A stretch of DNA of 64,000 bases, taken from positions 96,001 through 160,000 of the forward strand of contig JBMORA010000063.1 of NCBI GenBank assembly GCA_049320885.1. The letters run 5' to 3'. The translations under genes were made by a program, and so were the position numbers. This stretch comes from Thermodesulfobacteriota bacterium. GTDB lineage: Bacteria > Desulfobacterota > Desulfobacteria > Desulfobacterales > SURF-7. Shown here piece after piece: positions 1 through 64,000 of the stretch. The notes beneath the pieces were generated by a model. That model did not search any database and was not told the origin of the DNA. It worked only from the letters and a program-made list of their open reading frames with translations. Position 1 is the first letter of the stretch. Each line of letters opens with the position of its first letter.

Positions 1-542
1 CGGCGTTGATCAAAAGCCTCCAGCGCCGGGGGCGCCGCGGCGCCTTTCCGCAAAAGGCCTTCAAAATCGAGACTGCCGCCGTCCGGCGCCGATGCCAGCG
101 GTGAAAGGCAGACGACGAATTGCAGCGTGGGGATCTCCGGCTTTACCCTCAGGACCTGGGCCAGAAGTTCCATGTCGCCGGCGATGACGGCTTTGGCGCC
201 GCAGTCATTGAGAATGAACGCCAGCTGGCTGTCGGTGCTGGTGGGATAGATGGGAACCCCGACGGCGCCGGTCCCTTGAATGGCCAGATCCGCCATGATC
301 CATCGCGGCTGGTTGTGCGCGAACAATCCGATGCAGTCCGTTTTCTGGATTCCCATTTCCATCAGACCGGCGCCGGCATGCCGCGCCGCTTGGGCGGCCG
401 CCGACCAGGTGATGTCCGTCCATTGCCCGCAGGGCAGACCGTCGGCATCTTTCGCCCGCATGAAAACATCGCCGCCGAATCGTCCGGCCTGGATGAAAAA
501 AAGACCCACCTGGGAATTTTCCGTCTGATAAGCGTATGCCAT
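1..542 (-). CDS. Long-chain fatty-acid--CoA ligase (AMP-binding family), N-terminal part; runs off the window edge
   Basis: Not in the ORF track. ATG at 542 follows a GGAGG RBS. Manual translation MAYAYQTENSQVGLFF...WTDITW...GLMEMGIQKTDCIGLFAHNQPRWIMADLAIQGTGAVGVPIYPT...LAFILNDCGAKAVI matches the FadD-type N-terminus. Confidence 0.8.
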   Translation of the reverse strand, partial: MAYAYQTENSQVGLFFIQAGRFGGDVFMRAKDADGLPCGQWTDITWSAAAQAARHAGAGLMEMGIQKTDCIGLFAHNQPRWIMADLAIQGTGAVGVPIYPTSTDSQLAFILNDCGAKAVIAGDMELLAQVLRVKPEIPTLQFVVCLSPLASAPDGGSLDFEGLLRKGAAAPPALEAFDQR

Positions 543-648
543 GACTGACCTCCTTGTTCACCATCGGTGGCTTTGGTGATTTTCCATGCAGTTCGCGTTT
601 TCCGGCATTGATCTGAAGGTTGTTCAGTAAAACAATTTCATGAGATAT

Positions 649-664
649 TCAATAGATTTATTGA
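649..664. promoter_or_regulatory. Palindrome TCAATA-N4-TATTGA in the divergent intergenic region; candidate transcription factor site
   Basis: Perfect 6-bp arms in an AT-rich spacer between divergent genes. Confidence 0.35.
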
Positions 665-731
665 TTTTTTTTGTCACCTCCATTACAGTTACGCCATCCG
701 GAACACAATCGATCTTTTTTGTTTCCTGTTA

Positions 732-747
732 TGGCACCTGGATTGCC
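732..747 (+). promoter_or_regulatory. Sigma-54 promoter (-24/-12)
   Basis: TGGCACCTGGATTGCC fits TGGCAC-N5-TTGC with exact GG-N10-GC spacing, ~100 bp upstream of the kinase ATG. Confidence 0.6.
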
Positions 748-846
748 CCACCCGCTGGAATCCGTGCCAATGAATACGTCCCATCCGTTGAACCCTTCAT
801 TTCGGCGCGGATCCGAACCTGCCGGGAGAATTCAGTGGATCACCAG

Positions 847-2841
847 ATGAACGCCACGTTGCAAAAACCCTCCTACGAAGCTCTGGAAAAGAGAGTCCGG
901 GAACTGGAGCGCGCCGAGCATTCCCGGAAGTCCGCCGACGACCCGCTGGGGATCAGCTGGGAAATGTATTCTCTTCTGATGGAAACCGCGAGCGACATCA
1001 TCTGGGTATTCGATCTCGCCACCATGACCTATACTTTTTGTTCGAAGTCCGTGGAAACCATCCTCGGTCACCGGGTGGAGGACACCCGTGGCGCGACACT
1101 GGATATGGTCTTTTCCGGAGATACCAAACAGCACGTACTGGAAGCTTTCGGGAAGGTTATGATCGGAAAGGCCGATACCACCAAGGTTCTGCTGGAGGCG
1201 GAACATAAACACAGGGACGGCCGCCTGATCTGGATGGAAATCAATGCGGTGATGCAGAAAGACAGTTCAGGCCGGCCGTTATCCTTCATCGGCATCTCAC
1301 GGGACATAAGCCAGCGGAAGCAATCGGAAGAAGAATCCAGAAAACTGGCATCCGTCGTCCGCCACAGCCGGGAGCTCGTCAACATGGCGACCCCCGACGG
1401 CAGGATGTTCTTTCTGAACGACGCCGGGAAAAAAATGCTGGGGATTTCGGAAGAAGAAGTCCCGCGGACGAACATCATGAGCGTCATTCCCGCCCATTTT
1501 CGCGACAAGGTCCTGCAGGAAATCCTGCCGTCCATCCGGAAAAACGGTTATTGGGAAGGGGAACTCCAGTATCTCAATCTCAAGACAGGCCGTCTGAACG
1601 ATGTGTATGCCATAACCTATTCCATCGTCGATCCGAAAACCGGCGAATTGCAATTTCTGGCCAATGTCTCCCTGGACATCACGGATTACAAGCGGATGCA
1701 GGCCCAGCTGATCCAGTCCCAAAAAATGGAAGCCGTCGGCAGGCTGGCGGGCGGTGTGGCCCACGATTTCAACAATATGCTCGCAGTGATCATCGGCCGC
1801 GCGGAAACGGCGCTGATGAAGCTTTCGCCCGCGGATGGTCTCTACAAGGATCTGCTTGAAATCCAGTCAATCGGAAAACGCTCCGCCGAACTGACCAAAC
1901 AACTGCTGGGGTTCGCCCGCCGGCAGACCATCGCTCCCAGGGTGATCAACCTGAACCACGCGGTTGAAGGCATGCTCAAGATGCTGGGCCGACTGATCGG
2001 CGAGCACATCGAACTGCTGTGGAAACCCGCCGCCGAACTCTGGGACGTCAAGATAGACCCGGCCCAGATCGATCAAATCCTGGCCAATCTTATGGTCAAC
2101 GCCCGGGATGCCATCCAGGGACCGGGAACCATCGTCCTGGAAACGGCGAACATGGTCTGCGATGCCGGCTTCTGCGCCGCCAACGCCGATGTCGTTCCCG
2201 GGGAGTATATCCTCCTGGCCGTGGGCGATAACGGCGTCGGTCTGAACCAGGAGACGCTGGAAAAAATCTTCGAACCGTTTTTCACCACCAAGCCGACGGG
2301 TCACGGAACAGGGCTCGGCCTGGCCACGGTATATGGCATCGTCAAACAAAACAACGGGTTCATCAAGGTGCAGAGCGAGCCGGGATCCGGCACGACCTTC
2401 CGGATTTTTTTCCCCCGGTGTATGGGCCCCCCGGCTGAAAGGTGCATGCCGTCACCTGAAACACCGCCCGCCGGCGGTTCGGAAACGATCCTGATTGTGG
2501 AAGACGATCCGTCTATTTTGGAAGTTGCCGAAATCATGCTGAAAAAATTGGGATACGCTTTATTGACCGCCTCCACGCCGACGGAGGCGATGCGCCTGGC
2601 GGAAAAGGTCAGCGGGGAAATCCATTTGATCATGACCGACGTGGTGATGCCGGAAATGAACGGACCGGAAATAGCCGAACGCATGCAACGCCTTTTCCCC
2701 CGGATCAAAAGCCTCTACATGTCGGGTTACACCGCCAATGTGATCGCCCACCACGGCATTCTGGAAGAAGGGGTGCATTTTATCCAGAAACCCTTTTCAA
2801 TGAAGGAGTTGTCCGCCAAGGTGCGAGCAGCGCTGGCATAA
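847..2841 (+). CDS. Cytoplasmic hybrid sensor histidine kinase (2x PAS/PAC, HisKA, HATPase, REC)
   Basis: H-box GGVAHDFNN, N-box NLMVNARDA, F/G boxes FEPFFTTK..GTGLGL, receiver ILIVEDD...MTDVVMP. Start moved to MNATLQKPSYEALEKRV. Confidence 0.9.
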   Translation: MNATLQKPSYEALEKRVRELERAEHSRKSADDPLGISWEMYSLLMETASDIIWVFDLATMTYTFCSKSVETILGHRVEDTRGATLDMVFSGDTKQHVLEAFGKVMIGKADTTKVLLEAEHKHRDGRLIWMEINAVMQKDSSGRPLSFIGISRDISQRKQSEEESRKLASVVRHSRELVNMATPDGRMFFLNDAGKKMLGISEEEVPRTNIMSVIPAHFRDKVLQEILPSIRKNGYWEGELQYLNLKTGRLNDVYAITYSIVDPKTGELQFLANVSLDITDYKRMQAQLIQSQKMEAVGRLAGGVAHDFNNMLAVIIGRAETALMKLSPADGLYKDLLEIQSIGKRSAELTKQLLGFARRQTIAPRVINLNHAVEGMLKMLGRLIGEHIELLWKPAAELWDVKIDPAQIDQILANLMVNARDAIQGPGTIVLETANMVCDAGFCAANADVVPGEYILLAVGDNGVGLNQETLEKIFEPFFTTKPTGHGTGLGLATVYGIVKQNNGFIKVQSEPGSGTTFRIFFPRCMGPPAERCMPSPETPPAGGSETILIVEDDPSILEVAEIMLKKLGYALLTASTPTEAMRLAEKVSGEIHLIMTDVVMPEMNGPEIAERMQRLFPRIKSLYMSGYTANVIAHHGILEEGVHFIQKPFSMKELSAKVRAALA

Positions 2842-2892
2842 AATGCCGCAAGAGGGATTCCTGAAAAGCGGTTCCCTTAAGGAGGCGGCATT
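2842..2892. terminator. Imperfect hairpin between convergent genes; possible terminator
   Basis: Outer arms AATGCCGC / GCGGCATT with an imperfect inner stem. Confidence 0.3.
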
Positions 2893-2926
2893 CCTGTGGA
2901 TCCGGAAAAGAGGCGGCCCGGTCCGG

Positions 2927-3874
2927 TCAGGCAGGATTCGCCCGGACCACTCCGGCGGCGGCCATGATGTCCGGGACGGTCTCCTCCTTGCCGATGGCCA
3001 TGATGTGGACCCCGTCGCAGATCTTCTCCTCATGAATCCGCCGGATCATGCGGCCGGCGATTTCGATGCCCTTGGCCAAGGCGCCGCCCTTGGGCGCGGC
3101 GGCCATTTCGTCGATCAGTTCCTGGGGCACGTTGACGCCGGCGATGTTCTTGTTCATGAAGCGCGCCATGGGCGCGGAGGTGAGCAGGATGACGCCGGCC
3201 AGGATTTTCACCGGGAATTGGCGGGCGTACTCCATGAAGGCCTTGAGCCTGTCCAGATCATAGACCGCCTGGGTCTGAATGAATTCGGCGCCGGCCTCGA
3301 TTTTTTTTTCGAACTTGATCAGCTGGGGCTCCAGCGGCTCGGCCTCGGGTGTGACAATGGCCCCGGCGCAATAGGACACCTCGCCGTCCAGATCGTTGCC
3401 CCCCAGATCCTTGCCCTTTTCCAGGGTGCGGATGGCGGCCACCAGTTGGCTGGAATCCAGATCGAACACCGGTTTGGCCTGCTTGTGGTCCCCGAGCATG
3501 ACCGAGTCGCCGGTCAGACAAAGCACGTTGCGCACCCCCCGGCTCCAGGCGAACAAGAGGTCGGCCTGGAGGGCCAGACGGTTGCGGTCGCGGCAGGTCA
3601 TCTGCAGGATGGGCTCGCCGCCCTTTTCCTTCACGAGGAGGGCGCCTCCAAGGGAAGGATACCGCATCACCGAACTCTGGTGATCGGTGAGGTTCATGGC
3701 ATCCACCTTATCCTTCAGCAAATCGATGTGATGGGTCATCTTGTCCAAGTGGGCGCCCTTGGGCGGAGCCAGTTCACAGGTGACCACGAATCTGCCGGAA
3801 ACAAGCGCTTTTTTGAATTCAGAAACCATGGCTCGTCCATCCTTTTCCGAAACGGTTCGATTGACGATCGTCAT
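2927..3874 (-). CDS. metF: 5,10-methylenetetrahydrofolate reductase MetF (alternative start 3829)
   Basis: VVTCELAPPKG, MTCRDRNRLALQ, LCLTGD, KKIEAGAEFIQTQ, GVHIMA. ATGA overlap with the metV stop. Confidence 0.92.
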   Translation of the reverse strand: MTIVNRTVSEKDGRAMVSEFKKALVSGRFVVTCELAPPKGAHLDKMTHHIDLLKDKVDAMNLTDHQSSVMRYPSLGGALLVKEKGGEPILQMTCRDRNRLALQADLLFAWSRGVRNVLCLTGDSVMLGDHKQAKPVFDLDSSQLVAAIRTLEKGKDLGGNDLDGEVSYCAGAIVTPEAEPLEPQLIKFEKKIEAGAEFIQTQAVYDLDRLKAFMEYARQFPVKILAGVILLTSAPMARFMNKNIAGVNVPQELIDEMAAAPKGGALAKGIEIAGRMIRRIHEEKICDGVHIMAIGKEETVPDIMAAAGVVRANPA

Positions 3875-4527
3875 GCGTCGGCCTTATTTTCAAAATGGCC
3901 GGGTTTGGGCTCGCCCAGATAATTCCGGGGGCCGAAAAGCCGGCGCATGGAATCCAGCCGGTCCAACGCTTTCAGGCGGTTGTAGATCAGGGTCCAGGCA
4001 CAGTCCTTGTTCTTGTCGATCTCGCATTTACCCTTGTCGGTTCCACCGCAGGGACCGTTCACCAGGCCTTTGTGGCAGGAAGTGACCGGGCAGATCCCGC
4101 CGGTTTCGCCGATGATGCAGGTGCCGCACTGGGTGCAGATTTCCTGGAACCGGCCGGCGGCGGTTTCCTTGCCGATGAACAGCGTGTCCAGAGCCGGAAT
4201 GACATTCTTCCCGATCTGCCTGGCCAGGGTCTGGACGCCGAAGGCGCAGCTCATCACCAGCAGGGCCGTGGCCTGCTGAATGCCGGCGTCGCATTCCCGA
4301 AGCATTTCCAGGGTCAGGTTGTCGCAGGCCACCGGCACAACGGTCTGACCGGTGACCATTTTTCCGGCCTGGGACAGCCGTTCCTTCATGGCGGCCACCT
4401 GCTCCGTTCCGCCGGTGCGGGTGAGGGTCGCGCAGGTGCCGCAACCGATGATGAAAATGCGGTTGAAATCCGCCAGAAGCCGCGTCAGTTCCGCCTCCGG
4501 CTTGGGCTGGGTGATGGATCGAATCAT
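3871..4527 (-). CDS. metV: MTHFR accessory subunit MetV (Cys-rich Fe-S/Zn protein)
   Basis: GCGTCAT, CAFGVQ, CTQCGTC, GGICPVTSCHKGLVNGPCGG..GKCE..CAW. ATG at 4527 follows a GGAGAG RBS. Confidence 0.9.
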   Translation of the reverse strand: MIRSITQPKPEAELTRLLADFNRIFIIGCGTCATLTRTGGTEQVAAMKERLSQAGKMVTGQTVVPVACDNLTLEMLRECDAGIQQATALLVMSCAFGVQTLARQIGKNVIPALDTLFIGKETAAGRFQEICTQCGTCIIGETGGICPVTSCHKGLVNGPCGGTDKGKCEIDKNKDCAWTLIYNRLKALDRLDSMRRLFGPRNYLGEPKPGHFENKADA

Positions 4528-4531
4528 GATG

Positions 4532-7500
4532 TCATCTCCTCTCTTTCTCCAGGTCGCACCGCAGGCAGCGATAGGCTTCCCGACCGGCTTCCTCCGCGCT
4601 GACAAAGCCTTTTTCAACTTCGCGGAAGTCCCTGACGCGCTCACGCGGTTGCTCCAGTTCGACCTGTATGCGCGGTTTTTCCGCCGCTGATTCCTCCTCC
4701 AGAGCCAGACCGGCGTCGACGGGTGTGCGCGTTTTTTCGTCGATGATGGTGATGCGGCCCGTGTCACCGCTCAAAAAACGGTGAACGGCTATGGCCGCCC
4801 GTCGTCCCGAGGCGATGGCGGAGATCACGGTGCTGGGACCGGTGGTGAAATCGCCGCCGGCGAAAATACCGGGTACATTGGTGGACAAACGGTTGGCGTC
4901 TACTTCCAGGCTGCCCCAGAGGGAACGCTCGATCTGGCTGTCCTTGGAAAGAAAGGAAATGTCCGGGGCCTGACCGATGGCGATGATCACCGCGCCGGCT
5001 TCCACCTGCCGGATCTCGGTCTCGTCCAGGCTCAGGCGCGAGCGTCCGTCGGCGTCATATACGGTTTTGCTGCGCGCGAATTCCATGCCGGCCACCCGGC
5101 CGTTGTTCCGCAGGATGGATTTGGGCGCCCACATGGGATGAATGGTGATCCCTTCCTCCTCCGCCTCCTCGATGTCCTTGACCCAGGCCGGCATTTCCTG
5201 AACGCTTCGGCGGTAATAGATCTGCACGTCTTCCGCACCCATGCGCAGAGCCGTCCTGGCCGCATCCAGGGCCACATTGCCGCCGCCGATCACCAGCACC
5301 TTGCCGCCCAGGGGCACGGATTTGCCGGTGCGGACGGCCGTCAGGAACTGAAGGCCGTAATGCAGTCCCGTTACCCCCTCCCCTTCTCCGGCGATGCCCA
5401 TGCGCATGCTGGCCTGGGCCCCGGCGGCGATGAAGACCGCGCCGTACCCTTCGGCCATCAAATCATTGACCGTATGTTTGGCATCGATGGGAGCATTGTA
5501 GCGGATATCCACCCCGCAGTTTGCAATGTAGGCGATTTCCTGCTCGATGATCCGCCGCGGCAGCCGGAATTCCGGCACGGCGATCCCCAGCATGCCGCCG
5601 CCCCGGTCCTGGGATTCGAACACCGTGACCTTGTACCCCGATTTGGCCAGAAAATAGCCGCAGGTCAGTCCGGCGGGGCCTGCCCCCACCACGGCCACGG
5701 TCTGTTTTCGGGTGACGGGAAAGGGGTTCCGTTCGGGACCGATGTGCTCGAAATACCAATCCGCGGCAAAACGCTTCAGGGACCGTATGGCCACCGGATC
5801 ATCCAATTCGCCGCGCCGGCATTTGGTTTCGCAGGGATGGATGCAGATCCGTCCGCAGACGGCCGGAAACGGGTTGCGCTCCCGGATGATCTCCACCGCC
5901 TGCCGGTACTGGCCGCGGGCCACTGCCGCCACATAATTGGGGACATCGATGCCCGCCGGACAGGCATGCTGGCAGGCGGAAATGACCATGGCGTCGCAGA
6001 CGGCGCCGGAACAGCGATGTTCCCGGATATGATCCTCGTATTCCTTGGCAAAATATCGCAGGGTGGAAATGGCCGGCTTGGCGCAGGTCTGGCCGAGACC
6101 GCAGAGGGAGGTCTCCGTGACGGTGGCGCCGATTTCGCGGATGCGGTCCAGATCCGTCGGGTTTCCCTGACCGCGGGTGATGCGTGTCAGGATTTTCAGG
6201 AGCTGGGTGGTTCCCAGACGACAGGGCGCGCATTTGCCGCAGGATTCGGACTGGGTGAATTCCAGAAAAAAACGGGCGATTTCCACCATGCAGTTGTTTT
6301 CATCCATCACCACCATGCCGCCGGATCCCATGATGGCCCCGATCCGCTGGAGGGTGTCGTAGTCTATCGGAATGTTCAGATAATTGGCGGGCACACAGCC
6401 GCCCGAAGGTCCGCCCATCTGCACGGCCTTGAACTTCCGGCCCTTGGGAATCCCGCCGCCGATGTCAAAGACCACCTCGCGGATGCTGACGCCCATGGGG
6501 ACTTCCACCAGGCCGGTGTTGTTCACCTTTCCCACCAGGGAAAAGATCTTGGTGCCCTTGCTCTTTTCCGTGCCCACCTCACCGTACCAGGCGGCGCCGT
6601 GGTTGATGATCAGGGGGATATTGGCCCAGGTCTCCACGTTGTTGATATTGGTGGGTTTGCCGGCCAGACCGGCCTGGGCCGGGAAAGGCGGCCGGGCCCG
6701 GGGCATCCCCCGCTGGCCTTCGATGGAGGCCATCAGGGCGGTTTCCTCGCCGCAGACAAAGGCACCGGCCCCTTTTTTCAGGCCGAGATGGAAGCGGAAA
6801 CCGGTACCCATGATGTCCTCGCCCAAAAGCCCCAGGGATTCCATCTGCCGGATGGCGATGGTGAGGTGATCGATGGCGATGGGGTATTCCTCGCGCACAT
6901 ACACATAGCCGTATTCCGCGCCGATGGCGTAGGCCCCGATGAGCATGCCTTCCAGCACGGCATGGGGGTCGCCCTCCAGCACGGCCCGGTCCATGAAGGC
7001 TCCGGGGTCGCCTTCATCGGCGTTGCAGATGATGTATTTCGGCTTGCCCTCGGCTTCCCGGGCGAACCGCCATTTCTGGCCGGTGGGAAACCCCGCCCCT
7101 CCCCGGCCGCGCAGCCTGGCGGCGATGACCTCCTCGATGATCTCATCGGGCCGCATCCGGGTCAGGGCCTTGACCAGGGCCTGATACCCACCGGCAGCGA
7201 TATAGTCCTCGATATCGGTGGGATCGATCTGCCCGCAATTGGAAAGGACCCGGCGCACCTGCTTGCTGAAAAAGGGAATGTCCCGCTCCCGGGGGATTGG
7301 GGCCCGGGTATCCGGGTCCGTGTAGAGCAGACGCGGAACCTGTTCCCCCCGTTTCACGGTCAGGTTGACGATATCCGGCACGTCCCGGGGCTCCACCTGG
7401 TTGTAGAAAATATCCTCCGGCTCGATGTTCATCACCGGACCTTTTTCGCAGAATCCGCGGCAACCGGTTTTTTTGATCACGATCTGATCCGCAAGACCCT

Positions 7501-7663
7501 GAGCCGTGAGTTCCGCCTGCATGGCCTCGATGATCTTGAGGGAACCGCCGGCCCGGCAGCCGGTGGTGCAACAAATCTTGATGACGCGTTTTTCCTTCGC
7601 TTTCCTGTCCTTGACGGCATGGGCCAGGACGGTCAGATCTTCGGGAACTCGTATTTTTTTCAC
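4532..7663 (-). CDS. NuoF/HydB-like NADH/FMN subunit fused to a GltD/NfnB-like FAD/NADPH oxidoreductase
   Basis: N-terminal thioredoxin-like 2Fe-2S (CCTTGC..GCRGFC), LRGRGGAGFPTG, NADEGDPGAFMDR, GAFVCGEETAL, GGPSGG, ESCGKCAPCR, SLCGLG. Then CQHACP..CGRICIHPCE..CRR, GAGPAG, GGGNVALD, YYRRS, RCLRC. Confidence 0.9.
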   Translation of the reverse strand: MKKIRVPEDLTVLAHAVKDRKAKEKRVIKICCTTGCRAGGSLKIIEAMQAELTAQGLADQIVIKKTGCRGFCEKGPVMNIEPEDIFYNQVEPRDVPDIVNLTVKRGEQVPRLLYTDPDTRAPIPRERDIPFFSKQVRRVLSNCGQIDPTDIEDYIAAGGYQALVKALTRMRPDEIIEEVIAARLRGRGGAGFPTGQKWRFAREAEGKPKYIICNADEGDPGAFMDRAVLEGDPHAVLEGMLIGAYAIGAEYGYVYVREEYPIAIDHLTIAIRQMESLGLLGEDIMGTGFRFHLGLKKGAGAFVCGEETALMASIEGQRGMPRARPPFPAQAGLAGKPTNINNVETWANIPLIINHGAAWYGEVGTEKSKGTKIFSLVGKVNNTGLVEVPMGVSIREVVFDIGGGIPKGRKFKAVQMGGPSGGCVPANYLNIPIDYDTLQRIGAIMGSGGMVVMDENNCMVEIARFFLEFTQSESCGKCAPCRLGTTQLLKILTRITRGQGNPTDLDRIREIGATVTETSLCGLGQTCAKPAISTLRYFAKEYEDHIREHRCSGAVCDAMVISACQHACPAGIDVPNYVAAVARGQYRQAVEIIRERNPFPAVCGRICIHPCETKCRRGELDDPVAIRSLKRFAADWYFEHIGPERNPFPVTRKQTVAVVGAGPAGLTCGYFLAKSGYKVTVFESQDRGGGMLGIAVPEFRLPRRIIEQEIAYIANCGVDIRYNAPIDAKHTVNDLMAEGYGAVFIAAGAQASMRMGIAGEGEGVTGLHYGLQFLTAVRTGKSVPLGGKVLVIGGGNVALDAARTALRMGAEDVQIYYRRSVQEMPAWVKDIEEAEEEGITIHPMWAPKSILRNNGRVAGMEFARSKTVYDADGRSRLSLDETEIRQVEAGAVIIAIGQAPDISFLSKDSQIERSLWGSLEVDANRLSTNVPGIFAGGDFTTGPSTVISAIASGRRAAIAVHRFLSGDTGRITIIDEKTRTPVDAGLALEEESAAEKPRIQVELEQPRERVRDFREVEKGFVSAEEAGREAYRCLRCDLEKERR

Positions 7664-7705
7664 GCCGATCCTCCTTTGTGACGTCAGACCCAGCGGCTTC
7701 TCCGG

Positions 7706-8194
7706 CTATTCCCCCTGCCGGCCTTCCTTGCCGAAGTAGTTCAAGATACCGGCCACCTTGGGCGGCGAGAGCTTACCGAAATAGTCCCGGTTCACCATCA
7801 TGGTGGGCGCCAGGGCGCAGGCCCCGAGGCAGGCGGCCGATTCCAGCGTGAACTGATAATCCGGCGATGTTTCCCCTTCCTTGAGTTTCAGCTCCTGCTG
7901 CACCATCCGCAGGATGCTCCGGCCGCCCTTGACATGGCAGGCGGTTCCACAGCAGACCCGCATCACGAACTTGCCCCGGGGGGCGAGGGAGAATCCGGCG
8001 TAAAAGGTGATCACCCCCTGGACCTGGGAAGGAAAGATGCCCAGGGCTTCGGCTATCGGTTCCACGGATTCAGGCGGAATAAAACCGAAGGTTTTTTGAA
8101 TGTCCTGCAACAGGGGAATCAGCCCCCACTGCTCCTCCTTGCGGGATTCGATGAGAGCGTTCAGTTTCTGTTGATCGATTTCAGGCGGTTTCAT
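7706..8194 (-). CDS. NuoE/HydC-like 2Fe-2S subunit
   Basis: LIPLLQDIQ..FGFIP, VITFYAGF, CCGTACHVKG, ACLGACALAP. Confidence 0.92.
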   Translation of the reverse strand: MKPPEIDQQKLNALIESRKEEQWGLIPLLQDIQKTFGFIPPESVEPIAEALGIFPSQVQGVITFYAGFSLAPRGKFVMRVCCGTACHVKGGRSILRMVQQELKLKEGETSPDYQFTLESAACLGACALAPTMMVNRDYFGKLSPPKVAGILNYFGKEGRQGE

Positions 8195-10842
8195 GGCGTT
8201 CCCCCTTCCGTTTTTTCAATGCCCACCGGGCAGCAGTTCCAACCCGGGGAAGCCGAATCCATCAGTGGCGTCAGGCCCAGCAGACGGCGGGCCTGATTCG
8301 ATTCTTCCCCCTGGGGCAGCCAGACCAGACCGGACCGCAGCTGCCGGTCAATCCGGACCCGTCCATGCAACGATCCCGCTGGAGAAGTCAACCGGATGGT
8401 GTCGCCCTCCGCGACGCCCCATTGGACGGCATCCTCCTCGGAGACGGCGATGCCTTCCCGGTCCTTGAAAGCGGCGATACGCGGCGACAGTGCCGTGCGC
8501 GTCCCGCTGCCCAGATGATATCGCGGGGATCCGATGACCGCCATGAATGGATATGCGGGGTCCACCGGCTCCTGAACGGAGGTTTTCACGGCTGAAAACG
8601 GGATCGCCTGTTCACCGCCTTCCCGCCTCTGGATCCAAACCAGCTGCCCGCTGCGCGAGCTGCGGGCATACAAGGGCAGCACCTGACCGATTTCAGCCCG
8701 CACTTCTGCCAGGGAGGCGGGCGGGCGCTCGTCTCCCAGATGCCGCGCAAGGGAGATCAGGATCGCGAGATCCGGCCTGGCCTGGCCCGGCGGATCCGCC
8801 GCGGCCGACAGCTGTTGCAGACGGCCTTCCATGTTGACGAAGGCGCCCTCCTTCTCCGAAAAGGCCGCTCCGGGAAGCACGATGTGAGAATCGGCGACGG
8901 TCTCGGTGAGCAGGATATCCTGGGTGACGATAAGTTCGAGTCTGGACAAGGCCGCCTTCACGCGTTCCGGCTGGGGCAGGCTTCGCAGCGGGTTCTCGCC
9001 CATGATGAACATCCCTTTGAGACGGCCCTCCTCGGCCGCCTGAATCATGGCCACCAGATCCAGCCCCGGTTCGGCGGGCAGGTCGGTCCGCCAGACCGCC
9101 TCCCATTCCCTGCGGGCCTCCTTGTCCGCCACCGGCCGCCTGCCGGGCAGGGCATCCGGGACGCTGCCCATGTCCCAGGCGCCCACCATGTTGTTTTCCT
9201 TGGCCGGGATATAGAAACCGGCGCCTTTGTGGGCGATGCTGCCGGTCAGCATGGCCAGGTTGAGCAGCGCATCGACGGTTTCCAGGCCGGAGCGCTGCTT
9301 CAGGATGCCGTCGCCGATCACAAAGGCGATTTTTTTGTGACTCAACAGGTCCACCGCTTTTGCCAGGGATTCCTTTGCAAGTCCCGTCCGCCGGCAGATC
9401 AGCGACAGATCCAGAGCGCCCAGGCTTTCGGTGTATCGCCGGAATCCCTCGACAAACCGTTCCACAAAGGAAGCGTCATGGTTGTTCCGGGCCAGCATCA
9501 TCGCGGCGACGGCATGGACCAGATCCGCATCGGACCCGGGCTGGAGCGCCAGCCATAGAGCGCTGTATCCGGCAAGCTCGGTTTTTCGCGGATCAACGAC
9601 GATGATAGGGGTACCGTTGACGGCGCTGCGTTTGAGATAATATCCCATAACCGGCATGGAATGGGTCGGATCGGCGCCCATCACCAGGATCGCATCGCTT
9701 TTTTCCAGTCCGGCCAGGGAGCCGGCGAAAAAATGAAAGCGCCCGCCGCCGTCAGTGCGATTTTCAATGCTGCTAAGCAGTCGCCGTCCCAGTATGTAGC
9801 CGCCGTTGTCCAGGTTGTTGGTCTTCAGCAGGCTCCGGGCGATTTTTTGAAACAGATAATTTTCCTCGTTGGTGCATTTGGATGACCCCAGGAAAGCAAT
9901 GCTCCGCGGCCCATGGCGTTCCTTCAGCGCCAAAAGCCGCTGCGCCGTTTCCCGCAGGGCGTCGTCCCAGGATACGGCCTCGAGGGTTCCGTTTCTGCGG
10001 ATCAGGGGGTGCACGAGCCTTCTTTCGCTGTTCAGAAAATCATGACCGAAATGTCCTCGCACGCAAAGAGTGGTCCCATTCACGGATTTGGAATCCATGG
10101 CGGGATTGGCCTCAACGATCCTTCCATTGGAAGCACCGAGCCGCAGGCGGCAACCCACTCCGCAGAAGCCGCAGACCGTATCCACTTCCCGTTCGGGGAC
10201 GCCCACGTATCCGGAACGGATGGTCAAGGCGCCGGTGGGACAGACCGCGACGCAGGTGCCGCAGAAGGTGCAGCCGGACCGTTCCAGGGGTCTGTCCTGC
10301 AGGGTCGCCGGATAGGAACGGATGCCCCGCATGGAATAATCGATGGCACCGGTGACCACCAGTTCGTGATCGGCCCGGATGCATTTGCCGCAGAGGATGC
10401 ACTTGGAGAGATCCCGATAGATAAACGGGTTGAGCTGGTCGGGGGTCTTATCGCCGGGCATGGGGTCCAGCCGGATCGCCCCGACACCGAGATCGGCGGC
10501 CGCCCGGCGGAGACCACAACGGTTGCCTTTGTCGCAAACGATGCAGGATTCCGGATGAGCGGCCAGCATCAGGGTAACAATATTGCGGCGATGGGTGAGA
10601 ACCCGGGGGCTGTCGGTCAGAATCGCCATGTTTTGAGCCGCGGGAGTCACGCAGGACGCCAGGAGCCGGCCGCTTTTCTGTTCTTCCACCAGACATACGC
10701 GGCAGGCGCCGAAAGGTTTGAGATCCGGATGATGACAGAGCGTGGGAATGCGGAAACCGTTCTGGACGGCTGCGTCCAGCAGGCTCTCTCCCGGATTGCA
10801 ATGGATGGATTTGCCGTTGATGGTCAGGGTGATGACTTCCAC
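8191..10842 (-). CDS. FdhA/NuoG-family Fe-S molybdopterin-fold subunit lacking the catalytic Cys/Sec (SfrA-like)
   Basis: IPTLC..GACRVC..ASC, HPESCIVC..C, CILCGKCIRADHE, CTFCGTCVAVCP, CGFCGVGC..LCVRG. The active-site segment reads NNLDNGGYIL instead of NNVDHCARL(C/U)H. GTG start follows an AAGGAGG RBS. Confidence 0.85.
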   Translation of the reverse strand: MEVITLTINGKSIHCNPGESLLDAAVQNGFRIPTLCHHPDLKPFGACRVCLVEEQKSGRLLASCVTPAAQNMAILTDSPRVLTHRRNIVTLMLAAHPESCIVCDKGNRCGLRRAAADLGVGAIRLDPMPGDKTPDQLNPFIYRDLSKCILCGKCIRADHELVVTGAIDYSMRGIRSYPATLQDRPLERSGCTFCGTCVAVCPTGALTIRSGYVGVPEREVDTVCGFCGVGCRLRLGASNGRIVEANPAMDSKSVNGTTLCVRGHFGHDFLNSERRLVHPLIRRNGTLEAVSWDDALRETAQRLLALKERHGPRSIAFLGSSKCTNEENYLFQKIARSLLKTNNLDNGGYILGRRLLSSIENRTDGGGRFHFFAGSLAGLEKSDAILVMGADPTHSMPVMGYYLKRSAVNGTPIIVVDPRKTELAGYSALWLALQPGSDADLVHAVAAMMLARNNHDASFVERFVEGFRRYTESLGALDLSLICRRTGLAKESLAKAVDLLSHKKIAFVIGDGILKQRSGLETVDALLNLAMLTGSIAHKGAGFYIPAKENNMVGAWDMGSVPDALPGRRPVADKEARREWEAVWRTDLPAEPGLDLVAMIQAAEEGRLKGMFIMGENPLRSLPQPERVKAALSRLELIVTQDILLTETVADSHIVLPGAAFSEKEGAFVNMEGRLQQLSAAADPPGQARPDLAILISLARHLGDERPPASLAEVRAEIGQVLPLYARSSRSGQLVWIQRREGGEQAIPFSAVKTSVQEPVDPAYPFMAVIGSPRYHLGSGTRTALSPRIAAFKDREGIAVSEEDAVQWGVAEGDTIRLTSPAGSLHGRVRIDRQLRSGLVWLPQGEESNQARRLLGLTPLMDSASPGWNCCPVGIEKTEGGTP

Positions 10843-10856
10843 AAGACCGCCTCCTT

Positions 10857-10958
10857 AGAAGTCCCTGTTCTGTCACTCCGTCCCGGATCGGAGTCCAGAA
10901 GCAATTATAAATACTGGATGACGGAGACCGAGAGTCTCGACTTTTACGAGTTCATCAA
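10857..10958. repeat. REP/MITE-like intergenic element with nested hairpins
   Basis: Stems ACTCCG/CGGAGT, TCCAG/CTGGA and GAGAC/GTCTC. Ends in GACTTTTACGAGTTCATCAA, which resembles, from recall, the terminus of a dispersed repeat in Desulfobacterales genomes. Confidence 0.5.
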
Positions 10959-10961
10959 GAT

Positions 10962-11837
10962 CTATTTCAGCTTGGCGGCGTCCAGATACAATTTCAGCTT
11001 GTCTTCGCCGCCGATGGTGATGATGTGAATGCCCTGGCAAAGATCCTTCAATCCGTTGACGAGGTCGGCGAACAGTTCGATACTGGCCTTCCTCTTGTCA
11101 TGGGCTCCGGCGAGCTTCTTGATGACCCAATCGGGAACCAGTCCGGACTTGAGATGACGATTCAGGAACTGGCCCACCCCGGCTGTTTGGAGAATCATCA
11201 CCTCCGCGATCACCGGAATCCCGAAGGTCTGGGTCTGCTTCAGGAATTTTTCAAAACGCTCCAGGTCGAACACCGGCGTGGTGAGAAAATAACCGGCGCC
11301 CATGCGGGTCATCTCCTCCATTTCCTTGAGCTCGAGTTCCGGCACGTTTTTGCCCCAGGCGGATTCCACACCCGACCCGAGCACGAACTCCGCGGGTTTT
11401 GGAAGGGGTTGGCCGTCCACGGTCTGACCGGTCTTCAAATGCTCCAGAACCGAGGCCAGTTTTCCGGCATCCACATGGAAAAACATCATTTCCTGGAGAC
11501 TGTCGCCGGTAATGCGGTAATCCTCGGTGAATACCAGCAGGTTTTCGACCCCGGACTGATGGGCGCTCAGCAGGTCTTTCTGCAATTGCAGGCGGTTTTT
11601 CTGGCGGGTGGTGGTCTGGTAGATGGCTTCGAAACGGTTCTGCTGGAGGATATCGCAGGTCTTGATGGTATCCCCCACCACGCCTTCCAGTTCAATCTCG
11701 GAGATGGATACGCCGTCCACCCGGCCCCGGATGAGCTTCAGGTTGTCGATCAGATCGTCCGGGCCCTCACCCAAGGGCGACTGCACCTCGGAAGTGACGA
11801 CGAATTTGCCGTTCTTGAGCGCTTCTTTCAATTTCAT
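10962..11837 (-). CDS. Divergent MetF-like (MTHFR family) protein
   Basis: KFVVTSEVQSP, TTRQKNRLQLQ, LVFTED, GAGYFLTTPVFD, GIHIITIG; same length and layout as MetF. Start MKLKEALK follows GGAGG. Confidence 0.8.
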   Translation of the reverse strand: MKLKEALKNGKFVVTSEVQSPLGEGPDDLIDNLKLIRGRVDGVSISEIELEGVVGDTIKTCDILQQNRFEAIYQTTTRQKNRLQLQKDLLSAHQSGVENLLVFTEDYRITGDSLQEMMFFHVDAGKLASVLEHLKTGQTVDGQPLPKPAEFVLGSGVESAWGKNVPELELKEMEEMTRMGAGYFLTTPVFDLERFEKFLKQTQTFGIPVIAEVMILQTAGVGQFLNRHLKSGLVPDWVIKKLAGAHDKRKASIELFADLVNGLKDLCQGIHIITIGGEDKLKLYLDAAKLK

Positions 11838-11903
11838 ATCGACCTCCCCGGCGGTTTTCGACACCGCGGCGGACATGGCTGCCGAATGAGAAAGGCCGTA
11901 AGA

Positions 11904-12476
11904 TCACTTCAGTCCCAACAGGCGCGCAACTTCTTCCTTCAACTGGGGCAGGGGCAGGGGTTTGGAAAAGCAGACATCGGCGCCATTGTCCTTCATTTGT
12001 TTGAACTTCTCCTCATCCAGATAGGCGGACAGCACAATGATTTTCGTTTCTCCGGTCTCCGGATTGGATTTGATTTTCCGGCAGACCTCATAGCCTTTGA
12101 TATCCGGCATCATGATATCGAGAATCAGCACATGGGGTTTGAAATGATTGACCTGCAGCCCGGCCTCGAAACCGTCCGAGGCCGAAATCACTTCGTAATC
12201 GTATTCGTCCTCCTCCAATGCCTGGACAAGGGTCTCAACGATGATGGGATCGTCGTCCACCACCAGAATCCGCTTGCGCTGATCCTGCGGCTCTTTCTCG
12301 GGAACGGGAATCCCCTGTTTGGCCATGAAGCTCTTCAGAATCGACAGTTTTATGCGGCGATGGCCGCCCACGGTTTTATACGCCTCGATATGGCCCGAAT
12401 CGATCCAGTTGATAATGGTTTGCGGTGACACATTGCAGTATTTGCTGGCTTTGGCAACGGTCAGGATGTCTTCCAT
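11904..12476 (-). CDS. Response regulator with an N-terminal excisionase-like (HTH_17/MerR-like) DNA-binding domain and a C-terminal REC domain
   Basis: LTVAKASKYCNVSPQTIINWIDSGHIEAYKTVGGHRRI, then ILVVDDD..ILDIMMP..VLSAY..FSKP. Confidence 0.9.
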   Translation of the reverse strand: MEDILTVAKASKYCNVSPQTIINWIDSGHIEAYKTVGGHRRIKLSILKSFMAKQGIPVPEKEPQDQRKRILVVDDDPIIVETLVQALEEDEYDYEVISASDGFEAGLQVNHFKPHVLILDIMMPDIKGYEVCRKIKSNPETGETKIIVLSAYLDEEKFKQMKDNGADVCFSKPLPLPQLKEEVARLLGLK

Positions 12477-12532
12477 GAGGATACCCCCCTTTTCTGGTGG
12501 TGGCGGGGAAAATTGTTTCTGATTTATAATTA

Positions 12533-12592
12533 TTTTAGTTTTTTTAGTTTGTCAACACTTATTTTGTTTTAGTTTTTTTAGTTTTTATAGAT
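12533..12592 (-). promoter_or_regulatory. AT-rich promoter with 9-bp-period direct repeats flanking a TTGACA -35
   Basis: The identical 18-mer TTTTAGTTTTTTTAGTTT occurs at 12533-12550 and 12567-12584. AG cores fall at 12537, 12546, 12571, 12580 and 12589. Minus-strand TTGACA at 12555-12550; the -10 is ambiguous. Confidence 0.65.
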
Positions 12593-12655
12593 TTTTTATA
12601 TATTAAATAAACTACTGGTACCCTCCGGATAATAGAGGCAGCGGGATTCCGCGAA

Positions 12656-14500
12656 TCAAGCGGTGGGTTCGTTTTCAGCAGGCGGATGGGAGGGGAGCAG
12701 GATGGTGAAGGTGGTGCCGGAGTCCACGGCGCTTTGCACCTGGATATCACCGCCGTGATCCTTGATAAAACCGTAACACACCGAAAGCCCGAGACCGACC
12801 CCCTTGACGCTTTCCTTGGTGGTGAAAAAGGCGTCGAAAATTTTGGGCAGGTTTTCCTCGCGGATACCCATCCCCGTGTCGGTTATCCGGACCCGGATCT
12901 CCTTGTCGTTGCGGCCGGTTTCCACCGTCAGAACGCCGCCGCCGGGCATGGCGTCACGGGCGTTGGCGATCATGTTGAGAAATACCTGGCGCAGCTGGTT
13001 TTTGGAAGCAAACACCACGCAAGGCTCCGGGCAGTAATGGGGCTCGATGGCGATGTTGTTTTCGCGGAATTGCTTTTCATGCAGGAGCAGGATTTCATCC
13101 AGGATGGTGTTGATATCCGTGGGCTGCCGGATCTCCTGATCCGGTTTGGAAAATGTCAGCATCTTCCGGAGCAGTTCGCTCAAACGGACGGTTTCGGACA
13201 GGGCCATGTCCAGAATTTTGCGGCGACGGTTTCCCGGCTGAATTTCGGTTTTCATCAGCTCCAGGGTGTTCATGATGCCGTACAGGGGGTTGTTCAACTC
13301 ATGGGCCACCTGGGATGTCAGACGGCCCATGGCGGACAGCTTCTCCGCCTGAAGCAGTTGTTCCTGGGTCTGACGCAGACGGCGTTCCATATCCAGGCGC
13401 TCCTTCAGATCCACAAAAATCCCCACGGTGGCCAACTCCTTGCCAGCATCGTCGTATAGAATCGCCGCCGAGAGATTGCCTTCCACGATTTTGCCGTCCC
13501 GTCGCATGTAGACGATGGGATAGGAGCGGAGGCGTCCGGCCCTGTCGTGGTCCGGCCGGCGCAGCATCTGCATGACCTTGCGGGCCATGCCCTGGGGATA
13601 GATTTCCGTTATATTCATCCTGCCGATGACCTCCTCGGTCTTATAGCCCAGGATTTCCTCCGCGGCCCGATTCCAGATCAGCATCCGGCCGCGCATGTCC
13701 GCGGCCATGACGGCATTCGGCGAACTGTGGATGATCTTGTTCAGGAAGTCGTTCACTTCCCGGATTTCCTTCTCCATCCGTTTGCGCTGGGTCTGGTCGA
13801 CGATGATGCCTTCGTAACCGATCACATTGCCCTGTTCATCGCAACGCACATGGCCCGTGAGCAGGACGGGAATGGGACTGCCGTCCCGGCGCTTGAATTC
13901 GATTTCGTATTCAACCACCTGCCCGGCCGTTTCAATTTCCTGCTGGAAGCGTTTCCGGTCTTCCGGCCGCAGGTAGAGATCCTGCAGAATATTGATGTTC
14001 AGAAATTCTTCCTTGCTGTCATAACCGAACATGTGGAGAAGCGCCTGATTGGCGTCCAGGAATTTCCCTTCCTTGCTGCTGATGTAGACGCCGCACCCCA
14101 CGTGCTCGAAAAGACGCCGGTAATCCCGTTCCGTGGCCTTCAGCTTTTCGGTTCTCTGTTTTTCCTGGGTGATATCGCGATAAACGCTCAGTTTGAGGAT
14201 ATCGCCGTCTGCTTTTTTCAGCGGCAGGTTCATGACATCGTAGCTCTTGTTCAGCCACGGCATATGCAATTCGCGGTGAAACGCTTCGCCGCCGAAAACC
14301 CCTTCCGATTTGCATTCGGCGCAAATCTGTTCGCTCCGGGCAATGAACCGGTGGCATTTTTCACCGATACCCTGGCCGAAATCCCGGATCATGGCGGCAT
14401 TCATGTATTGAATGGTGTAATGGCGGTCGGTGATATAGACGCCGTCCTTCATGGCGTCAAAGACCGAAATCATGTTTTGCAGTTCTTTCCGTATCGGCAT
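12656..14500 (-). CDS. Cytoplasmic multi-PAS sensor histidine kinase
   Basis: Three PAS domains, H-box QVAHELNNPL, NMIANARDA, FDAFFTTK..GVGLGL. Start uncertain (14500 or 14473). Confidence 0.88.
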   Translation of the reverse strand: MPIRKELQNMISVFDAMKDGVYITDRHYTIQYMNAAMIRDFGQGIGEKCHRFIARSEQICAECKSEGVFGGEAFHRELHMPWLNKSYDVMNLPLKKADGDILKLSVYRDITQEKQRTEKLKATERDYRRLFEHVGCGVYISSKEGKFLDANQALLHMFGYDSKEEFLNINILQDLYLRPEDRKRFQQEIETAGQVVEYEIEFKRRDGSPIPVLLTGHVRCDEQGNVIGYEGIIVDQTQRKRMEKEIREVNDFLNKIIHSSPNAVMAADMRGRMLIWNRAAEEILGYKTEEVIGRMNITEIYPQGMARKVMQMLRRPDHDRAGRLRSYPIVYMRRDGKIVEGNLSAAILYDDAGKELATVGIFVDLKERLDMERRLRQTQEQLLQAEKLSAMGRLTSQVAHELNNPLYGIMNTLELMKTEIQPGNRRRKILDMALSETVRLSELLRKMLTFSKPDQEIRQPTDINTILDEILLLHEKQFRENNIAIEPHYCPEPCVVFASKNQLRQVFLNMIANARDAMPGGGVLTVETGRNDKEIRVRITDTGMGIREENLPKIFDAFFTTKESVKGVGLGLSVCYGFIKDHGGDIQVQSAVDSGTTFTILLPSHPPAENEPTA

Positions 14501-14523
14501 CGATTTGCGGAATTCGCCGGGCC

Positions 14524-16500
14524 TCAAGACCCGGCGGTGGCCCCTTTTTCCAGGGCCACCATGCCCATCTGATAACAACGCAGGCAGCGGGAGGCCTCCT
14601 CCAACGCCTGGGGCAATGTATAACCGGTTTCAATTTCAGCCAAACTGCCGACCCTCTCTTCCAACGGAATCGTCGGCATGGGCACCCGCTCCTCGGACGG
14701 CAATATCGGTCGCGGGGCCTCGCCTTCGACCCCCAGCATCCTCATCAGCTTGTCCATTTTTTCAGCAGCGGAAAGGCTGACGGGTTGATGGTTCAGGTAT
14801 TGATCGATGCTTTCGGCCGCTCGTTTACCGTGAGCGCAGGCGTCCACGATGGTCAAGGGACCGCTGTAAACATCTCCGGCGGTGAAAATCCAGGGCACAT
14901 GGGTCTGATACGTGTCCGGATCCGCCACGATGGTTTTCCAGCGGGTCAGCTGGACCCCTTCCACCCCGTTCAACACTGTCAGATCACTCTCTTGTCCGAT
15001 GGCCTGAATGATGATATCCGCCGGGACCACGAATTCGGAACCTTTCACCTCCCGGGGGCTTCTCCTGCCGCTGGCATCCGGTTCGCCCAGCTCCATCCGG
15101 ATGCATTCCATCCCGACGACCTTGCCATCTTCCGCGATGATTTGTTTGGGCGCGGCCAGGAACAAATATTTGACGCCCTCGATTTCCGAATCGTGAACCT
15201 CATGGGGATCAGCTGGCAACTCCTTTTTGGTCCGGCGATACACCACGGTTACCTCCGCGGCGCCCTTTCGGATGGGGGTTCGGCAGCAGTCCATGGCCAC
15301 ATTGCCGCCGCCCACGACGACAATCCGCTTGTCTTTCAAATCATAACATTGGGAGATCACGCAATCGCGAAGATAATCCACGCCGGTGATGAACCCCTCG
15401 TAGCCTTCATCCTCCCCCTTGGCCCCCATTTTTTTGGATATATGGGCGCCGATGGAAATCAGAACCGCCTGGTACCCCTGGTCCCGAAGCATGGGGATGG
15501 TCAGCTCCTTTCCGATGGGAGTGTCATAGCGGATCTCAACGCCCATGCCGCGAACAAAATCCACTTCCCGCTGCAGCACTTCCTTGGGAACCCGGTATTG
15601 AGGGATACCCACGCCCACCATGCCGCCGGAAACCGGCAGCGACTCGAAAACCGTCACCCGATAACCCATGAGCGCCAGATAGTAGGCCGCGGACAGTCCG
15701 GCCGGTCCGGCGCCGATAACCGCCACTTTTTCTTCCCGGAGGGATTTGGCCGGATTCCCGGGTTTCGCCACCGGGTGGGTATCCTCGAAATCCCAGGCGA
15801 AGCGTTTCAGCTTGCAGATGGAAACCGGTTTGCCGGAGTACCCCCGCCGGCAATTGGTTTCGCATGGATGGAAACAGGCCCGGCCCAGGGAGGCCGCCAT
15901 TGGGCTGGCCTCCCGAATAATTTTCAGTGATCCCAAATGGTTACCTTCATGAATACACTCAACGAAACCAGGGATGTCCATCCCCGCCGGACAGGCGGAA
16001 TAACAGGGCGCGGTCCATCTGGCGGCATACCGCGTGTCGGTGCGAAGCGGTTTCCTGGAATGAATCAGGTCCATGAATTCGTTCTTGAAATACCGCAGGG
16101 CGTGCTGAATCGGAATGGGAACGGTTTTCCCGATATAGCATTTCGACCCCATGGATATGTAATCGGCCAGTTCGGCAAGCCGGTTCAAATCCTGTTCGTC
16201 GCCCTGCCCCGCCACGATTTTCCTCAGGATCGTCGCCATGGCTTCCGTGCCCATCCGGCAGGGGAAACATTTGCCGCACGAGGCTTTCCCGGCCTCCTCG
16301 ACGTAGTGAAGACACATATCCGCCATTCGTACGGAATCCGCAAGCAGAATGATTCCCGCCCATCCCATGAATGCGCCGATCCGGTTTTCCGGATCAAATT
16401 CCTTTGGCAGCTTGATGGCGGGGGCATTCAGGCGTTTGCCCGGTTCCATCCCCCGATTGTCAATGACCTCGTTGTTCCAAGAAGAAAATAGTACTTCCAT
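14524..16500 (-). CDS. SfrB-like FAD/Fe-S NADPH oxidoreductase (NuoF-type 4Fe-4S domain plus GltD-like domain)
   Basis: N-terminus VLFSSW..IDNR..FMGWAGIIL recalls Geobacter SfrB. Also SCGKCFPCRMG, APCYSACP, GAGPAG, GGGNVAMD, VYRRT, RCLRC. AGGAGA RBS. Confidence 0.85.
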   Translation of the reverse strand: MEVLFSSWNNEVIDNRGMEPGKRLNAPAIKLPKEFDPENRIGAFMGWAGIILLADSVRMADMCLHYVEEAGKASCGKCFPCRMGTEAMATILRKIVAGQGDEQDLNRLAELADYISMGSKCYIGKTVPIPIQHALRYFKNEFMDLIHSRKPLRTDTRYAARWTAPCYSACPAGMDIPGFVECIHEGNHLGSLKIIREASPMAASLGRACFHPCETNCRRGYSGKPVSICKLKRFAWDFEDTHPVAKPGNPAKSLREEKVAVIGAGPAGLSAAYYLALMGYRVTVFESLPVSGGMVGVGIPQYRVPKEVLQREVDFVRGMGVEIRYDTPIGKELTIPMLRDQGYQAVLISIGAHISKKMGAKGEDEGYEGFITGVDYLRDCVISQCYDLKDKRIVVVGGGNVAMDCCRTPIRKGAAEVTVVYRRTKKELPADPHEVHDSEIEGVKYLFLAAPKQIIAEDGKVVGMECIRMELGEPDASGRRSPREVKGSEFVVPADIIIQAIGQESDLTVLNGVEGVQLTRWKTIVADPDTYQTHVPWIFTAGDVYSGPLTIVDACAHGKRAAESIDQYLNHQPVSLSAAEKMDKLMRMLGVEGEAPRPILPSEERVPMPTIPLEERVGSLAEIETGYTLPQALEEASRCLRCYQMGMVALEKGATAGS

Positions 16501-16558
16501 TGTTTCTCCTGACCCATCGCTTTCTTTTTTGCATCCGATAATCCGCTTTACCGGGCGA

Positions 16559-16789
16559 TCAGGTTTCGCACGGCGGCGTCGGAGCGATTTGTTGCAGTTC
16601 CCGGGACTGGACCTTGCGAATCCAGTATTTCCCCGCAATCAACGTCCCGATTGCCATGGGTAAATATGCACATAAAAAAACGGTTGTCAATGTTTCTTGA
16701 TCCCGGCTGGCCCAAAAGAGACAGGCCGTCAGCTCGATCAGCACCAGCACATCCAGGAAAACCACAACCAGACGTTGTCGGACAGACAT
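16559..16789 (-). CDS. Small membrane protein (76 aa, 2 TM)
   Basis: AAGGAGG RBS before the ATG; two hydrophobic segments. Confidence 0.7.
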   Translation of the reverse strand: MSVRQRLVVVFLDVLVLIELTACLFWASRDQETLTTVFLCAYLPMAIGTLIAGKYWIRKVQSRELQQIAPTPPCET

Positions 16790-16879
16790 ATTCCTCCTTA
16801 ATGACAATGGAAACCCGGCGCCATTGCAAGGGGGGCCGCTCCAGGGAACGGACACCCCCCGCAACCGTGAACCTCCAGG

Positions 16880-17203
16880 TTATTTTTTCATCAGATCCTG
16901 CTTGCTCACGTTCATGACCTTGTGAGCGACCCGGCTGGTCCCCTCTACTTTATAGGCGATTCTCAGGATGTCTCCGGGTTCCGGCGACATACCGATTTCC
17001 GCCTCCTTGACGTCATATTCGCTTTCGACTTCGGTGGGCCGGCCGTACTTGGCTTCCGGACTGAAATGGGTATCGAATTCCTTCAGTTTGATCACACCGT
17101 CCTTGAATTCGATGCATTCCCCTTGGACCACGTCCGACGCCATGGCGGTTGCCGTCATGATCAGCATGACAATCAGTAGGCCGATGGTTGCCTTCATCCT
17201 CAT
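16880..17203 (-). CDS. Secreted hypothetical protein (small beta-rich domain)
   Basis: Signal peptide ending TATAMA; AAAGGAGA RBS. Confidence 0.75.
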   Translation of the reverse strand: MRMKATIGLLIVMLIMTATAMASDVVQGECIEFKDGVIKLKEFDTHFSPEAKYGRPTEVESEYDVKEAEIGMSPEPGDILRIAYKVEGTSRVAHKVMNVSKQDLMKK

Positions 17204-17264
17204 ATGTATCTCCTTTCCTTGCTGTGTTTTGTTAGTCTGTTCGTCTGCCCGGCTAGCATCCGCT

Positions 17265-18290
17265 TCAACCGGCCACCAGGGCTGCCTTTTTCTCGCGCAG
17301 TTCCTGAACCGCTCCCTGGAACATGATTTTCACGATGTAAAGGCAAATCACCGCAATGGTTCCGAGGATCAACACCGCCGCCGGTCCGTCGAATTTGAAC
17401 TCTTTGAGCACGATGGAGATCATGCAGCAGATCACCGCTATACCGAAAGCGATCCGGATGCCGTACCCCTTGGCGTATTTGGTGGCCACCGTGCCGATCT
17501 GCGCGCCGATGGCGGCGCCGGTCAGCATGACAAACACCGCGACAATCTCGATCCGGCCCTTCAGGGAATAGGTGAAGGCCCCATACAGACCGGAGATCAT
17601 GACTTCAAACAGGTCGGTGCCCACGGCGATATGCGTGGGGCAGCCGATCAGGTACACCAGGGAGGGCATGCGGATCAGACCCCCGCCGATGCCGAGAAAG
17701 CCGGCCAAGATGCCGGTGACAAAACTGACCCCGATGGGCAGCCAGGCCGAGCAGGTGAAACCGGCCGCCTTGAAATGCACCATGGGCGGGATCTTGATCT
17801 TGTGAAGGCTTTTGTACCAGGTGATGCCTTCGGCCCCGTGTTCGCCCACATCGCCGCTTTTCCTTTTCTGGGTGGCTTTGTAATAATCATAAAACACCAG
17901 GGAAGCGATCAGGGCCAGCAGGGCCACATAGACCCAGCGGACGACGCTGCCCACATTGCCGGCTTTTTCCAGGAACATGACGATCTGGGCGCCCACTTCG
18001 ATGCCGGCCATGGTTCCCACCACCATGACGATGCCCAGTTTGTAATCCACGTTGCCGAACTTGGAATGCCGCATGGTGGACACCATGGATTTCCCGGCGA
18101 TGTGGGCCATGTCCGTACCGATGGCGAAGGCCATGGGGAAACCGAGGATGTTCAACCCCGGCGTGACCATCCAGGCCCCGCCCATGCCGAAAAACCCGCC
18201 AATGGTGCCGACGGCGAAACCGATCAGCACCAGTCCCGGCCAAAAGATCTTCACTCCTGCAATCGGCATATACATAAACAAAAATTCCAT
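17265..18290 (-). CDS. TauE/SafE-family (TSUP) transporter, DVU0149-like
   Basis: GGFFGMGGAW..PG..G..AIGTD, second repeat GFLGIGGGLI..P..AVGTDL; many TM segments. Confidence 0.9.
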   Translation of the reverse strand: MEFLFMYMPIAGVKIFWPGLVLIGFAVGTIGGFFGMGGAWMVTPGLNILGFPMAFAIGTDMAHIAGKSMVSTMRHSKFGNVDYKLGIVMVVGTMAGIEVGAQIVMFLEKAGNVGSVVRWVYVALLALIASLVFYDYYKATQKRKSGDVGEHGAEGITWYKSLHKIKIPPMVHFKAAGFTCSAWLPIGVSFVTGILAGFLGIGGGLIRMPSLVYLIGCPTHIAVGTDLFEVMISGLYGAFTYSLKGRIEIVAVFVMLTGAAIGAQIGTVATKYAKGYGIRIAFGIAVICCMISIVLKEFKFDGPAAVLILGTIAVICLYIVKIMFQGAVQELREKKAALVAG

Positions 18291-18363
18291 ATTCTCTTCC
18301 TCCTTAGATTATATGCATTTCAAATGCGTTACCATGGCAGCGTTTTCACCGACGAACCCGGCG

Positions 18364-18675
18364 TCAATGCTCGATGATCTTCCGGCTCTTCAGATCCAGC
18401 CCGGTTCTGGACATGAGAAAATCCATCAGAAAGCCCAGAAAGGCCCCATAGCAAGCGGTCAGCACCGTGCACCAGATGGCGAACACCATGATGTTGTGGT
18501 TATAGGCATCGGCCATATACTTCATGAAGCTGCCGTAATACCCGCTGTCATCGATCACCCGGGTATCGGCCACCACCACCAGATTGCCGATTTTTTCACC
18601 GCCGGCCAATGCGATGGCCGGAGCCAGCAGACCGAGAACAACCCCCAGCACCACCATTGTCTTGAATAACCTCAT
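18364..18675 (-). CDS. DVU0150-family small membrane protein
   Basis: Signal peptide, LVVVADTR motif, a TM segment and C-terminal GLDLKSRKIIEH; family recognised from recall. Confidence 0.75.
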   Translation of the reverse strand: MRLFKTMVVLGVVLGLLAPAIALAGGEKIGNLVVVADTRVIDDSGYYGSFMKYMADAYNHNIMVFAIWCTVLTACYGAFLGFLMDFLMSRTGLDLKSRKIIEH

Positions 18676-18761
18676 ACCGTTTCCTCCTTTTCCTTGTAAG
18701 TTGCGGTTCACGAATATGGTATATTGCACAATTCTTGCTTCAAAGATTTGCAGCAATGATC

Positions 18762-18777
18762 TGCAAGCCGCATACCA
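18762..18777 (-). promoter_or_regulatory. Sigma-54 promoter of the DVU0150-like/tauE operon
   Basis: Minus strand TGGTATGCGGCTTGCA with exact GG-N10-GC spacing; divergent from a sigma-54 activator gene. Confidence 0.75.
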
Positions 18778-18896
18778 TTCGGCTGATCTGACCGGAAAAT
18801 AAAGCAGCCTGCAGGAGACAAAACGATTTCACCCTATCCGCTTCAACAACAGGAATACACATGACAATCCTCCAGAAATTCACGGAGGGGGAATTT

Positions 18897-21374
18897 ATGC
18901 CCCCCCAGGACGATCAAAGTGGATTCAGTTTGCGAATCAAGTTGTTGTGTGGATTGATCCCATCCGTGATGGTGATTTTGATGATCACCGGATATATCAC
19001 CTATCTGACATCCTCCCATTTTTTAAGCCAGGCCCTGGAGCGCAGCACCCGCCAGCAGGTGAAGGCCATGGCCCACGAACTGGAAAATGTTTTTACAAGG
19101 TGTCAGCAAGATTTACAGTTTATCGCGCAAACCGCAACCAAAGATGAAAAACTGCGCAACACCTTTGCCGGATTGATTCGTGCAACGGGACTGGATTATC
19201 GTGAAATCGCCTTCATCTCGCAAAACGATCAGGCCCATCTGGTCTGGGTGGCCAAGAACGGGGAGATCCTTCCGGTTCCCGCATCCAAGATAGCGGAAAT
19301 CCACCCCCACCCGTTCCTGCATCTGGAGCACCTTGCCGTATTAAAACAAAACCAGGTATGGATTTCGAAGGTGATGGAAGTGGACCATCCGTTTCAGACC
19401 CTGGAAAACCCGAATCAACGCCTGCGGTCCCAGGTGATCTATTTTGGCACCCCTTGCCTGGCCGAACCGGATGGGAAACCGGGATATTTGCTGCTGGCCC
19501 TGGACATCCGGTCCATCCGGAATATTCTATCGCTCTACAATTCATCCCGATCCCCCATCATGGCATTCACCCGCACGCCGGAGATCCGTTACGCCTATCT
19601 GTTTGATACGGACGGCTGGATCCTGTTCCAATCCGAGGGGATTGACAACAAGGAAATGGAACTGACCACGGACATGGTCCGGGCCTCTTACAGCAACGGC
19701 ATTCTCGGCAAACCCGGCCTGGCCGCCGCGTTTCGGCCTGGTCCGGATTACCGGGATTTCTGGAAAATGGTCAGCGACGTCAAAAAAGGCCGGCATGACC
19801 TCATGGAAATCACCGACGCCGGCAGTGACGGTTCTTTCGCCAGGGAAGCCTATCTCACGTATGCGCCTGTTTATTTCAACGGCGATGTGATCGCCGGTCT
19901 GGCCTATATGGATCGGACCCGGTTCACCCGCACCGCGGGATACAAGCATTTGGATATCATGCTGATTCTTTCACTGTCGACCATCGCCGCCGTCTCCCTG
20001 ATCATTTTCATTCTGGCCCACATGATCACCAAACCGATTTATCAGCTGGCCGAGGCGGTCAATCACATTCAAAAAGGGGATCGATTATGCCCCATCCGGA
20101 TTTCCTCCACGGATTATGAAGTCAATCTGCTCGTGAACGCCATCAACAACATGATCAATGCCCTGATCGCCCAGATGGCCGAAATCAAAGAAAAAGAGAT
20201 TCAAATCCAACATGTCGAATACAAGGAAAAAATTCAACTGGAAGCCGAATTCCCCAGCCGGACGAAACCAGGGGATGATCAGGAACTTCCGGAAATCGTC
20301 GGTTTCGGCGCCAAGATCGAGCAATTGAAATCGGACATACTGAAAGCGGCCGCCAGCGACGCGGATGTGCTGATCATCGGCGAGACCGGAACCGGAAAGC
20401 AGCTGGCCGCGGAAGCGATCCACCGGCACGGTTCGCGGGCCGCCCATTCCTTCATCTCCATCAATTGCGGCGAGCTGGGTGAAACCCTGCTGCTGGACGG
20501 CCTGTTCGGTCATGTCAAGGGTGCCTACACGGAAGCCAGAACGGATCGGAAAGGCGCGTTTCTGGAAGCCCATGGGGGCACCCTGTTCCTGGATGAGATC
20601 CAGAATGCCTCGCTGAATGTCCAGCAGGCCTTGCTGCGGGCCGTATCCATGCGTAAAATCAAACCCCTGGGTTCGGATAAGGAACTGGATGTGGATGTCC
20701 GCCTGATCTGCGCCACCAACGCGGATTTGAGTGTCCTGATGGACAGGCAGCTATTCAGGGCCGATCTGTATTTCCGACTGAAGGTCATCACGATTCACAC
20801 CCCGCCGCTCCGGGAACACAGGGAAAACATACCGGTGGTGGTGAATCATCTGTTGCGGCAACTGGAGGAATCGACCCAGAAGCCGGGGCTCGGCATCAGC
20901 AGGGGGGCCCTGGAAAAAATGCGGCAATACCATTGGCCGGGCAACATCCGGGAATTGAAGAATTGCCTGACGCGGGCAGCGGTGATGAGCGAGAGTCACC
21001 TCATTCAGGCCGATGACATCATCCTGGAGGAAAGAAGGCGCGCATTCGGCGGAACGGCTGCAACGACCGGCTCGAAACCATCCGGGAACAGGGACCCGGG
21101 TTTGCCGGAACCACCGCAACCGGACCGTTCGGCGGGGCATGTCCCGCTCTCCTCCGATCAGCCCCGTCGTCCGTTGCGGTTGAACAGCCGACAGGAAAAA
21201 GTGTTTCCTCACATCCTGTCCCGGAGAATCATCACCCGAAATGAATACCTCCGCTGGGTCGACGGCGATATTTCCCCGCGTACCGCTGTCTATGACCTGC
21301 AGGATCTGGTAAAAAAAGGGGTGTTGCGCAAGGACGGAAACGGACCGTCCACCCGATATATTCTAGTGGAATAA
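18897..21374 (+). CDS. Membrane-anchored sigma-54-dependent activator (TM, periplasmic Cache-like sensor, TM, HAMP, AAA+, winged HTH), DVU0151-like
   Basis: Two TM segments, HAMP, GETGTGKQ, LFGHVKGAYTEA, GTLFLDEI, FRADLYFRL, WPGNIRELKN, C-terminal SPRTAVYDLQDLVKKG. Confidence 0.88.
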   Translation: MPPQDDQSGFSLRIKLLCGLIPSVMVILMITGYITYLTSSHFLSQALERSTRQQVKAMAHELENVFTRCQQDLQFIAQTATKDEKLRNTFAGLIRATGLDYREIAFISQNDQAHLVWVAKNGEILPVPASKIAEIHPHPFLHLEHLAVLKQNQVWISKVMEVDHPFQTLENPNQRLRSQVIYFGTPCLAEPDGKPGYLLLALDIRSIRNILSLYNSSRSPIMAFTRTPEIRYAYLFDTDGWILFQSEGIDNKEMELTTDMVRASYSNGILGKPGLAAAFRPGPDYRDFWKMVSDVKKGRHDLMEITDAGSDGSFAREAYLTYAPVYFNGDVIAGLAYMDRTRFTRTAGYKHLDIMLILSLSTIAAVSLIIFILAHMITKPIYQLAEAVNHIQKGDRLCPIRISSTDYEVNLLVNAINNMINALIAQMAEIKEKEIQIQHVEYKEKIQLEAEFPSRTKPGDDQELPEIVGFGAKIEQLKSDILKAAASDADVLIIGETGTGKQLAAEAIHRHGSRAAHSFISINCGELGETLLLDGLFGHVKGAYTEARTDRKGAFLEAHGGTLFLDEIQNASLNVQQALLRAVSMRKIKPLGSDKELDVDVRLICATNADLSVLMDRQLFRADLYFRLKVITIHTPPLREHRENIPVVVNHLLRQLEESTQKPGLGISRGALEKMRQYHWPGNIRELKNCLTRAAVMSESHLIQADDIILEERRRAFGGTAATTGSKPSGNRDPGLPEPPQPDRSAGHVPLSSDQPRRPLRLNSRQEKVFPHILSRRIITRNEYLRWVDGDISPRTAVYDLQDLVKKGVLRKDGNGPSTRYILVE

Positions 21375-21447
21375 GGATGGGGAAAAACGCAACGTGGAAA
21401 GTTGAACCTGTGGAACGAACAACCCGAAACGGAAAGAGAAATACACC

Positions 21448-24030
21448 ATGTTCAAACGACTTCACGGCATCCTGAGGAATCGGTCCCGGAAACAACCCGC
21501 CCCAGGCGAAATCATGACGGTTTTCCGGAAAAAATACGCCAATTTCAAATCCCTCCTGGAATCCAACGCCGATCTGCTGAAAACGATTTCCGGCATGGAG
21601 GAAAAGCTCACCGGCCAGCAGGTGTTCGGCATGTCGTATATCCGCTCGGAAACCGCCCGCATCGTCTTCCACACCGCGCGAATGATAACCAGTTTCGAGG
21701 CATTGAGCGGCCGGCCCTATCCGGCGCTGACAGCCACGCTGAACCGGATCCAGTCCGTCATCCATCAGGAACTGGAACTGAAAAAAGCCCAACGGGTTCC
21801 GGAACTGGTGTTGCCCTTCACCCGCATCAACCGCACCATGGCGGATGTTGTCGGCGGCAAGAACGCCAACCTGGGCGAGATCAAAAGCAGCGTACAAATT
21901 CCCATTCCCAGGGGGTTCGCCATCACCACCACGGCCTTTGACCGGTTGATCGAGCATAATGATCTCATGGATGAAATCCGCAAACAGAAAATGGAGCTGG
22001 ACCCGGGTGATCCCGAATCCATTCTGCGGACCAGTGACAATATCCGCCGGATGTTCCTGGAAGCGGAAATACCCCCGGCCCTGGAAAAGGAAATATGGAG
22101 CGCCTACACCGAGGAAATCAGCCCGGAGGGAGCCGTCAGCGTCGCCATGCGCAGCAGCGCCGTGGGAGAAGACAGCGCCTTGTCCTTCGCCGGACAGTAT
22201 CAGAGTTTTTTGAATGTTCCCAAGGACCGGATTCTCTTGAAATACAAGGAAGTCCTGGCCGGTCTTTTTACTCCCCGGGCCATATCCTACCGGTTGCATA
22301 TGGGGATTTCCTTCGAGGATGCGGCCATGAGCGTGACCTGTCTGGAAATGATACCGGCAAAAGCCGCCGGCGTCATGTATACCCGCCATCCCTTCGAAAC
22401 CTGGAAGGACTACATCATCATCAACGCCATGTGGGGTCTCGGAATAACCGTGGTGGAAGGAACCGCCTCGCCGGATGTCTATAAACTCTCCAAGACTTCC
22501 AAGCCGGAATTGCTGGAATCCCGGATTGCCGACAAACCCGTCTGTCTCATGTCGGATCCGGAAGGGGAAGTGGTGGAACAGGAGGTGATTCGGGAACTTC
22601 AGCAATTGCCCTGCCTCACCGCCGAACAGGCCATGACCCTGGCCGCCTATGGAATGCAATTGGAACAGCATTTCCATGCCCCCCAGGATGTCGAATGGGT
22701 ACTGGATCAAAACGGGAATATTCTCATTCTTCAAACCCGGCCGTTGACCATGGAGGCCAAAGCCGGACTGCCCATGCCCATGTCGACGCCGCTGTTTGAA
22801 GATCATCCCCTGCTGCTGGAAGACGGCGTCATCGCCTGCCCGGGAGTCGGCTGCGGACCGGCCCATATCGTCCGTTCGGATGACGACCTGTTGTCTTTCC
22901 CCGACGGCGGGGTTCTGGTGGCGGCCCACTCCTCGCCCCAGTATGTGATGGTCATGGAAAAAGCCCAGGCCATCGTCACCAACGCCGGCAGCGTCACCGG
23001 CCATATGGCGTCCCTGGCCAGGGAATTCAAGGTCCCGGCGGTCCTCAACACCCGGACGGCCACCACGGCGATTTCCCAGGGGGAGATCATCACCGTGGAC
23101 GCCTACGGCGGCCGGATTTACTCCGGCAGGGTGGAGGCGCTGCTGCAAATCCAACGGCCCAAAACATCCTATATGAAAGACACCCCCGTTTACCAGACCC
23201 TGGAAACCCTGTCCCGGGAAATTATTCCCCTGAACCTCACCAATCCCAAGAGCCGCCGCTTCACCGCCGACAATTGCCGGACCATCCACGACATCATGCG
23301 CTTTACCCACGAATTGTCCTACACGGAAATATTCCAGCTGGGCGATTTCACCGCGGATCACGGCAGGATCGCGGTCCGCCTGGATGTGCCGCTGCCCATT
23401 GATCTGCATATCATCGATCTGGGAGGCGGGCTGGAGGCCGTGAAACGATCCAGAATCAAACCGTCCCAGGTGATCTCCAGGCCCTTCAAGGCCCTGCTGG
23501 GAGGCATGCTGCATCCGGAGCTGAAGCCGCTTGAACCGCGGCCGATCCATATCAAGGGGTTTTTGTCGGTTCTGAGCGAGCAGATGCTGACTCCGCCCCG
23601 CCCGCTCCAGGATCGCTTCGGCGACCGCAGCTACGCCATTCTGTCGGACAAATATCTGAACTTCAGCTCACGGGTGGGGTATCACTTCAGCATACTGGAT
23701 ACCTATTGCGGGCAGACCGCCATGAAGAACTACATCAATTTCCAGTTCAAGGGGGGCGCGGCGGATGACTCCCGGAGGAACCGCCGGGCCCGCCTGATCC
23801 GGAATATCCTGGAAGCCAGGGGATTCCTGGTGGAGGTTCAGGGGGACAGGGTCAGCGCCCGATTTGCCAAACAGGAGCCGGAAGTCATGACGGAAAAACT
23901 CGATCTGCTGGGCAGGCTCCTGATTTTCACACGACAGATGGACATGCTCATGGACAATGAGACGATCCTCGACCGGTTGACCCAATCGTTTTTGAACAAC
24001 CGCTATGACCTGAGCGCGCTTAAGGACTAG
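21448..24030 (+). CDS. PEP-synthase-like ATP-grasp plus phospho-His dikinase (DVU0152-like), with no canonical pyruvate-binding domain
   Basis: VGGKNANLGE, RSSAVGED..SFAGQY, PQDVEW, LQTRP, GSVTGHMASLAREF; distinctive C-terminus RVGYHFS..FKGGAAD..TRQMDMLM. Confidence 0.88.
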   Translation: MFKRLHGILRNRSRKQPAPGEIMTVFRKKYANFKSLLESNADLLKTISGMEEKLTGQQVFGMSYIRSETARIVFHTARMITSFEALSGRPYPALTATLNRIQSVIHQELELKKAQRVPELVLPFTRINRTMADVVGGKNANLGEIKSSVQIPIPRGFAITTTAFDRLIEHNDLMDEIRKQKMELDPGDPESILRTSDNIRRMFLEAEIPPALEKEIWSAYTEEISPEGAVSVAMRSSAVGEDSALSFAGQYQSFLNVPKDRILLKYKEVLAGLFTPRAISYRLHMGISFEDAAMSVTCLEMIPAKAAGVMYTRHPFETWKDYIIINAMWGLGITVVEGTASPDVYKLSKTSKPELLESRIADKPVCLMSDPEGEVVEQEVIRELQQLPCLTAEQAMTLAAYGMQLEQHFHAPQDVEWVLDQNGNILILQTRPLTMEAKAGLPMPMSTPLFEDHPLLLEDGVIACPGVGCGPAHIVRSDDDLLSFPDGGVLVAAHSSPQYVMVMEKAQAIVTNAGSVTGHMASLAREFKVPAVLNTRTATTAISQGEIITVDAYGGRIYSGRVEALLQIQRPKTSYMKDTPVYQTLETLSREIIPLNLTNPKSRRFTADNCRTIHDIMRFTHELSYTEIFQLGDFTADHGRIAVRLDVPLPIDLHIIDLGGGLEAVKRSRIKPSQVISRPFKALLGGMLHPELKPLEPRPIHIKGFLSVLSEQMLTPPRPLQDRFGDRSYAILSDKYLNFSSRVGYHFSILDTYCGQTAMKNYINFQFKGGAADDSRRNRRARLIRNILEARGFLVEVQGDRVSARFAKQEPEVMTEKLDLLGRLLIFTRQMDMLMDNETILDRLTQSFLNNRYDLSALKD

Positions 24031-24051
24031 TAACCGGGGCCCCAATACCCC

Positions 24052-24444
24052 TCACCTGCATTTGGCCTTTTCCTGACCGCACTCGAAGGCCAGGGAAATT
24101 TTCAGCAGCAGCTCCTCGATATCGCAGGGTTTCATCAAATAATCGTATGCGCCGAGTTTCACCGCTTCCAGGGCCACCCCCATGGACGCATGCCCGGACA
24201 GGATGATCACCTCCGACGGCAGTTTCTTTTCTTTCATCCATTTCAGCAGTTCGATCCCGCCGATACCGGGCATTTTAATATCGAGCACCACCACATCATA
24301 GGGGGTTTTCACCAATTCCGCCATGGCCGTTTCCCCGCTGGATACGGTCATGACGGGTATTTTCCGCAGGGTGAGCACCTTCATCATGGATCGGCAGAAG
24401 ATTTCCTCATCGTCGACAATCAGCACGCGTGGAGTTTCAGGCAT
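24052..24444 (-). CDS. Stand-alone response regulator receiver
   Basis: VLIVDDE, VLDIKMP, LSGH, YLMKP; no output domain. Confidence 0.88.
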   Translation of the reverse strand: MPETPRVLIVDDEEIFCRSMMKVLTLRKIPVMTVSSGETAMAELVKTPYDVVVLDIKMPGIGGIELLKWMKEKKLPSEVIILSGHASMGVALEAVKLGAYDYLMKPCDIEELLLKISLAFECGQEKAKCR

Positions 24445-24463
24445 GTTCACTCTCTTTTCTGGT

Positions 24464-25213
24464 CTATGGCTGCTCTTCCCGGGCGCCGAGCGCCACCTTT
24501 TCTTCCCGGTCCGCCGGGTACCCCACGGACTGGGCCAGCACAATGCGCTGGTCCGGTCTGAGTTTCAACAGTTCCGCCAGCGCTTCCCGGTTTACCAATC
24601 CGCGCACCACGGTGGACAGGCCTTCCGAAGCGCAATAGAGATATACATTCTGGCTGATGAAGCCCACCGCCGTATCGGAAAACATATCGCGTTCCGCGGT
24701 GTTCAATACCTTGCCCATCATGCCGGTCCGGGCCGCGTCCACCACGTATACCAGATTGACCGGTGCTTTCTTGACGAAGGGCTGGATCATGGTCCCGGTT
24801 TCGCTCCGGTGGTCGCCCGCCACCACCGGCTGGAGGGTATTTTCCTTGGCGTCATACAGATATCCCCCCTGTTCCGTGAAGACATAGATATCCGTCTCCT
24901 GCCAGTTCAGGGCCGAGGGCGCCGTCCGTCTGCCGGATTCCGGACGGTTGATGCCGAAAGCGGCCCACAGCAGGTCGGACAACACCTGTTCCGGCAGTTG
25001 CTCGGGACTGAAATCCCGGCCGGACCTCCGGTCCCGCAGGGCCTCCATCAGGGGTTTCCCTCCGGTGGTCCGGGGTTCCGGCAACCGGATCTGTTCCAGG
25101 GTTCCATCGGCGAGCAAAGCCTGTTTGGAGCCTCCGCATCCCGATATTCCCCCTGTCAGCAGGAACCCCATGAGAACCAAGGGAACCGCCCATTTTCCAT
25201 ATCCTCTATTCAT
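24464..25213 (-). CDS. SagB/ThcOx-type nitroreductase-family protein, probable lipoprotein
   Basis: RRSGRDF, LLWAAFGINR..RRTAPSA, QNVYLYCASEGL, QSVGYP; lipobox ISGC. Confidence 0.85.
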   Translation of the reverse strand: MNRGYGKWAVPLVLMGFLLTGGISGCGGSKQALLADGTLEQIRLPEPRTTGGKPLMEALRDRRSGRDFSPEQLPEQVLSDLLWAAFGINRPESGRRTAPSALNWQETDIYVFTEQGGYLYDAKENTLQPVVAGDHRSETGTMIQPFVKKAPVNLVYVVDAARTGMMGKVLNTAERDMFSDTAVGFISQNVYLYCASEGLSTVVRGLVNREALAELLKLRPDQRIVLAQSVGYPADREEKVALGAREEQP

Positions 25214-25288
25214 GATGCTTCTCCTTTTATCATAGCCACCAGGCTGGTTGCCGTTCCTGTTGCTGTCGTCCGCGCTGACCCCGCACCG

Positions 25289-25975
25289 CTATTTCACCAC
25301 CGGATATTGTTTCCGGGACCAGTCCACTATGCCCTGCCGCATGTTGGAGACGTCCTGAAAGCCTTTATCGATCAATATTTTTGCCGCAACGGTGCTGCGG
25401 TTTCCCGTGGCGCAATAAATCAAGACCGGCTTGTCCTTGTGAGCGGACAGCTCCGTGTGGCGCGCCTCCAGCTGATTCAGGGGAATATGGACGGAATCCG
25501 GCAAATGCCCCAGCGCGTATTCCGGCGGGGTCCTGACATCCAGAACCAGCGGACGGGAGGTCTTGATGAATTCGGCGGCCTGCTCTGCGGACACTTCCCG
25601 GTAATGCGTTTCCTGATAGGGAATGACGGTCAAGGCCCCCTTGACCGGTCCGAGAGTGAAACCGAAGGTGCCCGTCTCGGTCATTTTAAAATACGGGGCC
25701 GCGTTGGCATCAGCGGGCAGCACCTGCCGTATGGAAAGCCCGGGGATGGAAAGCAGCGGGGTTCCCAGGGAAGGATCGAACTGAAATTGGATATAATCCC
25801 CCCGGTATACCGTCAACTCGACGTCCCTGTCCACCGGCTGGATGGGAATCACCCGCAGGCCGTCCTTCAGGAAACCGGAAACCACAGGCGCGGATTCCGG
25901 AAGCTCCTTGGCGCAGGCCGGCAAACCGAAAGTCAACAGCGCCAGAATGGATATGAAATACAGAATTTGTTTCAT
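25289..25975 (-). CDS. Exported rhodanese-domain protein
   Basis: Signal/lipobox LPAC; LDVRTPPEY..GHLP, active-site loop YCATGNRS. Confidence 0.85.
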   Translation of the reverse strand: MKQILYFISILALLTFGLPACAKELPESAPVVSGFLKDGLRVIPIQPVDRDVELTVYRGDYIQFQFDPSLGTPLLSIPGLSIRQVLPADANAAPYFKMTETGTFGFTLGPVKGALTVIPYQETHYREVSAEQAAEFIKTSRPLVLDVRTPPEYALGHLPDSVHIPLNQLEARHTELSAHKDKPVLIYCATGNRSTVAAKILIDKGFQDVSNMRQGIVDWSRKQYPVVK

Positions 25976-26237
25976 GTTTCCATGCCTCATTACATGTCCG
26001 ATTTGGAGTTCTAATCCCAAATCGGGATATATAACAGGAGGTAGCCAGATGGTCAAACAGCGGAAACAGATTATCAGGAAAAACCGTTCCGGTAAAGATG
26101 TTAAAGACAATCTTTCGAGGGGAGCCAGGGGGGACGTAACCTAATTTGCGCACACGGCAGGGTAGATTCTCCCCCGGGATGAATCATCGACGGCCAGTAA
26201 TCGTCAATTTATTCGCCTTTGGTTTCAAGCCCTCGAT

Positions 26238-27074
26238 TCAATACTGACTCACCCTGGCAACCAAATCCGCCATAACGAACGGCTTTTGAAGAAAGGCTTG
26301 ATACTGCTGCCCGGTGTGGTTATCCTTTCTGACGGTTCCCTCGTCGTAGCCGCTGGAAAGAATCACCGCGATACCGGCGGAAAGCTCGCGCAAGGCAGCC
26401 AACGGTGATAACCAATTGAAATATAAATTGGTTTCAATTTGCCGGCGGCTTGCCCAGGACAAGTCAGCATCAGTCCGCTCAACTCCGCGGCCCTTTTGGC
26501 CGCCTTCATGGCTTCGGACAGATTTCCGCCTGCGGCGGCATTTATCGGCTGGTCGTCCATGGCCAGCTCCAGGTTTCCCATCACCACCCCAAGCAGGTTA
26601 TTGAAATGATGGGCGATGGATCCGGCCATGCGATCAAGGCTTTTGGCCTTTAAAAGCCGCCGCTGCCGCTCCAATTGCCGGCCTTCCTCTTCCAGCCTTT
26701 TTCTTTCAGTCAGATCGGTGTTTGTCCCGGAAATGCGCACGGCTTTGTCATTCGCATCGCGCAGAATGAAACCGCGGGTGAGGATCGGCACATAATGGCC
26801 GTTTTTATGCAACAATGCAGTTTTGGCCGATGTACTGAAAAATATCCTTCGGGATTCCAGAAAATCCATCGACCATCATGCCTTCGTGCTGACCGGATGC
26901 ATCCGTAAATTCAAATGGCGGGTACCGTGTCTGACTGACAAAGATGATCGTTTCTTTTTTTCGCAGGTATTCGGTTTCCTCGATTGATAACTGGATTGCG
27001 TGGAGATCGGATATGAAAGACGATAAAATCACGAAGCAAAGACTCGCGATGACAACACGCGATTTTCGAATCAT
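26238..27074 (-). pseudogene. Internally deleted, frameshifted remnant of a hybrid sensor kinase (periplasmic binding domain, PAS, HisKA, REC)
   Basis: Three short ORFs in different frames carry, in order, a signal peptide plus binding-domain start (LSIEETEYL..YPPFEF..G), a PAC plus H-box (SIAHHFNNLL), and a receiver C-terminus (ILSSGY..FLQKPF). HATPase is absent. Confidence 0.75.
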
Positions 27075-27091
27075 GGAGATATCCCCTTTTA

Positions 27092-27580
27092 TCATGAAAC
27101 CATCATGATGATATTGTGAAGAAACGTATCAAGGGCTTTCTCGGCCCTCCTTCTCAACAGAAAGGGGGTGATCGCCAAATGGATCGGCAGCTGTAAGAGC
27201 GGAATGCCCGCACCCAGGGCAATTCCGAGCAACATCGGCCACCTTTCCTCGAACACGATGGCGAAAAGCCCACCCATTCCGCCCCCGAGAATCACTGCCA
27301 AGCTCACCAGAAACCGGATGAGAAATTGCTTCCATTTCTCCAGTCCTTCATACCCGGCACGCACTGTGAGCCGTCCATCCGCGACGGTGACTGTGATGGG
27401 CGAAACGCCGGATATGGCCAAGCCTTTGGTAGTGGAGAAAAAAAGACCGCTTTGTTCCGCCGTGACAACGGTATCGGTCACACGAACGAGTTTATGGCCG
27501 GCATGGGCCAGTGCGGTTTTGGCGAATTCCAGTTCCCTGCGACCATCGCCGGTCAGCGCCACGGTTTTCTCATATAACAT
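27092..27580 (-). CDS. Hypothetical membrane protein (2 C-terminal TM)
   Basis: GGAGAGG RBS before MLYEKT; two hydrophobic helices. Confidence 0.65.
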   Translation of the reverse strand: MLYEKTVALTGDGRRELEFAKTALAHAGHKLVRVTDTVVTAEQSGLFFSTTKGLAISGVSPITVTVADGRLTVRAGYEGLEKWKQFLIRFLVSLAVILGGGMGGLFAIVFEERWPMLLGIALGAGIPLLQLPIHLAITPFLLRRRAEKALDTFLHNIIMMVS

Positions 27581-27640
27581 GGGCCTCTCCAGTTTTCGAC
27601 AGTAAACGGTTGTTCGACGGTCGATTGGTCGCAACGGATA

Positions 27641-28267
27641 TTACTGCCTGGTTGCCGCCAGCTTCAATGCCAGACCCAGAAAAACGACTCCCGCCGTCCG
27701 GTTCATGATTTTCTGGATACCTTCGGATCGGTTGAGCCATTGACCAAAAGTCCCGGCCAGGAGCGCCATGGCACCGAACACCAGGATGGTGGCAAGGATG
27801 AACAGGCCGCCGAGCATCAACATCTGGATCCAAAGCGGACCCCTGGCGGGTTCGGCGAACTGCGGCAGAAACGCCAGGAAGAAAATGGAGACCTTCGGAT
27901 TCGTGACGTTCATGACGATGCCACGAATATACAGTTTCCAGATCCGGACTTCTTCACCCCTTCCACCCCCAATCGTCCCGGCGGATGCCCGGAACATCCG
28001 CCAGGCGAGATAGGCCAGGTAGGCGGCGCCGATGTACTTGAGAACGGAGAAGGCGATCGCCGAGGTTTTAAAAATAACCGCGACACCCAGCGTAACGGAA
28101 AGCGTATGCCCGATGAGGCCCGTACAAAGCCCCAGCATGATGGCCAACCCCGCTGTCCGCCCTTGCACGGCGGATTGGGTCAGAACGAAAAGATTGTCGG
28201 GCCCCGGTGCCAGGGCGAGCAGAACCGAGGCGGTTAAAAAGGACACGGCGGTTTCAATGGGTAGCAT
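27641..28267 (-). CDS. LysE/RhtB-family amino-acid exporter
   Basis: APGPDNL..G..G, LKYIGAAYL, NVTNPKVSIFFLAFLPQF. Confidence 0.92.
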   Translation of the reverse strand: MLPIETAVSFLTASVLLALAPGPDNLFVLTQSAVQGRTAGLAIMLGLCTGLIGHTLSVTLGVAVIFKTSAIAFSVLKYIGAAYLAYLAWRMFRASAGTIGGGRGEEVRIWKLYIRGIVMNVTNPKVSIFFLAFLPQFAEPARGPLWIQMLMLGGLFILATILVFGAMALLAGTFGQWLNRSEGIQKIMNRTAGVVFLGLALKLAATRQ

Positions 28268-28544
28268 CTTATACCTTCCTGTTTTATTGCTTGTCTTCCA
28301 ATACAGGAAGCGCTTCCCCGACACAAGAACGTTCTTGGCGGCAGGCATCCGCCCTTGATAAATTTGTTGAAATATTCGTCCGTTTCGGTATGATGGAAGC
28401 AACAAAGGGCATCAGCGGGATCCATCGGCACTTTACCGTTCCGGGCATTGGACACCGCCGTTGCCTATTCCATCGATCGACAACAGCCCCGAACACGAAT
28501 CCGTCATGAAATCAGATCATTCAAATTCAAAATGGGAGAGAGTT

Positions 28545-29192
28545 ATGAAACCGAAGATGCTGTTTCTCCGGATCGGTAGTTTTCTGTTTTGCGCCTGGAT
28601 GTTTTTCGGTTGCGGCGATCTCTACCGGATCAATTATTCCAATATCAGGGCCGATCTGATCTATAGCGGTTCCCGCTCCGTGGCCATAGGAGTTCTGGAC
28701 CAAAGGCCCTATGTGCTCAATGGAGAAAAGGATCCGAAATATGTGGGCACCATGCGGGGCGGATACGGCAATCCCTTCGATCTTTTCACCCAAAGCGATC
28801 TGCGACTGGTGGAGGATATGTCCGTCACCCTGGCCGATTCGCTGCGGAGCCGCGGCTTTCAAGTGGCTGCCGTCAAGGCCGAAGTGGGGAAAGATGCCGC
28901 GAACCTGCTGGCGGAATTATCTGCCGGGGGAGCCGAGCGGATTTTGTTTCTGGATGTGAAGGACTGGTGGAGCGACTACTATCCCGCAAGCTGGGGGCCG
29001 GAAAGGACCGAACTGATCATGAACATCGAACTGAAGGTCATGAATCCGCAGCGGCAAGTGCTTGCCTCCAGCAGGATTGAAACGACGGAAAATCCTCCTT
29101 CCGGGTGGCCGAAAGACACCATCCCCGGTTTCTACCAGAAAAAAATGGCGGTTCTGCTGAACGATCCGTCCATCCAGAAGGCGCTTCGATAG
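28545..29192 (+). CDS. Hypothetical lipoprotein (YajG-like fold possible)
   Basis: Lipobox FFGC; V..DQRP..VG.MRGGYGNP motif. Confidence 0.7.
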   Translation: MKPKMLFLRIGSFLFCAWMFFGCGDLYRINYSNIRADLIYSGSRSVAIGVLDQRPYVLNGEKDPKYVGTMRGGYGNPFDLFTQSDLRLVEDMSVTLADSLRSRGFQVAAVKAEVGKDAANLLAELSAGGAERILFLDVKDWWSDYYPASWGPERTELIMNIELKVMNPQRQVLASSRIETTENPPSGWPKDTIPGFYQKKMAVLLNDPSIQKALR

Positions 29193-29233
29193 TATTGCGA
29201 CCTGAACCCCACATCCGTCCGATTATTGAACGT

Positions 29234-29262
29234 TTGACAGAAGGCCGATTTTTTATTATAGA
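29234..29262 (+). promoter_or_regulatory. Sigma-70-type promoter upstream of the basic protein
   Basis: TTGACA-N17-TATAGA. Confidence 0.5.
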
Positions 29263-29384
29263 AGTATTATCATAAAAATTTAGGATCTAGAAAAAATCCA
29301 GCCGATGCATGACAGTGAAGTTGTTTGACCGTCCACCCAAGAAAAACTTATTCCGGAATAACGAAAAACAGAAAGGATACCAGA

Positions 29385-29783
29385 ATGGCGAGCCAAATTG
29401 AAAAAGGAATCAAATCGATTCAGAAGGAATTCAACAAGGTGGTCAACCGATTGGAGAAATTCATCAAGGAAATTTCCAAGCTCGGCATGTCCAAACCCGC
29501 TGAAAAAACCCGGGGAAAACAGGCGAAAGCCGTCAAGAAAACCACTACCACCAAAAAGAAACCGGCGGCCCGGAAAAAAGCCGCTTCAACGGCTTCCGTG
29601 AAATCAGGCACTGCCTTCGCCTCGGTAATGGCCATCATCGCCAAAAGCGAAAACGGCGTGAACACCACCACATTAATGGAAAAAACCGGATTCGATTTCA
29701 AGAAAATCTCGAATATCATTTTCAAGGCGAAAACCAAGGGGTTGATTAAAACAGTGAAAAAAGGAGTTTACGTAACCACGTGA
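29385..29783 (+). CDS. Small Lys/Ala-rich protein with a C-terminal winged-helix-like domain; candidate nucleoid-associated protein
   Basis: N-terminal amphipathic helix, linker KAVKKTTTTKKKPAARKKA, C-terminus GVNTTTLMEKTGF..KISNIIFKAKTKGLIKTVKKGVY. AAAGGA RBS. Confidence 0.75.
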   Translation: MASQIEKGIKSIQKEFNKVVNRLEKFIKEISKLGMSKPAEKTRGKQAKAVKKTTTTKKKPAARKKAASTASVKSGTAFASVMAIIAKSENGVNTTTLMEKTGFDFKKISNIIFKAKTKGLIKTVKKGVYVTT

Positions 29784-29829
29784 GGATCGAATCGGAATAA
29801 CTTCCCCTGCGCTTCCAGTTACCCGTCGG

Positions 29830-29866
29830 AGGGGCCGCGGCGACGGACGCCGGGCCCCTTCTTCTG
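29830..29866. terminator. GC-rich hairpin between convergent genes; likely intrinsic terminator
   Basis: AGGGGCC-G-CGGCG-ACGGA-CGCCG-GGCCCCT followed by TCTTCT. Confidence 0.6.
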
Positions 29867-29875
29867 TAGTTCCTT

Positions 29876-31570
29876 TCACAGATCCAGGCCCATTTGCCCT
29901 CCCGGGCATAGAATATTATTGGGATCGAAATGTCTTTTCAATGCTCGGAGGACCGCCATCTGTTCGGGCCCCAGATGCCTGTCCATGAACTTCGCGAACA
30001 GTTTGCCCACGCCGTGATGATGGCTGATGGAACCCCCGTTTTTCAGAATGGCTTCAAGAATGCCGTCGTGAAATTTTCTGTATTCCTTCAAGTCCATCAT
30101 TTTCAGGATAAAAATAAAATACAGATTGGTGCCCTGGGGATAGAAATGGGACGCATGCGTCATGCAGATGGTCCGGGGACGGCTTTTGATGTATTTGCGG
30201 ACGCCTTCATGCAGCCGATGGATCTTGTCCCAGGTCACACCGGATTCAACCGTGTCGATGATGATACCGTAATCCATGAGGTCCTCACGCATATACGGTT
30301 CCTTATACCTTGTTTTTTCCCATAAACCGGTGGTGAAACCGGTCAGGGACATGGCCCCGTGGGTTTTGCATACTCCCGCAATCCGCTCTTTCACATATTT
30401 TGCGTATCCTTTTTCTCCCTCGCAGGTTCCCATGCAAAGGCAGCGTTTCATCGGTTTATAGCCGCGCAGGGTGATGACCTTGTCAACCGGCGTGCCGTGG
30501 ATCCCGAACAGTTTCAGGCCGACTTCCGTCTCCTCGGCATCGGAAATCCGGTATACCGCCGGTTTGCCGAATTCCCCCTGGATGATCTCCCGGCTGGCGT
30601 CCACCGCATTTTGCCAGGAGGGAAACATATAGGCAAACCGCTGCCGGTTTCCGGGCTTATGACGGAAAATCTTCATGGTCACCTCGACCAGCACGCCGAA
30701 GGCCCCTTCGCTGCCTTTCATGATGTCGTTCACCTTTGGACCGGTGGCCGTCCCCGGATACTCCAGGGTTTTAAACGAACCCGCGGGGGTCACATACTCC
30801 TGGGCGAAAACGATATCACAGGCGTCGCCATAGTAGGTCGACGCCTGCCCGGAACCCAAGGTAACCACCCATCCGCCGACGGATGAATACTCAAACGATT
30901 GCGGAAAATGCCCGCAGGTGTATCTATGCCGGGTATGATACAGTTTCGGCGCGTTGTTCAAGGCCTCCTCATACGCCGGCCCCAGCATGCCGGGTTGAAC
31001 CACCGCGGTCTGATTCAGTTCGTTGATTTCAAGCAATCGGTTCATGTGGGTGCTCATCACCAGCATCAGACCGCCCCTGGGCGTGTTCAGCCCCCAGGTC
31101 ACGGATGACCCGCCCCCGTATACATACAGCGGTATTTTCTGGTCATTGCACAGGGCCACGATTTTCTGCACATCCTTTTTGTTCCTGGGGTGAACCACGA
31201 TGTCCGGAACGCTGCGCACCATCCGGCGTCTGAGCGCCATCGCCTCATCCACCGTTTTGCCGTGACTGAACCGGACCCGGCTGTAATCGTCCGTCGCCAC
31301 GTTTTTTTTCCCGACGATATCCTCAACGCTTTTGATCGTCTTCGGGGCAAGCTGGATTTTCCGGTCCAGGGATACGATCTCGTTGCCTTCCAGGCGCGGT
31401 TTTCGGAAATCCTCATCCGTGAGTCCAAATTCCCGCTTGAGCATGTGATACCATTCATCGTTGGGATGCTTGAATTCAGAAGGGCTTCCCCATTTGAACA
31501 CCGAGCGGTAGGAATGTTTTTCAGGCGGTTTTTCCGTCCAGTCCGGTATGAATTTGCTTTCAGTTGTCAT
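29876..31570 (-). CDS. FAD-linked oxidase (VAO/PCMH family), alkyl-dihydroxyacetone-phosphate synthase-like
   Basis: YGGGSSV, GHFPQSFEYSSVGGW..GSGQASTYYG, GSEGAFGV, HASHFYPQGTNLYF, ISHHHGVGK, FDPNNILCPG. Confidence 0.82.
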   Translation of the reverse strand: MTTESKFIPDWTEKPPEKHSYRSVFKWGSPSEFKHPNDEWYHMLKREFGLTDEDFRKPRLEGNEIVSLDRKIQLAPKTIKSVEDIVGKKNVATDDYSRVRFSHGKTVDEAMALRRRMVRSVPDIVVHPRNKKDVQKIVALCNDQKIPLYVYGGGSSVTWGLNTPRGGLMLVMSTHMNRLLEINELNQTAVVQPGMLGPAYEEALNNAPKLYHTRHRYTCGHFPQSFEYSSVGGWVVTLGSGQASTYYGDACDIVFAQEYVTPAGSFKTLEYPGTATGPKVNDIMKGSEGAFGVLVEVTMKIFRHKPGNRQRFAYMFPSWQNAVDASREIIQGEFGKPAVYRISDAEETEVGLKLFGIHGTPVDKVITLRGYKPMKRCLCMGTCEGEKGYAKYVKERIAGVCKTHGAMSLTGFTTGLWEKTRYKEPYMREDLMDYGIIIDTVESGVTWDKIHRLHEGVRKYIKSRPRTICMTHASHFYPQGTNLYFIFILKMMDLKEYRKFHDGILEAILKNGGSISHHHGVGKLFAKFMDRHLGPEQMAVLRALKRHFDPNNILCPGGQMGLDL

Positions 31571-31644
31571 GATATTTCCCATTCCGTTTGATTGTTGATC
31601 CGCGAATCTTCCGGGAGCCGTTTCCGGAAATCCCGTCATTGCCG

Positions 31645-33279
31645 TCACACCCGAATGACTTCTCCGGCCCTGACCCCCGCCACATACTTTCCGTCTTTGA
31701 CGGCATGACCGCCGTTGATGAATACATGCGAAATCCCCTTGGGCTCCCCCGCGGGCCTGGGGCCTTCGGCCGGCGTTTCCGCGATGCCCATGGGATCGAA
31801 AACCACAATATCGGCTTTTTTTCCCGGGGCGATAAGCCCCCGGTCCGCTATCCGAAACCGCTCCGCGGATGCCGATGTCATGCGGCGCAAAGCTTCCTCC
31901 AGGGGAATCAGCTTCCGGTCCCGGACGTATTCCCCCAGAATTTTAGGGAATGCGCCCCGGGCCGCCGGATTGGGGTGGCCGCCGAAACGGGTCAGTGCGT
32001 CGGTTTCAAACAGACAGAGACCATGCGACAAGACCGCATCCAGAACCGCTTCATCGTGCGGTTCTCCGCTGTAGGTATGAAACAGCATCACCGCTTGTCC
32101 GGAGCTGGCCTCACTGAGGGTGAGAAATGTTTCAAAATCCGAGAGCCCCTTTTGCCTGGCGATTTCCGGCAGCCGGTGGCCGTTCAATTCTTTCCAGCCG
32201 CTCGGACCGGCGTCCATGAGCTGGAAATCCTTGTAGGAAAATCCCAATAGCGCGAAACCGGCCGAGAGTTCCAGACGCAGCAACGCCCGCAACCACGGGT
32301 TGCGGTACGCTTCCGGAAGCTTTTTCAGATACCAGTACGGCAGCACCACATTGACGGTGGTGTTGCCGCAGGTGTAGGGGAAGGCGTCAAACAGGATGTC
32401 CACGCCGCTGCCGCGGGCGTCTTCGATCATCCTCAGGCATTTTTCCGCGGTGCTCCAGCTCCGCCGGCCCACAAACACGAGATGGGAAATCTGCACGGCC
32501 GCGCCGGTCTTCCGGGCGACCCGGATCATCTCCTCCAGGGCTCTGATGTTATGGGCTTTGACATAGGTCGGCGGATACGTGGGGGAAATCCGGCTGAGGG
32601 CTTTTATGTGCACCGTCACCGGCTTGCGGGCCGCTGCCGCGACGCTGCAGAACTCCTCAATTTCCTCCATGGGGGAGTACATCCCCGGGTCGTAGCCCAG
32701 CCCGAAACTCAGGCCGCAGGCACCATCGTCAAGGCTGGCGCGCAGGGCTGTCAGACATCCATCCAGTTCATCCCGGGTCATCCCGCCCCTGCGGGTATCG
32801 GCCCGGGCCAGTCGGATCGTACCGTGTCCCACCAGGTTGGCCATATTGACAATGGGGCGGCTCCGCTCCACCCGGTCAAAAAAGTCGGCCATGCTGTTCC
32901 AGGTGTAATCCGGCGGCTTGTCGATCATGAGGTTGAAATGTTCCAGGGAAAGCTGGCGCCGGGTTCGATCCGTGATCGGAGCAGGGGAAAAGCCGCAGTT
33001 CCCGCCCACGATGGTCGTAATCCCCTGCTCCGGAAGGCACTGGAGCGGAACATGGTGGTCGGGAAGCGGCAGGGTCCAATCCGAGTGGGAATGCATGTCG
33101 ATGAAGCCGGGGGCGACGATCCGGCCGGATGCGTCGATCACCGCGCCCGTCCGGGGCAGGCTTTCGCCCCTTTTAAAGACCTCGCGGATCCGGTCTCCTT
33201 CCAGAAGCACATGCCCCTTGAATCCCGGCTTGCCGGTGCCGTCGATGATCGTGCCGTTTTGGATCAGTACGGTTTCCAT
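31645..33279 (-). CDS. N-acyl-D-amino-acid deacylase (amidohydrolase family)
   Basis: IIDGTG, APGFIDMHSHSD, GNCGFS, QISHL, HPNPAARGAFP, DRGLIAPGKKADIVVFD. Confidence 0.88.
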   Translation of the reverse strand: METVLIQNGTIIDGTGKPGFKGHVLLEGDRIREVFKRGESLPRTGAVIDASGRIVAPGFIDMHSHSDWTLPLPDHHVPLQCLPEQGITTIVGGNCGFSPAPITDRTRRQLSLEHFNLMIDKPPDYTWNSMADFFDRVERSRPIVNMANLVGHGTIRLARADTRRGGMTRDELDGCLTALRASLDDGACGLSFGLGYDPGMYSPMEEIEEFCSVAAAARKPVTVHIKALSRISPTYPPTYVKAHNIRALEEMIRVARKTGAAVQISHLVFVGRRSWSTAEKCLRMIEDARGSGVDILFDAFPYTCGNTTVNVVLPYWYLKKLPEAYRNPWLRALLRLELSAGFALLGFSYKDFQLMDAGPSGWKELNGHRLPEIARQKGLSDFETFLTLSEASSGQAVMLFHTYSGEPHDEAVLDAVLSHGLCLFETDALTRFGGHPNPAARGAFPKILGEYVRDRKLIPLEEALRRMTSASAERFRIADRGLIAPGKKADIVVFDPMGIAETPAEGPRPAGEPKGISHVFINGGHAVKDGKYVAGVRAGEVIRV

Positions 33280-33410
33280 TCAATCGATTTTCCATCATTT
33301 CATGTCACGGCCGCGACCGTCAGCGGCATGACGAAGTCCACCTGTTCAGAAACCTTTTACCGATATTTTCAATTTATCATAAACCATGAATCTCGATAAC
33401 ATCAATAGAA

Positions 33411-33422
33411 GAATGAACATTC
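33411..33422. promoter_or_regulatory. Palindrome GAATGAACATTC; candidate TetR-type operator upstream of the deacylase/AGPS-like genes
   Basis: GAATG-AA-CATTC lies just upstream of a possible minus-strand TTGATG-N18-TATGAT promoter. Confidence 0.35.
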
Positions 33423-33583
33423 GGGATCACCGGGATGCCGCTGTTTCCTTCCCTCCCCGGGGAATGCTGGCGCACGCTACCGAAAACACAATCACCATCT
33501 AAATTGAACTTGATCTTCTTGTATGAAAAAATGTATTTTCAGACACTATTCAGCGAACCGATCGTTGAGGCGAGGAACTCATC

Positions 33584-35041
33584 ATGAAATGGGATTTTCC
33601 TTTTCCGTTGAACATCCGGCAGAAAATCATTCTGGGATTGGTCCTGCTTTCCATCGTCATGCTGATCATCGCCGGGATTTCCTTCAATTCGCTCCTGAGG
33701 ATCGAAAGCAAGCAGCACTTCGTGGTCATCGCCGACGACCTGAGCAACATGATCCTGGAAATCCGGCGCTATGAAAAAAACTACCTTCTATATAACTCCA
33801 CCGTCGATTTGAAGGAAAACCGAAAATATATCCGGATGAGCATTCATGTTCTCGCCAGGATTTATCCGGACATAAAGGATTTCAATGTAAAGCCGCTGCT
33901 GGAGCTTCTGGAAACCAACCTGCTCGAATACGGCGGCCTCATGGAAATGATCGCCAAACAGTACAAGGAAGGGAAAAAAGCCGAAACCGTAAAATTCGAG
34001 GAAGAGTTGCGGGAACGCGGGAAAAACCTGCTGGCGCTTTCGGACGAACTGGTCTCCTTTGAAAGACGACAAATCCTCCTGATCATCAAGAACCTCAAAA
34101 CCCAGTTGCTTTCCGCCCTGGGAGTCTACATCGCCTTGAACATTTTCCTAGTCGCCGTGGTTCCCGTAAAAATCTTCAGACCCCTGCGGATCATCGAGAA
34201 AACCACCCTGCGTATCGCCCAGGGTGATTTCACGCCCATTCCGGTATCCGACAACCGCGATGAAACCCAGCGGGTGGTCCAGGCTTTCAATCGGATGGTG
34301 TCGGAACTCGAGAAACGCCAGGATCAGCTGGTGCAGGCGAAAAAGCTGTCCTCCCTGGGAACCCTGACGTCCGGGATCGCCCATCAGTTGAACAACCCGC
34401 TGAACAATATTTCGACCTCCTGTCAGATCATGATGGAGGATCTGGGGTCTCTGCTGAAGGAGCTGCCGCCATCCGATCAAGACTTTGTAAGAAAAATGCT
34501 CGGCAACATCGAACAGGAGGTTCACCGGGCCAAGGATATCGTCAAGGGGTTGCTGGAGTTTTCAAGGGAAAGAGAGTTCTGCCTGACCCCCACCCAGCTT
34601 TCCCAGGTGGTGGAACGTTCCGCCAAACTCATCTCCAGCCAAATCCCCCCCGGTATTCAGATTATCCGAAGCATCCCCGAGGATCTGCTGCTGAAAATGG
34701 ACTCCCAGCGGATGCAGCAGGTGTTTCTGAACCTCATTGAAAATGCTGTCCACGCCATGCGGGAATCTTCAGGTGAAATCCGGATAACGGCCCAGGCTTC
34801 CCCCGACAAGGAGCAGGTGGTGATATCGGTGGAGGACACGGGCAAAGGAATCCCCGCAGGAGAAATACCTCACGTTTTCGATCCATTCTATACCACCAAG
34901 GAAGTCGGCGCCGGAACGGGACTTGGGCTTTCCATCGTATACGGCATCATCCAGAAGCATTTCGGTTCGATCACCGTTGAAAGCAAGGAAGGCGAAGGAA
35001 CCCGATTTACCATCCGCCTGCCTCTTGAAACCGGTTGTTAG
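33584..35041 (+). CDS. Membrane sensor histidine kinase (helical periplasmic domain, HAMP, HisKA, HATPase)
   Basis: Two TM segments, LEIRRYEKNY, HAMP, GIAHQLNNPL, NLIENA, FDPFYTTK..GTGLGL. Confidence 0.92.
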   Translation: MKWDFPFPLNIRQKIILGLVLLSIVMLIIAGISFNSLLRIESKQHFVVIADDLSNMILEIRRYEKNYLLYNSTVDLKENRKYIRMSIHVLARIYPDIKDFNVKPLLELLETNLLEYGGLMEMIAKQYKEGKKAETVKFEEELRERGKNLLALSDELVSFERRQILLIIKNLKTQLLSALGVYIALNIFLVAVVPVKIFRPLRIIEKTTLRIAQGDFTPIPVSDNRDETQRVVQAFNRMVSELEKRQDQLVQAKKLSSLGTLTSGIAHQLNNPLNNISTSCQIMMEDLGSLLKELPPSDQDFVRKMLGNIEQEVHRAKDIVKGLLEFSREREFCLTPTQLSQVVERSAKLISSQIPPGIQIIRSIPEDLLLKMDSQRMQQVFLNLIENAVHAMRESSGEIRITAQASPDKEQVVISVEDTGKGIPAGEIPHVFDPFYTTKEVGAGTGLGLSIVYGIIQKHFGSITVESKEGEGTRFTIRLPLETGC

Positions 35042-35056
35042 GGGAGAAGTCGGCGC

Positions 35057-36400
35057 ATGGCCATGATATTGATCGCTGAGGATGAACGCATCGCCCGGGA
35101 TAACCTGGAACACGTGCTGCGCAAGGAAGGCCATACCGTCGTGCCGGTGGAGAACGGCAAAGAGGCGATTCGCGAGCTGGAAAAACAGGAATTCGATCTG
35201 GTGATGACCGACCTGCGCATGCAGCCCGTGGACGGCATGGAAGTGCTGCGGCGGTCCAAGGAGTTATTTCCGGATACGGAAGTGATCGTCGTCACCGGCT
35301 ACGCCACCGTTACCACCGCCGTGGAGGCCATGCGCAAGGGCGCGTACTACTATGTTTCCAAGCCTTATCAAATCGAGGATGTCCGGTTCCTGGTCCGCCA
35401 GGCCGTCGAAAAAAAACAGTTGCGACGGGAAGTAGCCGATTTGAAACAAAAAGTAGATATCGCCAACACCGACACCCATCTTCTGATCGGCAACAGTCCT
35501 GCCATGCAGAATCTGAAAAACGTCATTCTCCAGGTGGCCCCCACGGATTGCAATATCCTGATCCTGGGAGAAACCGGCACCGGAAAGGAACTTGTGGCCC
35601 GGACCATTCACCATCTGAGCCCCCGGTCCGGAAGACGCTTTCTGGCCATCAACTGCGGCGCTTTCAACGAAGAATTGCTGGCCCATGAACTCTTCGGGCA
35701 TGAACGGGAGGCGTTCACCGGAGCCCGCGGGATCAAGAAAGGCCTGCTGGAATCCGTCCAGGGCGGCACGATTCTGCTGGATGAGATCGGTGACATGCCC
35801 CTGGCCATGCAGGTGAAGCTGCTGCGCGTCCTGCAGGAAAGGACCCTGTTACGCATCGGCGGCACCCAGGAAATACCCGTCGACATCCGGGTCTTGGCCG
35901 CCACCAATAAGGATTTGAAGGAAGAAGTCGAAAACGGTCATTTCCGGCAGGATTTGTACTACCGCCTCAACGTGATCACCCTGCCGGTCCCTCGCCTGGC
36001 GGACCGCCGGGACGATATTCTCATGTTGAGCCTGCATTTTTTGAAAAAAATCTCCGAAGCCCAGGGGAAACGGCTGGAATCGATTTCGGAAGCGGTGCTG
36101 GACATTCTGTTTTCCTATGAATTTCCTGGAAATGTCCGGGAACTTGAAAACATCATGGAGCGGGCCGTGACCCTCGCCGGGGGAGCATCCATCGAAATCC
36201 AACATCTGCCCTTCGATCTGCAGGAATTTGCCGGCCGGGTCAAGCGCCGCTCCCAGGAATTCCTGACCCTGGAAGAGAACGAAAAGGAATATATCGAATG
36301 GGTGCTGCACCAGGTGAACGACAACAAAACCAAGGCCGCCGAGATTCTGGGAATCGATCGGGTGTCCCTCTGGCGCAAATTGAAGCGCTACCAGCTGTGA
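35057..36400 (+). CDS. NtrC-family sigma-54-dependent response regulator
   Basis: REC, GETGTGKE, ELFGHEREAFTGA, LLDEIG, Fis-type HTH AAEILGIDRVSLWRKL. Confidence 0.93.
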   Translation: MAMILIAEDERIARDNLEHVLRKEGHTVVPVENGKEAIRELEKQEFDLVMTDLRMQPVDGMEVLRRSKELFPDTEVIVVTGYATVTTAVEAMRKGAYYYVSKPYQIEDVRFLVRQAVEKKQLRREVADLKQKVDIANTDTHLLIGNSPAMQNLKNVILQVAPTDCNILILGETGTGKELVARTIHHLSPRSGRRFLAINCGAFNEELLAHELFGHEREAFTGARGIKKGLLESVQGGTILLDEIGDMPLAMQVKLLRVLQERTLLRIGGTQEIPVDIRVLAATNKDLKEEVENGHFRQDLYYRLNVITLPVPRLADRRDDILMLSLHFLKKISEAQGKRLESISEAVLDILFSYEFPGNVRELENIMERAVTLAGGASIEIQHLPFDLQEFAGRVKRRSQEFLTLEENEKEYIEWVLHQVNDNKTKAAEILGIDRVSLWRKLKRYQL

Positions 36401-37253
36401 ATTCCTGATGTGGCGGATTTCGGCTATGCGCTCCGGGGGAAACGGCTTGGGATGTCGCCTTCGCGGCCTCGTATGCCTCCTTGAGAACCAATACCGGAAG
36501 CCCCTGATCCACGATCTTTTCCATCAGACCGGTGCGAAACGGCCACCTTCCCCTGCAACCATCCCGGCCGAGGAGAATCATGTCGAATTTCCCCCGACGG
36601 ATGCGCTGCATAATTTCGGCCGCATTTCCGGCCATCGTTTCCGGCAGGCCCCCGGACAACATTCCTCCGGCGCCGGCCTTCCTTTTGGTTGCGGCGACGA
36701 GCCGATGAACTTCCAATGAGCCGCCGTAACTCCTGGCAAGTTCAGTCGCGCGGGAGAATATCCCCGGTCCCGCCTCCGGTCCACTGGCCACCAAAAGGAC
36801 TTTTTCCCAGCCGACGACCGCCTGTTCGGGAATGACCAGCACCTCCACCTCATCCAGCCTGCGGATAATTCCGGAACGCGGGTTTCCCCTCAGCCATCTG
36901 GCTATCGGCGATTTTCGGCCGGCGCCCAGCACCACCAGGTCGAACCGGCCGCCGGCGGCGAACCCGGCGATTTCCTCGGCGGGTTCACCCGCCTCGCACC
37001 GGACACCGATGCGCATGCCTTGGGATTCCCCGGTCTCGAAAGCCTTTCCGAGAATCTCACCGGCGCGGCCCACCAGGAGCCCGTCGATGCTCCGGACGCC
37101 AACGAGACTCAGATCGCCTTGATACGAAGGGGTCACGGTGATCACCGTAACCCCTCCCTTGCCCCATTGCGCCAGGCGGATCGATTCGGCCAGGGCGTGA
37201 TAACCCGCGGCCGAACCGTTTATCGCCACCAGGATTTGATTAAGCCTCTGCAT
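36240..37253 (-). CDS. Tandem universal stress protein (second domain degenerate; 3' end overlaps the NtrC gene)
   Basis: ILVAINGS..AL..A, GEPAEEI..DLVVLGA..G; second repeat KVLLV..DMILLG..PVLVL. Confidence 0.75.
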   Translation of the reverse strand: MQRLNQILVAINGSAAGYHALAESIRLAQWGKGGVTVITVTPSYQGDLSLVGVRSIDGLLVGRAGEILGKAFETGESQGMRIGVRCEAGEPAEEIAGFAAGGRFDLVVLGAGRKSPIARWLRGNPRSGIIRRLDEVEVLVIPEQAVVGWEKVLLVASGPEAGPGIFSRATELARSYGGSLEVHRLVAATKRKAGAGGMLSGGLPETMAGNAAEIMQRIRRGKFDMILLGRDGCRGRWPFRTGLMEKIVDQGLPVLVLKEAYEAAKATSQAVSPGAHSRNPPHQEFTAGSASICARGTPDRFPESRRPWFCCRSPGAAPIRYIPFRSLPGSGIPGSGA

Positions 37254-38334
37254 ACACTTCTTTTTCAGGCGCCGCCAACCGACGGCCTTTCCACATGCTG
37301 CCGAGAATGATAACCGCCCCGACGCTGAGGGCGACACACATGAACACGAAACTGACCTTGTCCAGAACCACGGTGGTCTCCTTGCTGATGGCCAGAAGTC
37401 CCAGCTCGCGGAGATATTCCGGAATGGCCAATCCCCGGCTGACCGCCACGATCAGCATGATGGTCCCCATGACGATCTTGATCATATACTCCTTGACATA
37501 GGTGGTTCCGATGGCCCCCAGCTGAACGCCGAGCAGAGACCCGGCCAGGATGATCAGGGTCAGACGGATGTCCACCATGCCGTGGATAGCCCAATTGATG
37601 GTGCCGCCAAAGCCCATGACAAAGGCGATGACCAGTTCGGTGGCCGAAGCGATCAGGCTGGAAACCCCCATGACATAGATCATGCCGGGCACGCCCACAA
37701 ACCCGCCCACGGCAATGGTGGCGGCCAGCATTCCGGTGGCAAAGCCCACCGGAACCGTAAACCAGATGGATATTCTGATATTGGCGGTCTTGAAATAAAT
37801 CATCGGCGGCAGATGGACGGCCTGAAGCTTACGGGCCAGGGCCGATATTTTCTCCACCGCCCCGGAACGCATGGAACCAACCGCGTCCTTGAATACATAA
37901 CCGCCCACCGTCACCAGGATCACCACAAAAGACAGGCTCACATACAGGTTGGAACCCGCCTGGCCCCAGGCGTCCAGGATCCACTGCTGGATTTTAATCC
38001 CCACCTGCACGCCCACCCCGGCCGAGGCGGCCATCACCAGACCCAGTTTAATATCCACCTGGCCGTATTTAAAGCGTTTATAGGCCCCCACCAACGCCTT
38101 GGGAAACTTATGGCACATATTGCTCGCCACCGCAACCGTTCCGGGAACCCCCAGGCTCATCATTCCCGGTGTCAGGACAAAGGCGCCGCCGGAACCGATA
38201 AATCCGCTTACCAGCCCGCCGATGAATCCCACCAGGAACAGAAAAAACACGGAAGCGGCGCTCAGATCGATGAATTGCAGTGTTTGTTGGGCAAGGTCAT
38301 GCATTGGCTGTTGCTCCTTTTTTTGATGGTCCAT
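37240..38334 (-). CDS. TauE/SafE-family transporter (second paralog)
   Basis: GLVSGFIGSGGAFVLTPGMMSLGVPGTVAVASNMCHKF, ATIAVGGFVGVPG, ASATEL. Confidence 0.9.
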   Translation of the reverse strand: MDHQKKEQQPMHDLAQQTLQFIDLSAASVFFLFLVGFIGGLVSGFIGSGGAFVLTPGMMSLGVPGTVAVASNMCHKFPKALVGAYKRFKYGQVDIKLGLVMAASAGVGVQVGIKIQQWILDAWGQAGSNLYVSLSFVVILVTVGGYVFKDAVGSMRSGAVEKISALARKLQAVHLPPMIYFKTANIRISIWFTVPVGFATGMLAATIAVGGFVGVPGMIYVMGVSSLIASATELVIAFVMGFGGTINWAIHGMVDIRLTLIILAGSLLGVQLGAIGTTYVKEYMIKIVMGTIMLIVAVSRGLAIPEYLRELGLLAISKETTVVLDKVSFVFMCVALSVGAVIILGSMWKGRRLAAPEKEVYAEA

Positions 38335-38373
38335 TCAAACGATTGGGTTGTATTGTCCATTCATCTTCAACAT

Positions 38374-39144
38374 CTACAAGCGGTGAAACGGATTGACATA
38401 GGCATATGTCCGCGGTTTTTTGGCGACCTTTTGTTTTTTCTGGACCGCCTTCCGCTCCACTTCCCGCAGGGCGTCTTTTTGTACGGCTTCAATGCCCAGC
38501 AGGGACCACAGGTTGCCGGCGAAGGTGCCGTGGGCAAAAGAAAACGCAAATACCGTGACCACCGGCATAGCGGCATACCAGCCACCCCGGGTAAAGAATT
38601 TCATCACCACGTCCGCATTGATGAATACCGCGGCATAGAGCAGCGCGGTCACGACACCGAATCCCGCGGTTTTGATCGCCAATTGCCTTTTCCGTTTTGT
38701 CGTTTTGTCCGCCATGAGATTTCCCCCCTTGTGTTTTTTCTTGGATAAAATGCTGAAAATCGGAAGGGGCAGGTATTCGGCGATTTTCCGGCGGTCCATA
38801 TCCGCGCTTGCCAACACAAACCCAATCCGTTTTTCCGTCACCTTGATGTCCGCCATGATCCACCCGAGATCACCTCTCTTAATCATCGACTCGCAACCGA
38901 TTCCATTGGTTTCCGCTTTGGTTCTCAATGTCTTGACCGTTTCTTCCGCCCGTTTTCTGAACCCTTCCCCCTCCCAGGCCGTATCGGCGCTCAGCACCAG
39001 CAGGTCGTGATTCAGCCGGGCCGCCAGATGAACCGCGTATTCCATGAAATCTTCCGGGAAGTTCCCTTTGTCGTCCAAAATGAGGATCTTTCTTCTTCCG
39101 CGGCTTTCCTGGTTCGAACCGATTCCCATGCCGTCCCCTGCCAT
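38374..39144 (-). CDS. USP-like domain fused in frame to a small 2-TM membrane protein (internal start likely at 38715)
   Basis: N-terminal KILIL..EYAVHLAARL..GDL; C-terminal ALLYAAVF..FTRGGWYAAMP..FSFAHG.FAGNLWSLLGIEA. Internal AAGGGGGG-N7-ATG. Confidence 0.75.
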   Translation of the reverse strand: MAGDGMGIGSNQESRGRRKILILDDKGNFPEDFMEYAVHLAARLNHDLLVLSADTAWEGEGFRKRAEETVKTLRTKAETNGIGCESMIKRGDLGWIMADIKVTEKRIGFVLASADMDRRKIAEYLPLPIFSILSKKKHKGGNLMADKTTKRKRQLAIKTAGFGVVTALLYAAVFINADVVMKFFTRGGWYAAMPVVTVFAFSFAHGTFAGNLWSLLGIEAVQKDALREVERKAVQKKQKVAKKPRTYAYVNPFHRL

Positions 39145-39242
39145 GATTACCCCACCCTCCTCTGCCGGTTTCCCGATATTTTCTTTATCTAATCGATTAT
39201 AAACGATTTTCAATCCCAATCGTTCTTTTCAAACAATACTGT

Positions 39243-39258
39243 TTCAATGATCGTGCCA
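39243..39258 (-). promoter_or_regulatory. Sigma-54 promoter of the USP/tauE operon (-12 variant TTGA)
   Basis: Minus strand TGGCACGATCATTGAA: perfect -24 element, GG-N10-GA spacing. Confidence 0.7.
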
Positions 39259-39336
39259 ATCATTCACCTGTCCCGGCCCGGCCCGCGAATCCAGGGATCC
39301 GCACATGGCGTGAAGTTCCCTGACCTCCATTTGCTA

Positions 39337-39441
39337 TTGCATATTGCAATATGGTCCTTTTTATGATTGTGTTATCTGACTAATATTAATGAATATCATA
39401 CCTGTTGTAACAGTCGGGACCGGCTGTTGCGATTTGTAACA
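39337..39441. promoter_or_regulatory. Candidate enhancer (bEBP) binding palindromes
   Basis: TTGCA-TAT-TGCAA at 39337-39349 and TGTTGC-GATTT-GTAACA near 39425-39441, about 80-180 bp upstream of the sigma-54 promoter. Confidence 0.5.
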
Positions 39442-39459
39442 TCCAGGAAGGATCGAACC

Positions 39460-41496
39460 ATGTCGCTGTTTAAAAAGCCATCAAAAACAGGCGAGACGGC
39501 GCAGCAGGGCGCCGGGGATTTATTGGAGCTGCGCACCCGGGCCAAAAAAGCCGAACTGCCGGAACCGGTATCCACCGTGGTGGGGGCCCAGCTGGATCGC
39601 CTGGAAAGCATGGACAGCTCCAGTCCGGAGTACGGCATCGGCATGGATTATGTCGCTTTTGTGCTGGCCCTGCCCTGGAACCATTTCACCGAGGACAATC
39701 TGGATCTGAAACGAGCGGAAACCATACTGGAAAAGCAGCACTTCGGGTTGCGGCACGTGAAGGAACGGATTCTGGATTTTCTGGCGGTGCGGGCCCTGTC
39801 TTCTCTTCAGGCGTTTCGAATTCTGGTGGTGGATGACGAGCCCATCGCCCGCGCCAACCTGGAGCATATTCTGCTGAAGGAGGGATACCTCGTATCCACC
39901 GCCTCCAACGGCCTGGAAGCACTGGGTCTCATGGAGCGACAGGAATTCGAGCTGGTTCTCACGGATCTGAAAATGGAAAAAATGGACGGCCTCCAGCTGC
40001 TGGCAGCCGCACGGAAAACCGCGCCGCATACCGAATTCATCATGATCACGGGGTATGCCACGGTCAACAGCGCCGTGGACGCTCTCCGGAAAGGGGCCAG
40101 TAACTATCTGGCCAAACCCGTGGATCTGAACGAATTGCGCGCCATGGTCCGCCAACTGCACAACCGAAAAAAGCATCTGCGTCTGACGCGCAGCCCCATC
40201 CTGCTGTTTTCAGGTCCTCCGGGAACCGGCAAGACCTCCCTGGGACGGGCCATCGCCGAGGCCCTGCAGCGGAAATTCGTGTGCATTTCCCTGGCCGGAC
40301 TCCGGGACGAGGCGGAACTGCACGGCCACCGCCGCACCTATGTCGGCGCCATGCCCGGCAGGCTGATCAACGAGATCAAACGTCTGGGGGTTAAGAATCC
40401 GGTTTTCATGCTGGACGAGATCGATAAGATCGGCCAGGATTTTCGCGGCGATCCGGCGGCGGTGCTGCTGGAAATCCTGGATCCGGAACAGAACAGCCGC
40501 TTCACCGACCATTATGTGGATTTGCCCTTTGACTTGTCCGGGGTCATGTTCATCGCCACCGCCAACATGGTGGACAAGCTGCCCGGCCCCCTGCGGGACC
40601 GCATGGAGAATATCCCCTTTTCCGGGTATACGGAAAAAGAAAAACAGGAAATCGCCGCGCATTATCTCATTCCGCGCCAGTTACGGGAACACTCCCTGAT
40701 ATCCCGCAACGTGGGGTTCAGTCCGGAATCGATTCTGCGGGTGATTCGCAATTATACCCTCGAGGCCGGCCTGAGAAACCTGGAACGGGAAATCGCCGCC
40801 ATCTGCCGGAAGCTCGCCCGCCTCTGCCTGCAGAATCAGGATGAAACCTCCAGCAAACCGCTGCTGGTCGATGAAAGCCTGACGGAACAACTCCTGGGGC
40901 CCCCCAAATACACCCACCAGGCAGCCGCCGCCGGACACCGGATCGGTGTGGCCACCGGACTGGTCTGGACCGAATTCGGCGGGGAAATCATCTTCGTGGA
41001 AGCGGCTTGCATGCGCGGCAGCAAGCAATTGATCCTCACCGGCTCTCTAGGCGATGTCCTGCGCGAATCCGCCCAGACCGCCATGAGCTATATCCGCAGC
41101 AACGCCCCGGGTCTGGGGATTGACCCGGATTTTTTCGACAACAGCGATATCCACATCCACATTCCCGCGGGTGCGGTATCCAAGGACGGTCCGTCCGCGG
41201 GAGTCACCATCCTGGTGGCGTTGATTTCCCTGATCACCCGGAAACCCGCCCGCCGGGACGTGGCCCTCACCGGCGAAATCACCCTCAGCGGCCGAATCCT
41301 TTCGGTCAGCGGTATCCGGGAAAAACTGCTGGCGGCCCAGCGGGCCGGAATCCGGACCGTTATCCTGCCCAAAGGGAATGAACTGGACATCGGCAACCTG
41401 GACCCCGACCTGATCAGCGGAATGAAAATCATTACGGCTGGAGAAGTCAATTCCCTGCCGGAACTTGTGCTGCTGGATACCGAAACCGCCGACTGA
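39460..41496 (+). CDS. lon: Lon-family ATP-dependent protease lacking the N-terminal domain, with a receiver domain inserted in the AAA+ module
   Basis: LPW..DLKRAETILEKQHFGLRHVKERILDFLAV, then REC, then PILLFSGPPGTGKTS, GHRRTYVGAMPG, MLDEIDK, KDGPSAG (Ser) and GIREK (Lys). Confidence 0.9.
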   Translation: MSLFKKPSKTGETAQQGAGDLLELRTRAKKAELPEPVSTVVGAQLDRLESMDSSSPEYGIGMDYVAFVLALPWNHFTEDNLDLKRAETILEKQHFGLRHVKERILDFLAVRALSSLQAFRILVVDDEPIARANLEHILLKEGYLVSTASNGLEALGLMERQEFELVLTDLKMEKMDGLQLLAAARKTAPHTEFIMITGYATVNSAVDALRKGASNYLAKPVDLNELRAMVRQLHNRKKHLRLTRSPILLFSGPPGTGKTSLGRAIAEALQRKFVCISLAGLRDEAELHGHRRTYVGAMPGRLINEIKRLGVKNPVFMLDEIDKIGQDFRGDPAAVLLEILDPEQNSRFTDHYVDLPFDLSGVMFIATANMVDKLPGPLRDRMENIPFSGYTEKEKQEIAAHYLIPRQLREHSLISRNVGFSPESILRVIRNYTLEAGLRNLEREIAAICRKLARLCLQNQDETSSKPLLVDESLTEQLLGPPKYTHQAAAAGHRIGVATGLVWTEFGGEIIFVEAACMRGSKQLILTGSLGDVLRESAQTAMSYIRSNAPGLGIDPDFFDNSDIHIHIPAGAVSKDGPSAGVTILVALISLITRKPARRDVALTGEITLSGRILSVSGIREKLLAAQRAGIRTVILPKGNELDIGNLDPDLISGMKIITAGEVNSLPELVLLDTETAD

Positions 41497-41513
41497 CAAG
41501 GACCCGAAGGTCT

Positions 41514-42317
41514 TTAGTCGGACCAATCCACCTTGCGGACGAACTGGATCTCCACCGCCTGGACCCCCGGAACCCGGCGGGCGATTTCCTCCATTTCCGC
41601 AAACATCTCCGGATGGTCGGAACTTTTGGTCGCGATGCGCACCTTCCCGCCTTCGGCGGTGACCCGGATACCCGGATTCAGGTCGATGAGCGCCGCCTTG
41701 ACTTCCGCGGCCATGGCCAGGCTCTCCAAGGCCTTCTGGGATTCATAGGTGGTCTTGAAAAGGTCCATGCCGGCGGCATGACAGATCACTTCCGCAGCTT
41801 CAGCGACCTTGATCTTGCGGATATGAATCACGAGGTCGTAGAGACTCGAATCCCAGGTATCGATGCCGTAAAGGGTTCTGCTCCACTGCTGCCTTTCCAG
41901 GTCGTCTTTTTTCAGCATTTTGATGGCCGTTTCCACGGGTATGCCGTCCCGCTCCGCCTCCAGCCTGGCGCGCTCATTGATCTCCGCGATGATCCGGACT
42001 TTCAGGGCATGGGCAACTCCCTGCAGGAAGAAATGCCCCGCCAGACCGTGATACACCACGTTGTCGCGCTTGAGGTATTTCAGGAACGCGGCTTCAAAAT
42101 AGGCGATATACCGCTCCCGGCCGTAGGTGAAGCGGTCCAGTATGGAAGGGGCGTCATGAATCGCCCGCTCCATCCGGATCTCCGGGATGTTGAATTCCCG
42201 GGAGGCCTCCAGCAGCATTTCCCGGCCGACGCATTGGAAACCCAGTTTTTTCGCCACCAGCTCCGCCACGTCTCGGCCATGACTGAAAGAACCTCTCGAA
42301 ATCGTTATAATGGCCAT
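41514..42317 (-). CDS. Cytidylate-kinase-like family protein with a C-terminal BON-like domain
   Basis: MAIITISRGSFSHG..VA..LG, VVYHGLAGHF, YDLVI, AEVKAAL..VPGV..V. Confidence 0.85.
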   Translation of the reverse strand: MAIITISRGSFSHGRDVAELVAKKLGFQCVGREMLLEASREFNIPEIRMERAIHDAPSILDRFTYGRERYIAYFEAAFLKYLKRDNVVYHGLAGHFFLQGVAHALKVRIIAEINERARLEAERDGIPVETAIKMLKKDDLERQQWSRTLYGIDTWDSSLYDLVIHIRKIKVAEAAEVICHAAGMDLFKTTYESQKALESLAMAAEVKAALIDLNPGIRVTAEGGKVRIATKSSDHPEMFAEMEEIARRVPGVQAVEIQFVRKVDWSD

Positions 42318-42610
42318 AGGCTCCTCCTTTTTCTTGAACGAACCTTTTTATCATATTCCTCTGCCGGTGCATTGAAAAGGAAAAATATCAATCCATTTTT
42401 TTCGCTGTCGATATCACACCCGCGGAATACCGATTTCAACCCGCACACGGTCGACCATGGCATTCTTTCCGGCCCCGCCTGAAAAATGGGTAACGTTTTC
42501 CTTTCCGGGATCGCATGATTTTCGTGCTGGCGGAACTGAACAGGATGACTTATAAAGAGTTTAGCATGTATAATCGTACCTCTTTTGACGTCATGAAAGG
42601 AATGGTCGCC

Positions 42611-43534
42611 ATGGATTCTTCACCCGGCCGTGACGGAGGGAAACCGCGAATCCCTGTTTTGGCTGTTTTGTTGTCCCTGGGCGCCACCGGTCTGGGGCAG
42701 ATCTACTGCGGAAAACTGACCAAAGGTCTGGTTCTCTTCTTTCTCAGTTTTGCCTTTGCCCCCATTATTGTCAATACGGCCGCGGCTAGTTCCTCCGAAT
42801 GGGCTCCGGTGGCGGTTATTCTTTCCCTGGCACTACTGTTTTCGGTCTTTTTGTATGCCATGGCGGACGCCTACCTGCTTGCGAAACGGGAACGCCGGGG
42901 CTACCAGCTGAAAGAATACAATCGCTGGTACCTCTATCTCCTGTTCGTCCTGGTTTCCACCACCTATCCGGCCAACCTGGCCCATACCATCCGGGAGCAA
43001 ATCCTCCAGGCCTATAAAATCCCTTCCGCCAGCATGGTTCCCAATATTCTGCCCGGCGACTATGTTCTGTTGAACAAAACGGTTTATCGGAAACGGTCGC
43101 CGCAAATCGGCGAAATCGTCGTTTTCATCCCCCCCAGCCAACGGCATTCGCGCCATATCAAACGCATCGCGGCCTTGCCCGGGGACACGGTGGAGATCAA
43201 GGAAAACAAGCTCCGGGTCAATGACCGTCCCGTGATTTTCCAACCCGCCGGGGGTATCGAGGGCCTGGATATCCGGAATACTTTTCCCGGCAAATTCATC
43301 GGGGAGGTGAACGGTGAGGCCAGCTATTCCATCCGGCTCGCCAAGGAACCGCTGGCGGATTTTCCCAAAACCACCGTCCCCGACGGTCATTGCTTTCTTC
43401 TGGGCGACAACCGCCCGGACAGCCGGGACAGCCGCCATTTCGGTCCGGTGCCGCTGGCGGATGTCAAAGGACGGGTGGACTTTATTTATTATCCGGCTGT
43501 CTCCTGGAAACGCTTCGGGTGGTATCGGGATTAA
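42611..43534 (+). CDS. lepB: Signal peptidase I (S26) with an extended multi-TM N-terminus
   Basis: IPSASMVPNILPGD (Ser), IKRI..LPGD (Lys), GDNRPDSRDSR..G. Confidence 0.88.
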   Translation: MDSSPGRDGGKPRIPVLAVLLSLGATGLGQIYCGKLTKGLVLFFLSFAFAPIIVNTAAASSSEWAPVAVILSLALLFSVFLYAMADAYLLAKRERRGYQLKEYNRWYLYLLFVLVSTTYPANLAHTIREQILQAYKIPSASMVPNILPGDYVLLNKTVYRKRSPQIGEIVVFIPPSQRHSRHIKRIAALPGDTVEIKENKLRVNDRPVIFQPAGGIEGLDIRNTFPGKFIGEVNGEASYSIRLAKEPLADFPKTTVPDGHCFLLGDNRPDSRDSRHFGPVPLADVKGRVDFIYYPAVSWKRFGWYRD

Positions 43535-43545
43535 TGCGGATGAAA

Positions 43546-44454
43546 TCACTTATCCTGGGCGTCCATGGTTAACCGGTTGCGGCCGCCTTTTTTGCTCTGG
43601 TAGAGCAACGTATCCGCGCGTTTCAGGAGGGCAAGGGGATCGTCCGGCGATCCGGCCAGGGTGGCGCCCAGGGAAACCGTCACATGCAGCAGCTTCCCGT
43701 CGACTTTGATGCGTGTCTTTTCAACAAGCGCCCGGGTGCGCTCGCCGATATGCCGCAAAGCCGGCGCATCCACATTGCGGAAAACACCGATAAACTCTTC
43801 TCCGCCCCATCTGCCGAACAGGTCGAAGGGCCTGGTATTGACCGCCAGGGTTTTGGACACGGTTTTCAACACCAGATCACCCGCATCATGACCATGGGTA
43901 TCGTTGACCTGCTTGAAATGATCGATATCCAGCAGAATGACGCCGAAAGCCAGGCCATCCCGTTCCTTTTCGGCGAACCGGCGTTGCAATTCCAGTTCGG
44001 CATAACGCCTGTTGGCCAGCTGGGTGAGGGTGTCCAGAAACGCCAGCCGTTCCAACTCCTCGATTTTCGACCGCATGACATCCTGGGGACTGGTGTCGCT
44101 GAAAAATTCCGCGCTGCCGATGATGTCGCCCTGCCGGTTCCGCAGGGGTGTCACCCGAACCCAGACCGGCACCCGGTGTCCGTCCTTGTGATGCAGGAAC
44201 AGCTCAGCGGCCCGGTTCGCGCCGTCTTCGATGGTCCTGGCCAGCGGGCAATTCCCCAGGCACAGGGTCTCTCCCTGATCGTTCACATGCATCAGGATAT
44301 CATCCCAGCAATGCATGCCGAGCACTTCCCGGGAGGCAAATCCGGTGATCCGCTCCGCCGCCTTGTTCCAGTAAATGATCCTGCGGTCGGGATCCACGAA
44401 ATACAACCCGTCCTGAATATTCTCCATCAGATTGTTGAAATCGAAATCCATCAT
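43546..44454 (-). CDS. PAS-GGDEF diguanylate cyclase
   Basis: PAS/PAC, DTLTQLANRR, DIDHFKQVNDTHGH, RPFD I-site, RWGGEEF. Confidence 0.93.
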   Translation of the reverse strand: MMDFDFNNLMENIQDGLYFVDPDRRIIYWNKAAERITGFASREVLGMHCWDDILMHVNDQGETLCLGNCPLARTIEDGANRAAELFLHHKDGHRVPVWVRVTPLRNRQGDIIGSAEFFSDTSPQDVMRSKIEELERLAFLDTLTQLANRRYAELELQRRFAEKERDGLAFGVILLDIDHFKQVNDTHGHDAGDLVLKTVSKTLAVNTRPFDLFGRWGGEEFIGVFRNVDAPALRHIGERTRALVEKTRIKVDGKLLHVTVSLGATLAGSPDDPLALLKRADTLLYQSKKGGRNRLTMDAQDK

Positions 44455-44536
44455 GCCGGCCGCCTGCTCATTTCATGGTAGAGGGACGGCCGGACGGCCG
44501 TCCCTTTGCTGCGAACAGTGGGAATCACCTCCCGGA

Positions 44537-46087
44537 TCAATTCGCCAATCGTTTGTTGCCTTCCCACATTTTCGCCGTCTTGGGAGACAGCGTCAGATAT
44601 TGGAACCATGGATGACTCTTCAAATGTTCCGGATCCATTTGCAGTTCCCGGCTGTGGCGCAGAATGGGGGCCACGATTTTGCGGATATCGCCGTCCAGGT
44701 CCTTGGCGATGGTGAAGGCAGCGGCCCGGACAGCCGCATCCACCGCTTTTTGACTGAACTGCTGGGATTGGGCCAATGTATGCATGGCCTTGGTCGGGTT
44801 GTGGAAACCCACGCTGTTTTCCGCGGATACATAATCCCAGAAAAATTGTCCTTTGCGGCACCACTGCCGGGCCTCAATCAGCTTCTCCTCGTAATCGGCC
44901 GGTTTTTCCCCCTGGTATTCCGACGCCAGCCGGATGGCCTCATGGGCCTTGACGGAGATGTCCTGGGCCGTCATCAGCTGTTCCCAGACCTTATGCTGGG
45001 TAAACAGCACCCGTTCCCGCAGGAAAGCGGGGGTTTTATCCGTATGGCACTGGCGGCAGGCCTTGAGATCCGGATCCTTGAGCGGCGAAGTCCAGTGATG
45101 GGAGGAGATTTTTTTCTTTCCATCCAGGCGGACATAACTCATGTGGCAATCGGCGCAGACGACTCCGGCGGCCCCGTGGACCCCGTTGGACCACATTTCG
45201 TATTCCGGGTGCTGGGCCTTGAGCATGGGCGTCTTGGAAACCGGATGGGTCCAATCCACGAAATTGCCTTCAAAACCCTTGAGGGCGCATTCGCCGTGCG
45301 TTTTGTAATACGTATAGATTTGTTCCGGGTCGAACCCTTCGGTCCAGGGGAAAACCGGTTTTTTGGCCGGACCGAAACTCTTGTCCTGAAAATAATATTC
45401 CACATGGCACTGCCCGCAGACCAATGCGCGCTGTTCGTTGCGCGGCAGGCTCTTGAACTCCTTGCCCTGGCCAGCCAGATAGTCCTTCAACGGAACGCTG
45501 TACAGCCGCAGTTCCATATTCCGGGGATCATGGCAGTTGGCGCAGCCGATGGTGTCCTCCTCCAGGTCGACTTTTTCCCGGAATTCGTTGAAATCCTTTG
45601 CCCAGTAATCGTCCCCGTTCTCCTTGAGAAAAGTGTTCATCTTGGCGGTTTTGCAGTTCATGCAGGTGGCGGGAAGCCCGGCCTTCACGTCATAGCGGTT
45701 CAGGCGGTCGATGTTCAGGATATCCTTCATGGCGTAGGTATGGCCCCGGGCGGCCCGGTATTCGTAGCTGAAGGGGTAGCCCAGCCAGAGATTTTTCAAA
45801 TAGGGCTGGGCGTGTTTATACCCCTCGGGCAGGGGATTGACATTGTCATGTTTGTTATAGGCCACGGAGCCGCCGTACTCGGTCATGATCTCCGATTCAT
45901 TGTTCCGGAGGTAGGTTTCATAGTGCAGGGGGAATTCCGGTTTGAAGGCGGAGTTGCGGATTTCCTCCTCGGACAGCTCGGTCTGATATACGGGCGTCGC
46001 CGGTTCCTGGACATCCGCGCATCCGTTGACGAAAGGCAAAGCGGTAAGGATCAGAACGAGAATCATGGGGATAGCGGTGTTACGCAT
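44537..46087 (-). CDS. nrfA: Ammonia-forming cytochrome c nitrite reductase, catalytic subunit c552
   Basis: Lipobox VNGC; hemes CMNCK (Lys-ligated active site), CANCH, CGQCHVEYYF, CADCH, CRQCH; KAQHPEYE, AENSVGFHNP. Confidence 0.95.
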   Translation of the reverse strand: MRNTAIPMILVLILTALPFVNGCADVQEPATPVYQTELSEEEIRNSAFKPEFPLHYETYLRNNESEIMTEYGGSVAYNKHDNVNPLPEGYKHAQPYLKNLWLGYPFSYEYRAARGHTYAMKDILNIDRLNRYDVKAGLPATCMNCKTAKMNTFLKENGDDYWAKDFNEFREKVDLEEDTIGCANCHDPRNMELRLYSVPLKDYLAGQGKEFKSLPRNEQRALVCGQCHVEYYFQDKSFGPAKKPVFPWTEGFDPEQIYTYYKTHGECALKGFEGNFVDWTHPVSKTPMLKAQHPEYEMWSNGVHGAAGVVCADCHMSYVRLDGKKKISSHHWTSPLKDPDLKACRQCHTDKTPAFLRERVLFTQHKVWEQLMTAQDISVKAHEAIRLASEYQGEKPADYEEKLIEARQWCRKGQFFWDYVSAENSVGFHNPTKAMHTLAQSQQFSQKAVDAAVRAAAFTIAKDLDGDIRKIVAPILRHSRELQMDPEHLKSHPWFQYLTLSPKTAKMWEGNKRLAN

Positions 46088-46553
46088 CGGCGGCGCTCCT
46101 TTTGGCTACGGGGATTCTGAGGGTATGGGGTACATGGCGGTGACAATCCGTGCAATAAGGCTTGGCGGTCATGTTCACCCCTTCAAAAACGGCTCCGTGA
46201 CATCGCCGGCAGTTTTCCCGGACAACCGCTCGGGTCTCAACGCCGGCATGAATCAGATCGGGAATGCTGCTGGTCGCCGTCGCTGCGATATCACGCAGGC
46301 CTTCCTTGGTCTTGAAGGGAATCTTGGCGGCCAGGTTATGGGGCGCATGACATTCGTTGCAGGACAACTTGGCATGCAATGACTTGGAGTGGGTCAGCAT
46401 TGCTTCGGACATGGAATGGCAGCCACCGCAGAAACCGGGCTGATCCGTGGTCGTCATCGCCAGGGAGGAACCGATGGTGATTCCGGCGCCGGCAATCAAC
46501 GCCAGGAAGATGACGCCCCATATTGCGGCGCCTCCTGTTGGTTTCAAGCTCAT
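46080..46553 (-). CDS. nrfH: Tetraheme quinol dehydrogenase NrfH (NapC/NirT family)
   Basis: One TM; CGGCHSM, CNECH, CRRCH, CTDCH; overlaps the nrfA start. Confidence 0.93.
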   Translation of the reverse strand: MSLKPTGGAAIWGVIFLALIAGAGITIGSSLAMTTTDQPGFCGGCHSMSEAMLTHSKSLHAKLSCNECHAPHNLAAKIPFKTKEGLRDIAATATSSIPDLIHAGVETRAVVRENCRRCHGAVFEGVNMTAKPYCTDCHRHVPHTLRIPVAKRSAADA

Positions 46554-46747
46554 ATTCCCTCCATGCATGGATGTAACGCCGGTCTTCCGGCAGTTAGGGC
46601 ACTCCCGTCATCAGGATAAACACGGATTTCCGCCGATCGGACTCCGCCCGATGGTCGCTGCGCAATTTGGTTTCGGGATGGAAAAGACGGTGGCTCTTCC
46701 GTACGCCGCCACTGCGGGAGAAGCAGAAAAGCCCGGCTTGAAATGGT

Positions 46748-46776
46748 TTTTTAACAGGTTGAAAATCTAGTGTCAA
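46748..46776 (-). promoter_or_regulatory. Sigma-70-type promoter for nrfHA
   Basis: TTGACA-N17-TAAAAA with an extended TG; implies a ~190-nt leader. Confidence 0.5.
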
Positions 46777-46812
46777 TTCAAAAAATGCAGGCACCTGCCC
46801 CACTCCGGCCCG

Positions 46813-48240
46813 TCACCCGGCCGGCGAAAGGGACTTGACGATGTCACCGAGAAGGCGGATGCCGTTTTCCATTTCCGCGGTAAAGGGATGACCGCAGCTG
46901 ATACGGAGGCAGTTCCGGTATTTCCCGGTTCCGGAACAGATCAGGCCCGGGGCGACGAAAATCCGGTTTTCCTTGGCCAGTTCGAACACCTGCATTCCGT
47001 CAACGCCCGGCTCCATTTCCACCCACAGCACAAATCCGCCCCTGGGAGCGGTCAGCCGGGTTTGGGCGGGAAAATACCGGGCCACCGCCTGGGCCGTGTT
47101 GGCCATCTGGTGCTTCACGTTTTTTCGCAACTTGCGCAGATGCCGATCATAGGCGCCTTCCTTCAGAAAAGCGGCGATGATCAATTGGTTCAATTTGGAA
47201 GTGGTCATGGAGGAATTGATTTTCAGCCGTTTGACCTGGGGCATGAAGCGTCCCGGCAGGGTCCAGCCGATGCGCAGATCCGGGGCCAAAGTTTTGGAAA
47301 AGGAGGAGCAATGCAGCACCATGCCTTTCCGGTCGTGACTTTTCAAGGTCGCGGGCCGGGAATCGCCGAAATACAGATCGCCGTATATGTCGTCTTCGAT
47401 GATGGGGATGTTCCGGCGAGCCATCATGGCCACCAGTTCCTGCTTGGCCGCGTCGGGCATTTCAAAACCCAGCGGATTCTGAAAATTGGGATTGAGAATG
47501 CAGGCACTGACCCGGTTTTTCTTGATGGCCTGTCCCACGGAAGCCAAATCGATTCCGGTTTCCGGATCGGTGGGCGTCTCCAGGGCATACATATTCAGGT
47601 CCTCGATGAGTTGCAGGTAGCAGACAAACGTCGGCGACTCCACCAGGACCGTGTCTCCGGTTCTGGCAACGGCCCGCAGGCAAAGCTGGACCGCCTCCAT
47701 GCAGCCGCTGGTGATCAGGATGTCGTCCTCATGGGTTTCGGGATGGAATCCGACGGATCTTCTGCTGATCTGCCGCCGGAGCAGAGGACTGCCGGTGGGC
47801 GGGCCGTAACCGATGTCCGCATTTCGAATGTAGCGGCCGCAGACGGAACGTATGGTTTTGGCCAGGGCCTTGACGGGCATCAATTCCGCCGCCGCCACGG
47901 CGGTTCCCAGCGGCAGCAGGCCCGGGTCGGCGGCGGACTCCAGGATAAACTCCACCAGCGCGTTGACCGACACCTTCCTGGGACCTGCAGATGGTCTTTT
48001 CATCGTCGGCCGGGGCAGGATCGCGTCCATGCGGGGCCGGACATAAAAACCGGATTTATGGCGCGCCTCCACCATGCCGCGCTTTTCCAGCTCGATATAG
48101 GCGTGATAGACCGTGGAAAGACTCAGGCCCGTGTTGGCGTGCAAATCCCGGAGGGAAGGCAGTTTTTCCCCGGCCCGGAAGCCGCCGTTTTCGATTTTTC
48201 CCCCGATTTCATCCGCGAGACCGATGTACCGGAACGACAT
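46813..48240 (-). CDS. MocR/GabR-type GntR regulator (wHTH plus PLP aminotransferase domain)
   Basis: GEKLPSLR..STVYHAYIELE..G..SGFYV, IIEDDIY, SFSKTLAPDLRIGW. Confidence 0.92.
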   Translation of the reverse strand: MSFRYIGLADEIGGKIENGGFRAGEKLPSLRDLHANTGLSLSTVYHAYIELEKRGMVEARHKSGFYVRPRMDAILPRPTMKRPSAGPRKVSVNALVEFILESAADPGLLPLGTAVAAAELMPVKALAKTIRSVCGRYIRNADIGYGPPTGSPLLRRQISRRSVGFHPETHEDDILITSGCMEAVQLCLRAVARTGDTVLVESPTFVCYLQLIEDLNMYALETPTDPETGIDLASVGQAIKKNRVSACILNPNFQNPLGFEMPDAAKQELVAMMARRNIPIIEDDIYGDLYFGDSRPATLKSHDRKGMVLHCSSFSKTLAPDLRIGWTLPGRFMPQVKRLKINSSMTTSKLNQLIIAAFLKEGAYDRHLRKLRKNVKHQMANTAQAVARYFPAQTRLTAPRGGFVLWVEMEPGVDGMQVFELAKENRIFVAPGLICSGTGKYRNCLRISCGHPFTAEMENGIRLLGDIVKSLSPAG

Positions 48241-48252
48241 CTTGCCCCATCA

Positions 48253-48291
48253 TCTGTTATGATATTTTATGTCATTTTCTGTGTCTGTTAT
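48253..48291. promoter_or_regulatory. Candidate MocR operator (TCTGTTAT direct repeats)
   Basis: TCTGTTAT at 48253-48260 and 48284-48291, 31 bp apart, plus TCTGTG at 48278, in the divergent spacer. Confidence 0.55.
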
Positions 48292-48392
48292 TATTTATGC
48301 CGGCGGATACCATATTTCAACAATAAAATATCATTGACAGCGAAATGGATTTTGAGCGCATACCCATCCACAACCAGAGAGACGTAAGAACC

Positions 48393-49571
48393 ATGCGAAC
48401 CGAACAACTCCTTGCCCGTCGAACCCGGAACATGAATGTCAATTTCCTGCGGGAAATTCTGAAAACCGCCTCCCAACCCGGCATGATGTCCCTTGCCGGC
48501 GGAGTGCCGGCACCGGAAAGTTTTCCCCTGGAAATGATCATCGAGCTGTCCGCTTCCGTCCTGCGTAAATACGGGGCCGGCGCCTTGCAATACGGCCCTT
48601 CCGAAGGTTTTGGTCCGCTGCGGGAAGCCTTGTCCCGCCATCTGGAGCAAAACAGCATCCCCGCCGCACCGGACGACATCTTGATTTCCAGCGGTTCCCA
48701 GGGCGCCCTGGACGCGGTGGCCAAAATTCTGGTTTCCAGGGGGGACAGGGTGGCGATCGAATCCCCCACCTATCTGGGGGCATTGCATGCCTTCAATCCC
48801 TACGAACCGGAATATGTGCGGCTGGAAGCCGACGAGCACGGGCCGACACCGGAAGGCCTGCGGCGGATTCTAAAACAGGGGAAGATAAAATTTATCTACC
48901 TGGTTCCCACCTTCCAGAACCCCACGGGCAAGACCATCCCGCTTCACCGGCGACAGGAGATCGCCGAGGTGATCAAGACCGGCAACGCTCTGTTGATCGA
49001 GGACGATCCCTACAGCGCCCTGCGATACGAGGGTGATCCCATCCCGGCCATCCGGACCATGGCACCGGATCAAGTCATTTATCTGGGAACCCTCTCCAAA
49101 GTCCTGGCGCCCGGACTCCGGGTGGGATTCTGCCTGGCTCCGAACTGGGTGAAACGCTGGCTGGTGATCGCCAAACAGGGCATCGATCTGCACACCGGCT
49201 CATTGAGCCAGGCTCTGGCGGCGGAGTATCTTTCCGGAGGACATCTGGAGCGGCACCTGCCGAAAATCATCGCCCTTTACGCCCCGCGGCGGCAAGCCAT
49301 GCTGGAATCGCTGGAAGCCTGTTTCCCGAAAAACTATTCCTGGTCACGGCCCGATGGAGGGATGTTTGTGTGGGTCATGGGACCGAAAGAAATGGATATG
49401 GAACCGGTTTACGCGGAGGCATTGAAACGCGGGGTCGCCTTTGTTCCGGGACGATTTTTCCATATCGACGGAGGCGAGGGCCGGGAAACCATGCGGTTGA
49501 ACTTCACCATGTTCGGCGAACGGGAGATCCGCCGGGCGGTGAAAACCATCGCGGATATCCTGGCCGGATGA
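48393..49571 (+). CDS. Class I/II PLP-dependent aminotransferase (LysN/aromatic-aminoadipate type)
   Basis: SLAGGVP, LQYG, TFQNPTG, EDDPY, TLSKVLAPGLRVG, MRLNF. Confidence 0.92.
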   Translation: MRTEQLLARRTRNMNVNFLREILKTASQPGMMSLAGGVPAPESFPLEMIIELSASVLRKYGAGALQYGPSEGFGPLREALSRHLEQNSIPAAPDDILISSGSQGALDAVAKILVSRGDRVAIESPTYLGALHAFNPYEPEYVRLEADEHGPTPEGLRRILKQGKIKFIYLVPTFQNPTGKTIPLHRRQEIAEVIKTGNALLIEDDPYSALRYEGDPIPAIRTMAPDQVIYLGTLSKVLAPGLRVGFCLAPNWVKRWLVIAKQGIDLHTGSLSQALAAEYLSGGHLERHLPKIIALYAPRRQAMLESLEACFPKNYSWSRPDGGMFVWVMGPKEMDMEPVYAEALKRGVAFVPGRFFHIDGGEGRETMRLNFTMFGEREIRRAVKTIADILAG

Positions 49572-49574
49572 TCG

Positions 49575-51668
49575 TCAGATGCCTTCTTCCGGATCGGCGA
49601 CCACTTCCCAGGCATTCGGCGGATGCGGGAGAGCGGCCCGTTCCGCTGCGCGCGGAAGTTCGGCGGAGGAACTCGTTTCCTGCCGCCGCAGGGTGAAATG
49701 ACGCAGCAAAGCCTTGACCTGGGCGGCCTGGGAAGCCAGCTCCTCGGCGGCTGACGAGGTTTCCTCCGCATGGGCCGTGTTCTGCTGGGTCACGCCGTCG
49801 ATCTGGGACAGCCCCTGGTTGATCTGGGAAATCCCCTGGGCCTGCTCGTTGCTGGCGGAGGCGATTTCGCCCACCAGTTGGGCCACCCGGGAGACATCGG
49901 CATGGATCTGGGACAAGGTCTGGGATGTGGTGGCGACAACGGCATCCCCGTCGGCGATGCGCTTCACGGTTTTCTCGATGAGTTGGGAAGTCTCTTCCGC
50001 CGCCTTGGCGCTTCGGCCTGCCAGGCTGCGGACCTCCTGGGCGACGACGGCAAATCCCTTGCCGTGTTTTCCGGCCCGGGCCGCCTCCACCGCCGCATTG
50101 AGAGCCAGCAGGTTGGTCTGAAACGCAATTCCTTCAATGGCGCCGATGATCTTGCGGATCTCCTTGCTGGATTCGGTAATGGCGGTCATGGCCTCCGTGA
50201 CGGATTGCATCTGCCGGACTCCTTCCTGGGCCGCCTGACTCGCCTTGACGGTCAAGGTCTCCGCCTGGCCGGCGCTGGCGGCGTTAACCGTTGTCTGGGA
50301 GCCGATCTCCGACATGGAGCTGGTGATCTCCTCCAGGGAAGAAGCCTGCTCGGTGGCGCCCTGGGAAAGGGACTGGCTGGAATCCGACACCTGGGCGGAA
50401 CCCGCGGTCACCTGATTCACGGCGCCGGCGATCCGGGACAACACCCGGTTCAGGTTGTTGTTCATGGCCTGCAAGGATTTACCTAGACTGTCCTCTTCCG
50501 AACTGAGTTGGATCTCGTGGGTCAAATCGCCGTTGGCGATGTTTTCGGCCAGCCGTCCCTTGGCCTCCAGGCTGTCGGCCATGGCATCCAGCATGTCGGA
50601 GAGACGCCCGATCTCGTCGCTGCGGCCCAGTTTCAACCGCCGGGACAGATCTCCCCGGCGGATGGCCTCGGCCAGTTCGATGGTGCGGGCAATCGGTCCG
50701 GCCAGCGAATGATAGATCAGGAAACCGATGCCTCCCAGCAGTGCAACCACCAGCGCCACGGAAACGATAATGATCAACTTGCTGATCCGTGCCGCTTTCC
50801 TGCCTTCGGTCTTTCCCAGTTCGACGATCTGATTGGCGACGGTTTTGGCTTTCTCCCCCGAGTCAACAATGCGGGCTATGGCCGCCTGGTTTTTCTGCCA
50901 TAACCCGGTAATCGTTTGCTCAACGGCTTCGATCTCCTTCATATGATCGGCCGCTTTCCTCCAGTTGTCGCTGAAGGCTTCGACCTTGACGGCTTGAATG
51001 ACAATCTCCGCGTTTTTGATTTCCACGTCGATTTTTTTCTTCAGGTCTTCCCGCACGGACTGATAGCGGCCCAGGTCGCCCGCCAGAAAAAGGTTTTCGG
51101 TAAGGTTGAGCATGACCTCGTTGCGGATGCCTAACAACTGCCTGGCCTGCTTGCGGACGGCATCCTTCTCCGGCGGAATGACATCGCCGTTCAGGGAAAG
51201 TTCCGCCTCCTCGTCTTCTATCTTCTTGATCGTATCCTTCAAACGGGCGTCGAATTGCTGCAAGATGGCGCCAATTCTTTCCCGGGCCGCATTCATGTCC
51301 GTTGTGTCGGTGACGATGGCGTCGAAGAGCGGCGCGCTGTCCGATTCCGTCTGTTTCATCGCTTCGCACAACTCCCGTACCTTGGCATCTTCCGTAACCG
51401 CGACGGTTCTGTCGATGATGTCCCGGAAACGTTTTCGTTGCAGCCTGGATTCCTCGATCCGTTTGGTCTCCGGGGAGCGGATATAGCGTTCCTCGGTTCG
51501 GATGATGTCGGCGATCACGCCGGCCGCTTCGAGGCTGAGCAGGCCGATTTCATTGACCCGCTGGATGAAGCCTTGCGCATACTGCCCGATGCCGCCGATG
51601 ACCAGCATGCCGAAAATCCCGATGACGGAAAGAAAGACGATTTTCGCTTTGACGGAATGAAGGTTCAT
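49575..51668 (-). CDS. Methyl-accepting chemotaxis protein (large helical periplasmic domain, HAMP)
   Basis: Two TM segments, [34 protein letters not shown]. Confidence 0.93.
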
Positions 51669-51705
51669 GTTACCGATTCCATTTTCATGTAGATGGGGAG
51701 AGCGA

Positions 51706-51746
51706 CCGTCAACTGATCGGCGTAAAACGCCGGCATCAGTTGACGG
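51706..51746. other. Long intergenic stem-loop between the Cache gene and the MCP gene
   Basis: CCGTCAACTGAT-CGGCG-TAAAA-CGCCG-GC-ATCAGTTGACGG (17-bp stem, 2-nt bulge); no U-tract on the transcribed strand. Confidence 0.65.
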
Positions 51747-51810
51747 CGGTGATGGGGATTATTAACCGCCACCTGTCTGGTGGTGGCTCCAATGCGGGTC
51801 CGACCGGTGG

Positions 51811-52272
51811 TTATAGATAAACACCCGCCGCCATCAGCACGTTGGTGCCGGGGACCCGGTAGATATACGTGGATTTGGGCACCGGTTCATTGGAGCCGGG
51901 TTTGGGCCACAGATAATCCACCCAGCCCTCGCCTTTATCCCTGGCCGTATTGATGAAATCCGCGAAAAAAAGCTTGCCGTTCTTGTCCTTGATGTTGAAA
52001 AGATTCTTGCCGATAAGCTGGGGCCTTTCCGGATGGGCGATATTGGCCTGTTTGTCCATATCGATGCAGAAGACATAACTGTCCTTCCAGACGAACGGCC
52101 CCTTCATGTCGTTGATCACTTTCAGGGTTTCCTCCAGACCTTTTTCCTGGGCCATTTTGGCTGCCTCCTTGCATTTGGCCACCGCCTCTTCCTTTGTGGC
52201 CGAATCCTGGGCGAAAGCAAGGGCCGTGACACACATCAGCATGGTTGCCATCAACACTACCATCTTTTTCAT
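51811..52272 (-). CDS. Stand-alone periplasmic single Cache (sCache_2-like) protein
   Basis: Signal peptide AFA, YVFCID..AHP..LIGKN..KD.NGK..GWVDYLWPKP..K..Y..AGVY. Confidence 0.88.
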   Translation of the reverse strand: MKKMVVLMATMLMCVTALAFAQDSATKEEAVAKCKEAAKMAQEKGLEETLKVINDMKGPFVWKDSYVFCIDMDKQANIAHPERPQLIGKNLFNIKDKNGKLFFADFINTARDKGEGWVDYLWPKPGSNEPVPKSTYIYRVPGTNVLMAAGVYL

Positions 52273-52683
52273 GAAAAACCTCCTTGAAATGTTGCTTCGG
52301 GTTACGGGAATTGCGGCGGTCATCCGCCGAACCGTTTTCATCACTCATTCCGCCCGCGGCCGCCCATCCCGGGGCGCCGGTGTCGGAAATCATGGGCTGT
52401 TCCATACGAAGTTTCCATCTTCATTGTTACATGCTGATTTTTCAGAAAAACAGAGAGTATAAACGGGACAAGGTTGCATTCAGAAAGTTTTGAATTTATA
52501 GTATAAATAAATGTTTTTCACCTTTCTGTCAACTTATAATTGATGGAATCGTAACAAGCCCCTGCTCCGTTGCTCCCGTGAAAGCGGAAGCCCATACTTG
52601 ACATATCGGCTGCTGCTTACTAATTACGTAAACAGGATTGTACCCCATAGACCGGAACAGCTTAACAAAGGAAACACCAGAAA

Positions 52684-53388
52684 ATGGAAACACCCATCGA
52701 CCCCGCAACCCTTTCCCCCACTGCCGTCATCGACAGCGATAACGAAACCATCATCGCCTTTGCCGCCGAAACCATCCGCAATCCGGGGGCGGACGACATC
52801 GAAAAAGCCGTGGCTCTGTTTTATGCGGTGCGGGACGGGATTTACTATGACCCGTATTATCCGTTTTACCTTCCCGAACATTACCGGGCCAGCAACGTGC
52901 TGAAAAGCGGCAAAGGCTACTGCGTCAGCAAGGCGGTGCTGCTGTGCGCCCTCGGACGGGCCGCCGGCATCCCGTCCAGGCTCGGGTTCGCCACCGTCAC
53001 CAACCATCTCGCCACCAAACAGCTTGTGGAAACCCTGGGGTCGAATATTTTCGTCTACCACGGGTTCACCGAATTGCATCTGGACGGCAAATGGGTCAAG
53101 GCCACGCCGACCTTCAACATCGAACTCTGCCATCGTCACAACGTGGCGCCCCTGGATTTCAACGGCCGGGAGGATTCCATTTTTCATGCCTATGACCGCA
53201 GCCACAAACGCTTCATGGAATATCTGGAATTTCACGGTTCCTATGCGGATCTGCCCCTGGAGCAGATTCTATCCGCCTGGAAAAAGGTGTACGGCGAAGA
53301 CCGCGTCAACCTGTGGATTCAGATGTTTGAAAATGCCAAACCGGGCACTGAGCGCAATTTCATGGAAGAAGATGTCCACCAATCGTAA
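52684..53388 (+). CDS. Transglutaminase-like domain protein
   Basis: VRDGIYY, GYCVSKAVLL.AL.RA.GIP.R, HG..E..LDGKWVKAT. Confidence 0.88.
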   Translation: METPIDPATLSPTAVIDSDNETIIAFAAETIRNPGADDIEKAVALFYAVRDGIYYDPYYPFYLPEHYRASNVLKSGKGYCVSKAVLLCALGRAAGIPSRLGFATVTNHLATKQLVETLGSNIFVYHGFTELHLDGKWVKATPTFNIELCHRHNVAPLDFNGREDSIFHAYDRSHKRFMEYLEFHGSYADLPLEQILSAWKKVYGEDRVNLWIQMFENAKPGTERNFMEEDVHQS

Positions 53389-53405
53389 CAGCCGCCGCGG
53401 AACCT

Positions 53406-56400
53406 TCACGTTGATTTGTCGAGCACGCTTCGAACCACATGCGCCATCGTCTGTTGCCGGACAGGTTTCATGATCATTGCGGCAGCTCCGGCTTTCAGGG
53501 GTTTTTCCGGTGCAATCCGTTCACTGAACCCGGTACATAATATCACCGGCAGTCCGGGCCGGATTCTCCGGATCTGTTCCGCCAGTTCATCACCGGTCAT
53601 GTACGGCATGGTGACATCGGAAATCACCAGATCGAATTGCCCGGCCCTGGCGCGGATCGCTTCCAGGGCCTCGGCGCTGCCGTTGCAGGAAGACACCTGA
53701 TATCCCAGATCCTCCAGCATTTCCCGCAACATTTCGACGATCATGGGCTCGTCGTCCACGATCAGGACATGCTCCGTCCCGGTGGGCAGCGGAAGGACCG
53801 CGCCCTCGGTTTCAAGACCTTTTTCCTTGCCGAACACGGGAAAATAAATCGTGAAAACCGTCCCCTTTCCGGGTTCGCTTTCCACGAGAAGACTGCCGCC
53901 GTGTTCCTTGACGATCCCGTGAACCAGGGACAATCCCAGCCCTGTGCCCTTGCCTTCCGGTTTGGTGGTGAAAAACGGATCGAAAATTTTGCCGATAATG
54001 TCGGCTGAAATGCCGCATCCCGAGTCCTGCACCGTCAGCCGGGCGTAACGACCGGGCGCCGTATCGATCAGTTCCCGGGCGACCTCGGGGCCGAGTTCCA
54101 CTTCCTTCAGGGACACCTCCAGCCGTCCGCCGGCTTCCTCCATGGCATGATAGGCGTTGGTGCACAGATTCATGATAATCTGATGAATCTGGGTCGGATT
54201 CCCCAACACGGGCCTGCAATCGGTATCGATGTCCTGGACGATCTCGATGGTCGTTGGTATCGATGCCCGTAGCAATTTCATGCCCTCCTTGATAACCGGA
54301 TGCAGGAGCATGGGTTTCATTTCATGCTCGCTCCGGCGACTGAAGGTCAGAATCTGTTGAACCAGTTCCCCCGCTCTCCCGGCGGCGGCCAGCACCCGCT
54401 CCAGATAATTCCGCGGCCGGCTGTCCCCTTCCGGCAAGTGCCGCATGGCCACTTCGGTATACCCGATGATGGGATACAAGATATTGTTGAAATCATGGGC
54501 GATGCCGCCCGCCAGGGTGCCGATGGATTCCATCCGCTGGGCTTGCAGGAGCTGTTTCTCCATCCTTTTGCTTTCAGTGACATCCCGCGCGAAACAGAGA
54601 ACCGCCTTGTATTCCTCCCAGGAGATGAGGACGGCGTTCATCTGCACCCAGATGACGTCCTTGCTCGGATTGACGATGCGAAATGTCCATGGGCTGGCAA
54701 TCCCTTCCCCCCGGGAGCATTTTGCCAGATGTTCCAAGACCGCCGGTGCATCGTCGGGATGGAGGAGTTCGAGCAAGGAAGTCCGCGACAACGCTTCGGC
54801 GGTGAATCCCAGTAGTTCGAGGGTTCTGGGGTTGCCGAACAGAAAGTGACCGTTCTGCAAAAGGAAGATGGCGTCCTGGGCGTTTTCCACCAGCAGACGA
54901 TATTTTTCTTCGGAACGTTTCAGGGTTTCCATGGCCCGTTTCCGATCGGTGATATCAGGAAAAACCACCACGCCGGCGGCGATTCCCCCGCTCTCATCCC
55001 TCACCGGCGCTGCATTCCCCAGCACCCACCGTTCCTCCCCATCCCTGCGCTTGATGACGATTTCCGCATTTTGAATGATCTTGCCTTCCTTGACGGCCTG
55101 AAGCAGCGGCAGTTCGTCATGGGTCATCAGACGCCCATCGGGATGAAACCCTTCCCATTGATCCGGATGCAGATCACCCAGGATCTCAACCGCCGCCTTG
55201 TTGGCAATACGCAGTTTCAAATTCGGTGCATCCACGATGATAATACCGGCGGGTGTTTGCTCCACGGCGGCTGTCAACAGGGCCTGGGCCCTTCCCAACT
55301 CCTCCTCGGCTTGCCTTCTTTTGGCGACATCCTCTACCAGATCCTGGTTCACCTTTTCCAGTTCCATGGTTTTCGTCTGCAGTTTCGCCAGCATCTGGTT
55401 GAACGTATCCGCCAGGATGCCGATCTCATCCATCCGTCGCAGGTTCAACCGGGCGGAAAGATCGCCGCTGGTTCCGATCGCCTGGACGTGCTGAATGAGT
55501 TTCATGATGGGATCGAGCAGAATCCGCCGGGTCAGGAACAGGACGATCATCAGCATGAAAAAAGCGGCCGCTGCGATGGAGGATACGGCGTATCGGACGG
55601 TGATGTCCCCCTGTCTTGATATTTTCCTCGGGATGGTGGCCTGCAACAACAGGGCTGTTTTTTGATCTATGTCCGGAAACGTGCCATAAATATTCAAGTG
55701 ATCCTTATCCGCATTCCGGATGATATGCCGGCTGCCGGACTCCATCAGCTGGAGGACCTCGCGCTTCTCGCCCGTAAATTCCTCCAGTCCAATGGGGAAG
55801 ATGTCAAAGTCAACCTGGGCCTGCGCCATCAGGGCTGAAACCAGCTCACGGCCCAGGAACCGGCACATGATGACGGCCCCCCGGACAGGGCCTTCATTTT
55901 TACTGGTGATAATCGGCCGGGAAGCCACCAATAACGGCCCCCGTTGCGTCATCATCACGCCGATCACCGATTTTTCCGTCAGCGGTTTCCGTATCGATTC
56001 CCAGGCGACCAGCGGATGATCCGGGGGTAACTGATCCGGCAGGATATCCTGCCGCGTTATCTGTTCCCCGGTATCCGGATGAACCATATTCCCCCAAACC
56101 AGGGCGCCACCTTCGTTGTAAAAACAGATGAGGTTCAGCTTGTTGGTAACGAAGGTTTCAACGGGCAGGTTGGTTTCAATATACGCAGGCGTCATGGATC
56201 GAACGAATTCGATGGTGTCGTCCCAGGCGGACCAGTCATGACACAAGGAGTCCAGGTGGTAGACCTCCCGCCTCAGGGATTGAAGACAGCGGTTGAGATC
56301 CCGCACCGCCTCCTGGTGTTCCAGCGCCAGGAAACTGGGATAGACAATGAAGCGTTGGACAGCGTAATCCGCCGTTCCATAGAGGATGAACAACCCCAGG

Positions 56401-56441
56401 AATATGGCCGGGAGCTTGGTTTTTATGGAGTTCAAGTTCAC
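53406..56441 (-). CDS. Hybrid sensor kinase (CHASE4, HAMP, 2x PAS, HisKA, HATPase, REC)
   Basis: CHASE4 motif DWSAWDDT, HAMP, GGIAHDFNNIL, NLCTNA, REC SDVTMP. GTG start overlaps the glgP stop (GTGA). Confidence 0.9.
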   Translation of the reverse strand: MNLNSIKTKLPAIFLGLFILYGTADYAVQRFIVYPSFLALEHQEAVRDLNRCLQSLRREVYHLDSLCHDWSAWDDTIEFVRSMTPAYIETNLPVETFVTNKLNLICFYNEGGALVWGNMVHPDTGEQITRQDILPDQLPPDHPLVAWESIRKPLTEKSVIGVMMTQRGPLLVASRPIITSKNEGPVRGAVIMCRFLGRELVSALMAQAQVDFDIFPIGLEEFTGEKREVLQLMESGSRHIIRNADKDHLNIYGTFPDIDQKTALLLQATIPRKISRQGDITVRYAVSSIAAAAFFMLMIVLFLTRRILLDPIMKLIQHVQAIGTSGDLSARLNLRRMDEIGILADTFNQMLAKLQTKTMELEKVNQDLVEDVAKRRQAEEELGRAQALLTAAVEQTPAGIIIVDAPNLKLRIANKAAVEILGDLHPDQWEGFHPDGRLMTHDELPLLQAVKEGKIIQNAEIVIKRRDGEERWVLGNAAPVRDESGGIAAGVVVFPDITDRKRAMETLKRSEEKYRLLVENAQDAIFLLQNGHFLFGNPRTLELLGFTAEALSRTSLLELLHPDDAPAVLEHLAKCSRGEGIASPWTFRIVNPSKDVIWVQMNAVLISWEEYKAVLCFARDVTESKRMEKQLLQAQRMESIGTLAGGIAHDFNNILYPIIGYTEVAMRHLPEGDSRPRNYLERVLAAAGRAGELVQQILTFSRRSEHEMKPMLLHPVIKEGMKLLRASIPTTIEIVQDIDTDCRPVLGNPTQIHQIIMNLCTNAYHAMEEAGGRLEVSLKEVELGPEVARELIDTAPGRYARLTVQDSGCGISADIIGKIFDPFFTTKPEGKGTGLGLSLVHGIVKEHGGSLLVESEPGKGTVFTIYFPVFGKEKGLETEGAVLPLPTGTEHVLIVDDEPMIVEMLREMLEDLGYQVSSCNGSAEALEAIRARAGQFDLVISDVTMPYMTGDELAEQIRRIRPGLPVILCTGFSERIAPEKPLKAGAAAMIMKPVRQQTMAHVVRSVLDKST

Positions 56442-58945
56442 CTGCTTTTTTTGGATTTCAAATGGATGGGAACTTTTTCGATCCTCCAGATTCCATCGCA
56501 GTATTCCCGGATGGCCCGATCCGACGAGAACTGCCCCATGCGGGCGACATTCGCCATGGACATGCGCGTCCACAGTTCCGGGTCCAGGTATGTCCGGTTG
56601 ACCCTGTCCTGGGCCTCGATGTACGCCTGATAATCCGCCAGAAGACAATAGGAATCATGATTCAGGAGGGATTCAACCAGGTTCCTGAACAGATCCCGGT
56701 CTCCGCCGGCCAGGGCTCCCGAAGCGATCAAATCCAGAACCTCGCGCAGCTGAGCGTTGTGCTCATAATACTCCCGCGGCCGGTAGCCCCGCGCGTGGAG
56801 ATCCTGAATCTCATCGGCCGTGAGACCGAACAGGAAAAAATTGTCGGGCCCGACCTCCCGGCGAATCTCGACATTGGCTCCGTCCAGGGTGCCGATGGTC
56901 AGGGCGCCGTTCATGGAAAACTTCATGTTGCCGGTGCCGGAGGCTTCCTTTCCGGCCGTGGAAATCTGTTCGGAAAGATCCGCGGCCGGATAGATGGCGT
57001 GGCTGTTTTTGACATTGAAATCCGGAAAGAAGACGACTTTCAAGCGTCCCCGGATATCCGGATCGTTGTTCACCAGCTCGGCGGTGGAGTTGATCAGCTT
57101 GATCATGAGTTTGGCCGTGACATAGCCCGGCGCCGCTTTCCCCCCGAAGATACATGTCCGGGGAGGCGCCTCCAGCCGGGGATCCCGCTTGAGTCTCAGG
57201 TACAGCGTCAGGATATGCAGCACATTCAAATGCTGGCGCTTGTATTCATGGATCCGTTTGACGTGGATATCGAAGAGGGAATGCGGGTCGACCGGGATAC
57301 CGGTCCTTTTATGGATCAGGGCGGCCAGGGATTGCTTGTTGGTCAATTTGGCATTGCGCCATTCCGCGCGGAAATCGGGATCGTCCATGAATTCCTCGAT
57401 GGCGTTGATCCGGCTGAGATCGCTGATCCATCCCCGGCCGATCCGGGAGGAAATCAGCTCGGTCAGGCAAGGATTCGCCAGGACCATGAACCGGCGCTGG
57501 GTAACGCCGTTGGTAACATTGGTGAACTTCTCCGGCCAGAGCCTGAAAAAATCCCGTAAAACATCCCGCTTCAGCAATTCGCTGTGAAGCCCGGCCACGC
57601 CGTTGATGGTATGGCTGCCGACGCAGGCAAGGTTGGCCATGCGCACATAGCGTTCTCCGGCTTCATCGATCAGGGACAGTCTTTCCGCGAGTCCGGAATC
57701 TTCCGGATATCGCTCCCGGACATCGGCCAGGAAACGGGCGTTGATCTCATGGATGATCTCAAGATGACGCGGCAACAGGCGCTGAAAGAGCGGAAGCGGC
57801 CATTTTTCCAAGGCTTCCGGAAGCAGGGTATGGTTGGTGTAGGAGAACGTGCCCTGCACGATCTCCCAGGCCGGCTCCCATTTCATACCGCGTTCATCGA
57901 TGAAAATCCTCATCAGTTCGGCAACGGCGACGGCGGGATGGGTGTCGTTCAATTGCACGGCGTACTTGACGTGAAAGCTGGAGAGATCGGCTTTTTTCTG
58001 CTCATAAATCCGCAGCATGTCCTGCAGGGAGCAGGAAACGAAAAAATACTGCTGCAACAACCGAAGTTCCTTGCCCGCGGCCGGCTCATCGTTGGGATAG
58101 AGGACTTTGGTGATATTTTCCGACACCATCTTGTCTTCCACCGAACCGTAATAATCCCCCACGTTGAAGGCCTGAAGATCGAAGGATTCGCAAGCTTCGG
58201 CCTTCCACAGCCGCAACAGGTTGGCCGTATTGACGGCATACCCTAAAATGGGGGTGTCATAGGGGATGCCCCGGATAACCCGGTCCGGAATCCAGCGGAC
58301 TTTATAGCGTCCATTCTCGTCATGATACGCCTCGGTTCGTCCCCCGGCCTTTACTTCCAGGGCCAGCTCCGGATGGGCGATCTCCCATGGATTTCCCAGG
58401 CGCAGCCATTTATCCGTGACCTCGACCTGCCAGCCGTCCTTGATTTCCTGATCAAATATACCGAATTCATAGCGGATGCCGTAACCGATGGCGGGGATGC
58501 TCAGGGTGGCGAGGGAATCCATGTAGCATGCGGCGAGGCGTCCCAAACCGCCGTTTCCCAGCCCGGGCTCCTCCTCTTGCTCGATCAGGCGGTCCAGATG
58601 GAGGCCCAGCTCCTTCAGGGCCCGGCGGGTTTGATGGTCGATACCGAGGTTGATCAAATTGTTGGCCAGATGAGGCCCCAGCAGGAATTCGGCGGAAAGG
58701 TAACACACGGTCCGGCTGGCCTTTTCGCGGTAGGTCTCGGCGGTGTTGATCCAGCGGTACAGCAACCTGTCACGCACGGTATAGGCCAGGGCGAGATAAT
58801 AATCGTTGGGCGTGGCCACCGCCGGAAACCTGGCCTGATGATAAAACAGATTATCGATGAAATCCTGTTTGATGGCCTTTACGCTGCAGCCGGTGCGCGC
58901 GTTCTCCGGTTCCCGGTAAGCAGGTTTGACGGGTTTTACGGTCAT
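56438..58945 (-). CDS. glgP: Glycogen/alpha-glucan phosphorylase
   Basis: GLGNGGLGRLAAC, QLNDTHP, YTNHTLLPEALE, KRIHEYKRQHLN, EASGTGNMK (PLP Lys). Confidence 0.97.
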   Translation of the reverse strand: MTVKPVKPAYREPENARTGCSVKAIKQDFIDNLFYHQARFPAVATPNDYYLALAYTVRDRLLYRWINTAETYREKASRTVCYLSAEFLLGPHLANNLINLGIDHQTRRALKELGLHLDRLIEQEEEPGLGNGGLGRLAACYMDSLATLSIPAIGYGIRYEFGIFDQEIKDGWQVEVTDKWLRLGNPWEIAHPELALEVKAGGRTEAYHDENGRYKVRWIPDRVIRGIPYDTPILGYAVNTANLLRLWKAEACESFDLQAFNVGDYYGSVEDKMVSENITKVLYPNDEPAAGKELRLLQQYFFVSCSLQDMLRIYEQKKADLSSFHVKYAVQLNDTHPAVAVAELMRIFIDERGMKWEPAWEIVQGTFSYTNHTLLPEALEKWPLPLFQRLLPRHLEIIHEINARFLADVRERYPEDSGLAERLSLIDEAGERYVRMANLACVGSHTINGVAGLHSELLKRDVLRDFFRLWPEKFTNVTNGVTQRRFMVLANPCLTELISSRIGRGWISDLSRINAIEEFMDDPDFRAEWRNAKLTNKQSLAALIHKRTGIPVDPHSLFDIHVKRIHEYKRQHLNVLHILTLYLRLKRDPRLEAPPRTCIFGGKAAPGYVTAKLMIKLINSTAELVNNDPDIRGRLKVVFFPDFNVKNSHAIYPAADLSEQISTAGKEASGTGNMKFSMNGALTIGTLDGANVEIRREVGPDNFFLFGLTADEIQDLHARGYRPREYYEHNAQLREVLDLIASGALAGGDRDLFRNLVESLLNHDSYCLLADYQAYIEAQDRVNRTYLDPELWTRMSMANVARMGQFSSDRAIREYCDGIWRIEKVPIHLKSKKSR

Positions 58946-58991
58946 AAGCGGATATCCTTGCAGGTAAGCCGCCCGTTATGCGGGCGGCGGT

Positions 58992-61670
58992 TCACTCCAC
59001 CGGACGGCCTTCGGAATAGGAAACCGTCTCGACTACCGGCATGTCACCCATGCCGTGCTCCGTATAGATCGGGATATCCGTCAGGCTGATCGCCCAGGAC
59101 TCGTCCATCTCCAGCCCGCCGGGATCGTCGACCGAAAGCAGGAACAGACTTCTCTCCAGGGGTTTGACGACGTAGACCGCGCCGGTGGTTGTTTCCGTCA
59201 GCAGGGTGCCGGCCGGCAGGTTGATGATCTTATCCCGGATGGCCCGGGTCACGACCCACCCGGACTTTTCCAGTTCTTCATACAAATCCGGCAGCCCCAT
59301 CATCCAGCCGTCATACCCCAGGGACAAAGTCCGGGCCTGTCCGGCGCCGTTTGTTAAGGCGATGTCATCGAACCTCAGGGGGTCGTCCAGCAGTTTGTAA
59401 TCGTTCCCCTCCATCAGATAGGTCACCCCGCCCGCTCCCGAAGCGTCATATTCCCAGTTGAAGGACACGCTCTCGCCGCCGATGACCGCCTCAATCCCCC
59501 ACAGCGCGGGCGCGATATCCCCCTTGGCGGCCAAGGGGACGCCGTTGGCATCGATATCGTTGTCGCCGATGCGGTCGTATACCAGCATCATATAATCCGG
59601 ATGAGTCGGATCGGTGACGAACCGGTAGGTCGAATTGGCGTCCGGATTCCACTGGTCATAAAAAACCGTCGTGTTTCCTTCCGGTAACACGGACGCGAGG
59701 TTCACCGGATTGCAGGCCGTCTGGATTTCGTTTTTGACGGTGATAACGCCGGCGCTTTTCCGGACCACATAGGCCGTTCCCTGCATGTCCATATACACTT
59801 CCAGTCCCTCCGGGAACAGGAACGCCCGGTCCGCGCCTTCCACGAATTTGGGCGTCCACGTGAATTCGTCGAAATAATCCAGCTGTTTTTCCACCCAGCC
59901 GACGGCGGCGCCTTTGTATTCAATGAAAATTCGGCCCCAGATATCGACCCAGAGCCGATCGACGCTGTCGGTATCGATGGGCACCCTGGGGAAGAACGGC
60001 TGTGCGATGATTCCCGAATCGCCCTGGATTTCTTCCGCCTCGTAAAAGCCGGCTTTGCCGCCATTCACCGCGGCGGCTTCCTCGTAAACGTAGATTTTTT
60101 CCTCCATGGTCTGCCAGTCCCAGCCCCGGATGGAGACGGCTTTACCGGAACCGGTTGCACCGCCCACCAGGGTATTCAGCCCCACAGTCGCGTCGAAGTC
60201 TTCGAATTTTCCGGATGCGCAGACCGGAGGATCGGCGGCCCAGTCCATCCGGGAGCAATATTCCCAGGCGCCGTCGTTATAGAACAGGTTGTAGTTCTGA
60301 TTGATCATGACCTCTGCGGGAATATTCTGGATATCGATGAGATCGGCTTCCTGATAAGTCCTTTTCACCAGAACCCCGCCGAATGACCTTCCCACCGTAT
60401 ATTCCTCCGCCGGCCGGTTCGGCGGAAGATCTTCGCGGGAAACCACGATTCCCATGGAGACAGGGCTCCCGTCATGGGTCCAGATCTCGTGACGTCCCCG
60501 CCAGACGCCGTAATAGGCGTGCTTTTCGACGCCTTCTTCCGTGTAGCGGATGGGGAAACCGAAGGATTTGGTCTTCAGGACATCGTCGCCGCTTTCGGCC
60601 TGATACACGCCGTAGCGGTGGGTCATCATGACCATGTGATTTCTGTCCCGGTACTCCACCTCTCCGTCCTGGCCCTCCTGGACGGCCAGATAGCCGTCGT
60701 TGTAGGCATAAACGGCCGTGCGGTGGGGCACGCCCCCTGATTGATCGCAATCCGGACAGAAATAGGCGTCATAATCCGGATAGTAAATCTTCCCGTATCC
60801 GCGGGAGGCCGACCGGTACATCACGGCCTTGGTTTTGACATCCAGTCCCTCTTCCCCGATCTGTCCCATGCCCGACAATTTCTGATACAATCGGATTTTG
60901 GCGAATCCGTTTTGCGCCGGCCGGCAATCGGCCACGAAATAGTCTTCGTCGCCGATTTCATCCAGTTTGACGTTCATGTCCCATACACCGTAATCCTGAT
61001 AGGTGCCGTCGGTGTTCAGCACCGGAGGAGAGTAAATTCTGAATTCCGCCTTGATGACCGGCGTGGCGGATTCAGAGATTTTTTCAATCCAGGCCTGCAC
61101 CAGCAGGTATGGTTGCTCACCGTCCGTCACCGCTTCGGATTGGACCAGCCAGTTCTCCAGTTTCTTCTGAGTGCGGCCCTCGTTTTTCTCCTCGACCGCC
61201 ACCATGGCTCTGTAGGGTCCGTTGCCGATCTCCTTTTCGTATTCCGTCTGGTCGATGGCCCTCAGGATCTCCTCCAGCATGGCGAACTGTTCCAAGGTGT
61301 TTTCCTCGACATAGGTCCGGGTGACGGCGGTGGCGTAATCCGTTCCGGGATCAGCGGCGTCATGCGGAATCCCGTCCGCGGCTTCCATTCCGGAAGGAGA
61401 TTCCGCCCCGCTCGATACCGGAACCGCCGACAGTTCGCTCGGCATGGTATACCGCGCCAGCTGGCTCCGGACCTCATCGGGATTGACGGGAACCGTGCCG
61501 CTGTCGCTCAATACATTGGCGCCGTGGTCGACGCTGCAGGCGTTCAAGGCCGCGACCGTCAGCAGCAGCAATCCAAGACGGACAGCCCGTCCGGCAAGGC
61601 GCAACAGCCCACCGGATTCGTCATTCCCAAATGAATCATTGCCCGCCGGTTTCCATCCTTGTAACATCAT
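58992..61670 (-). CDS. Large acidic lipoprotein of unknown function (~890 aa)
   Basis: Lipobox LNAC after a hydrophobic stretch; D/E/G/Y-rich beta-type sequence; GAGGGGAGG RBS. Confidence 0.8.
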   Translation of the reverse strand: MMLQGWKPAGNDSFGNDESGGLLRLAGRAVRLGLLLLTVAALNACSVDHGANVLSDSGTVPVNPDEVRSQLARYTMPSELSAVPVSSGAESPSGMEAADGIPHDAADPGTDYATAVTRTYVEENTLEQFAMLEEILRAIDQTEYEKEIGNGPYRAMVAVEEKNEGRTQKKLENWLVQSEAVTDGEQPYLLVQAWIEKISESATPVIKAEFRIYSPPVLNTDGTYQDYGVWDMNVKLDEIGDEDYFVADCRPAQNGFAKIRLYQKLSGMGQIGEEGLDVKTKAVMYRSASRGYGKIYYPDYDAYFCPDCDQSGGVPHRTAVYAYNDGYLAVQEGQDGEVEYRDRNHMVMMTHRYGVYQAESGDDVLKTKSFGFPIRYTEEGVEKHAYYGVWRGRHEIWTHDGSPVSMGIVVSREDLPPNRPAEEYTVGRSFGGVLVKRTYQEADLIDIQNIPAEVMINQNYNLFYNDGAWEYCSRMDWAADPPVCASGKFEDFDATVGLNTLVGGATGSGKAVSIRGWDWQTMEEKIYVYEEAAAVNGGKAGFYEAEEIQGDSGIIAQPFFPRVPIDTDSVDRLWVDIWGRIFIEYKGAAVGWVEKQLDYFDEFTWTPKFVEGADRAFLFPEGLEVYMDMQGTAYVVRKSAGVITVKNEIQTACNPVNLASVLPEGNTTVFYDQWNPDANSTYRFVTDPTHPDYMMLVYDRIGDNDIDANGVPLAAKGDIAPALWGIEAVIGGESVSFNWEYDASGAGGVTYLMEGNDYKLLDDPLRFDDIALTNGAGQARTLSLGYDGWMMGLPDLYEELEKSGWVVTRAIRDKIINLPAGTLLTETTTGAVYVVKPLERSLFLLSVDDPGGLEMDESWAISLTDIPIYTEHGMGDMPVVETVSYSEGRPVE

Positions 61671-61686
61671 GGTGCGCCTCCCTCTT

Positions 61687-62979
61687 TCAATTGCTGTAGG
61701 ATGCGGAAATATAGACCCGGAGGTTCTGGATATCCGCATCCTGTATCACCGGGGTACTACTGATGGCCTGGGCCTCGCCCGCGCCGAATGCGTAAGAGAC
61801 CCCCAGGGTAACGCTCGTCAGCCGGTGGAACAGGGTGTAGCTCAGACTCAGTCCGTAAATGTCGATATGCTCTTCCTGGTTGACTTTCCCGGACTCCAGA
61901 TCCGGCGTGTTGGCGAAATCCGTGTAGAATCCCGCCCGGACGGCCATGTCGTCCCGGAAATAATATTCAGTGCCCAGAAAGACGTTGCACACGGACTCCT
62001 TTTCATCCGCCGAGCTGTGCCAGCCCACATCGCCCGAGAACAACAGGCTGGGGGAAACGAAATAGGCGGCGCCGAATGTCAGGCTCACGGGCAGGGTCGG
62101 TTTGTCGCTGGTATTTTCGCTCTTGAAATAGATCGTGTCCGGATCGCTGAAATCATAGCTCAGCCCGTCGATATTGACCGGCTGCGCCGCCGCCGTGTTC
62201 CGGTAGATGTCATGCCGGGTGGTCTCGTTGTTGAGCACAACCACCTGGGACATGGAAAGCCCCAGGGCCAGTTTTTCCATGGGTTCCCAGATGGCGCCCA
62301 GGGAAGGTCTGATACCCCAGTCGTTGCGGGTTTCATAATAATTGATCAGAATATGCTGCCCCTGGTTGAACTGGATCAACTGGTTGCGGATGATTTCCCG
62401 ATCCCTGAAATAGGCGTATACCGTCGCCCCCATGGCCAGGGAATCGGAAAAGCGGTAGGCGTAGGAGGGTCCGAACAGATAGGTCCGGTCACTGTCGTTG
62501 ATGTTGATCATGACGGTATCCGCCGGGTTGTCGGCGAATTCCGTGCGGATATCCTGGAAATACTGTTTCTGGCGGCGCTGGATGGAATCCGTCACCGCAT
62601 AGGACATACCGAGCATGCCGTTGCCCCCGAACTGCCGCACCAGACCGAAAAAATTCGGCAGCAGGCTGGAAGACACCTGCTCCCAGTCCTGGGTCCCGCC
62701 GTCGGTTCCGGTCAGCACGTCCCGATAGGTCTTGACCTCCGAATTATAGGCGTTCACACTGGCGGAAAGGCTGAGATTCGGCGCAAAGGCAATGCCCGCG
62801 GGATTGTAAAAGCAACCCGCGGGATCATCCGCCAGCGCCGTGTAGGCCCCTCCCATTCCAGCAGCCCGGTCGCCGATGATCATGTTGACGTAATGCTGCT
62901 CGTCCGCGACCGAAACGCTTGACGCCAGGAGCCACAGCAAGCCGGACACCATCCATTTTCTAGTGGATAACATTTTCAT
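61687..62979 (-). CDS. OmpP1/FadL-like outer-membrane beta-barrel
   Basis: Signal peptide, GDRAAGMGGAYTALADD....YNPAG hatch motif, alternating beta-strands, GTEYY..AVRAGFYTD. Confidence 0.82.
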   Translation of the reverse strand: MKMLSTRKWMVSGLLWLLASSVSVADEQHYVNMIIGDRAAGMGGAYTALADDPAGCFYNPAGIAFAPNLSLSASVNAYNSEVKTYRDVLTGTDGGTQDWEQVSSSLLPNFFGLVRQFGGNGMLGMSYAVTDSIQRRQKQYFQDIRTEFADNPADTVMININDSDRTYLFGPSYAYRFSDSLAMGATVYAYFRDREIIRNQLIQFNQGQHILINYYETRNDWGIRPSLGAIWEPMEKLALGLSMSQVVVLNNETTRHDIYRNTAAAQPVNIDGLSYDFSDPDTIYFKSENTSDKPTLPVSLTFGAAYFVSPSLLFSGDVGWHSSADEKESVCNVFLGTEYYFRDDMAVRAGFYTDFANTPDLESGKVNQEEHIDIYGLSLSYTLFHRLTSVTLGVSYAFGAGEAQAISSTPVIQDADIQNLRVYISASYSN

Positions 62980-63790
62980 GGAACCTCTCCGCAACCGTTG
63001 CGTTTTTCATCTGCGCCAGGCCGCCCGCTGTCAGCACCGCATCCATTGCCGCGAATCTGACCCGATGAAGCGGGTAATCTCCCTGGTAGTTCCGATCCTC
63101 GACCTCAAACCGCCCGGCCTCCGTCAGGAATTGCTTGAGGGCGGCGGGATCGTATCCAGCCGAGGCCGCCATGAGCATGCCGATACGATCGGCCTCGATT
63201 TCATCCGTCACCTTATACCCTTCCCGGAACAGAATGTCGGCGGCCCGGTCCATGGCCTGCTCCAGGGACTTCACGGCGCCGCCGGTGGCGCCGCCGATCA
63301 GGCCGGCAATACCGGCCACGGCCGAACGGTCTTCTCCTTTGATATTCAACTCCCGAATGACGTGCCGCTCCGTAATATGGGCGATTTCATGCCCCAGCAC
63401 ACCGGCCAGCTGGGCTTCGTTGGCCATTTTCAGCAACGCTCCCCGGGTGATGAACACATACCCGCCCGGAGCCGCATAGGCATTGATATCATCGGAAGCA
63501 AGCACCCCGAAATAATAGATCAGTTCCGGCCGTCCGGAATGCAGGGCCGTGGCCCGGCCCACCAGGTTGACATAGCGGTTCAGTTCCGTATCCTCATCCA
63601 GGCCGTAGGCGCCGAGGATCCTGGCCGCCAGTTCCCGTCCGAAGAGGATCTCCGCCTCGATGGCTTCCGCCTCCCCGGAACTTTGGGCCATGCTCGAAAT
63701 CCGTTTCCGCCCGTCACCGGCAACGGCGGGGATGGTCGGAAGCCAGACGATCAGCAGTAAAATCGACATCCAGTTACCGGTGCGTTTCAT
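62960..63790 (-). CDS. M48-family zinc metalloprotease, exported
   Basis: EILFGRE, INAYAAPGG, EAQLAGVLGHEIAH, EIEAD..G..AGYDP. Confidence 0.9.
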   Translation of the reverse strand: MKRTGNWMSILLLIVWLPTIPAVAGDGRKRISSMAQSSGEAEAIEAEILFGRELAARILGAYGLDEDTELNRYVNLVGRATALHSGRPELIYYFGVLASDDINAYAAPGGYVFITRGALLKMANEAQLAGVLGHEIAHITERHVIRELNIKGEDRSAVAGIAGLIGGATGGAVKSLEQAMDRAADILFREGYKVTDEIEADRIGMLMAASAGYDPAALKQFLTEAGRFEVEDRNYQGDYPLHRVRFAAMDAVLTAGGLAQMKNATVAERFHENVIH

Positions 63791-64000
63791 GGGCCGTCCC
63801 TTCCTGTAAAAACATCAGCGCCTGGCTTTCGGTGATGTCCACCGATTCCATTTTTTCCAGGGCCTCATAATCCAGCCGGTGCCCGGAGTGAATCCGCAGG
63901 CGGTTTTCCCTCAACCCCCTGGCCGCCGCCACGGAGGAATAGGCCGAGGATCTTCGCCGGGATCGGTCGGAAAACAATTTATATTTATTCAGCAGGGACG
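63774..64000 (-). CDS. C-terminal part of a hypothetical protein (SH3-domain partner type); 5' end outside the window
   Basis: Frame open to the edge: SLLNKYKLF..RRRSSAYSSVAAARGL..DYEALEKME..FLQEG. This tail resembles, from recall, proteins encoded upstream of such M48 genes. Confidence 0.6.
   Translation of the reverse strand, partial: SLLNKYKLFSDRSRRRSSAYSSVAAARGLRENRLRIHSGHRLDYEALEKMESVDITESQALMFLQEGTAHETHR

Follow-up and report, generated by a model that had tools for sequence, protein, structure and literature searches.

The window analysed here is a stretch of 64,000 nucleotides from a Thermodesulfobacteriota bacterium. It contains a gene cluster in which the two subunits of a MetVF-type methylene-tetrahydrofolate (THF) reductase follow a set of NuoE-, NuoF- and FdhA-like proteins. 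All of its genes lie on the minus strand, in the order histidine kinase, response regulator, MetF2, FdhA-like, NuoE, NuoF::GltD, MetV and MetF:

2927..3874, minus strand: metF, catalytic MTHFR subunit of the MetV-dependent kind (Pfam MTHFR, 134 bits)
3871..4527, minus strand: metV, Fe-S subunit of MetVF (PF12225, 119 bits)
4532..7663, minus strand: nuoF::gltD fusion, 1043 aa (Pfam)
7706..8194, minus strand: nuoE-like [2Fe-2S] subunit (PF01257, 160 bits)
8191..10842, minus strand: FdhA/NuoG-like Fe-S subunit with a catalytically blank molybdopterin domain, 883 aa (Pfam)
10962..11837, minus strand: metF2, divergent MTHFR-family gene (Pfam MTHFR, 68 bits)
11904..12476, minus strand: response regulator with a HTH_17/MerR-type HTH and a receiver domain (Pfam)
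12656..14578, minus strand: PAS histidine kinase (Pfam PAS x2-3, HisKA, HATPase_c; coordinates of the longest ORF, within which the true start probably lies further inside)

A preliminary description of this DNA had pointed to tight coupling of the genes, and the junctions read in the sequence exactly as it stated: an ATGA overlap between the FdhA-like gene and nuoE, 4 nt between the TGA of nuoF-gltD and the ATG of metV, and an ATGA overlap between metV and metF. An AAGGAGG site lies within the 42 nt that separate nuoE from the GTG start of nuoF-gltD. The metF2 ATG at 11837 has a GGGGAGG site before it, and the Atlas record begins at the same Met. Such gene spacing suggests that the operon is co-transcribed; promoter and terminator scans gave nothing above chance.

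MetF retains the residues corresponding to Glu28, Asp120 and Gln183 of the E. coli enzyme, whose roles are described in PMC11094777. Its orthologues share 76-86% identity in most loci, falling to 69-70% in the two most remote. The Cys-rich motifs of MetV are invariant among 22 sequences. The NuoF::GltD fusion contains the Pfam domains Trx-like 2Fe-2S, Complex1_51K, SLBB, NADH_4Fe-4S, Fer4_20 and Pyr_redox_2, predicting a Trx-like [2Fe-2S] cluster, an FMN/NADH site and a [4Fe-4S] cluster, followed in the GltD part by 2x[4Fe-4S], FAD and an NAD(P)H site. Across 22 sequences, neither the Fe-S cysteines nor the FMN/NADH motifs of the fusion vary. Among solved structures, residues 1-563 score best against bifurcating Bfu-type B subunits (631-771 bits, versus 367-413 bits for the non-bifurcating FdsB and NuoF), and residues 563-1037 correspond to the GltD portion of StnC (8oh5_C). 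The second Rossmann motif of GltD reads GGGNVALD...YYRRS in the source genome. A YRR motif at this position is of the NADPH type, and CLE predicts NADH. YRR is found in the source genome and 12 relatives and CLE in 26 of 39 clade members, so that the NADPH use suggested in the preliminary description fits the source genome and fails, by this motif rule, for most of the clade.

The FdhA-like subunit contains the Pfam domains Fer2_4, NADH-G_4Fe-4S_3, Fer4, Molybdop_Fe4S4, Molybdopterin and Molydop_binding, and no hydrogenase H-cluster domain was found by Pfam. Catalysis by formate dehydrogenases (FDHs) depends on a Cys or Sec ligand to Mo/W, the His that follows it and the Arg of an RGQNN motif. 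When the protein studied here is aligned with YjgC, whose solved chain has Cys as the Mo ligand, this position is occupied by Leu in a degenerate loop, which bears out the earlier remark that the third subunit has neither an H-cluster nor a Mo-ligating Cys/Sec. This site is degenerate or deleted in 30/30 clade members, and the clade has also lost the adjacent His and the Arg, replaced most commonly by Gly and Ala, respectively. The protein scores 448 bits against TIGR01591, below the cut-off of 666. With ligand, His and Arg all lost, we rejected the possibility that it is an active Mo/W formate dehydrogenase alpha subunit.

The relatives that are real FDHs resemble the FdsABG-like, NAD(P)-linked enzymes. 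As at loci L050, L056 and L075, they combine FdhA with NuoE and NuoF, the latter fused to GltD in some, and they share the conserved Fe-S part; their gene order is E-F-A at these three loci, versus A-E-F-V-F here. Fourteen such relatives retain CA[R/H]x[C/U]H, with Cys in 6 and an in-frame TGA in 8. When the columns invariant in these 14 proteins were considered, the Fe-S part of the FdhA-like subunit kept 36/39 and the molybdopterin part 53/137. The cluster ligands of the FdhA-like protein are all invariant among 22 sequences, including H96/C100/C103/C109. A further difference from the FDH loci concerns the first ferredoxin motif, where Asp158 stands in place of the fourth Cys in 30/30 clade members and Cys is present in 19/19 other sequences.

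The preliminary description had proposed a candidate new type, but Yi et al. had already named the arrangement in 2021 (Microbiol Spectr, PMC8515935). Their section on the 'X type' (group III) MetFV MTHFR, which we matched by gene arrangement, describes NuoE, NuoF and NuoG homologues directly upstream of metV-metF, with Dethiosulfatarculus sandiegensis as an example. It presents the type as unstudied and speculative, widespread in Desulfobacterales and Chloroflexi, possibly bifurcating, and forming its own branch of MetFV apart from the 2-, 3- and 6-subunit types. Our literature search found no biochemical, proteomic or RNA evidence for any member.

A gene-neighbourhood survey, suggested in the preliminary description, showed complete linkage of the module to MetV. 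The comparison set consisted of 41 species-level loci from Desulfobacterales, Desulfatiglandales and Dehalococcoidales, in agreement with the distribution given by Yi et al., with 59-74% identity in NuoF::GltD, and over these loci the arrangement is conserved far beyond chance. MetV lies directly after NuoF::GltD in all 38 loci that could be assessed, and MetF (27/27), NuoE (36/36) and the FdhA-like gene (28/28) are likewise always present where assessable. The distance between the nuoF-gltD and metV matches is 5-16 nt in 35/38 loci; the gaps of 55-263 nt in the other 3 count against a joint MetVF-module enzyme. We also sampled 201 genomes of the order, among which MetV of any type was found in 184. 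Identity to the MetV studied here is bimodal, being at least 68% in 29 genomes and at most 46% in the next. This X-type lineage of at least 68% always adjoins NuoF::GltD, which lies directly upstream in 29/29 genomes (28 full-length, 1 cut by a contig end); a 30th cluster, also cut at a contig end, comes in addition to these. Conversely, no clade member without MetV was found where the contig allowed a look (38/38 loci, 29/29 genomes). In a quick tree the X-type NuoF::GltD proteins form one group (SH-aLRT 99), and the row closest to it outside the group is the fusion of the FDH-type locus L056. When longer proteins containing MetV were searched for, only MetV-MetF fusions turned up (3 matches), none with a module domain. 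A distance-correlation test on 16 taxa gave r of 0.71-0.72 for MetV versus the FdhA-like protein and 0.50 versus GltD, a weak hint that MetV tracks the former more closely; the test carries little weight because MetV-MetF, the known pair serving as positive control, did not pass it (partial r -0.04).

The functional link between MetVF and the module, which is the core of the operon reading in the preliminary description, is thus strongly supported by comparative genomics. That reading had missed MetF2, which in 22/26 loci is located at the head of the operon, ahead of the FdhA-like gene. MetF2 retains equivalents of Glu28, which is catalytic, and of Asp120, which binds the pterin, and has Thr at the position of Gln183. 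It is single-copy in 41 of the 201 genomes and is 65-81% conserved. The response regulator lies directly upstream of metF2 in 19/23 X-type loci, with 76-85% identity, and the PAS histidine kinase upstream of it, conserved in most loci, is its probable partner.

Nineteen genomes contain MetF2 and no X-type match, and 18 of them were examined. In 16 of these the same head of histidine kinase, response regulator and MetF2 is followed by HdrC/GltD::HdrA/MvhD, with MetV-MetF after the module in 9. The Hdr-type version, which likewise includes a GltD domain, thus fills the place that the Nuo-type module takes between MetF2 and MetVF. Compared with the section on the X type in PMC8515935, which mentions neither the GltD fusion, the blank Mo site and MetF2 nor the two-component system, new points here are the Asp-for-Cys replacement, the YRR/CLE switch at the GltD site, and the head shared by Nuo-type and Hdr/MvhD cassettes.

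The constancy of the response regulator and MetF2 ahead of both cassette types raises the question of whether the module mainly serves MetF2, with MetVF a ferredoxin-dependent enzyme in its own right, linked to the module through co-regulation alone. At three Hdr-type loci (L097, L098 and L107) MetF2 is accompanied by the module, but MetVF is absent over a distance of at least 6 kb, and therefore such modules need not serve MetVF; the conservation of MetF2 and of its two key residues would also agree with this idea. However, MetF2 is missing from 4/26 X-type loci and has no match in 7/29 X-type genomes of the order sample, and MetV is present in 38/38. Moreover, translational coupling ties metV to nuoF-gltD, the lineage of MetV changes strictly with the type of module, and MetF2 lacks the pterin-binding Gln183 equivalent. 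We therefore consider a module devoted to MetF2 improbable.

In its domains the module recalls StnABC of Sporomusa ovata (PDB 8oh5; PMC10482914, PMC7483475), which likewise has a NuoE-like subunit, a NuoF-like FMN/NADH site, a GltD FAD/NADPH part with 2x[4Fe-4S], and a NuoG-like subunit whose terminal FdhF-like domain is catalytically inactive. Because every domain of this stand-alone transhydrogenase is present, the module could work without MetVF, coupling NADH and ferredoxin with NADPH as a Stn/NfnABC-like enzyme that merely shares an operon with it; the NADPH-type YRR motif of the source genome would suit such a role. In StnABC, however, GltD is inserted in the NuoG-like StnC (residues 102-565; PMC10482914), whereas here it is C-terminal on NuoF and the FdhA-like protein has no Pyr_redox_2 domain. 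Most relatives are without the NADPH-type motif, and CLE at the 2'-phosphate site in 26/39 members, which would abolish the purpose of a transhydrogenase, fits badly with an enzyme working purely between NADH and NADPH. Unlike StnABC, the module always precedes metVF, and in other genomes an Hdr/MvhD module fills its slot. A stand-alone transhydrogenase is thus, in our view, very improbable. Complete linkage, the clade-specific changes and the cassette swap in the same slot instead make it most likely that the module is the electron module of MetVF, as had been proposed at the outset.

Whether such a module would bifurcate is a separate question. Features of the Bfu type (HydABC/Stn/NfnABC) are present, namely the NuoE-like [2Fe-2S] subunit, the NuoF-like FMN/NADH and [4Fe-4S] sites with an N-terminal Trx-like [2Fe-2S] domain, and the His-ligated cluster of the NuoG-like subunit. 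A Bfu-type B subunit also has a C-terminal ferredoxin-like domain with 2x[4Fe-4S]. The homology of the NuoF part to HydB stops at about residue 560-573 of 630; since similarity to NuoF extends to about residue 563, whereas Fer4_20, with 8 invariant Cys, already begins at 550, no such C-terminal domain is evident. The 2x[4Fe-4S] of GltD sits where that of HydB/StnB would be and might or might not substitute for it. This would be compatible with a real complex acting as a non-bifurcating NAD(P)H:methylene-THF oxidoreductase without ferredoxin, its two sites accepting either nucleotide, in the manner of the three-subunit MetVF-RnfC2 of Acetobacterium woodii. In the part of PMC8515935 on that enzyme, RnfC2 is a NuoF-like FMN/NADH protein and the enzyme uses NADH. 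The flips between YRR and CLE, as if cofactor identity were a matter of supply, would also fit. The two systems differ in that RnfC2 has an N-terminal MetV-like domain according to the same part of PMC8515935, whereas NuoF::GltD begins with the Trx-like [2Fe-2S] domain and has no PF12225 match; the A. woodii enzyme is also without NuoE, NuoG-like or GltD parts. However, a simple reductase would have no use for NuoE, an extended Fe-S wire and a pair of flavins, and the NuoF part scores far better against Bfu B subunits than against FdsB or NuoF. Finally, oxidation of methyl-THF by NAD(P)+ alone is endergonic, as treated in the relevant part of PMC6295475, a poor fit to an oxidative Wood-Ljungdahl pathway. 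We hence regard a non-bifurcating enzyme as unlikely.

Our preferred reading, which we hold to be rather probable, is that the operon encodes one cytoplasmic X-type methylene-THF reductase/methyl-THF dehydrogenase in which MetVF is wired to a Bfu-type module and three redox partners are coupled. Directly shown are the gene content, the junctions, the lost Mo site, the retained clusters and flavin/nucleotide motifs, the strict linkage and the cassette swap, whereas the physical complex, its docking site, its direction, the involvement of ferredoxin and electron bifurcation are inferred. MetF would perform the folate chemistry and MetV would carry its electrons to the module made of the FdhA-like subunit, NuoE and NuoF::GltD. 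The module would exchange electrons with NADH at the FMN of NuoF and, in the source genome, with NADPH at the FAD of GltD. The FdhA-like subunit, a former formate dehydrogenase, would now serve as an Fe-S wire and scaffold, with the MetVF pair replacing the lost Mo site as third redox site. The source genome carries ACS and DsrA. In a complete-oxidising sulfate reducer, the oxidation of methyl-THF (-200 mV) by NAD(P)+ (-320 mV) would be uphill, and we therefore propose that it is driven by a low-potential donor, for instance reduced ferredoxin; running reductively, the enzyme would instead bifurcate. The unit would also include MetF2 and a dedicated pair of PAS kinase and regulator. A bolder version, which we offer as a tentative possibility, is a six-subunit enzyme in which MetF2 and MetV-MetF are two folate-type ends on a Bfu-type wire and the Asp-ligated cluster is tuned upward in potential. 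This enzyme would confurcate onto NAD+ the electrons of methyl-THF and those of a donor of low potential, either reduced ferredoxin or, in YRR-type members, NADPH itself, with the Nuo- or Hdr-type core as an exchangeable cassette.

Which partner exchanges electrons with MetVF-type reductases has long been a gap in the bioenergetics of the Wood-Ljungdahl pathway, whether it runs reductively or oxidatively. In acetogens it decides the ATP yield, and complete-oxidising sulfate reducers and syntrophic acetate oxidisers face the uphill oxidation of methyl-THF with NAD(P)+; confurcation onto NAD+, if true, would solve this problem of the reverse pathway. The operon offers a concrete and widespread candidate, found in 29/201 sampled genomes of the order. 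Its defined subunits, together with the natural comparison sets of Nuo- versus Hdr-type cassettes behind the MetF2 head and of YRR versus CLE variants, make the question directly testable. The part of PMC8515935 on Moorella presents the HdrABC-MvhD module as a biochemically established MetFV partner. Like the six-subunit MetFV-HdrABC-MvhD of Moorella thermoacetica, the operon studied here places MetVF with a flavin-based bifurcation-type module. Unlike it, the locus has no HdrA, HdrB, HdrC or MvhD, and the putative hub would be the FMN of NuoF and not the FAD of HdrA. The source genome does carry hdrA, hdrB, hdrC and mvhD, at two other metV loci.

Positions 2927-14578 of the window are occupied by eight genes, all running in the same direction on the minus strand. 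The operon consists of the following features, all assigned by Pfam:

2927-3874, minus strand: MetF (MTHFR, 134 bits)
3871-4527, minus strand: MetV (PF12225, 119 bits)
4532-7663, minus strand: NuoF::GltD fusion of 1043 aa (Trx-like 2Fe-2S, Complex1_51K, SLBB and NADH_4Fe-4S, then Fer4_20 and Pyr_redox_2)
7706-8194, minus strand: NuoE
8191-10842, minus strand: FdhA/NuoG-like subunit of 883 aa, FdhA' (Fer2_4, NADH-G_4Fe-4S_3, Fer4, Molybdop_Fe4S4, Molybdopterin, Molydop_binding)
10962-11837, minus strand: MetF2, a second, divergent MTHFR-family protein (68 bits)
11904-12476, minus strand: response regulator with an HTH_17/MerR-type DNA-binding domain
12656-14578, minus strand: PAS histidine kinase

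Reading the junctions from the sequence, we observed that the metV ATG sits 4 nt past the nuoF-gltD stop, that metV and metF have an ATGA in common and that the FdhA-like gene and nuoE do as well, exactly the tight coupling claimed in the preliminary description. Ahead of nuoF-gltD there is a 42-nt spacer containing a strong ribosome-binding site, and 119 nt lie between metF2 and the FdhA-like gene. From this gene spacing, we infer that the operon is probably co-transcribed. The likely start of metF2 is the ATG at 11837, behind GGGGAGG, and the Atlas record begins at the same Met. Scans for consensus promoters and terminators stayed at chance level (4 versus 2.9 expected and 11 versus 11.1 expected, respectively), and none of the seven proteins scanned passed the cut-off of an NCBIfam model.

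The operon is of the X type, as Yi et al. 2021 (PMC8515935) called MetFV with NuoEFG homologues, which a paragraph of that paper reports upstream of metFV in Dethiosulfatarculus sandiegensis. Since the arrangement had been reported there, the "candidate new type" of reductase put forward in the preliminary description is not new as an idea, although the finding of the operon is real and important. Our search of the literature outside subscription journals found no study of the X-type enzyme beyond that paragraph. What is added here is an Asp ligand, a flip between two GltD nucleotide-site motifs (YRR and CLE), MetF2 with its kinase-regulator pair, and a cassette swap.

Using NuoF::GltD as a query, we retrieved 41 species-level loci (59-74% identity), hosted mostly by MAGs of Desulfobacterales, Desulfatiglandales and Desulfobulbaceae, with one in Dehalococcoidales. 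Among loci whose contig reaches far enough to judge, metV follows the fusion gene in 38/38, with 5-16 nt between matches in 35 and 55, 190 and 263 nt in three, so the gene-neighbourhood survey bears out the proposed linkage. On the same basis, MetF is present in 27/27 loci, NuoE in 36/36, the FdhA-like subunit in 28/28, MetF2 in 22/26 and the upstream regulator in 19/23. Of 201 genomes sampled evenly across the order, 184 have a MetV of some type, and its identity is bimodal, a copy of at least 68% being found in 29 genomes and the remainder lying at or below 46%. A full NuoF::GltD (at least 66%) stands directly upstream of the former, with at most 16 nt between matches, in 28 of these 29 genomes, and the contig of the 29th stops within the fusion gene; in a 30th genome (G007), MetF2, NuoE and the FdhA-like gene are found at the end of a contig. 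Of the 29 X-type genomes, 27 gave at least two MetV matches. Looking for fusions between MetV and a domain of the module, we obtained only three MetV-MetF fusions. Clusters with a 59-70% identical NuoF::GltD at loci L012, L042 and L048 lie in MAGs labelled Acidobacteriota or Pseudomonadota, which could reflect mis-binning, old labels or gene transfer. At five loci from other phyla (L054, L056, L063, L079 and L087; Planctomycetota, Dehalococcoidales, one Gracilibacter MAG and one unclassified MAG), genes for MetV and/or MetF are found a few kb or less from those for NuoE, NuoF and FdhA, and the Cys or Sec ligand is present in each of the four FdhA proteins assessed (L054, L056, L063 and L079). 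These loci may represent an independent link of MetVF to NuoEF-type formate dehydrogenases.

The FdhA-like subunit is, judged by its sequence, a dead formate dehydrogenase kept as an electron wire. The Mo-ligating Cys of the solved YjgC chain aligns to a Leu in a degenerate loop, and in a 49-sequence alignment, the loop is degenerate or partly deleted at this position in 30/30 members of the MetVF-linked clade. The statement that this third subunit has no Mo-ligating Cys or Sec thus stands. Fourteen more distant relatives, encoded beside NuoE and NuoF (as a NuoF::GltD fusion in some), keep CA[R/H]x[C/U]H, six with Cys and eight with an in-frame TGA. Among the columns invariant in these 14 real formate dehydrogenase relatives, the clade keeps 36 of 39 in the Fe-S part and 53 of 137 in the molybdopterin part, and the latter part evolved at roughly double the rate of any other region of the operon (mean distance 0.92 versus 0.20-0.44). 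The clade has further lost the RGQNN-motif Arg and the His that comes after the Mo ligand, two residues that we take to have catalytic roles in formate dehydrogenases. An active formate dehydrogenase was rejected on account of the loss of the Mo ligand, this adjacent His and the RGQNN Arg, and so was a hydrogenase, as Pfam detects no H-cluster domain in the protein, again as the preliminary description had it. Across 22 sequences, no cluster ligand of the subunit varies, and this holds for the molybdopterin-domain [4Fe-4S] as well. A single replacement in the first ferredoxin motif marks the clade: 30/30 members have an Asp in place of the fourth Cys, which 19/19 other relatives keep. With Asp ligation, or as a 3Fe cluster, the potential would usually differ and often be higher.

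Residues 1-563 of NuoF::GltD match bifurcating Bfu-type B subunits best among solved structures, with NiFe-HydB (7t2r_B) on top at 771 bits and HydB, NfnB and StnB next at 631-689 bits, whereas the non-bifurcating FdsB and NuoF reach only 367-413 bits. For residues 563-1037, the match is the GltD part of StnC (8oh5_C), a protein described as combining a 2Fe-2S domain and NuoG-type clusters with a GltD insert at residues 102-565 and an FdhF domain that is catalytically inactive (PMC10482914). The full Stn domain set is present in the window module, but GltD lies inside the NuoG-like subunit in Stn and at the C-terminus of NuoF here. The Fe-S cysteines and the FMN/NADH motifs of the fusion are all invariant in 22 sequences. 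In a quick IQ-TREE tree of 45 near full-length fusions, those linked to MetVF form one group (SH-aLRT 99), and the outgroup row nearest to it is L056, the fusion of a formate dehydrogenase-type locus. At the putative 2'-phosphate site after GGGNVAxD, the window sequence and those of 12 relatives have (Y/F)YRR, and 26/39 clade members have (F/V)CLE; YRR is found in 12/12 outgroup sequences. Placed by eye on the quick tree, YRR is basal (L045, L047), CLE lies in the middle and YRR appears again in a well-supported 10-row clade that includes the window. By the usual Rossmann rule, Arg-Arg suggests NADPH and an acidic residue NADH. Since 26/39 members carry CLE, the suggested use of NADPH fits the window genome but not the clade as a whole, and NADH/NADPH transhydrogenation as the purpose of the module would hardly fit giving up this distinction. 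At L009, the X-type GltD and the GltD::HdrA of an adjoining Hdr-type metVF cluster are both CLE and not YRR, and it looks as if cofactor preference had shifted organism-wide.

Most likely, MetF and MetV would be wired to a module of FdhA', NuoE and NuoF::GltD, which would swap electrons with NADH at FMN and with NAD(P)H at FAD. Oxidation of methyl-THF (-200 mV) by NAD+ (-320 mV) is uphill (PMC6295475). Because of this and of the bifurcating kind of the NuoF part, a three-partner reaction including ferredoxin would be our best guess. As for where MetV may dock, FdhA' is suggested by the logic of a replaced active site and, weakly, by distance correlation, and GltD by the gene order. The distance-correlation (mirror-tree) test favours MetV with the FdhA-like subunit but carries little weight, because its positive control, MetV-MetF, failed. 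A complex prediction of FdhA-like residues 130-883 with MetV (22-row alignments each) scored 0.00, an absence of answer that bears neither way, and MetV had no match among solved structures (best E 0.17). The C-terminal CxxC of NuoF::GltD was rejected as a MetV-docking tail, as it also occurs in formate dehydrogenase-type fusions and in a lone GltD gene (14524-16638, minus strand). This lone gene, just upstream of the kinase, encodes 704 aa with the NuoF C-terminal [4Fe-4S] domain and the full GltD part (NADH_4Fe-4S, Fer4_20, Pyr_redox_2); it resembles NuoF::GltD over the latter's last two thirds, the FMN domain being absent, and it is not conserved at that place in related loci.

MetF2 (at least 66% identity, single copy per genome) occurs in 41 of the 201 genomes. 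Of these, 22 are among the 29 of the X type; of the other 19, 18 were examined. One of the 18 is the X-type locus broken at a contig end (G007), and one stops right after MetF2. The remaining 16 have the same kinase-regulator-MetF2 head, with a 74-84% identical regulator, followed by HdrC-like and GltD::HdrA genes and usually MvhD. MetV-MetF come next in nine of these Hdr-type loci, and the contig is too short in four; at L097 (G016), L098 (G029) and L107 (G195), no MetVF was found in at least 6 kb of further DNA. These three loci have the head, then HdrC-like and GltD::HdrA genes, to which L097 and L098 add MvhD, and MetF2 may itself be a catalytic partner of such Hdr-type modules. On the MetF2 tree, the cassette type must have changed at least twice, with only one change forced by the starred branches, so the swap is rare but real. 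A GltD domain is present in both cassette types. The Hdr/MvhD module is a known MetFV partner in Moorella (PMC8515935), and the Nuo-type module in the Hdr/MvhD slot provides the strongest argument that it would have the same purpose of serving MetFV. MetF2 keeps the equivalents of E. coli MetF Glu28 and Asp120, catalytic and pterin-binding, respectively (PMC11094777), with a Thr at the Gln183 position, and among solved structures it matches just a fragment of one MTHFR-like entry.

The window's own genome (G000) contains metV at four loci, along with eight genes of the MTHFR family, one of the latter being a canonical MetF (269 bits). Two of the four loci are of the Hdr type, with GltD::HdrA fusions (1401 and 1496 aa) and MvhD. 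Rather than being the sole reductase, the X type is hence an additional one under separate regulation. Acetyl-CoA synthase and DsrA are present in the genome, so that its description as a Wood-Ljungdahl sulfate reducer is upheld. MTHFR-family and metV genes of G000 occur on contigs C48, C16, C28, C9 and C25 and at C63:85568-86377. Finally, positions 39367-41496 of the window encode, on the plus strand, a Lon-type protease whose AAA and Lon_C domains are preceded by a response-regulator receiver domain.

Follow-up and report, generated by a model that had tools for sequence, protein, structure and literature searches.

A BfuB/NuoF::GltD fusion as the possible pyridine-nucleotide arm of an X-type methylene-tetrahydrofolate reductase in a Desulfobacterales bacterium

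Among the closest described relatives of the locus treated here is the X-type (group III) methylene-tetrahydrofolate (methylene-THF) reductase (MTHFR), MetFV-NuoEFG, of Dethiosulfatarculus sandiegensis, in which nuoEFG-like genes lie upstream of metVF (Yi et al. 2021, PMC8515935). The accessible portion of that paper describes the type as widespread in the Desulfobacterales and Chloroflexi and speculates about bifurcation for an unstudied enzyme. A second relative, likewise uncharacterized, is the sub-type I BfuB found in group A3 [FeFe]-hydrogenases, which carries DPD_II and a C-terminal FAD/NAD(P) domain in place of B3/B4 (Zheng and Huang 2024, PMC11406978); the word "nadp" gave 0 matches in the main text of that paper as available. 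The bifurcating transhydrogenases StnABC/NfnABC of S. ovata (8oh5), C. saccharolyticus (9bov), and T. sibiricus (9n5u) served as structural references (PMC7483475, PMC10482914, PMC11829005, PMC12018979; excerpts, like most papers cited below). In Moorella thermoacetica, finally, Hdr-MvhD was purified as the partner of MetVF, and trials with several carriers failed to show bifurcation (PMC8578096). In the literature searched, which included few subscription journals, neither X-type MTHFRs nor BfuB::GltD fusions were the subject of a biochemical study.

The window, by which we mean the whole stretch of 64,000 nt analyzed (positions 96,001 to 160,000 of contig JBMORA010000063.1, assembly GCA_049320885.1, Thermodesulfobacteriota bacterium, Desulfobacterales; SURF-7), resembles the X-type arrangement in that nuoEFG homologs stand directly upstream of metV-metF. 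The genes concerned are as follows:

12656..14578, minus strand: putative PAS sensor histidine kinase (label read from the sequence), often traveling with the cassette
11904..12476, minus strand: HTH-receiver response regulator (Pfam), traveling with the cassette
10962..11837, minus strand: MetF2, a divergent second MetF paralog at the operon head, 28% identical to MetF
8191..10842, minus strand: FdhA/NuoG-like BfuA subunit, 883 aa, molybdopterin-family scaffold by profile match
7706..8194, minus strand: NuoE/BfuC-like subunit with C1 [2Fe-2S] ligands, 162 aa (PF01257, E 5e-47)
4532..7663, minus strand: BfuB/NuoF::GltD fusion, 1043 aa, GTG start
3871..4527, minus strand: MetV, 218 aa (PF12225), its ATG at 4527, 4 nt past the fusion's stop
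2927..3874, minus strand: MetF, the MTHFR catalytic subunit (PF02219, E 8e-39), start at 3874 or 3829

Gaps between operon genes within the window are -4, 42, 4, and 41 nt, and an AGGAGG ribosome-binding site lies 7 nt 5' of the fusion's GTG. A scan for promoters and terminators stayed at chance level (6 versus 4.8 and 17 versus 15.4), and no RNA element is listed for window positions 2900 to 12000. The accessible text of Yi et al. makes no mention of several features of the present system: a GltD module on NuoF, a loss of B3/B4, a dead formate site, MetF2, and a split of the orthologs between two nucleotide fingerprints, YRR and CLE.

The original prediction held that the fusion keeps the motifs of a bifurcating-type NuoF/HydB subunit, its N-terminal 2Fe-2S domain, and a C/H..C..C metal site, while a GltD flavoprotein takes the place of the terminal 2x[4Fe-4S] domain. 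The domain analysis bears this out. The motifs ADEGDPGAFM (residue 215), GAFVCGEE (300), GGPSGG (417), GGGNVA (793), and YRRS (817) are all located in this open reading frame, and the N-terminal half matches A. mobile HydB (7t2r_B) at E 1e-230. Pfam places a thioredoxin-like 2Fe-2S domain at residues 20-100, Complex1_51K at 181-350 (E 4e-44), SLBB at 374-422 (under its cut-off, E 7e-5), NADH_4Fe-4S at 461-545, Fer4_20 at 550-639, and Pyr_redox_2 at 655-953. Neither Fer4 (Pfam scan) nor a CxxCxxCxxxC ferredoxin motif was found anywhere in the chain; by the latter result, the chain lacks the B3/B4 domain. Set against the BfuABC family (Schut 2022), the fusion has the Nuo51 FMN, SLBB, NADH_4Fe-4S, B2/Zn, and B5 elements, with BfuC and BfuA in the same operon, but lacks the C-terminal 2x[4Fe-4S] ferredoxin domain (IPR017896). 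A chimeric assembly was rejected because homologs, 120 among the matches listed, are full length and cover 95-100% of the query. The fusion divides into these parts:

7364..7606, minus strand: N-terminal thioredoxin-like domain with B5 [2Fe-2S] ligands C31, C36, C68, and C72 (Pfam PF01257)
6398..7123, minus strand: FMN/NAD(H) core plus SLBB, with bifurcating-type A222, M224, F302, and GGPSG 417-421 (Pfam and alignment)
5996..6292, minus strand: B1 [4Fe-4S] (C475, C478, C481, C521) and B2/Zn (C458, H545, C551, C556), by alignment to 7t2r_B
4553..5983, minus strand: StnC-type GltD module with FAD site, by alignment to StnC/NfnA relatives
5207..5215, minus strand: YRR motif, residues 817-819, an NADP(H) fingerprint (by motif position)

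Conservation is strict in the N-terminal part. The bifurcating-type residues, with A and M close to the NADH site and F close to FMN (criteria from the available text of PMC7311640 and PMC12018979), are invariant in 78/78 aligned sequences, as are the B1 and B2/Zn ligands; among the B5 ligands, C68 and C72 are invariant, whereas conservation of C31 and C36 is 90% or more.

Judged by alignment, the C-terminal half is a StnC-type GltD module standing where B3/B4 normally sits. Its best matches are NfnA/StnC of the Bfu transhydrogenases (9n5u_A, 9bov_A, and 8oh5_C, E 1e-99 to 4e-96), with NfnB somewhat weaker (4ylf_B, 8e-87) and GltD much weaker (2vdc_G, 2e-53). The A7-type ligands C568/C607/C611/K630 are invariant and spaced as C108/C147/C151/K170 in the Csac NfnA (PMC11829005, in part); K630 and R700 correspond to StnC K170 and R239. 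A putative A6-type cluster would be held by C564/C615/C1033/C1036, of which the last two form an invariant C-terminal CxxC. The module had been called GltD/NfnB-like: the GltD flavoprotein stands, whereas Lys630 in the position of NfnB's Glu ligand, the CxxC, and the better NfnA/StnC matches make it StnC-type. An NfnB-type bifurcating FAD was rejected on the same Lys-for-Glu exchange, and membership of NfnAB (NfnSL) on Lys630 and a TIGR01316 score of 325 against a cut-off of 472; a Pfam scan of the flanking genes found no NfnA partner. Model residues 560-1039 overlap 8oh5_C (VIA Z 45.1), and in the VIA overlays 9mqx_B aligns across model residues 1-624 and 9n5u_B up to 1043, a hint that the module's cluster domain may overlay the B3/B4 position. 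The A6-type cluster would be tethered 8 residues past the last Zn ligand.

Like sub-type I BfuB, the fusion has the B3/B4-to-DPD_II/FAD swap, yet the partner there is an H-cluster BfuA, here a dead FdhA plus MetVF, and whereas a second bifurcating FAD is proposed there, the Lys ligand here marks the non-bifurcating StnC type (PMC11406978, in part). With StnABC/NfnABC it shares the Lys-ligated A7, the C-terminal CxxC, a dead Fdh domain, and the B1-FMN-C1 core, but the GltD module sits on BfuB rather than being inserted in BfuA (StnC), no B3/B4 ferredoxin domain is present, one A4 ligand is Asp, and the operon is shared with metVF. The nearest kin of the module in our tree are SfrB-like proteins (FastTree support 1.0). 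SfrB, of the Geobacter NADPH oxidoreductase SfrAB, joins a B1 four-helix domain to a GltD module. The window's own SfrB-like protein aligns with fusion residues 426-1036 at 37% and, unlike the fusion, has no FMN/NADH domain (Pfam) and, by inspection, no Zn-site ligands. SfrAB is named in the accessible text of PMC7483475. Trees were made with FastTree or quick IQ-TREE and have weak backbones, and we claim neither a single origin nor an order of events.

In NfnB and DsrL-2, phosphate is bound by a YRR motif (PMC7596348, in part). As originally proposed, one chain thus has two nucleotide sites, with FMN at the NAD(H)-type and FAD at the NADP(H)-type one. Among orthologs taken from genome loci (n = 42), 14 carry YRR and 28 carry CLE instead; the two kinds are ~70% identical, and at least 8 changes between them fall on the NuoF-half tree. 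A census in which YRR seemed near-universal (118/120 listed homologs) was rejected because that list was ordered by similarity to a YRR-type query. Extrapolation from DsrL-1 would make CLE a sign of NAD(H) specificity, although an Arg two residues beyond it in 28/28 CLE-type orthologs might still bind phosphate.

The FdhA-like BfuA retains the A1-A5 cluster motifs, including a conserved HPESCxxC..C at A3, while its catalytic Cys/His are gone: other residues stand at the position of FdsA's CARVCH, the metal-ligating Cys/Sec and His are not present, and CxRxCH occurs in 0/30 orthologs. One A4 ligand has changed from Cys to Asp, as in 29/30 orthologs. An active formate dehydrogenase (FdsABG-like) was rejected on the lost catalytic residues. 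Pfam found no Pyr_redox_2 or Fer4_20 domain in this 883-aa protein, the GltD module being on BfuB instead. The NuoE-like Cys motifs are conserved in 37/37 orthologs; MetF keeps its active-site-region motifs in 32/32, and its PDB matches are MTHFRs.

Gene order ties the fusion to MetVF. The gene right after it is MetV in 38/41 orthologous loci, the 3 exceptions being loci that end within the fusion gene itself; 37/41 loci have NuoE and 34/41 the FdhA-like gene, with absences at contig starts. Kinase homologs of 50-68% identity occur at many cassette loci. MetF2, found at 22/41 orthologous loci, also occurs in 45/120 other genomes of the class. Of the 29 MetF2-bearing class genomes that lack an orthologous fusion, 19 have HdrL (GltD::HdrA) in its slot and 5 have an HdrA-like flavoprotein that carries no GltD; MetV follows in 14/19 and 5/5, respectively. 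In relatives, then, the cassette (kinase, regulator, MetF2, module, MetVF) carries an Hdr module instead of a Bfu module. This recalls the M. thermoacetica MetVF-HdrABC-MvhD and HdrL proteins, where a flavin/Fe-S module, often with a GltD-type site fused, lies beside metVF (PMC8578096, PMC5736913, PMC2702500; in part); the chemistry there is HdrA/MvhD, here BfuBC, and Hdr-type MetV and MetF are 30-37% and 39-43% identical to the window's. One locus (L047: MetVF 65% identical, unfused HydB with B3/B4, intact FdhA) was judged weak as a ferredoxin version because two unrelated open reading frames separate metF and nuoE. Distant fusions precede an [FeFe]-hydrogenase (L125) or an above-cut-off FdhA (L126, L128, L049, L068, L043), and there both nucleotides can be acceptors.

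Our preferred reading, a tentative one that we place a little short of an even chance, is that the fusion serves as the pyridine-nucleotide arm of a soluble X-type MTHFR complex, with both nucleotides as same-side donors. The complex would comprise the FdhA-like wire, NuoE, the fusion, MetV, MetF, and perhaps MetF2; we infer its existence, and gene order suggests the association with MetVF. Since the FdhA-like subunit has lost its catalytic Cys/His and kept its cluster ligands, an outside substrate site is needed, and on the cluster chain of BfuA, MetV would stand in for the third-substrate site. Electrons would enter by NADPH -> FAD -> A7 -> A6 -> C1 -> FMN/B1 <- NADH and leave by B1 -> A1 -> A2 -> A3 (or A4/A5) -> MetV -> MetF -> methylene-THF. 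Both ports would most likely lie on the same side of the reaction, like NADH and ferredoxin in other Bfu enzymes, so that NADH and NADPH may reduce methylene-THF jointly or alternatively without ferredoxin, with NAD(H) at both ports in CLE-type orthologs. The YRR/CLE alternation would be tolerable if both ports are donors, and transhydrogenation, should it occur at all, would be a side reaction. Also in favor of this reading are the MetV linkage, the Hdr modules in the slot of relatives, the partners of the distant fusions, the exergonic donor reactions given below, and the genome's DsrA and ACS/CODH. When MetV was modeled together with the GltD module and an N-terminal portion of the FdhA-like subunit, the median was 0.31, the mark being 0.32, a result that we count neither for nor against the complex. 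Counted against the nucleotide-arm reading is the strict retention of the bifurcating-type residues, B5, and the Zn hinge, for which a simple two-port diaphorase has no obvious need.

Energetics were calculated from E' values of -280 mV for NAD and -380 mV for NADP (PMC9304861, Table 1), with -370 mV as a variant set in the analysis, and -200 mV for methylene-THF (PMC8578096, in part). Both donor reactions to methylene-THF are exergonic (-15 and -35 kJ/mol), at physiological potentials uncoupled NADH -> NADP+ transfer is uphill by +17 to +19 kJ/mol, and 2 NADH + methylene-THF + NADP+ <-> 2 NAD+ + methyl-THF + NADPH comes to +1.9 to +3.9 kJ/mol. A further point against the nucleotide-arm reading is that, were NADP+ an obligatory co-acceptor, methyl-THF oxidation (+35 kJ/mol), which acetate-oxidizing sulfate reducers need, would be out of the enzyme's reach. 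The genome of this sulfate-reducing bacterium encodes DsrA and ACS/CODH, three further MetV-MetF pairs, and a canonical NfnAB elsewhere (contig C9); co-occurrence with ACS is uninformative (16/17 fusion carriers versus 100/120 genomes overall).

The reaction with two NADH is the net of an unlikely alternative, a ferredoxin-free electron-bifurcating MTHFR in which NADH would be split at B1-FMN-C1, high-potential electrons passing via BfuA to MetVF and low-potential ones via C1 and the GltD module to NADP+; in reverse, NADPH oxidation would drive methyl-THF oxidation. The net reaction is close to equilibrium (about +2 to +4 kJ/mol), every bifurcating-type residue is invariant, the genome's NfnAB could recharge NADPH, and the modeled A6-type cluster, tethered 8 residues past the Zn site, would overlay the B3/B4 slot. 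The scheme is unworkable with two NAD(H) ports, however, and 28/42 orthologs are without YRR; moreover, accessible accounts of the characterized Bfu enzymes compared give NAD the role of high-potential partner rather than that of mid-potential donor. A B4 mutant of T. sibiricus NfnABC nearly loses bifurcation (PMC12018979, in part), and therefore the GltD clusters would need to take over the role completely.

Rather improbable, in our estimate, is Stn wiring in trans, in which the GltD module would dock on A3 of the FdhA-like subunit as in StnC, and NADPH would feed FAD-A7-A6-A3-A2-A1-B1-FMN, with NAD+ as high-potential acceptor and with B3/B4 replaced at the C1 exit by MetV or free ferredoxin. 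All StnABC domains but B3/B4 are indeed found across the fusion and the FdhA-like gene, the StnC match at K630 and R700, the conserved A3 motif, and the module's SfrB-like kinship fit, and C. ljungdahlii MetVF uses reduced ferredoxin (PMC8515935, in part). Yet the short tether and the B3/B4 overlay favor the C1 side, direct reduction of ferredoxin by C1 is impossible in T. sibiricus NfnABC (PMC12018979, in part), and NADPH -> NAD+ transfer would be futile in CLE-type orthologs if those are NAD-specific.

The transhydrogenase job that the original prediction had suggested, here as a stand-alone soluble NADH/NADPH enzyme merely co-regulated with metVF, we consider very improbable given the MetV linkage, CLE in most orthologs, and the NfnAB already in the genome, to which are added the want of a partner to drive the uphill direction and the Hdr modules that take the module's slot in the same cassette, even though both sites share one chain, the fusion studied has YRR, and the S. 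ovata Stn genes adjoin metVF while encoding no MTHFR subunit (PMC7483475, in part).

The gene linkage (Yi 2021, PMC8515935) and the B3/B4 swap (PMC11406978) were already in print, as speculation in the accessible text; what is added here is the Hdr/Bfu module exchange within the cassette and the YRR/CLE split. It is a long-standing question how anaerobes couple the step between methylene-THF and methyl-THF in the Wood-Ljungdahl pathway, and the operon presents a candidate that is apparently soluble and has only off-the-shelf partners, namely NADH, NADP(H), and methylene-THF, with the YRR and CLE orthologs as a natural control. It also bears on the question of ferredoxin-independent function in a Bfu core, which is relevant to hydrogenases and formate dehydrogenases with the same fusion. 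If the bifurcating scheme were true, NADH would act in a Bfu enzyme as the mid-potential donor, a nucleotide would replace ferredoxin, and acetate-oxidizing sulfate reducers could pay for methyl-THF oxidation with NADPH.

The fusion of a BfuB/NuoF subunit to a GltD-type flavoprotein module is real and widespread. It belongs to a same-strand series of genes in the order sensor kinase, response regulator, MetF2, FdhA/NuoG-like gene (883 aa), NuoE, fusion, MetV, and MetF, with intergenic gaps of −4, 42, 4, and 41 nt from the FdhA-like gene to MetF. The window features concerned, and others recorded with them, are as follows:

4532..7663, minus strand: fusion ORF, 1043 aa, GTG start, AGGAGG site
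8191-10842, minus strand: FdhA-like subunit
10962-11837, minus strand: MetF2, a divergent MetF paralogue
14524-16638, minus strand: SfrB-like gene, B1 domain plus GltD module with YRR
39367-41496, plus strand: Lon protease with N-terminal response-regulator receiver domain
44537-46087, minus strand: NrfA-like cytochrome c nitrite reductase homologue, scoring below family cut-offs

All motifs quoted in the original prediction are present in the fusion, and its claim that a GltD-type module replaces the ferredoxin domain of BfuB is borne out. Pfam finds thioredoxin-like [2Fe-2S], Nuo51 FMN, SLBB, NADH_4Fe-4S, Fer4_20, and Pyr_redox_2 domains, the last two forming the module, and a motif search of the whole chain returned no ferredoxin-type CxxCxxCxxxC. 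The N-terminal half is HydB/BfuB (match to 7t2r_B, E = 1e-230); the C-terminal half aligns with StnC/NfnA residues 103-567, C-terminal CxxC included. The module has a Lys cluster ligand (C568, C607, C611, and K630) with the same spacing as C108/C147/C151/K170 described for C. saccharolyticus NfnA (PMC11829005), and the StnC-type FAD module is reported to be non-bifurcating in Stn. A 78-sequence alignment (67 of 120 listed homologues plus 11 loci) shows no variation at any B1, Zn, or GltD-cluster ligand or at the bifurcating-type residues, and the AlphaFold model has a pLDDT of 85.9 and a pTM of 0.81. Judged by its sequence, the chain has two flavin/nucleotide sites, and the B1-FMN-C1 ligand set is intact. 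Its FdhA-like partner has a predicted dead formate site, the metal-ligating Cys/His being lost in 30/30 orthologues and the cluster motifs kept. At residue 158, one ligand of cluster A4 is Asp rather than Cys in 29/30, which could tune a live branch towards MetV.

Linkage to MetV and MetF (MetVF, the methylene-THF reductase subunits) is conserved. We kept 80 loci out of 580 matches, the first 41 being orthologues (59-74% identity). MetV directly follows the fusion in 38 of these, and the remaining 3 stop inside the fusion gene; at one locus, MetV is broken into two ORFs (L029:2638-3209). Of the 41 loci, 37 have NuoE, 34 have the FdhA-like gene, and 22 have MetF2. MetF2 is absent from at least L004, L024, L030, and L040, in which the upstream region is covered. 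The other 39 loci comprise 11 more distant fusions and unfused HydB; MetV lies directly 3′ of none of these 11, nor of 8 further distant fusions. Distant fusions (L125-L132, L043, L049, and L068; 44-54%) have [FeFe]-hydrogenase, intact FdhA, or ~680-700 aa NuoG-like genes downstream, and all those read carry YRR. MetF2 has TT in place of the MetF TQ in 22/22 orthologues, and its FEKK motif is replaced; taking the role of these residues, as we do, from E. coli MetF, MetF2 may be a non-catalytic subunit or folate sensor.

That the Bfu module works for MetVF is indicated most strongly, if indirectly, by its exchange for another module. Among 120 other sampled genomes of the class, an orthologous fusion (at least 66% identity) occurs in 17 and MetF2 in 45; the two occur together in 16, separated by 3-4 kb. 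The MetF2 region was inspected in all 29 fusion-free MetF2 genomes (in G057, one of two copies), and the same response regulator precedes MetF2 in 29/29. The slot after MetF2 holds GltD::HdrA (HdrL-type) in 19, an HdrA-like flavoprotein without GltD in 5, MetVF directly in 1, and nothing recognised in 1, while 3 are at a contig edge. The HdrA label is inferred from how the domains are arranged and from CCG and MvhD genes nearby, Pfam having been run on 7 of these loci. MetV comes next in 14/19 and 5/5 of the GltD::HdrA and GltD-less cases, respectively. This survey indicates that unrelated Bfu-type and Hdr-type modules alternate before MetVF in one regulated cassette, and an Hdr-type module is described as a purified MetVF partner in Moorella (PMC8578096). 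The source genome also encodes DsrA, ACS/CODH, a separate NfnAB, and three additional MetV-MetF pairs (L085, L086, and L084 on contigs C16, C48, and C28, respectively), two of which stand behind GltD::HdrA-like proteins of 1400-1500 aa.

The predicted NADP-type motif stood only in part: YRR (residues 817-819) is present in this fusion but is not conserved. YRR is reported to bind the 2′-phosphate in NfnB and to mark NADP(H)-specific DsrL-2, whereas DsrL-1 enzymes, without YRR, use NAD(H) (PMC7596348). Among 42 orthologues possessing the C-terminal half (the window fusion, 38 of L001-L041, and L122-L124), 14 have YRR and 28 CLE. The near-universal YRR of the nearest homologues (118 of 120) is an artefact of a list ranked by similarity to the query. 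The two states are mixed on the NuoF-half tree, with at least 8 changes, and co-vary with three further module positions (865, 875, and 948), as if a specificity cassette had been exchanged between orthologues. In a separate FastTree phylogeny, the GltD halves of the SfrB-like gene and the fusion group as sisters; no SfrA gene is adjacent to it, and a comparable gene lies near one orthologous locus only, L024.

We infer one complex, in which MetV would connect to the BfuA chain, with the GltD module in the B3/B4 (ferredoxin domain) position. The short tether (8 residues from the last Zn ligand to the first A6-type ligand) and structural overlay hint at this placement, alignments to full BfuB chains reaching the module cluster domain (9mqx_B over model residues 1-624, 9n5u_B to 1043). 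From published potentials (PMC9304861, PMC8578096), methylene-THF reduction is computed at −15 kJ/mol by NADH and −35 kJ/mol by NADPH, and NADH to NADP+ costs +17 to +19 kJ/mol. We tentatively favor both nucleotide ports lying on the donor side, because this arrangement agrees with the wiring known from Bfu enzymes and can accommodate the YRR/CLE switch. A reading in which NADH is bifurcated to methylene-THF and NADP+ fits the energetics (2 NADH + methylene-THF + NADP+, +2 to +4 kJ/mol) and the strict core conservation but not NAD-only orthologues, and we consider it unlikely. The remaining probability goes to genes that are co-regulated but form no complex, or to an unknown carrier. Stn-like docking of the GltD module in trans is improbable, and the free transhydrogenase originally proposed slightly more so, both being less likely than the donor-side and bifurcation readings. 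The YRR/CLE split counts against the latter proposal: if CLE denotes NAD(H), an extrapolation, both ports are for NAD in two-thirds of the family, and those members cannot act as transhydrogenases.

The protein layout and the metVF linkage are each already in print. Yi et al. (2021) named nuoEFG-metVF the X-type MTHFR, described there as unstudied with bifurcation speculated (PMC8515935), and their figures may already show the fusion; Zheng and Huang (2024) reported a B3/B4-to-DPD_II/FAD swap in hydrogenase BfuB (PMC11406978). Our literature search found no biochemical study of X-type MTHFR or a BfuB::GltD fusion. The Bfu family definition as published (PMC9304861) demands the ferredoxin domain, so the fusion would work like BfuB yet be no member by that definition. 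What is added here is the recognition that X-type NuoF is an StnC-type fusion whose FdhA partner is dead, the swap with Hdr modules within one cassette, and the YRR/CLE split, whose orthologues constitute a natural control.

Follow-up and report, generated by a model that had tools for sequence, protein, structure and literature searches.

A LonA-type protease with a receiver domain built into its ATPase module, encoded beside a sensor kinase, a sigma54 regulator and a TauE-family transporter in a Thermodesulfobacteriota genome

The window analysed in this study, a stretch of 64,000 nucleotides, carries a plus-strand gene for a Lon protease that contains a response-regulator receiver (REC) domain, referred to here as REC-Lon, within a cassette resembling one of Desulfovibrio vulgaris Hildenborough (DVU genes). 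The genes are the following.

33584..35041, plus strand: membrane sensor kinase of 2 TM-HAMP-HisKA-HATPase build, like DVU3304 (Pfam, sequence)
35057..36400, plus strand: sigma54-dependent response regulator, like DVU3305 (Pfam; its REC is the closest to the Lon REC)
36240..37253, minus strand: USP protein, like DVU3298 (Pfam, locus comparison)
37240..38334, minus strand: TauE/SafE-family anion transporter, like DVU3299 (Pfam, locus counts)
38374..39219, minus strand: degenerate USP-like domain fused to a small membrane protein (relatives match Usp weakly)
39460..41496, plus strand: REC-Lon gene, 678 aa (ORF, Pfam, structure alignment, AlphaFold model)
41514..42317, minus strand: cytidylate-kinase-like protein, a frequent cassette accessory (Pfam)

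By size and order the USP-like/membrane fusion resembles DVU3301 plus DVU3300, and its true start is probably about 25 codons downstream of the TTG. The USP frame (36240-37253) has no stop where its relatives end (~256-285 aa) and overlaps the regulator gene, at its 3' end, by about 160 nt; the stop codon has probably been lost. The sigma54-contact motif of the regulator (35057-36400) reads EAFTGA, not GAFTGA, and the same was seen in a relative at locus L114. Further along lie a PAS-GGDEF gene (43546-44454, minus strand) and nrfA/nrfH-type cytochrome c nitrite reductase genes (44537-46568, minus strand), beside which a divergent regulator (46813-48240, plus strand) is of GntR/MocR appearance.

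REC-Lon is organised, from the N-terminus, as a Phe-basic motif, a three-helix bundle, helix α0, the REC insert, the AAA+ domain, the lid and the Ser-Lys protease domain. The positions within the gene that are used below are:

39460..39477, plus strand: N-terminal hydrophobic-Phe-basic motif MSLFKK (motif count; tail predicted disordered)
39820..40152, plus strand: receiver domain, aa 121-231 (Pfam, conservation, AlphaFold model)
39964-39966, plus strand: REC phospho-acceptor D169 (residue conservation)
40213..40236, plus strand: Walker A, G252-T259 (ORF, residue conservation)
41194..41325, plus strand: catalytic dyad S579 and K622 (S579 at 41194-41196, K622 at 41323-41325; alignment, conservation)

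Pfam analysis of the 678-aa protein identified Response_reg at aa 121-231 (E 1e-28), AAA at 248-385, Lon_lid at 410-462 and Lon_C at 470-669 (E 2e-74), and found no Lon N-domain family. LonA chains from the PDB aligned in two pieces, aa 15/18-114 and 242/244-674, and in the structure-chain alignment aa 15 corresponds to residue 240 of M. taiwanensis LonA; both results bear out the loss of the N-terminal domain that the first-pass annotation of this DNA had reported. With 679.5 bits the protein scores above the TIGR00763 lon cut-off of 608.05 bits, but is regarded as a non-canonical LonA because the N-terminal substrate-recognition domain and the long helix of LonA (S16A) are absent. From the α0 Arg to the Walker A Gly there are 149 residues in REC-Lon and 23 in the three canonical Lons also encoded by the genome, and the REC insert is therefore 126 residues long. 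It occupies the alpha0-beta1 loop, between helix α0 and the Walker A strand; the earlier placing of a receiver at ~39814-40170 (aa 119-237), between VKERILDFLAV and Walker A, was correct.

The insert holds the residues of a canonical phosphorylatable receiver, namely the acidic pocket D125-D126-E127, the Asp acceptor D169, the Thr and aromatic switch pair T197 and Y216, and the Lys-Pro K219-P220. The ATPase residues are Walker A G252-T259, pore Y294, Walker B D319-E320, N369, R381 and R439; the Walker A/B, sensor 1, arginine finger, sensor 2 and pore Tyr of a LonA (S16A) AAA+ module are all found, in the same chain as the protease, whose domain has the Ser-Lys dyad of that class (S579/K622). 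Across 110 full-length sequences, query included and a subset of the 120 matches listed, the receiver, ATPase and dyad residues are invariant or nearly so, with S579 kept in 109/110 and K622 in 107/110. This confirmed that the receiver has all its key residues and that Walker A/B and the dyad are intact, as had been noted from the letters. With LonA (endopeptidase La; TIGR00763; B. subtilis 3m6a, M. taiwanensis 4ypl and 7fd4, E. coli 6u5z) the protein has in common the three-helix bundle, AAA+ domain, lid and Ser-Lys protease; it differs by the missing N-domain and long helix, the REC insert and the Phe-basic motif. On these comparisons of sequence, REC-Lon is an intact, N-domain-less LonA with a receiver built into the ATPase module.

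An assembly chimaera was rejected: all 120 listed matches have REC and AAA Pfam domains, and REC-Lon with the same junction was found in 73 of the 80 genome loci. A longer N-terminus from the in-frame TTG at 39367 was also rejected, because relatives begin at a shared Met-x-Phe-Phe-basic motif. Motifs of the MSLFKK type were present in 82/88, 97/104 and 72/79 full-length sequences (251/271 in total), in 1/37 of the ATPase-dead short forms described below and in 34/4031 ORFs of the genome. Residues 1-13 had pLDDT <50 in the AlphaFold model, the tail being predicted disordered, and the motif is possibly a membrane or docking anchor.

A query spanning the junction was searched against 301 genomes sampled from the phylum (E ≤ 1e-35). 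It matched in 41 of them, and REC-Lon was present in 39, two of those partial; the matches in G071 and G198 were regulators, and an apparent second, truncated copy in G305 was a contig-end fragment. A second search gave 79 further full-length REC-Lons, those with taxon names being Nitrospirota, in all of which the catalytic residues are intact (80 with the query), and the residue conservation spans two phyla. Matches in the ESM Atlas were to REC-AAA/Lon clusters only. A tree on the columns outside the insert grouped the REC-Lons together against five canonical Lons with weak support (0.48), and a single origin of the family is likely from these sequences. The Gly five residues before the catalytic Lys is mostly Ser or Ala in the non-Nitrospirota REC-Lon sets.

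The family also includes short forms. Thirty-eight relatives of ≤460 aa were found that keep all receiver residues and have neither lid nor protease, with the Walker B Glu retained in 4/38; one of them, P0312, proved to be a broken sequence of the full type, and the later counts leave it out (38 to 37). The subfamily (P0141, P0150, P0221, P0269 and P0274-P0293 among its members) is mostly 350-385 aa in length, with an intact REC and a degenerate ATPase, and its named members are Nitrospirota. The 22 short forms tested formed one clade (0.987) inside the Nitrospirota-labelled REC-Lons, a placement subject to a long-branch caveat. The REC-to-Walker-A linker is shortened in 31/37 ATPase-dead forms, and N133 of receiver helix 1 is replaced in all 13 examined; because helix 1 is changed, these forms are probably a derived side branch that works with a different kinase. 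A metagenome scan for the context of the short forms gave full-length REC-Lons and unrelated RECs among the 13 of 79 loci that were inspected. The longest contig was of 47,950 bases for both P0321 (short) and P0389 (full-length), which may be neighbours.

The genes around REC-Lon recur with it, in counts that are not independent since the cassette genomes are related. TauE was found in 56/60 loci with enough upstream DNA, the kinase in 30/33 and the regulator in 31/33 loci with both flanks, and the cytidylate-kinase-like gene in 20/60 loci having at least 3.5 kb upstream; the kinase family is present in 38/39 REC-Lon genomes. At some loci a CitMHS/TrkA_C transporter is found in place of TauE; at L111, L112, L113, L132, L194 and L195, which form one branch, a 604-aa CitMHS/TrkA_C protein is encoded beside REC-Lon and the USP-like gene. 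A REC-Lon match was absent from 14 of 40 genomes with a TauE orthologue, a full-profile recheck of five of these 14 found no REC-Lon, and three loci inspected have TauE, kinase and regulator without it. An obligatory role of Lon in the signalling pathway was thus rejected; as the cassette occurs without Lon, the protease is an output added on to it. A role of the USP-like protein as substrate or adaptor specific to Lon was likewise rejected, since a profile search found it in the REC-Lon-less cassettes L072, L075, L122, L192 and L193. A kinase-regulator-TauE-membrane protein cassette was also seen at L080 (G303), in a record labelled Solirubrobacterales whose genome has no REC-Lon match. Often the REC-Lon cassette is adjoined by a second TauE cassette, a paralogue of ~30% identity, by a PPDK-like (PEP-utilising) gene that has a kinase of its own, or by both (L007, L010, L026, L045, L047, L114, L146).

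Two candidate regulatory sites were located between the divergent genes:

39244..39258, minus strand: sigma54-type -24/-12 box with an atypical TTGA, pointing into the USP-like/TM-TauE-USP operon
39336..39350, no strand assigned: palindrome TTGC-N5-GCAA, predicted site of the cassette sigma54 regulator (upstream-region count)

The palindrome occurs in 60/87 regions upstream of lon against 0.8 expected, and the copy at 39336-39350 is the only one in the window. The DVU3305 site in Table S7 of Rajeev 2011 has the same palindrome pattern as the letters at 39337-39349 (PMC3333781). A sigma54 box toward the TauE operon was found on that strand in 30/87 regions against 0.7 expected; in the window alone it is not above chance. 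Its -12 element is a conserved TTGA, not TTGC, and lies ~82-96 bp from the palindrome in the window and 29 loci. A sigma54 promoter for lon itself (2/87 regions against 0.7 expected) was unsupported.

DVU3303 of D. vulgaris Hildenborough has been described as a response regulator with a Lon protease, for which activation by phosphorylation was proposed in 2011 (PMC3333781). Two further sources used below, PMC4641369 and PMC10102598, are Kazakov 2015 and Trotter 2023, respectively. The system comprises the linked kinase DVU3304, the sigma54 regulator DVU3305 and the targets DVU3298-3302 (PMC3333781, PMC10102598, PMC4641369), and its regulon is listed in PMC4641369. With sizes taken from coordinates, DVU3303 (702 codons) is, like REC-Lon, divergent from a USP/transporter operon, and the USP (260 aa), transporter (356 aa), 97-aa and 180-aa proteins, kinase (492 aa) and regulator (451 aa) match the present cassette. 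A receiver in Lon, a linked kinase, sigma54 regulator and divergent operon, and a DVU3305-type palindrome are all present at our locus. The locus differs from that of D. vulgaris in that kinase and regulator are located beyond the TauE operon instead of downstream from lon, in that a single gene encodes the USP-like domain and the small membrane protein, and in that the gene after lon is cytidylate-kinase-like. By layout, gene sizes and palindrome, REC-Lon is a member of the DVU3303 family. The same USP-TauE-TM-USP-like/Lon layout was found in Nitratidesulfovibrio liaohensis (locus L059, at 51%). The naming of DVU3303 in the first-pass annotation, as a similar protein beside a comparable operon, agrees with literature and gene table. 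Searches covering literature other than subscription journals, combined-topic searches for a receiver-Lon mechanism included, found no mechanistic characterisation, as the annotation had also stated.

Genetic data exist for the D. vulgaris system. According to PMC10102598, DVU3303-3305 are detrimental in chlorate with a cofitness >0.9 and the transporter DVU3299 is needed; its tables place DVU3303, DVU3304 and DVU3305 in one overlapping run with lon first, so the cofitness may be polar, a word absent from the text of that paper. In the same source, insertions in DVU3299/DVU3300 are under-represented (normalised reads 0.58/0.19 and 0.35/0.13 in two libraries), those in DVU3303-3305 are not (3.0-3.6 and about 1.5), and the neighbours DVU3298, 3301 and 3306 have values of 1.4-2.2. 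If all that the regulator did were to induce a useful transporter, it should carry no cost; these data would fit a transporter restraining the sensor, together with a harmful second output such as Lon.

The receiver of REC-Lon has its origin in the cassette itself. In a REC search of its own genome (169 hit rows), the best match was the REC of the neighbouring sigma54 regulator (51%, E 2.7e-35), the next being at 1.2e-23. A tree of 279 receivers placed 109 RECs of Lons, 13 of dead forms and 56 of cognate regulators in one clade (FastTree 0.954), outside which fell 95 other RECs of the genome and six non-cognate regulators. As judged from this match and tree, the Lon REC is a duplicate of the neighbouring regulator REC. 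Helix 1 carries kinase specificity (PMC2991266). N133 in this helix is found in 96% of the Lon RECs, in all cognate regulators (100%) and in none of the 95 other RECs (0%), and the regulator at the locus equals the Lon REC at 7/7 chosen helix-1 positions (other RECs ≤3); by these residues, the helix-1 kinase-docking face is common to the two receivers. The beta5-alpha5 loop is another strong specificity determinant (PMC2991266), and residue 221 in it differs between Lon and cognate regulator in 46/46 locus pairs, being mostly Ile/Val/Phe in Lon and Tyr/Phe in the regulator. True Lon-regulator pairs of RECs scarcely exceed shuffled ones in similarity at most positions.

At 34382-34396 (plus strand) the sensor kinase has His-Gln-x-x-Asn instead of His-Glu/Asp-x-x-Asn. 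The phosphatase Asn (N271) and the ATP-binding boxes are intact around H267-Q268, and Gln follows the phospho-His in 39/57 family kinases, the cassette kinase included. In CrdS and NtrB, the change of E to Q after the His abolished kinase activity and kept phosphatase activity (PMC3510030), and by analogy the motif suggests a phosphatase-biased sensor. Three close relatives of the kinase have Glu at this position, and Gln is thus not necessarily the mark of a dead kinase.

Both linkers flanking the REC are free of indels in 89/89, 109/109 and 79/79 full-length sequences (277/277; the sets overlap and are related), unlike the lid-protease linker, which varies in length. An AlphaFold2 model of REC-Lon from a 110-row alignment (pLDDT 85.6, pTM 0.79) shows REC alpha5 as one helix (223-243) running into strand 247-251 before Walker A, and alpha0 extended to residue 116; the Lon part superimposes on B. 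subtilis 3m6a with a target TM-score of 0.94 and an rmsd of 2.8. The fixed linker lengths in the alignments, with the modelled continuity of REC helix 5 into the P-loop strand, favour allosteric gating; invariant linker length also fits a purely steric constraint. An equivalent engineered truncation of M. taiwanensis LonA (242-793) kept ATPase, peptidase and casein degradation and lost the degradation of damaged proteins (PMC8087443). Because that truncation stays active, REC-Lon should, by analogy, be an active, specialised protease that needs a switch. We infer that the receiver is this switch, and also the direction in which it works.

Several known systems are comparable. In NtrC1-type sigma54 activators the REC controls an AAA+ ring, and phosphorylation relieves the repression of the ring by the REC. 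Their receivers (1ny5, 4l4u) are the best-matching solved RECs, alpha5 extension included; in these activators the REC is N-terminal and the output is transcription, whereas REC-Lon has it within the ATPase domain, with a protease as output. In RssB-ClpXP and CpdR-ClpXP, Asp phosphorylation controls ATP-dependent proteolysis through separate adaptors of a housekeeping protease, and a single kinase pathway supplies a regulator of proteolysis as well as a transcription factor. In the case of CpdR, a free adaptor, phosphorylation shuts proteolysis off. In REC-Lon, in contrast to both, every protease subunit has its own receiver.

We give an even chance to a mechanism in which the neighbouring sensor sets the state of D169 and phosphorylation switches ATPase activity or ring assembly, and thus proteolysis, on, REC-Lon being a dedicated, REC-gated protease whose sensor is common to the sigma54 regulator. 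A Lon without its N-domain would be a constitutive protease of disordered proteins and would need an off-switch. The unphosphorylated REC may restrain Lon through a rigid alpha5-beta1 lever on the P-loop, or else through an NtrC1-like REC dimer that would not fit a head-to-tail ring. The TauE/USP/small-membrane-protein complex would control the sensor, which, because of its His-Gln, may act mainly as a signal-inhibited phosphatase, and the phosphoryl groups could come from weak autokinase activity or acetyl-phosphate. One signal would then act on transcription, namely that of the TauE operon, and in parallel on proteolysis, with substrates that are probably few and dedicated rather than damaged proteins. 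Within gating, activation by phosphorylation is the probable direction. Quite unlikely as a whole is a more detailed version, in which the motor is gated by Asp phosphorylation via the rigid REC helix, acetyl-phosphate rather than a conventional kinase sets the mark, a transporter-coupled, phosphatase-biased sensor erases it, the Phe-basic motif is a membrane anchor, and the Nitrospirota dead REC-AAA proteins are separately phosphorylated regulatory subunits.

The direct gating of the AAA+ protease put forward in the first-pass annotation therefore stands in part: the invariant linkers, the modelled helix from alpha5 to Walker A and the full conservation of both modules speak for it, and the His-Gln of the kinase, the difference at residue 221 and the REC forms without protease or ATPase complicate it. 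It is conceivable, though unlikely, that the REC is a substrate-recruiting or localising module in place of the lost N-domain, with a motor independent of phosphorylation (feedback proteolysis), and that it brings in cassette proteins by binding to the sensor kinase or forming a pair with the regulator REC. Such a role is consistent with the coincidence of N-domain loss and REC gain in the family, the common kinase-docking face, the restriction of the Phe-basic motif to protease-bearing forms save for the single dead form, and a cassette that works without Lon, as expected of a tuning add-on. A tether would, however, tolerate linker indels, and none occurs in 277/277; negative feedback also predicts opposite phenotypes for lon and regulator, yet those observed have the same sign, unless through polarity.

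A further reading, quite improbable, sees REC-Lon chiefly as a scaffold or phosphate sink by which the kinase-regulator pair is tuned, the protease being incidental or separately controlled. The 37 short relatives keep every REC residue without lid or protease, and a REC-AAA scaffold is therefore selectable without proteolysis; their near-complete loss of the Walker B Glu and their origin within the REC-Lons point the same way. Against this, full-length members keep every ATPase and protease residue, and the dead forms, with their changed helix 1, are probably the side branch of another kinase. Gating in the inverse sense, with unphosphorylated REC-Lon active and phosphorylation shutting proteolysis off as with CpdR, draws on the same linkers and model and would turn a phosphatase-biased sensor into an activator; it too is quite improbable, as the closest solved RECs are of NtrC1 type (4l4u, 1ny5) and the same-sign phenotype of the three DVU genes fits co-activation, if not polar. 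That the REC is a tolerated surface-loop passenger of an ordinary spare Lon is extremely improbable: the insertion site is a loop, the genome has three canonical Lons and the gene is dispensable to the cassette, but phospho-site residues invariant across two phyla, the linkage to TauE (56/60) and the fixed linker lengths all argue against it.

The known cases of phosphorylation-controlled proteolysis rely on separate adaptors, such as RssB and CpdR. If phosphorylation gates the motor directly, a receiver in every motor subunit would switch an AAA+ protease without such an intermediary and would offer a compact model of how ring assembly is controlled allosterically. REC-Lons are common in anaerobes, as seen in 39/301 genomes sampled from the phylum, and in D. 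vulgaris the system influences how well chlorate is tolerated, a matter of relevance to controlling oil souring (PMC10102598). The architecture and the phospho-activation hypothesis have been in print since 2011 and are known in outline; what the present analysis adds is a set of candidate residues for mutation, a reason to suspect that the kinase is a phosphatase and a case for complementing the existing genetics with non-polar alleles. Another arrangement was seen in P0131, P0171, P0215 and P0223, which are Lons with two tandem three-helix-bundle/AAA+ modules followed by a single protease domain.
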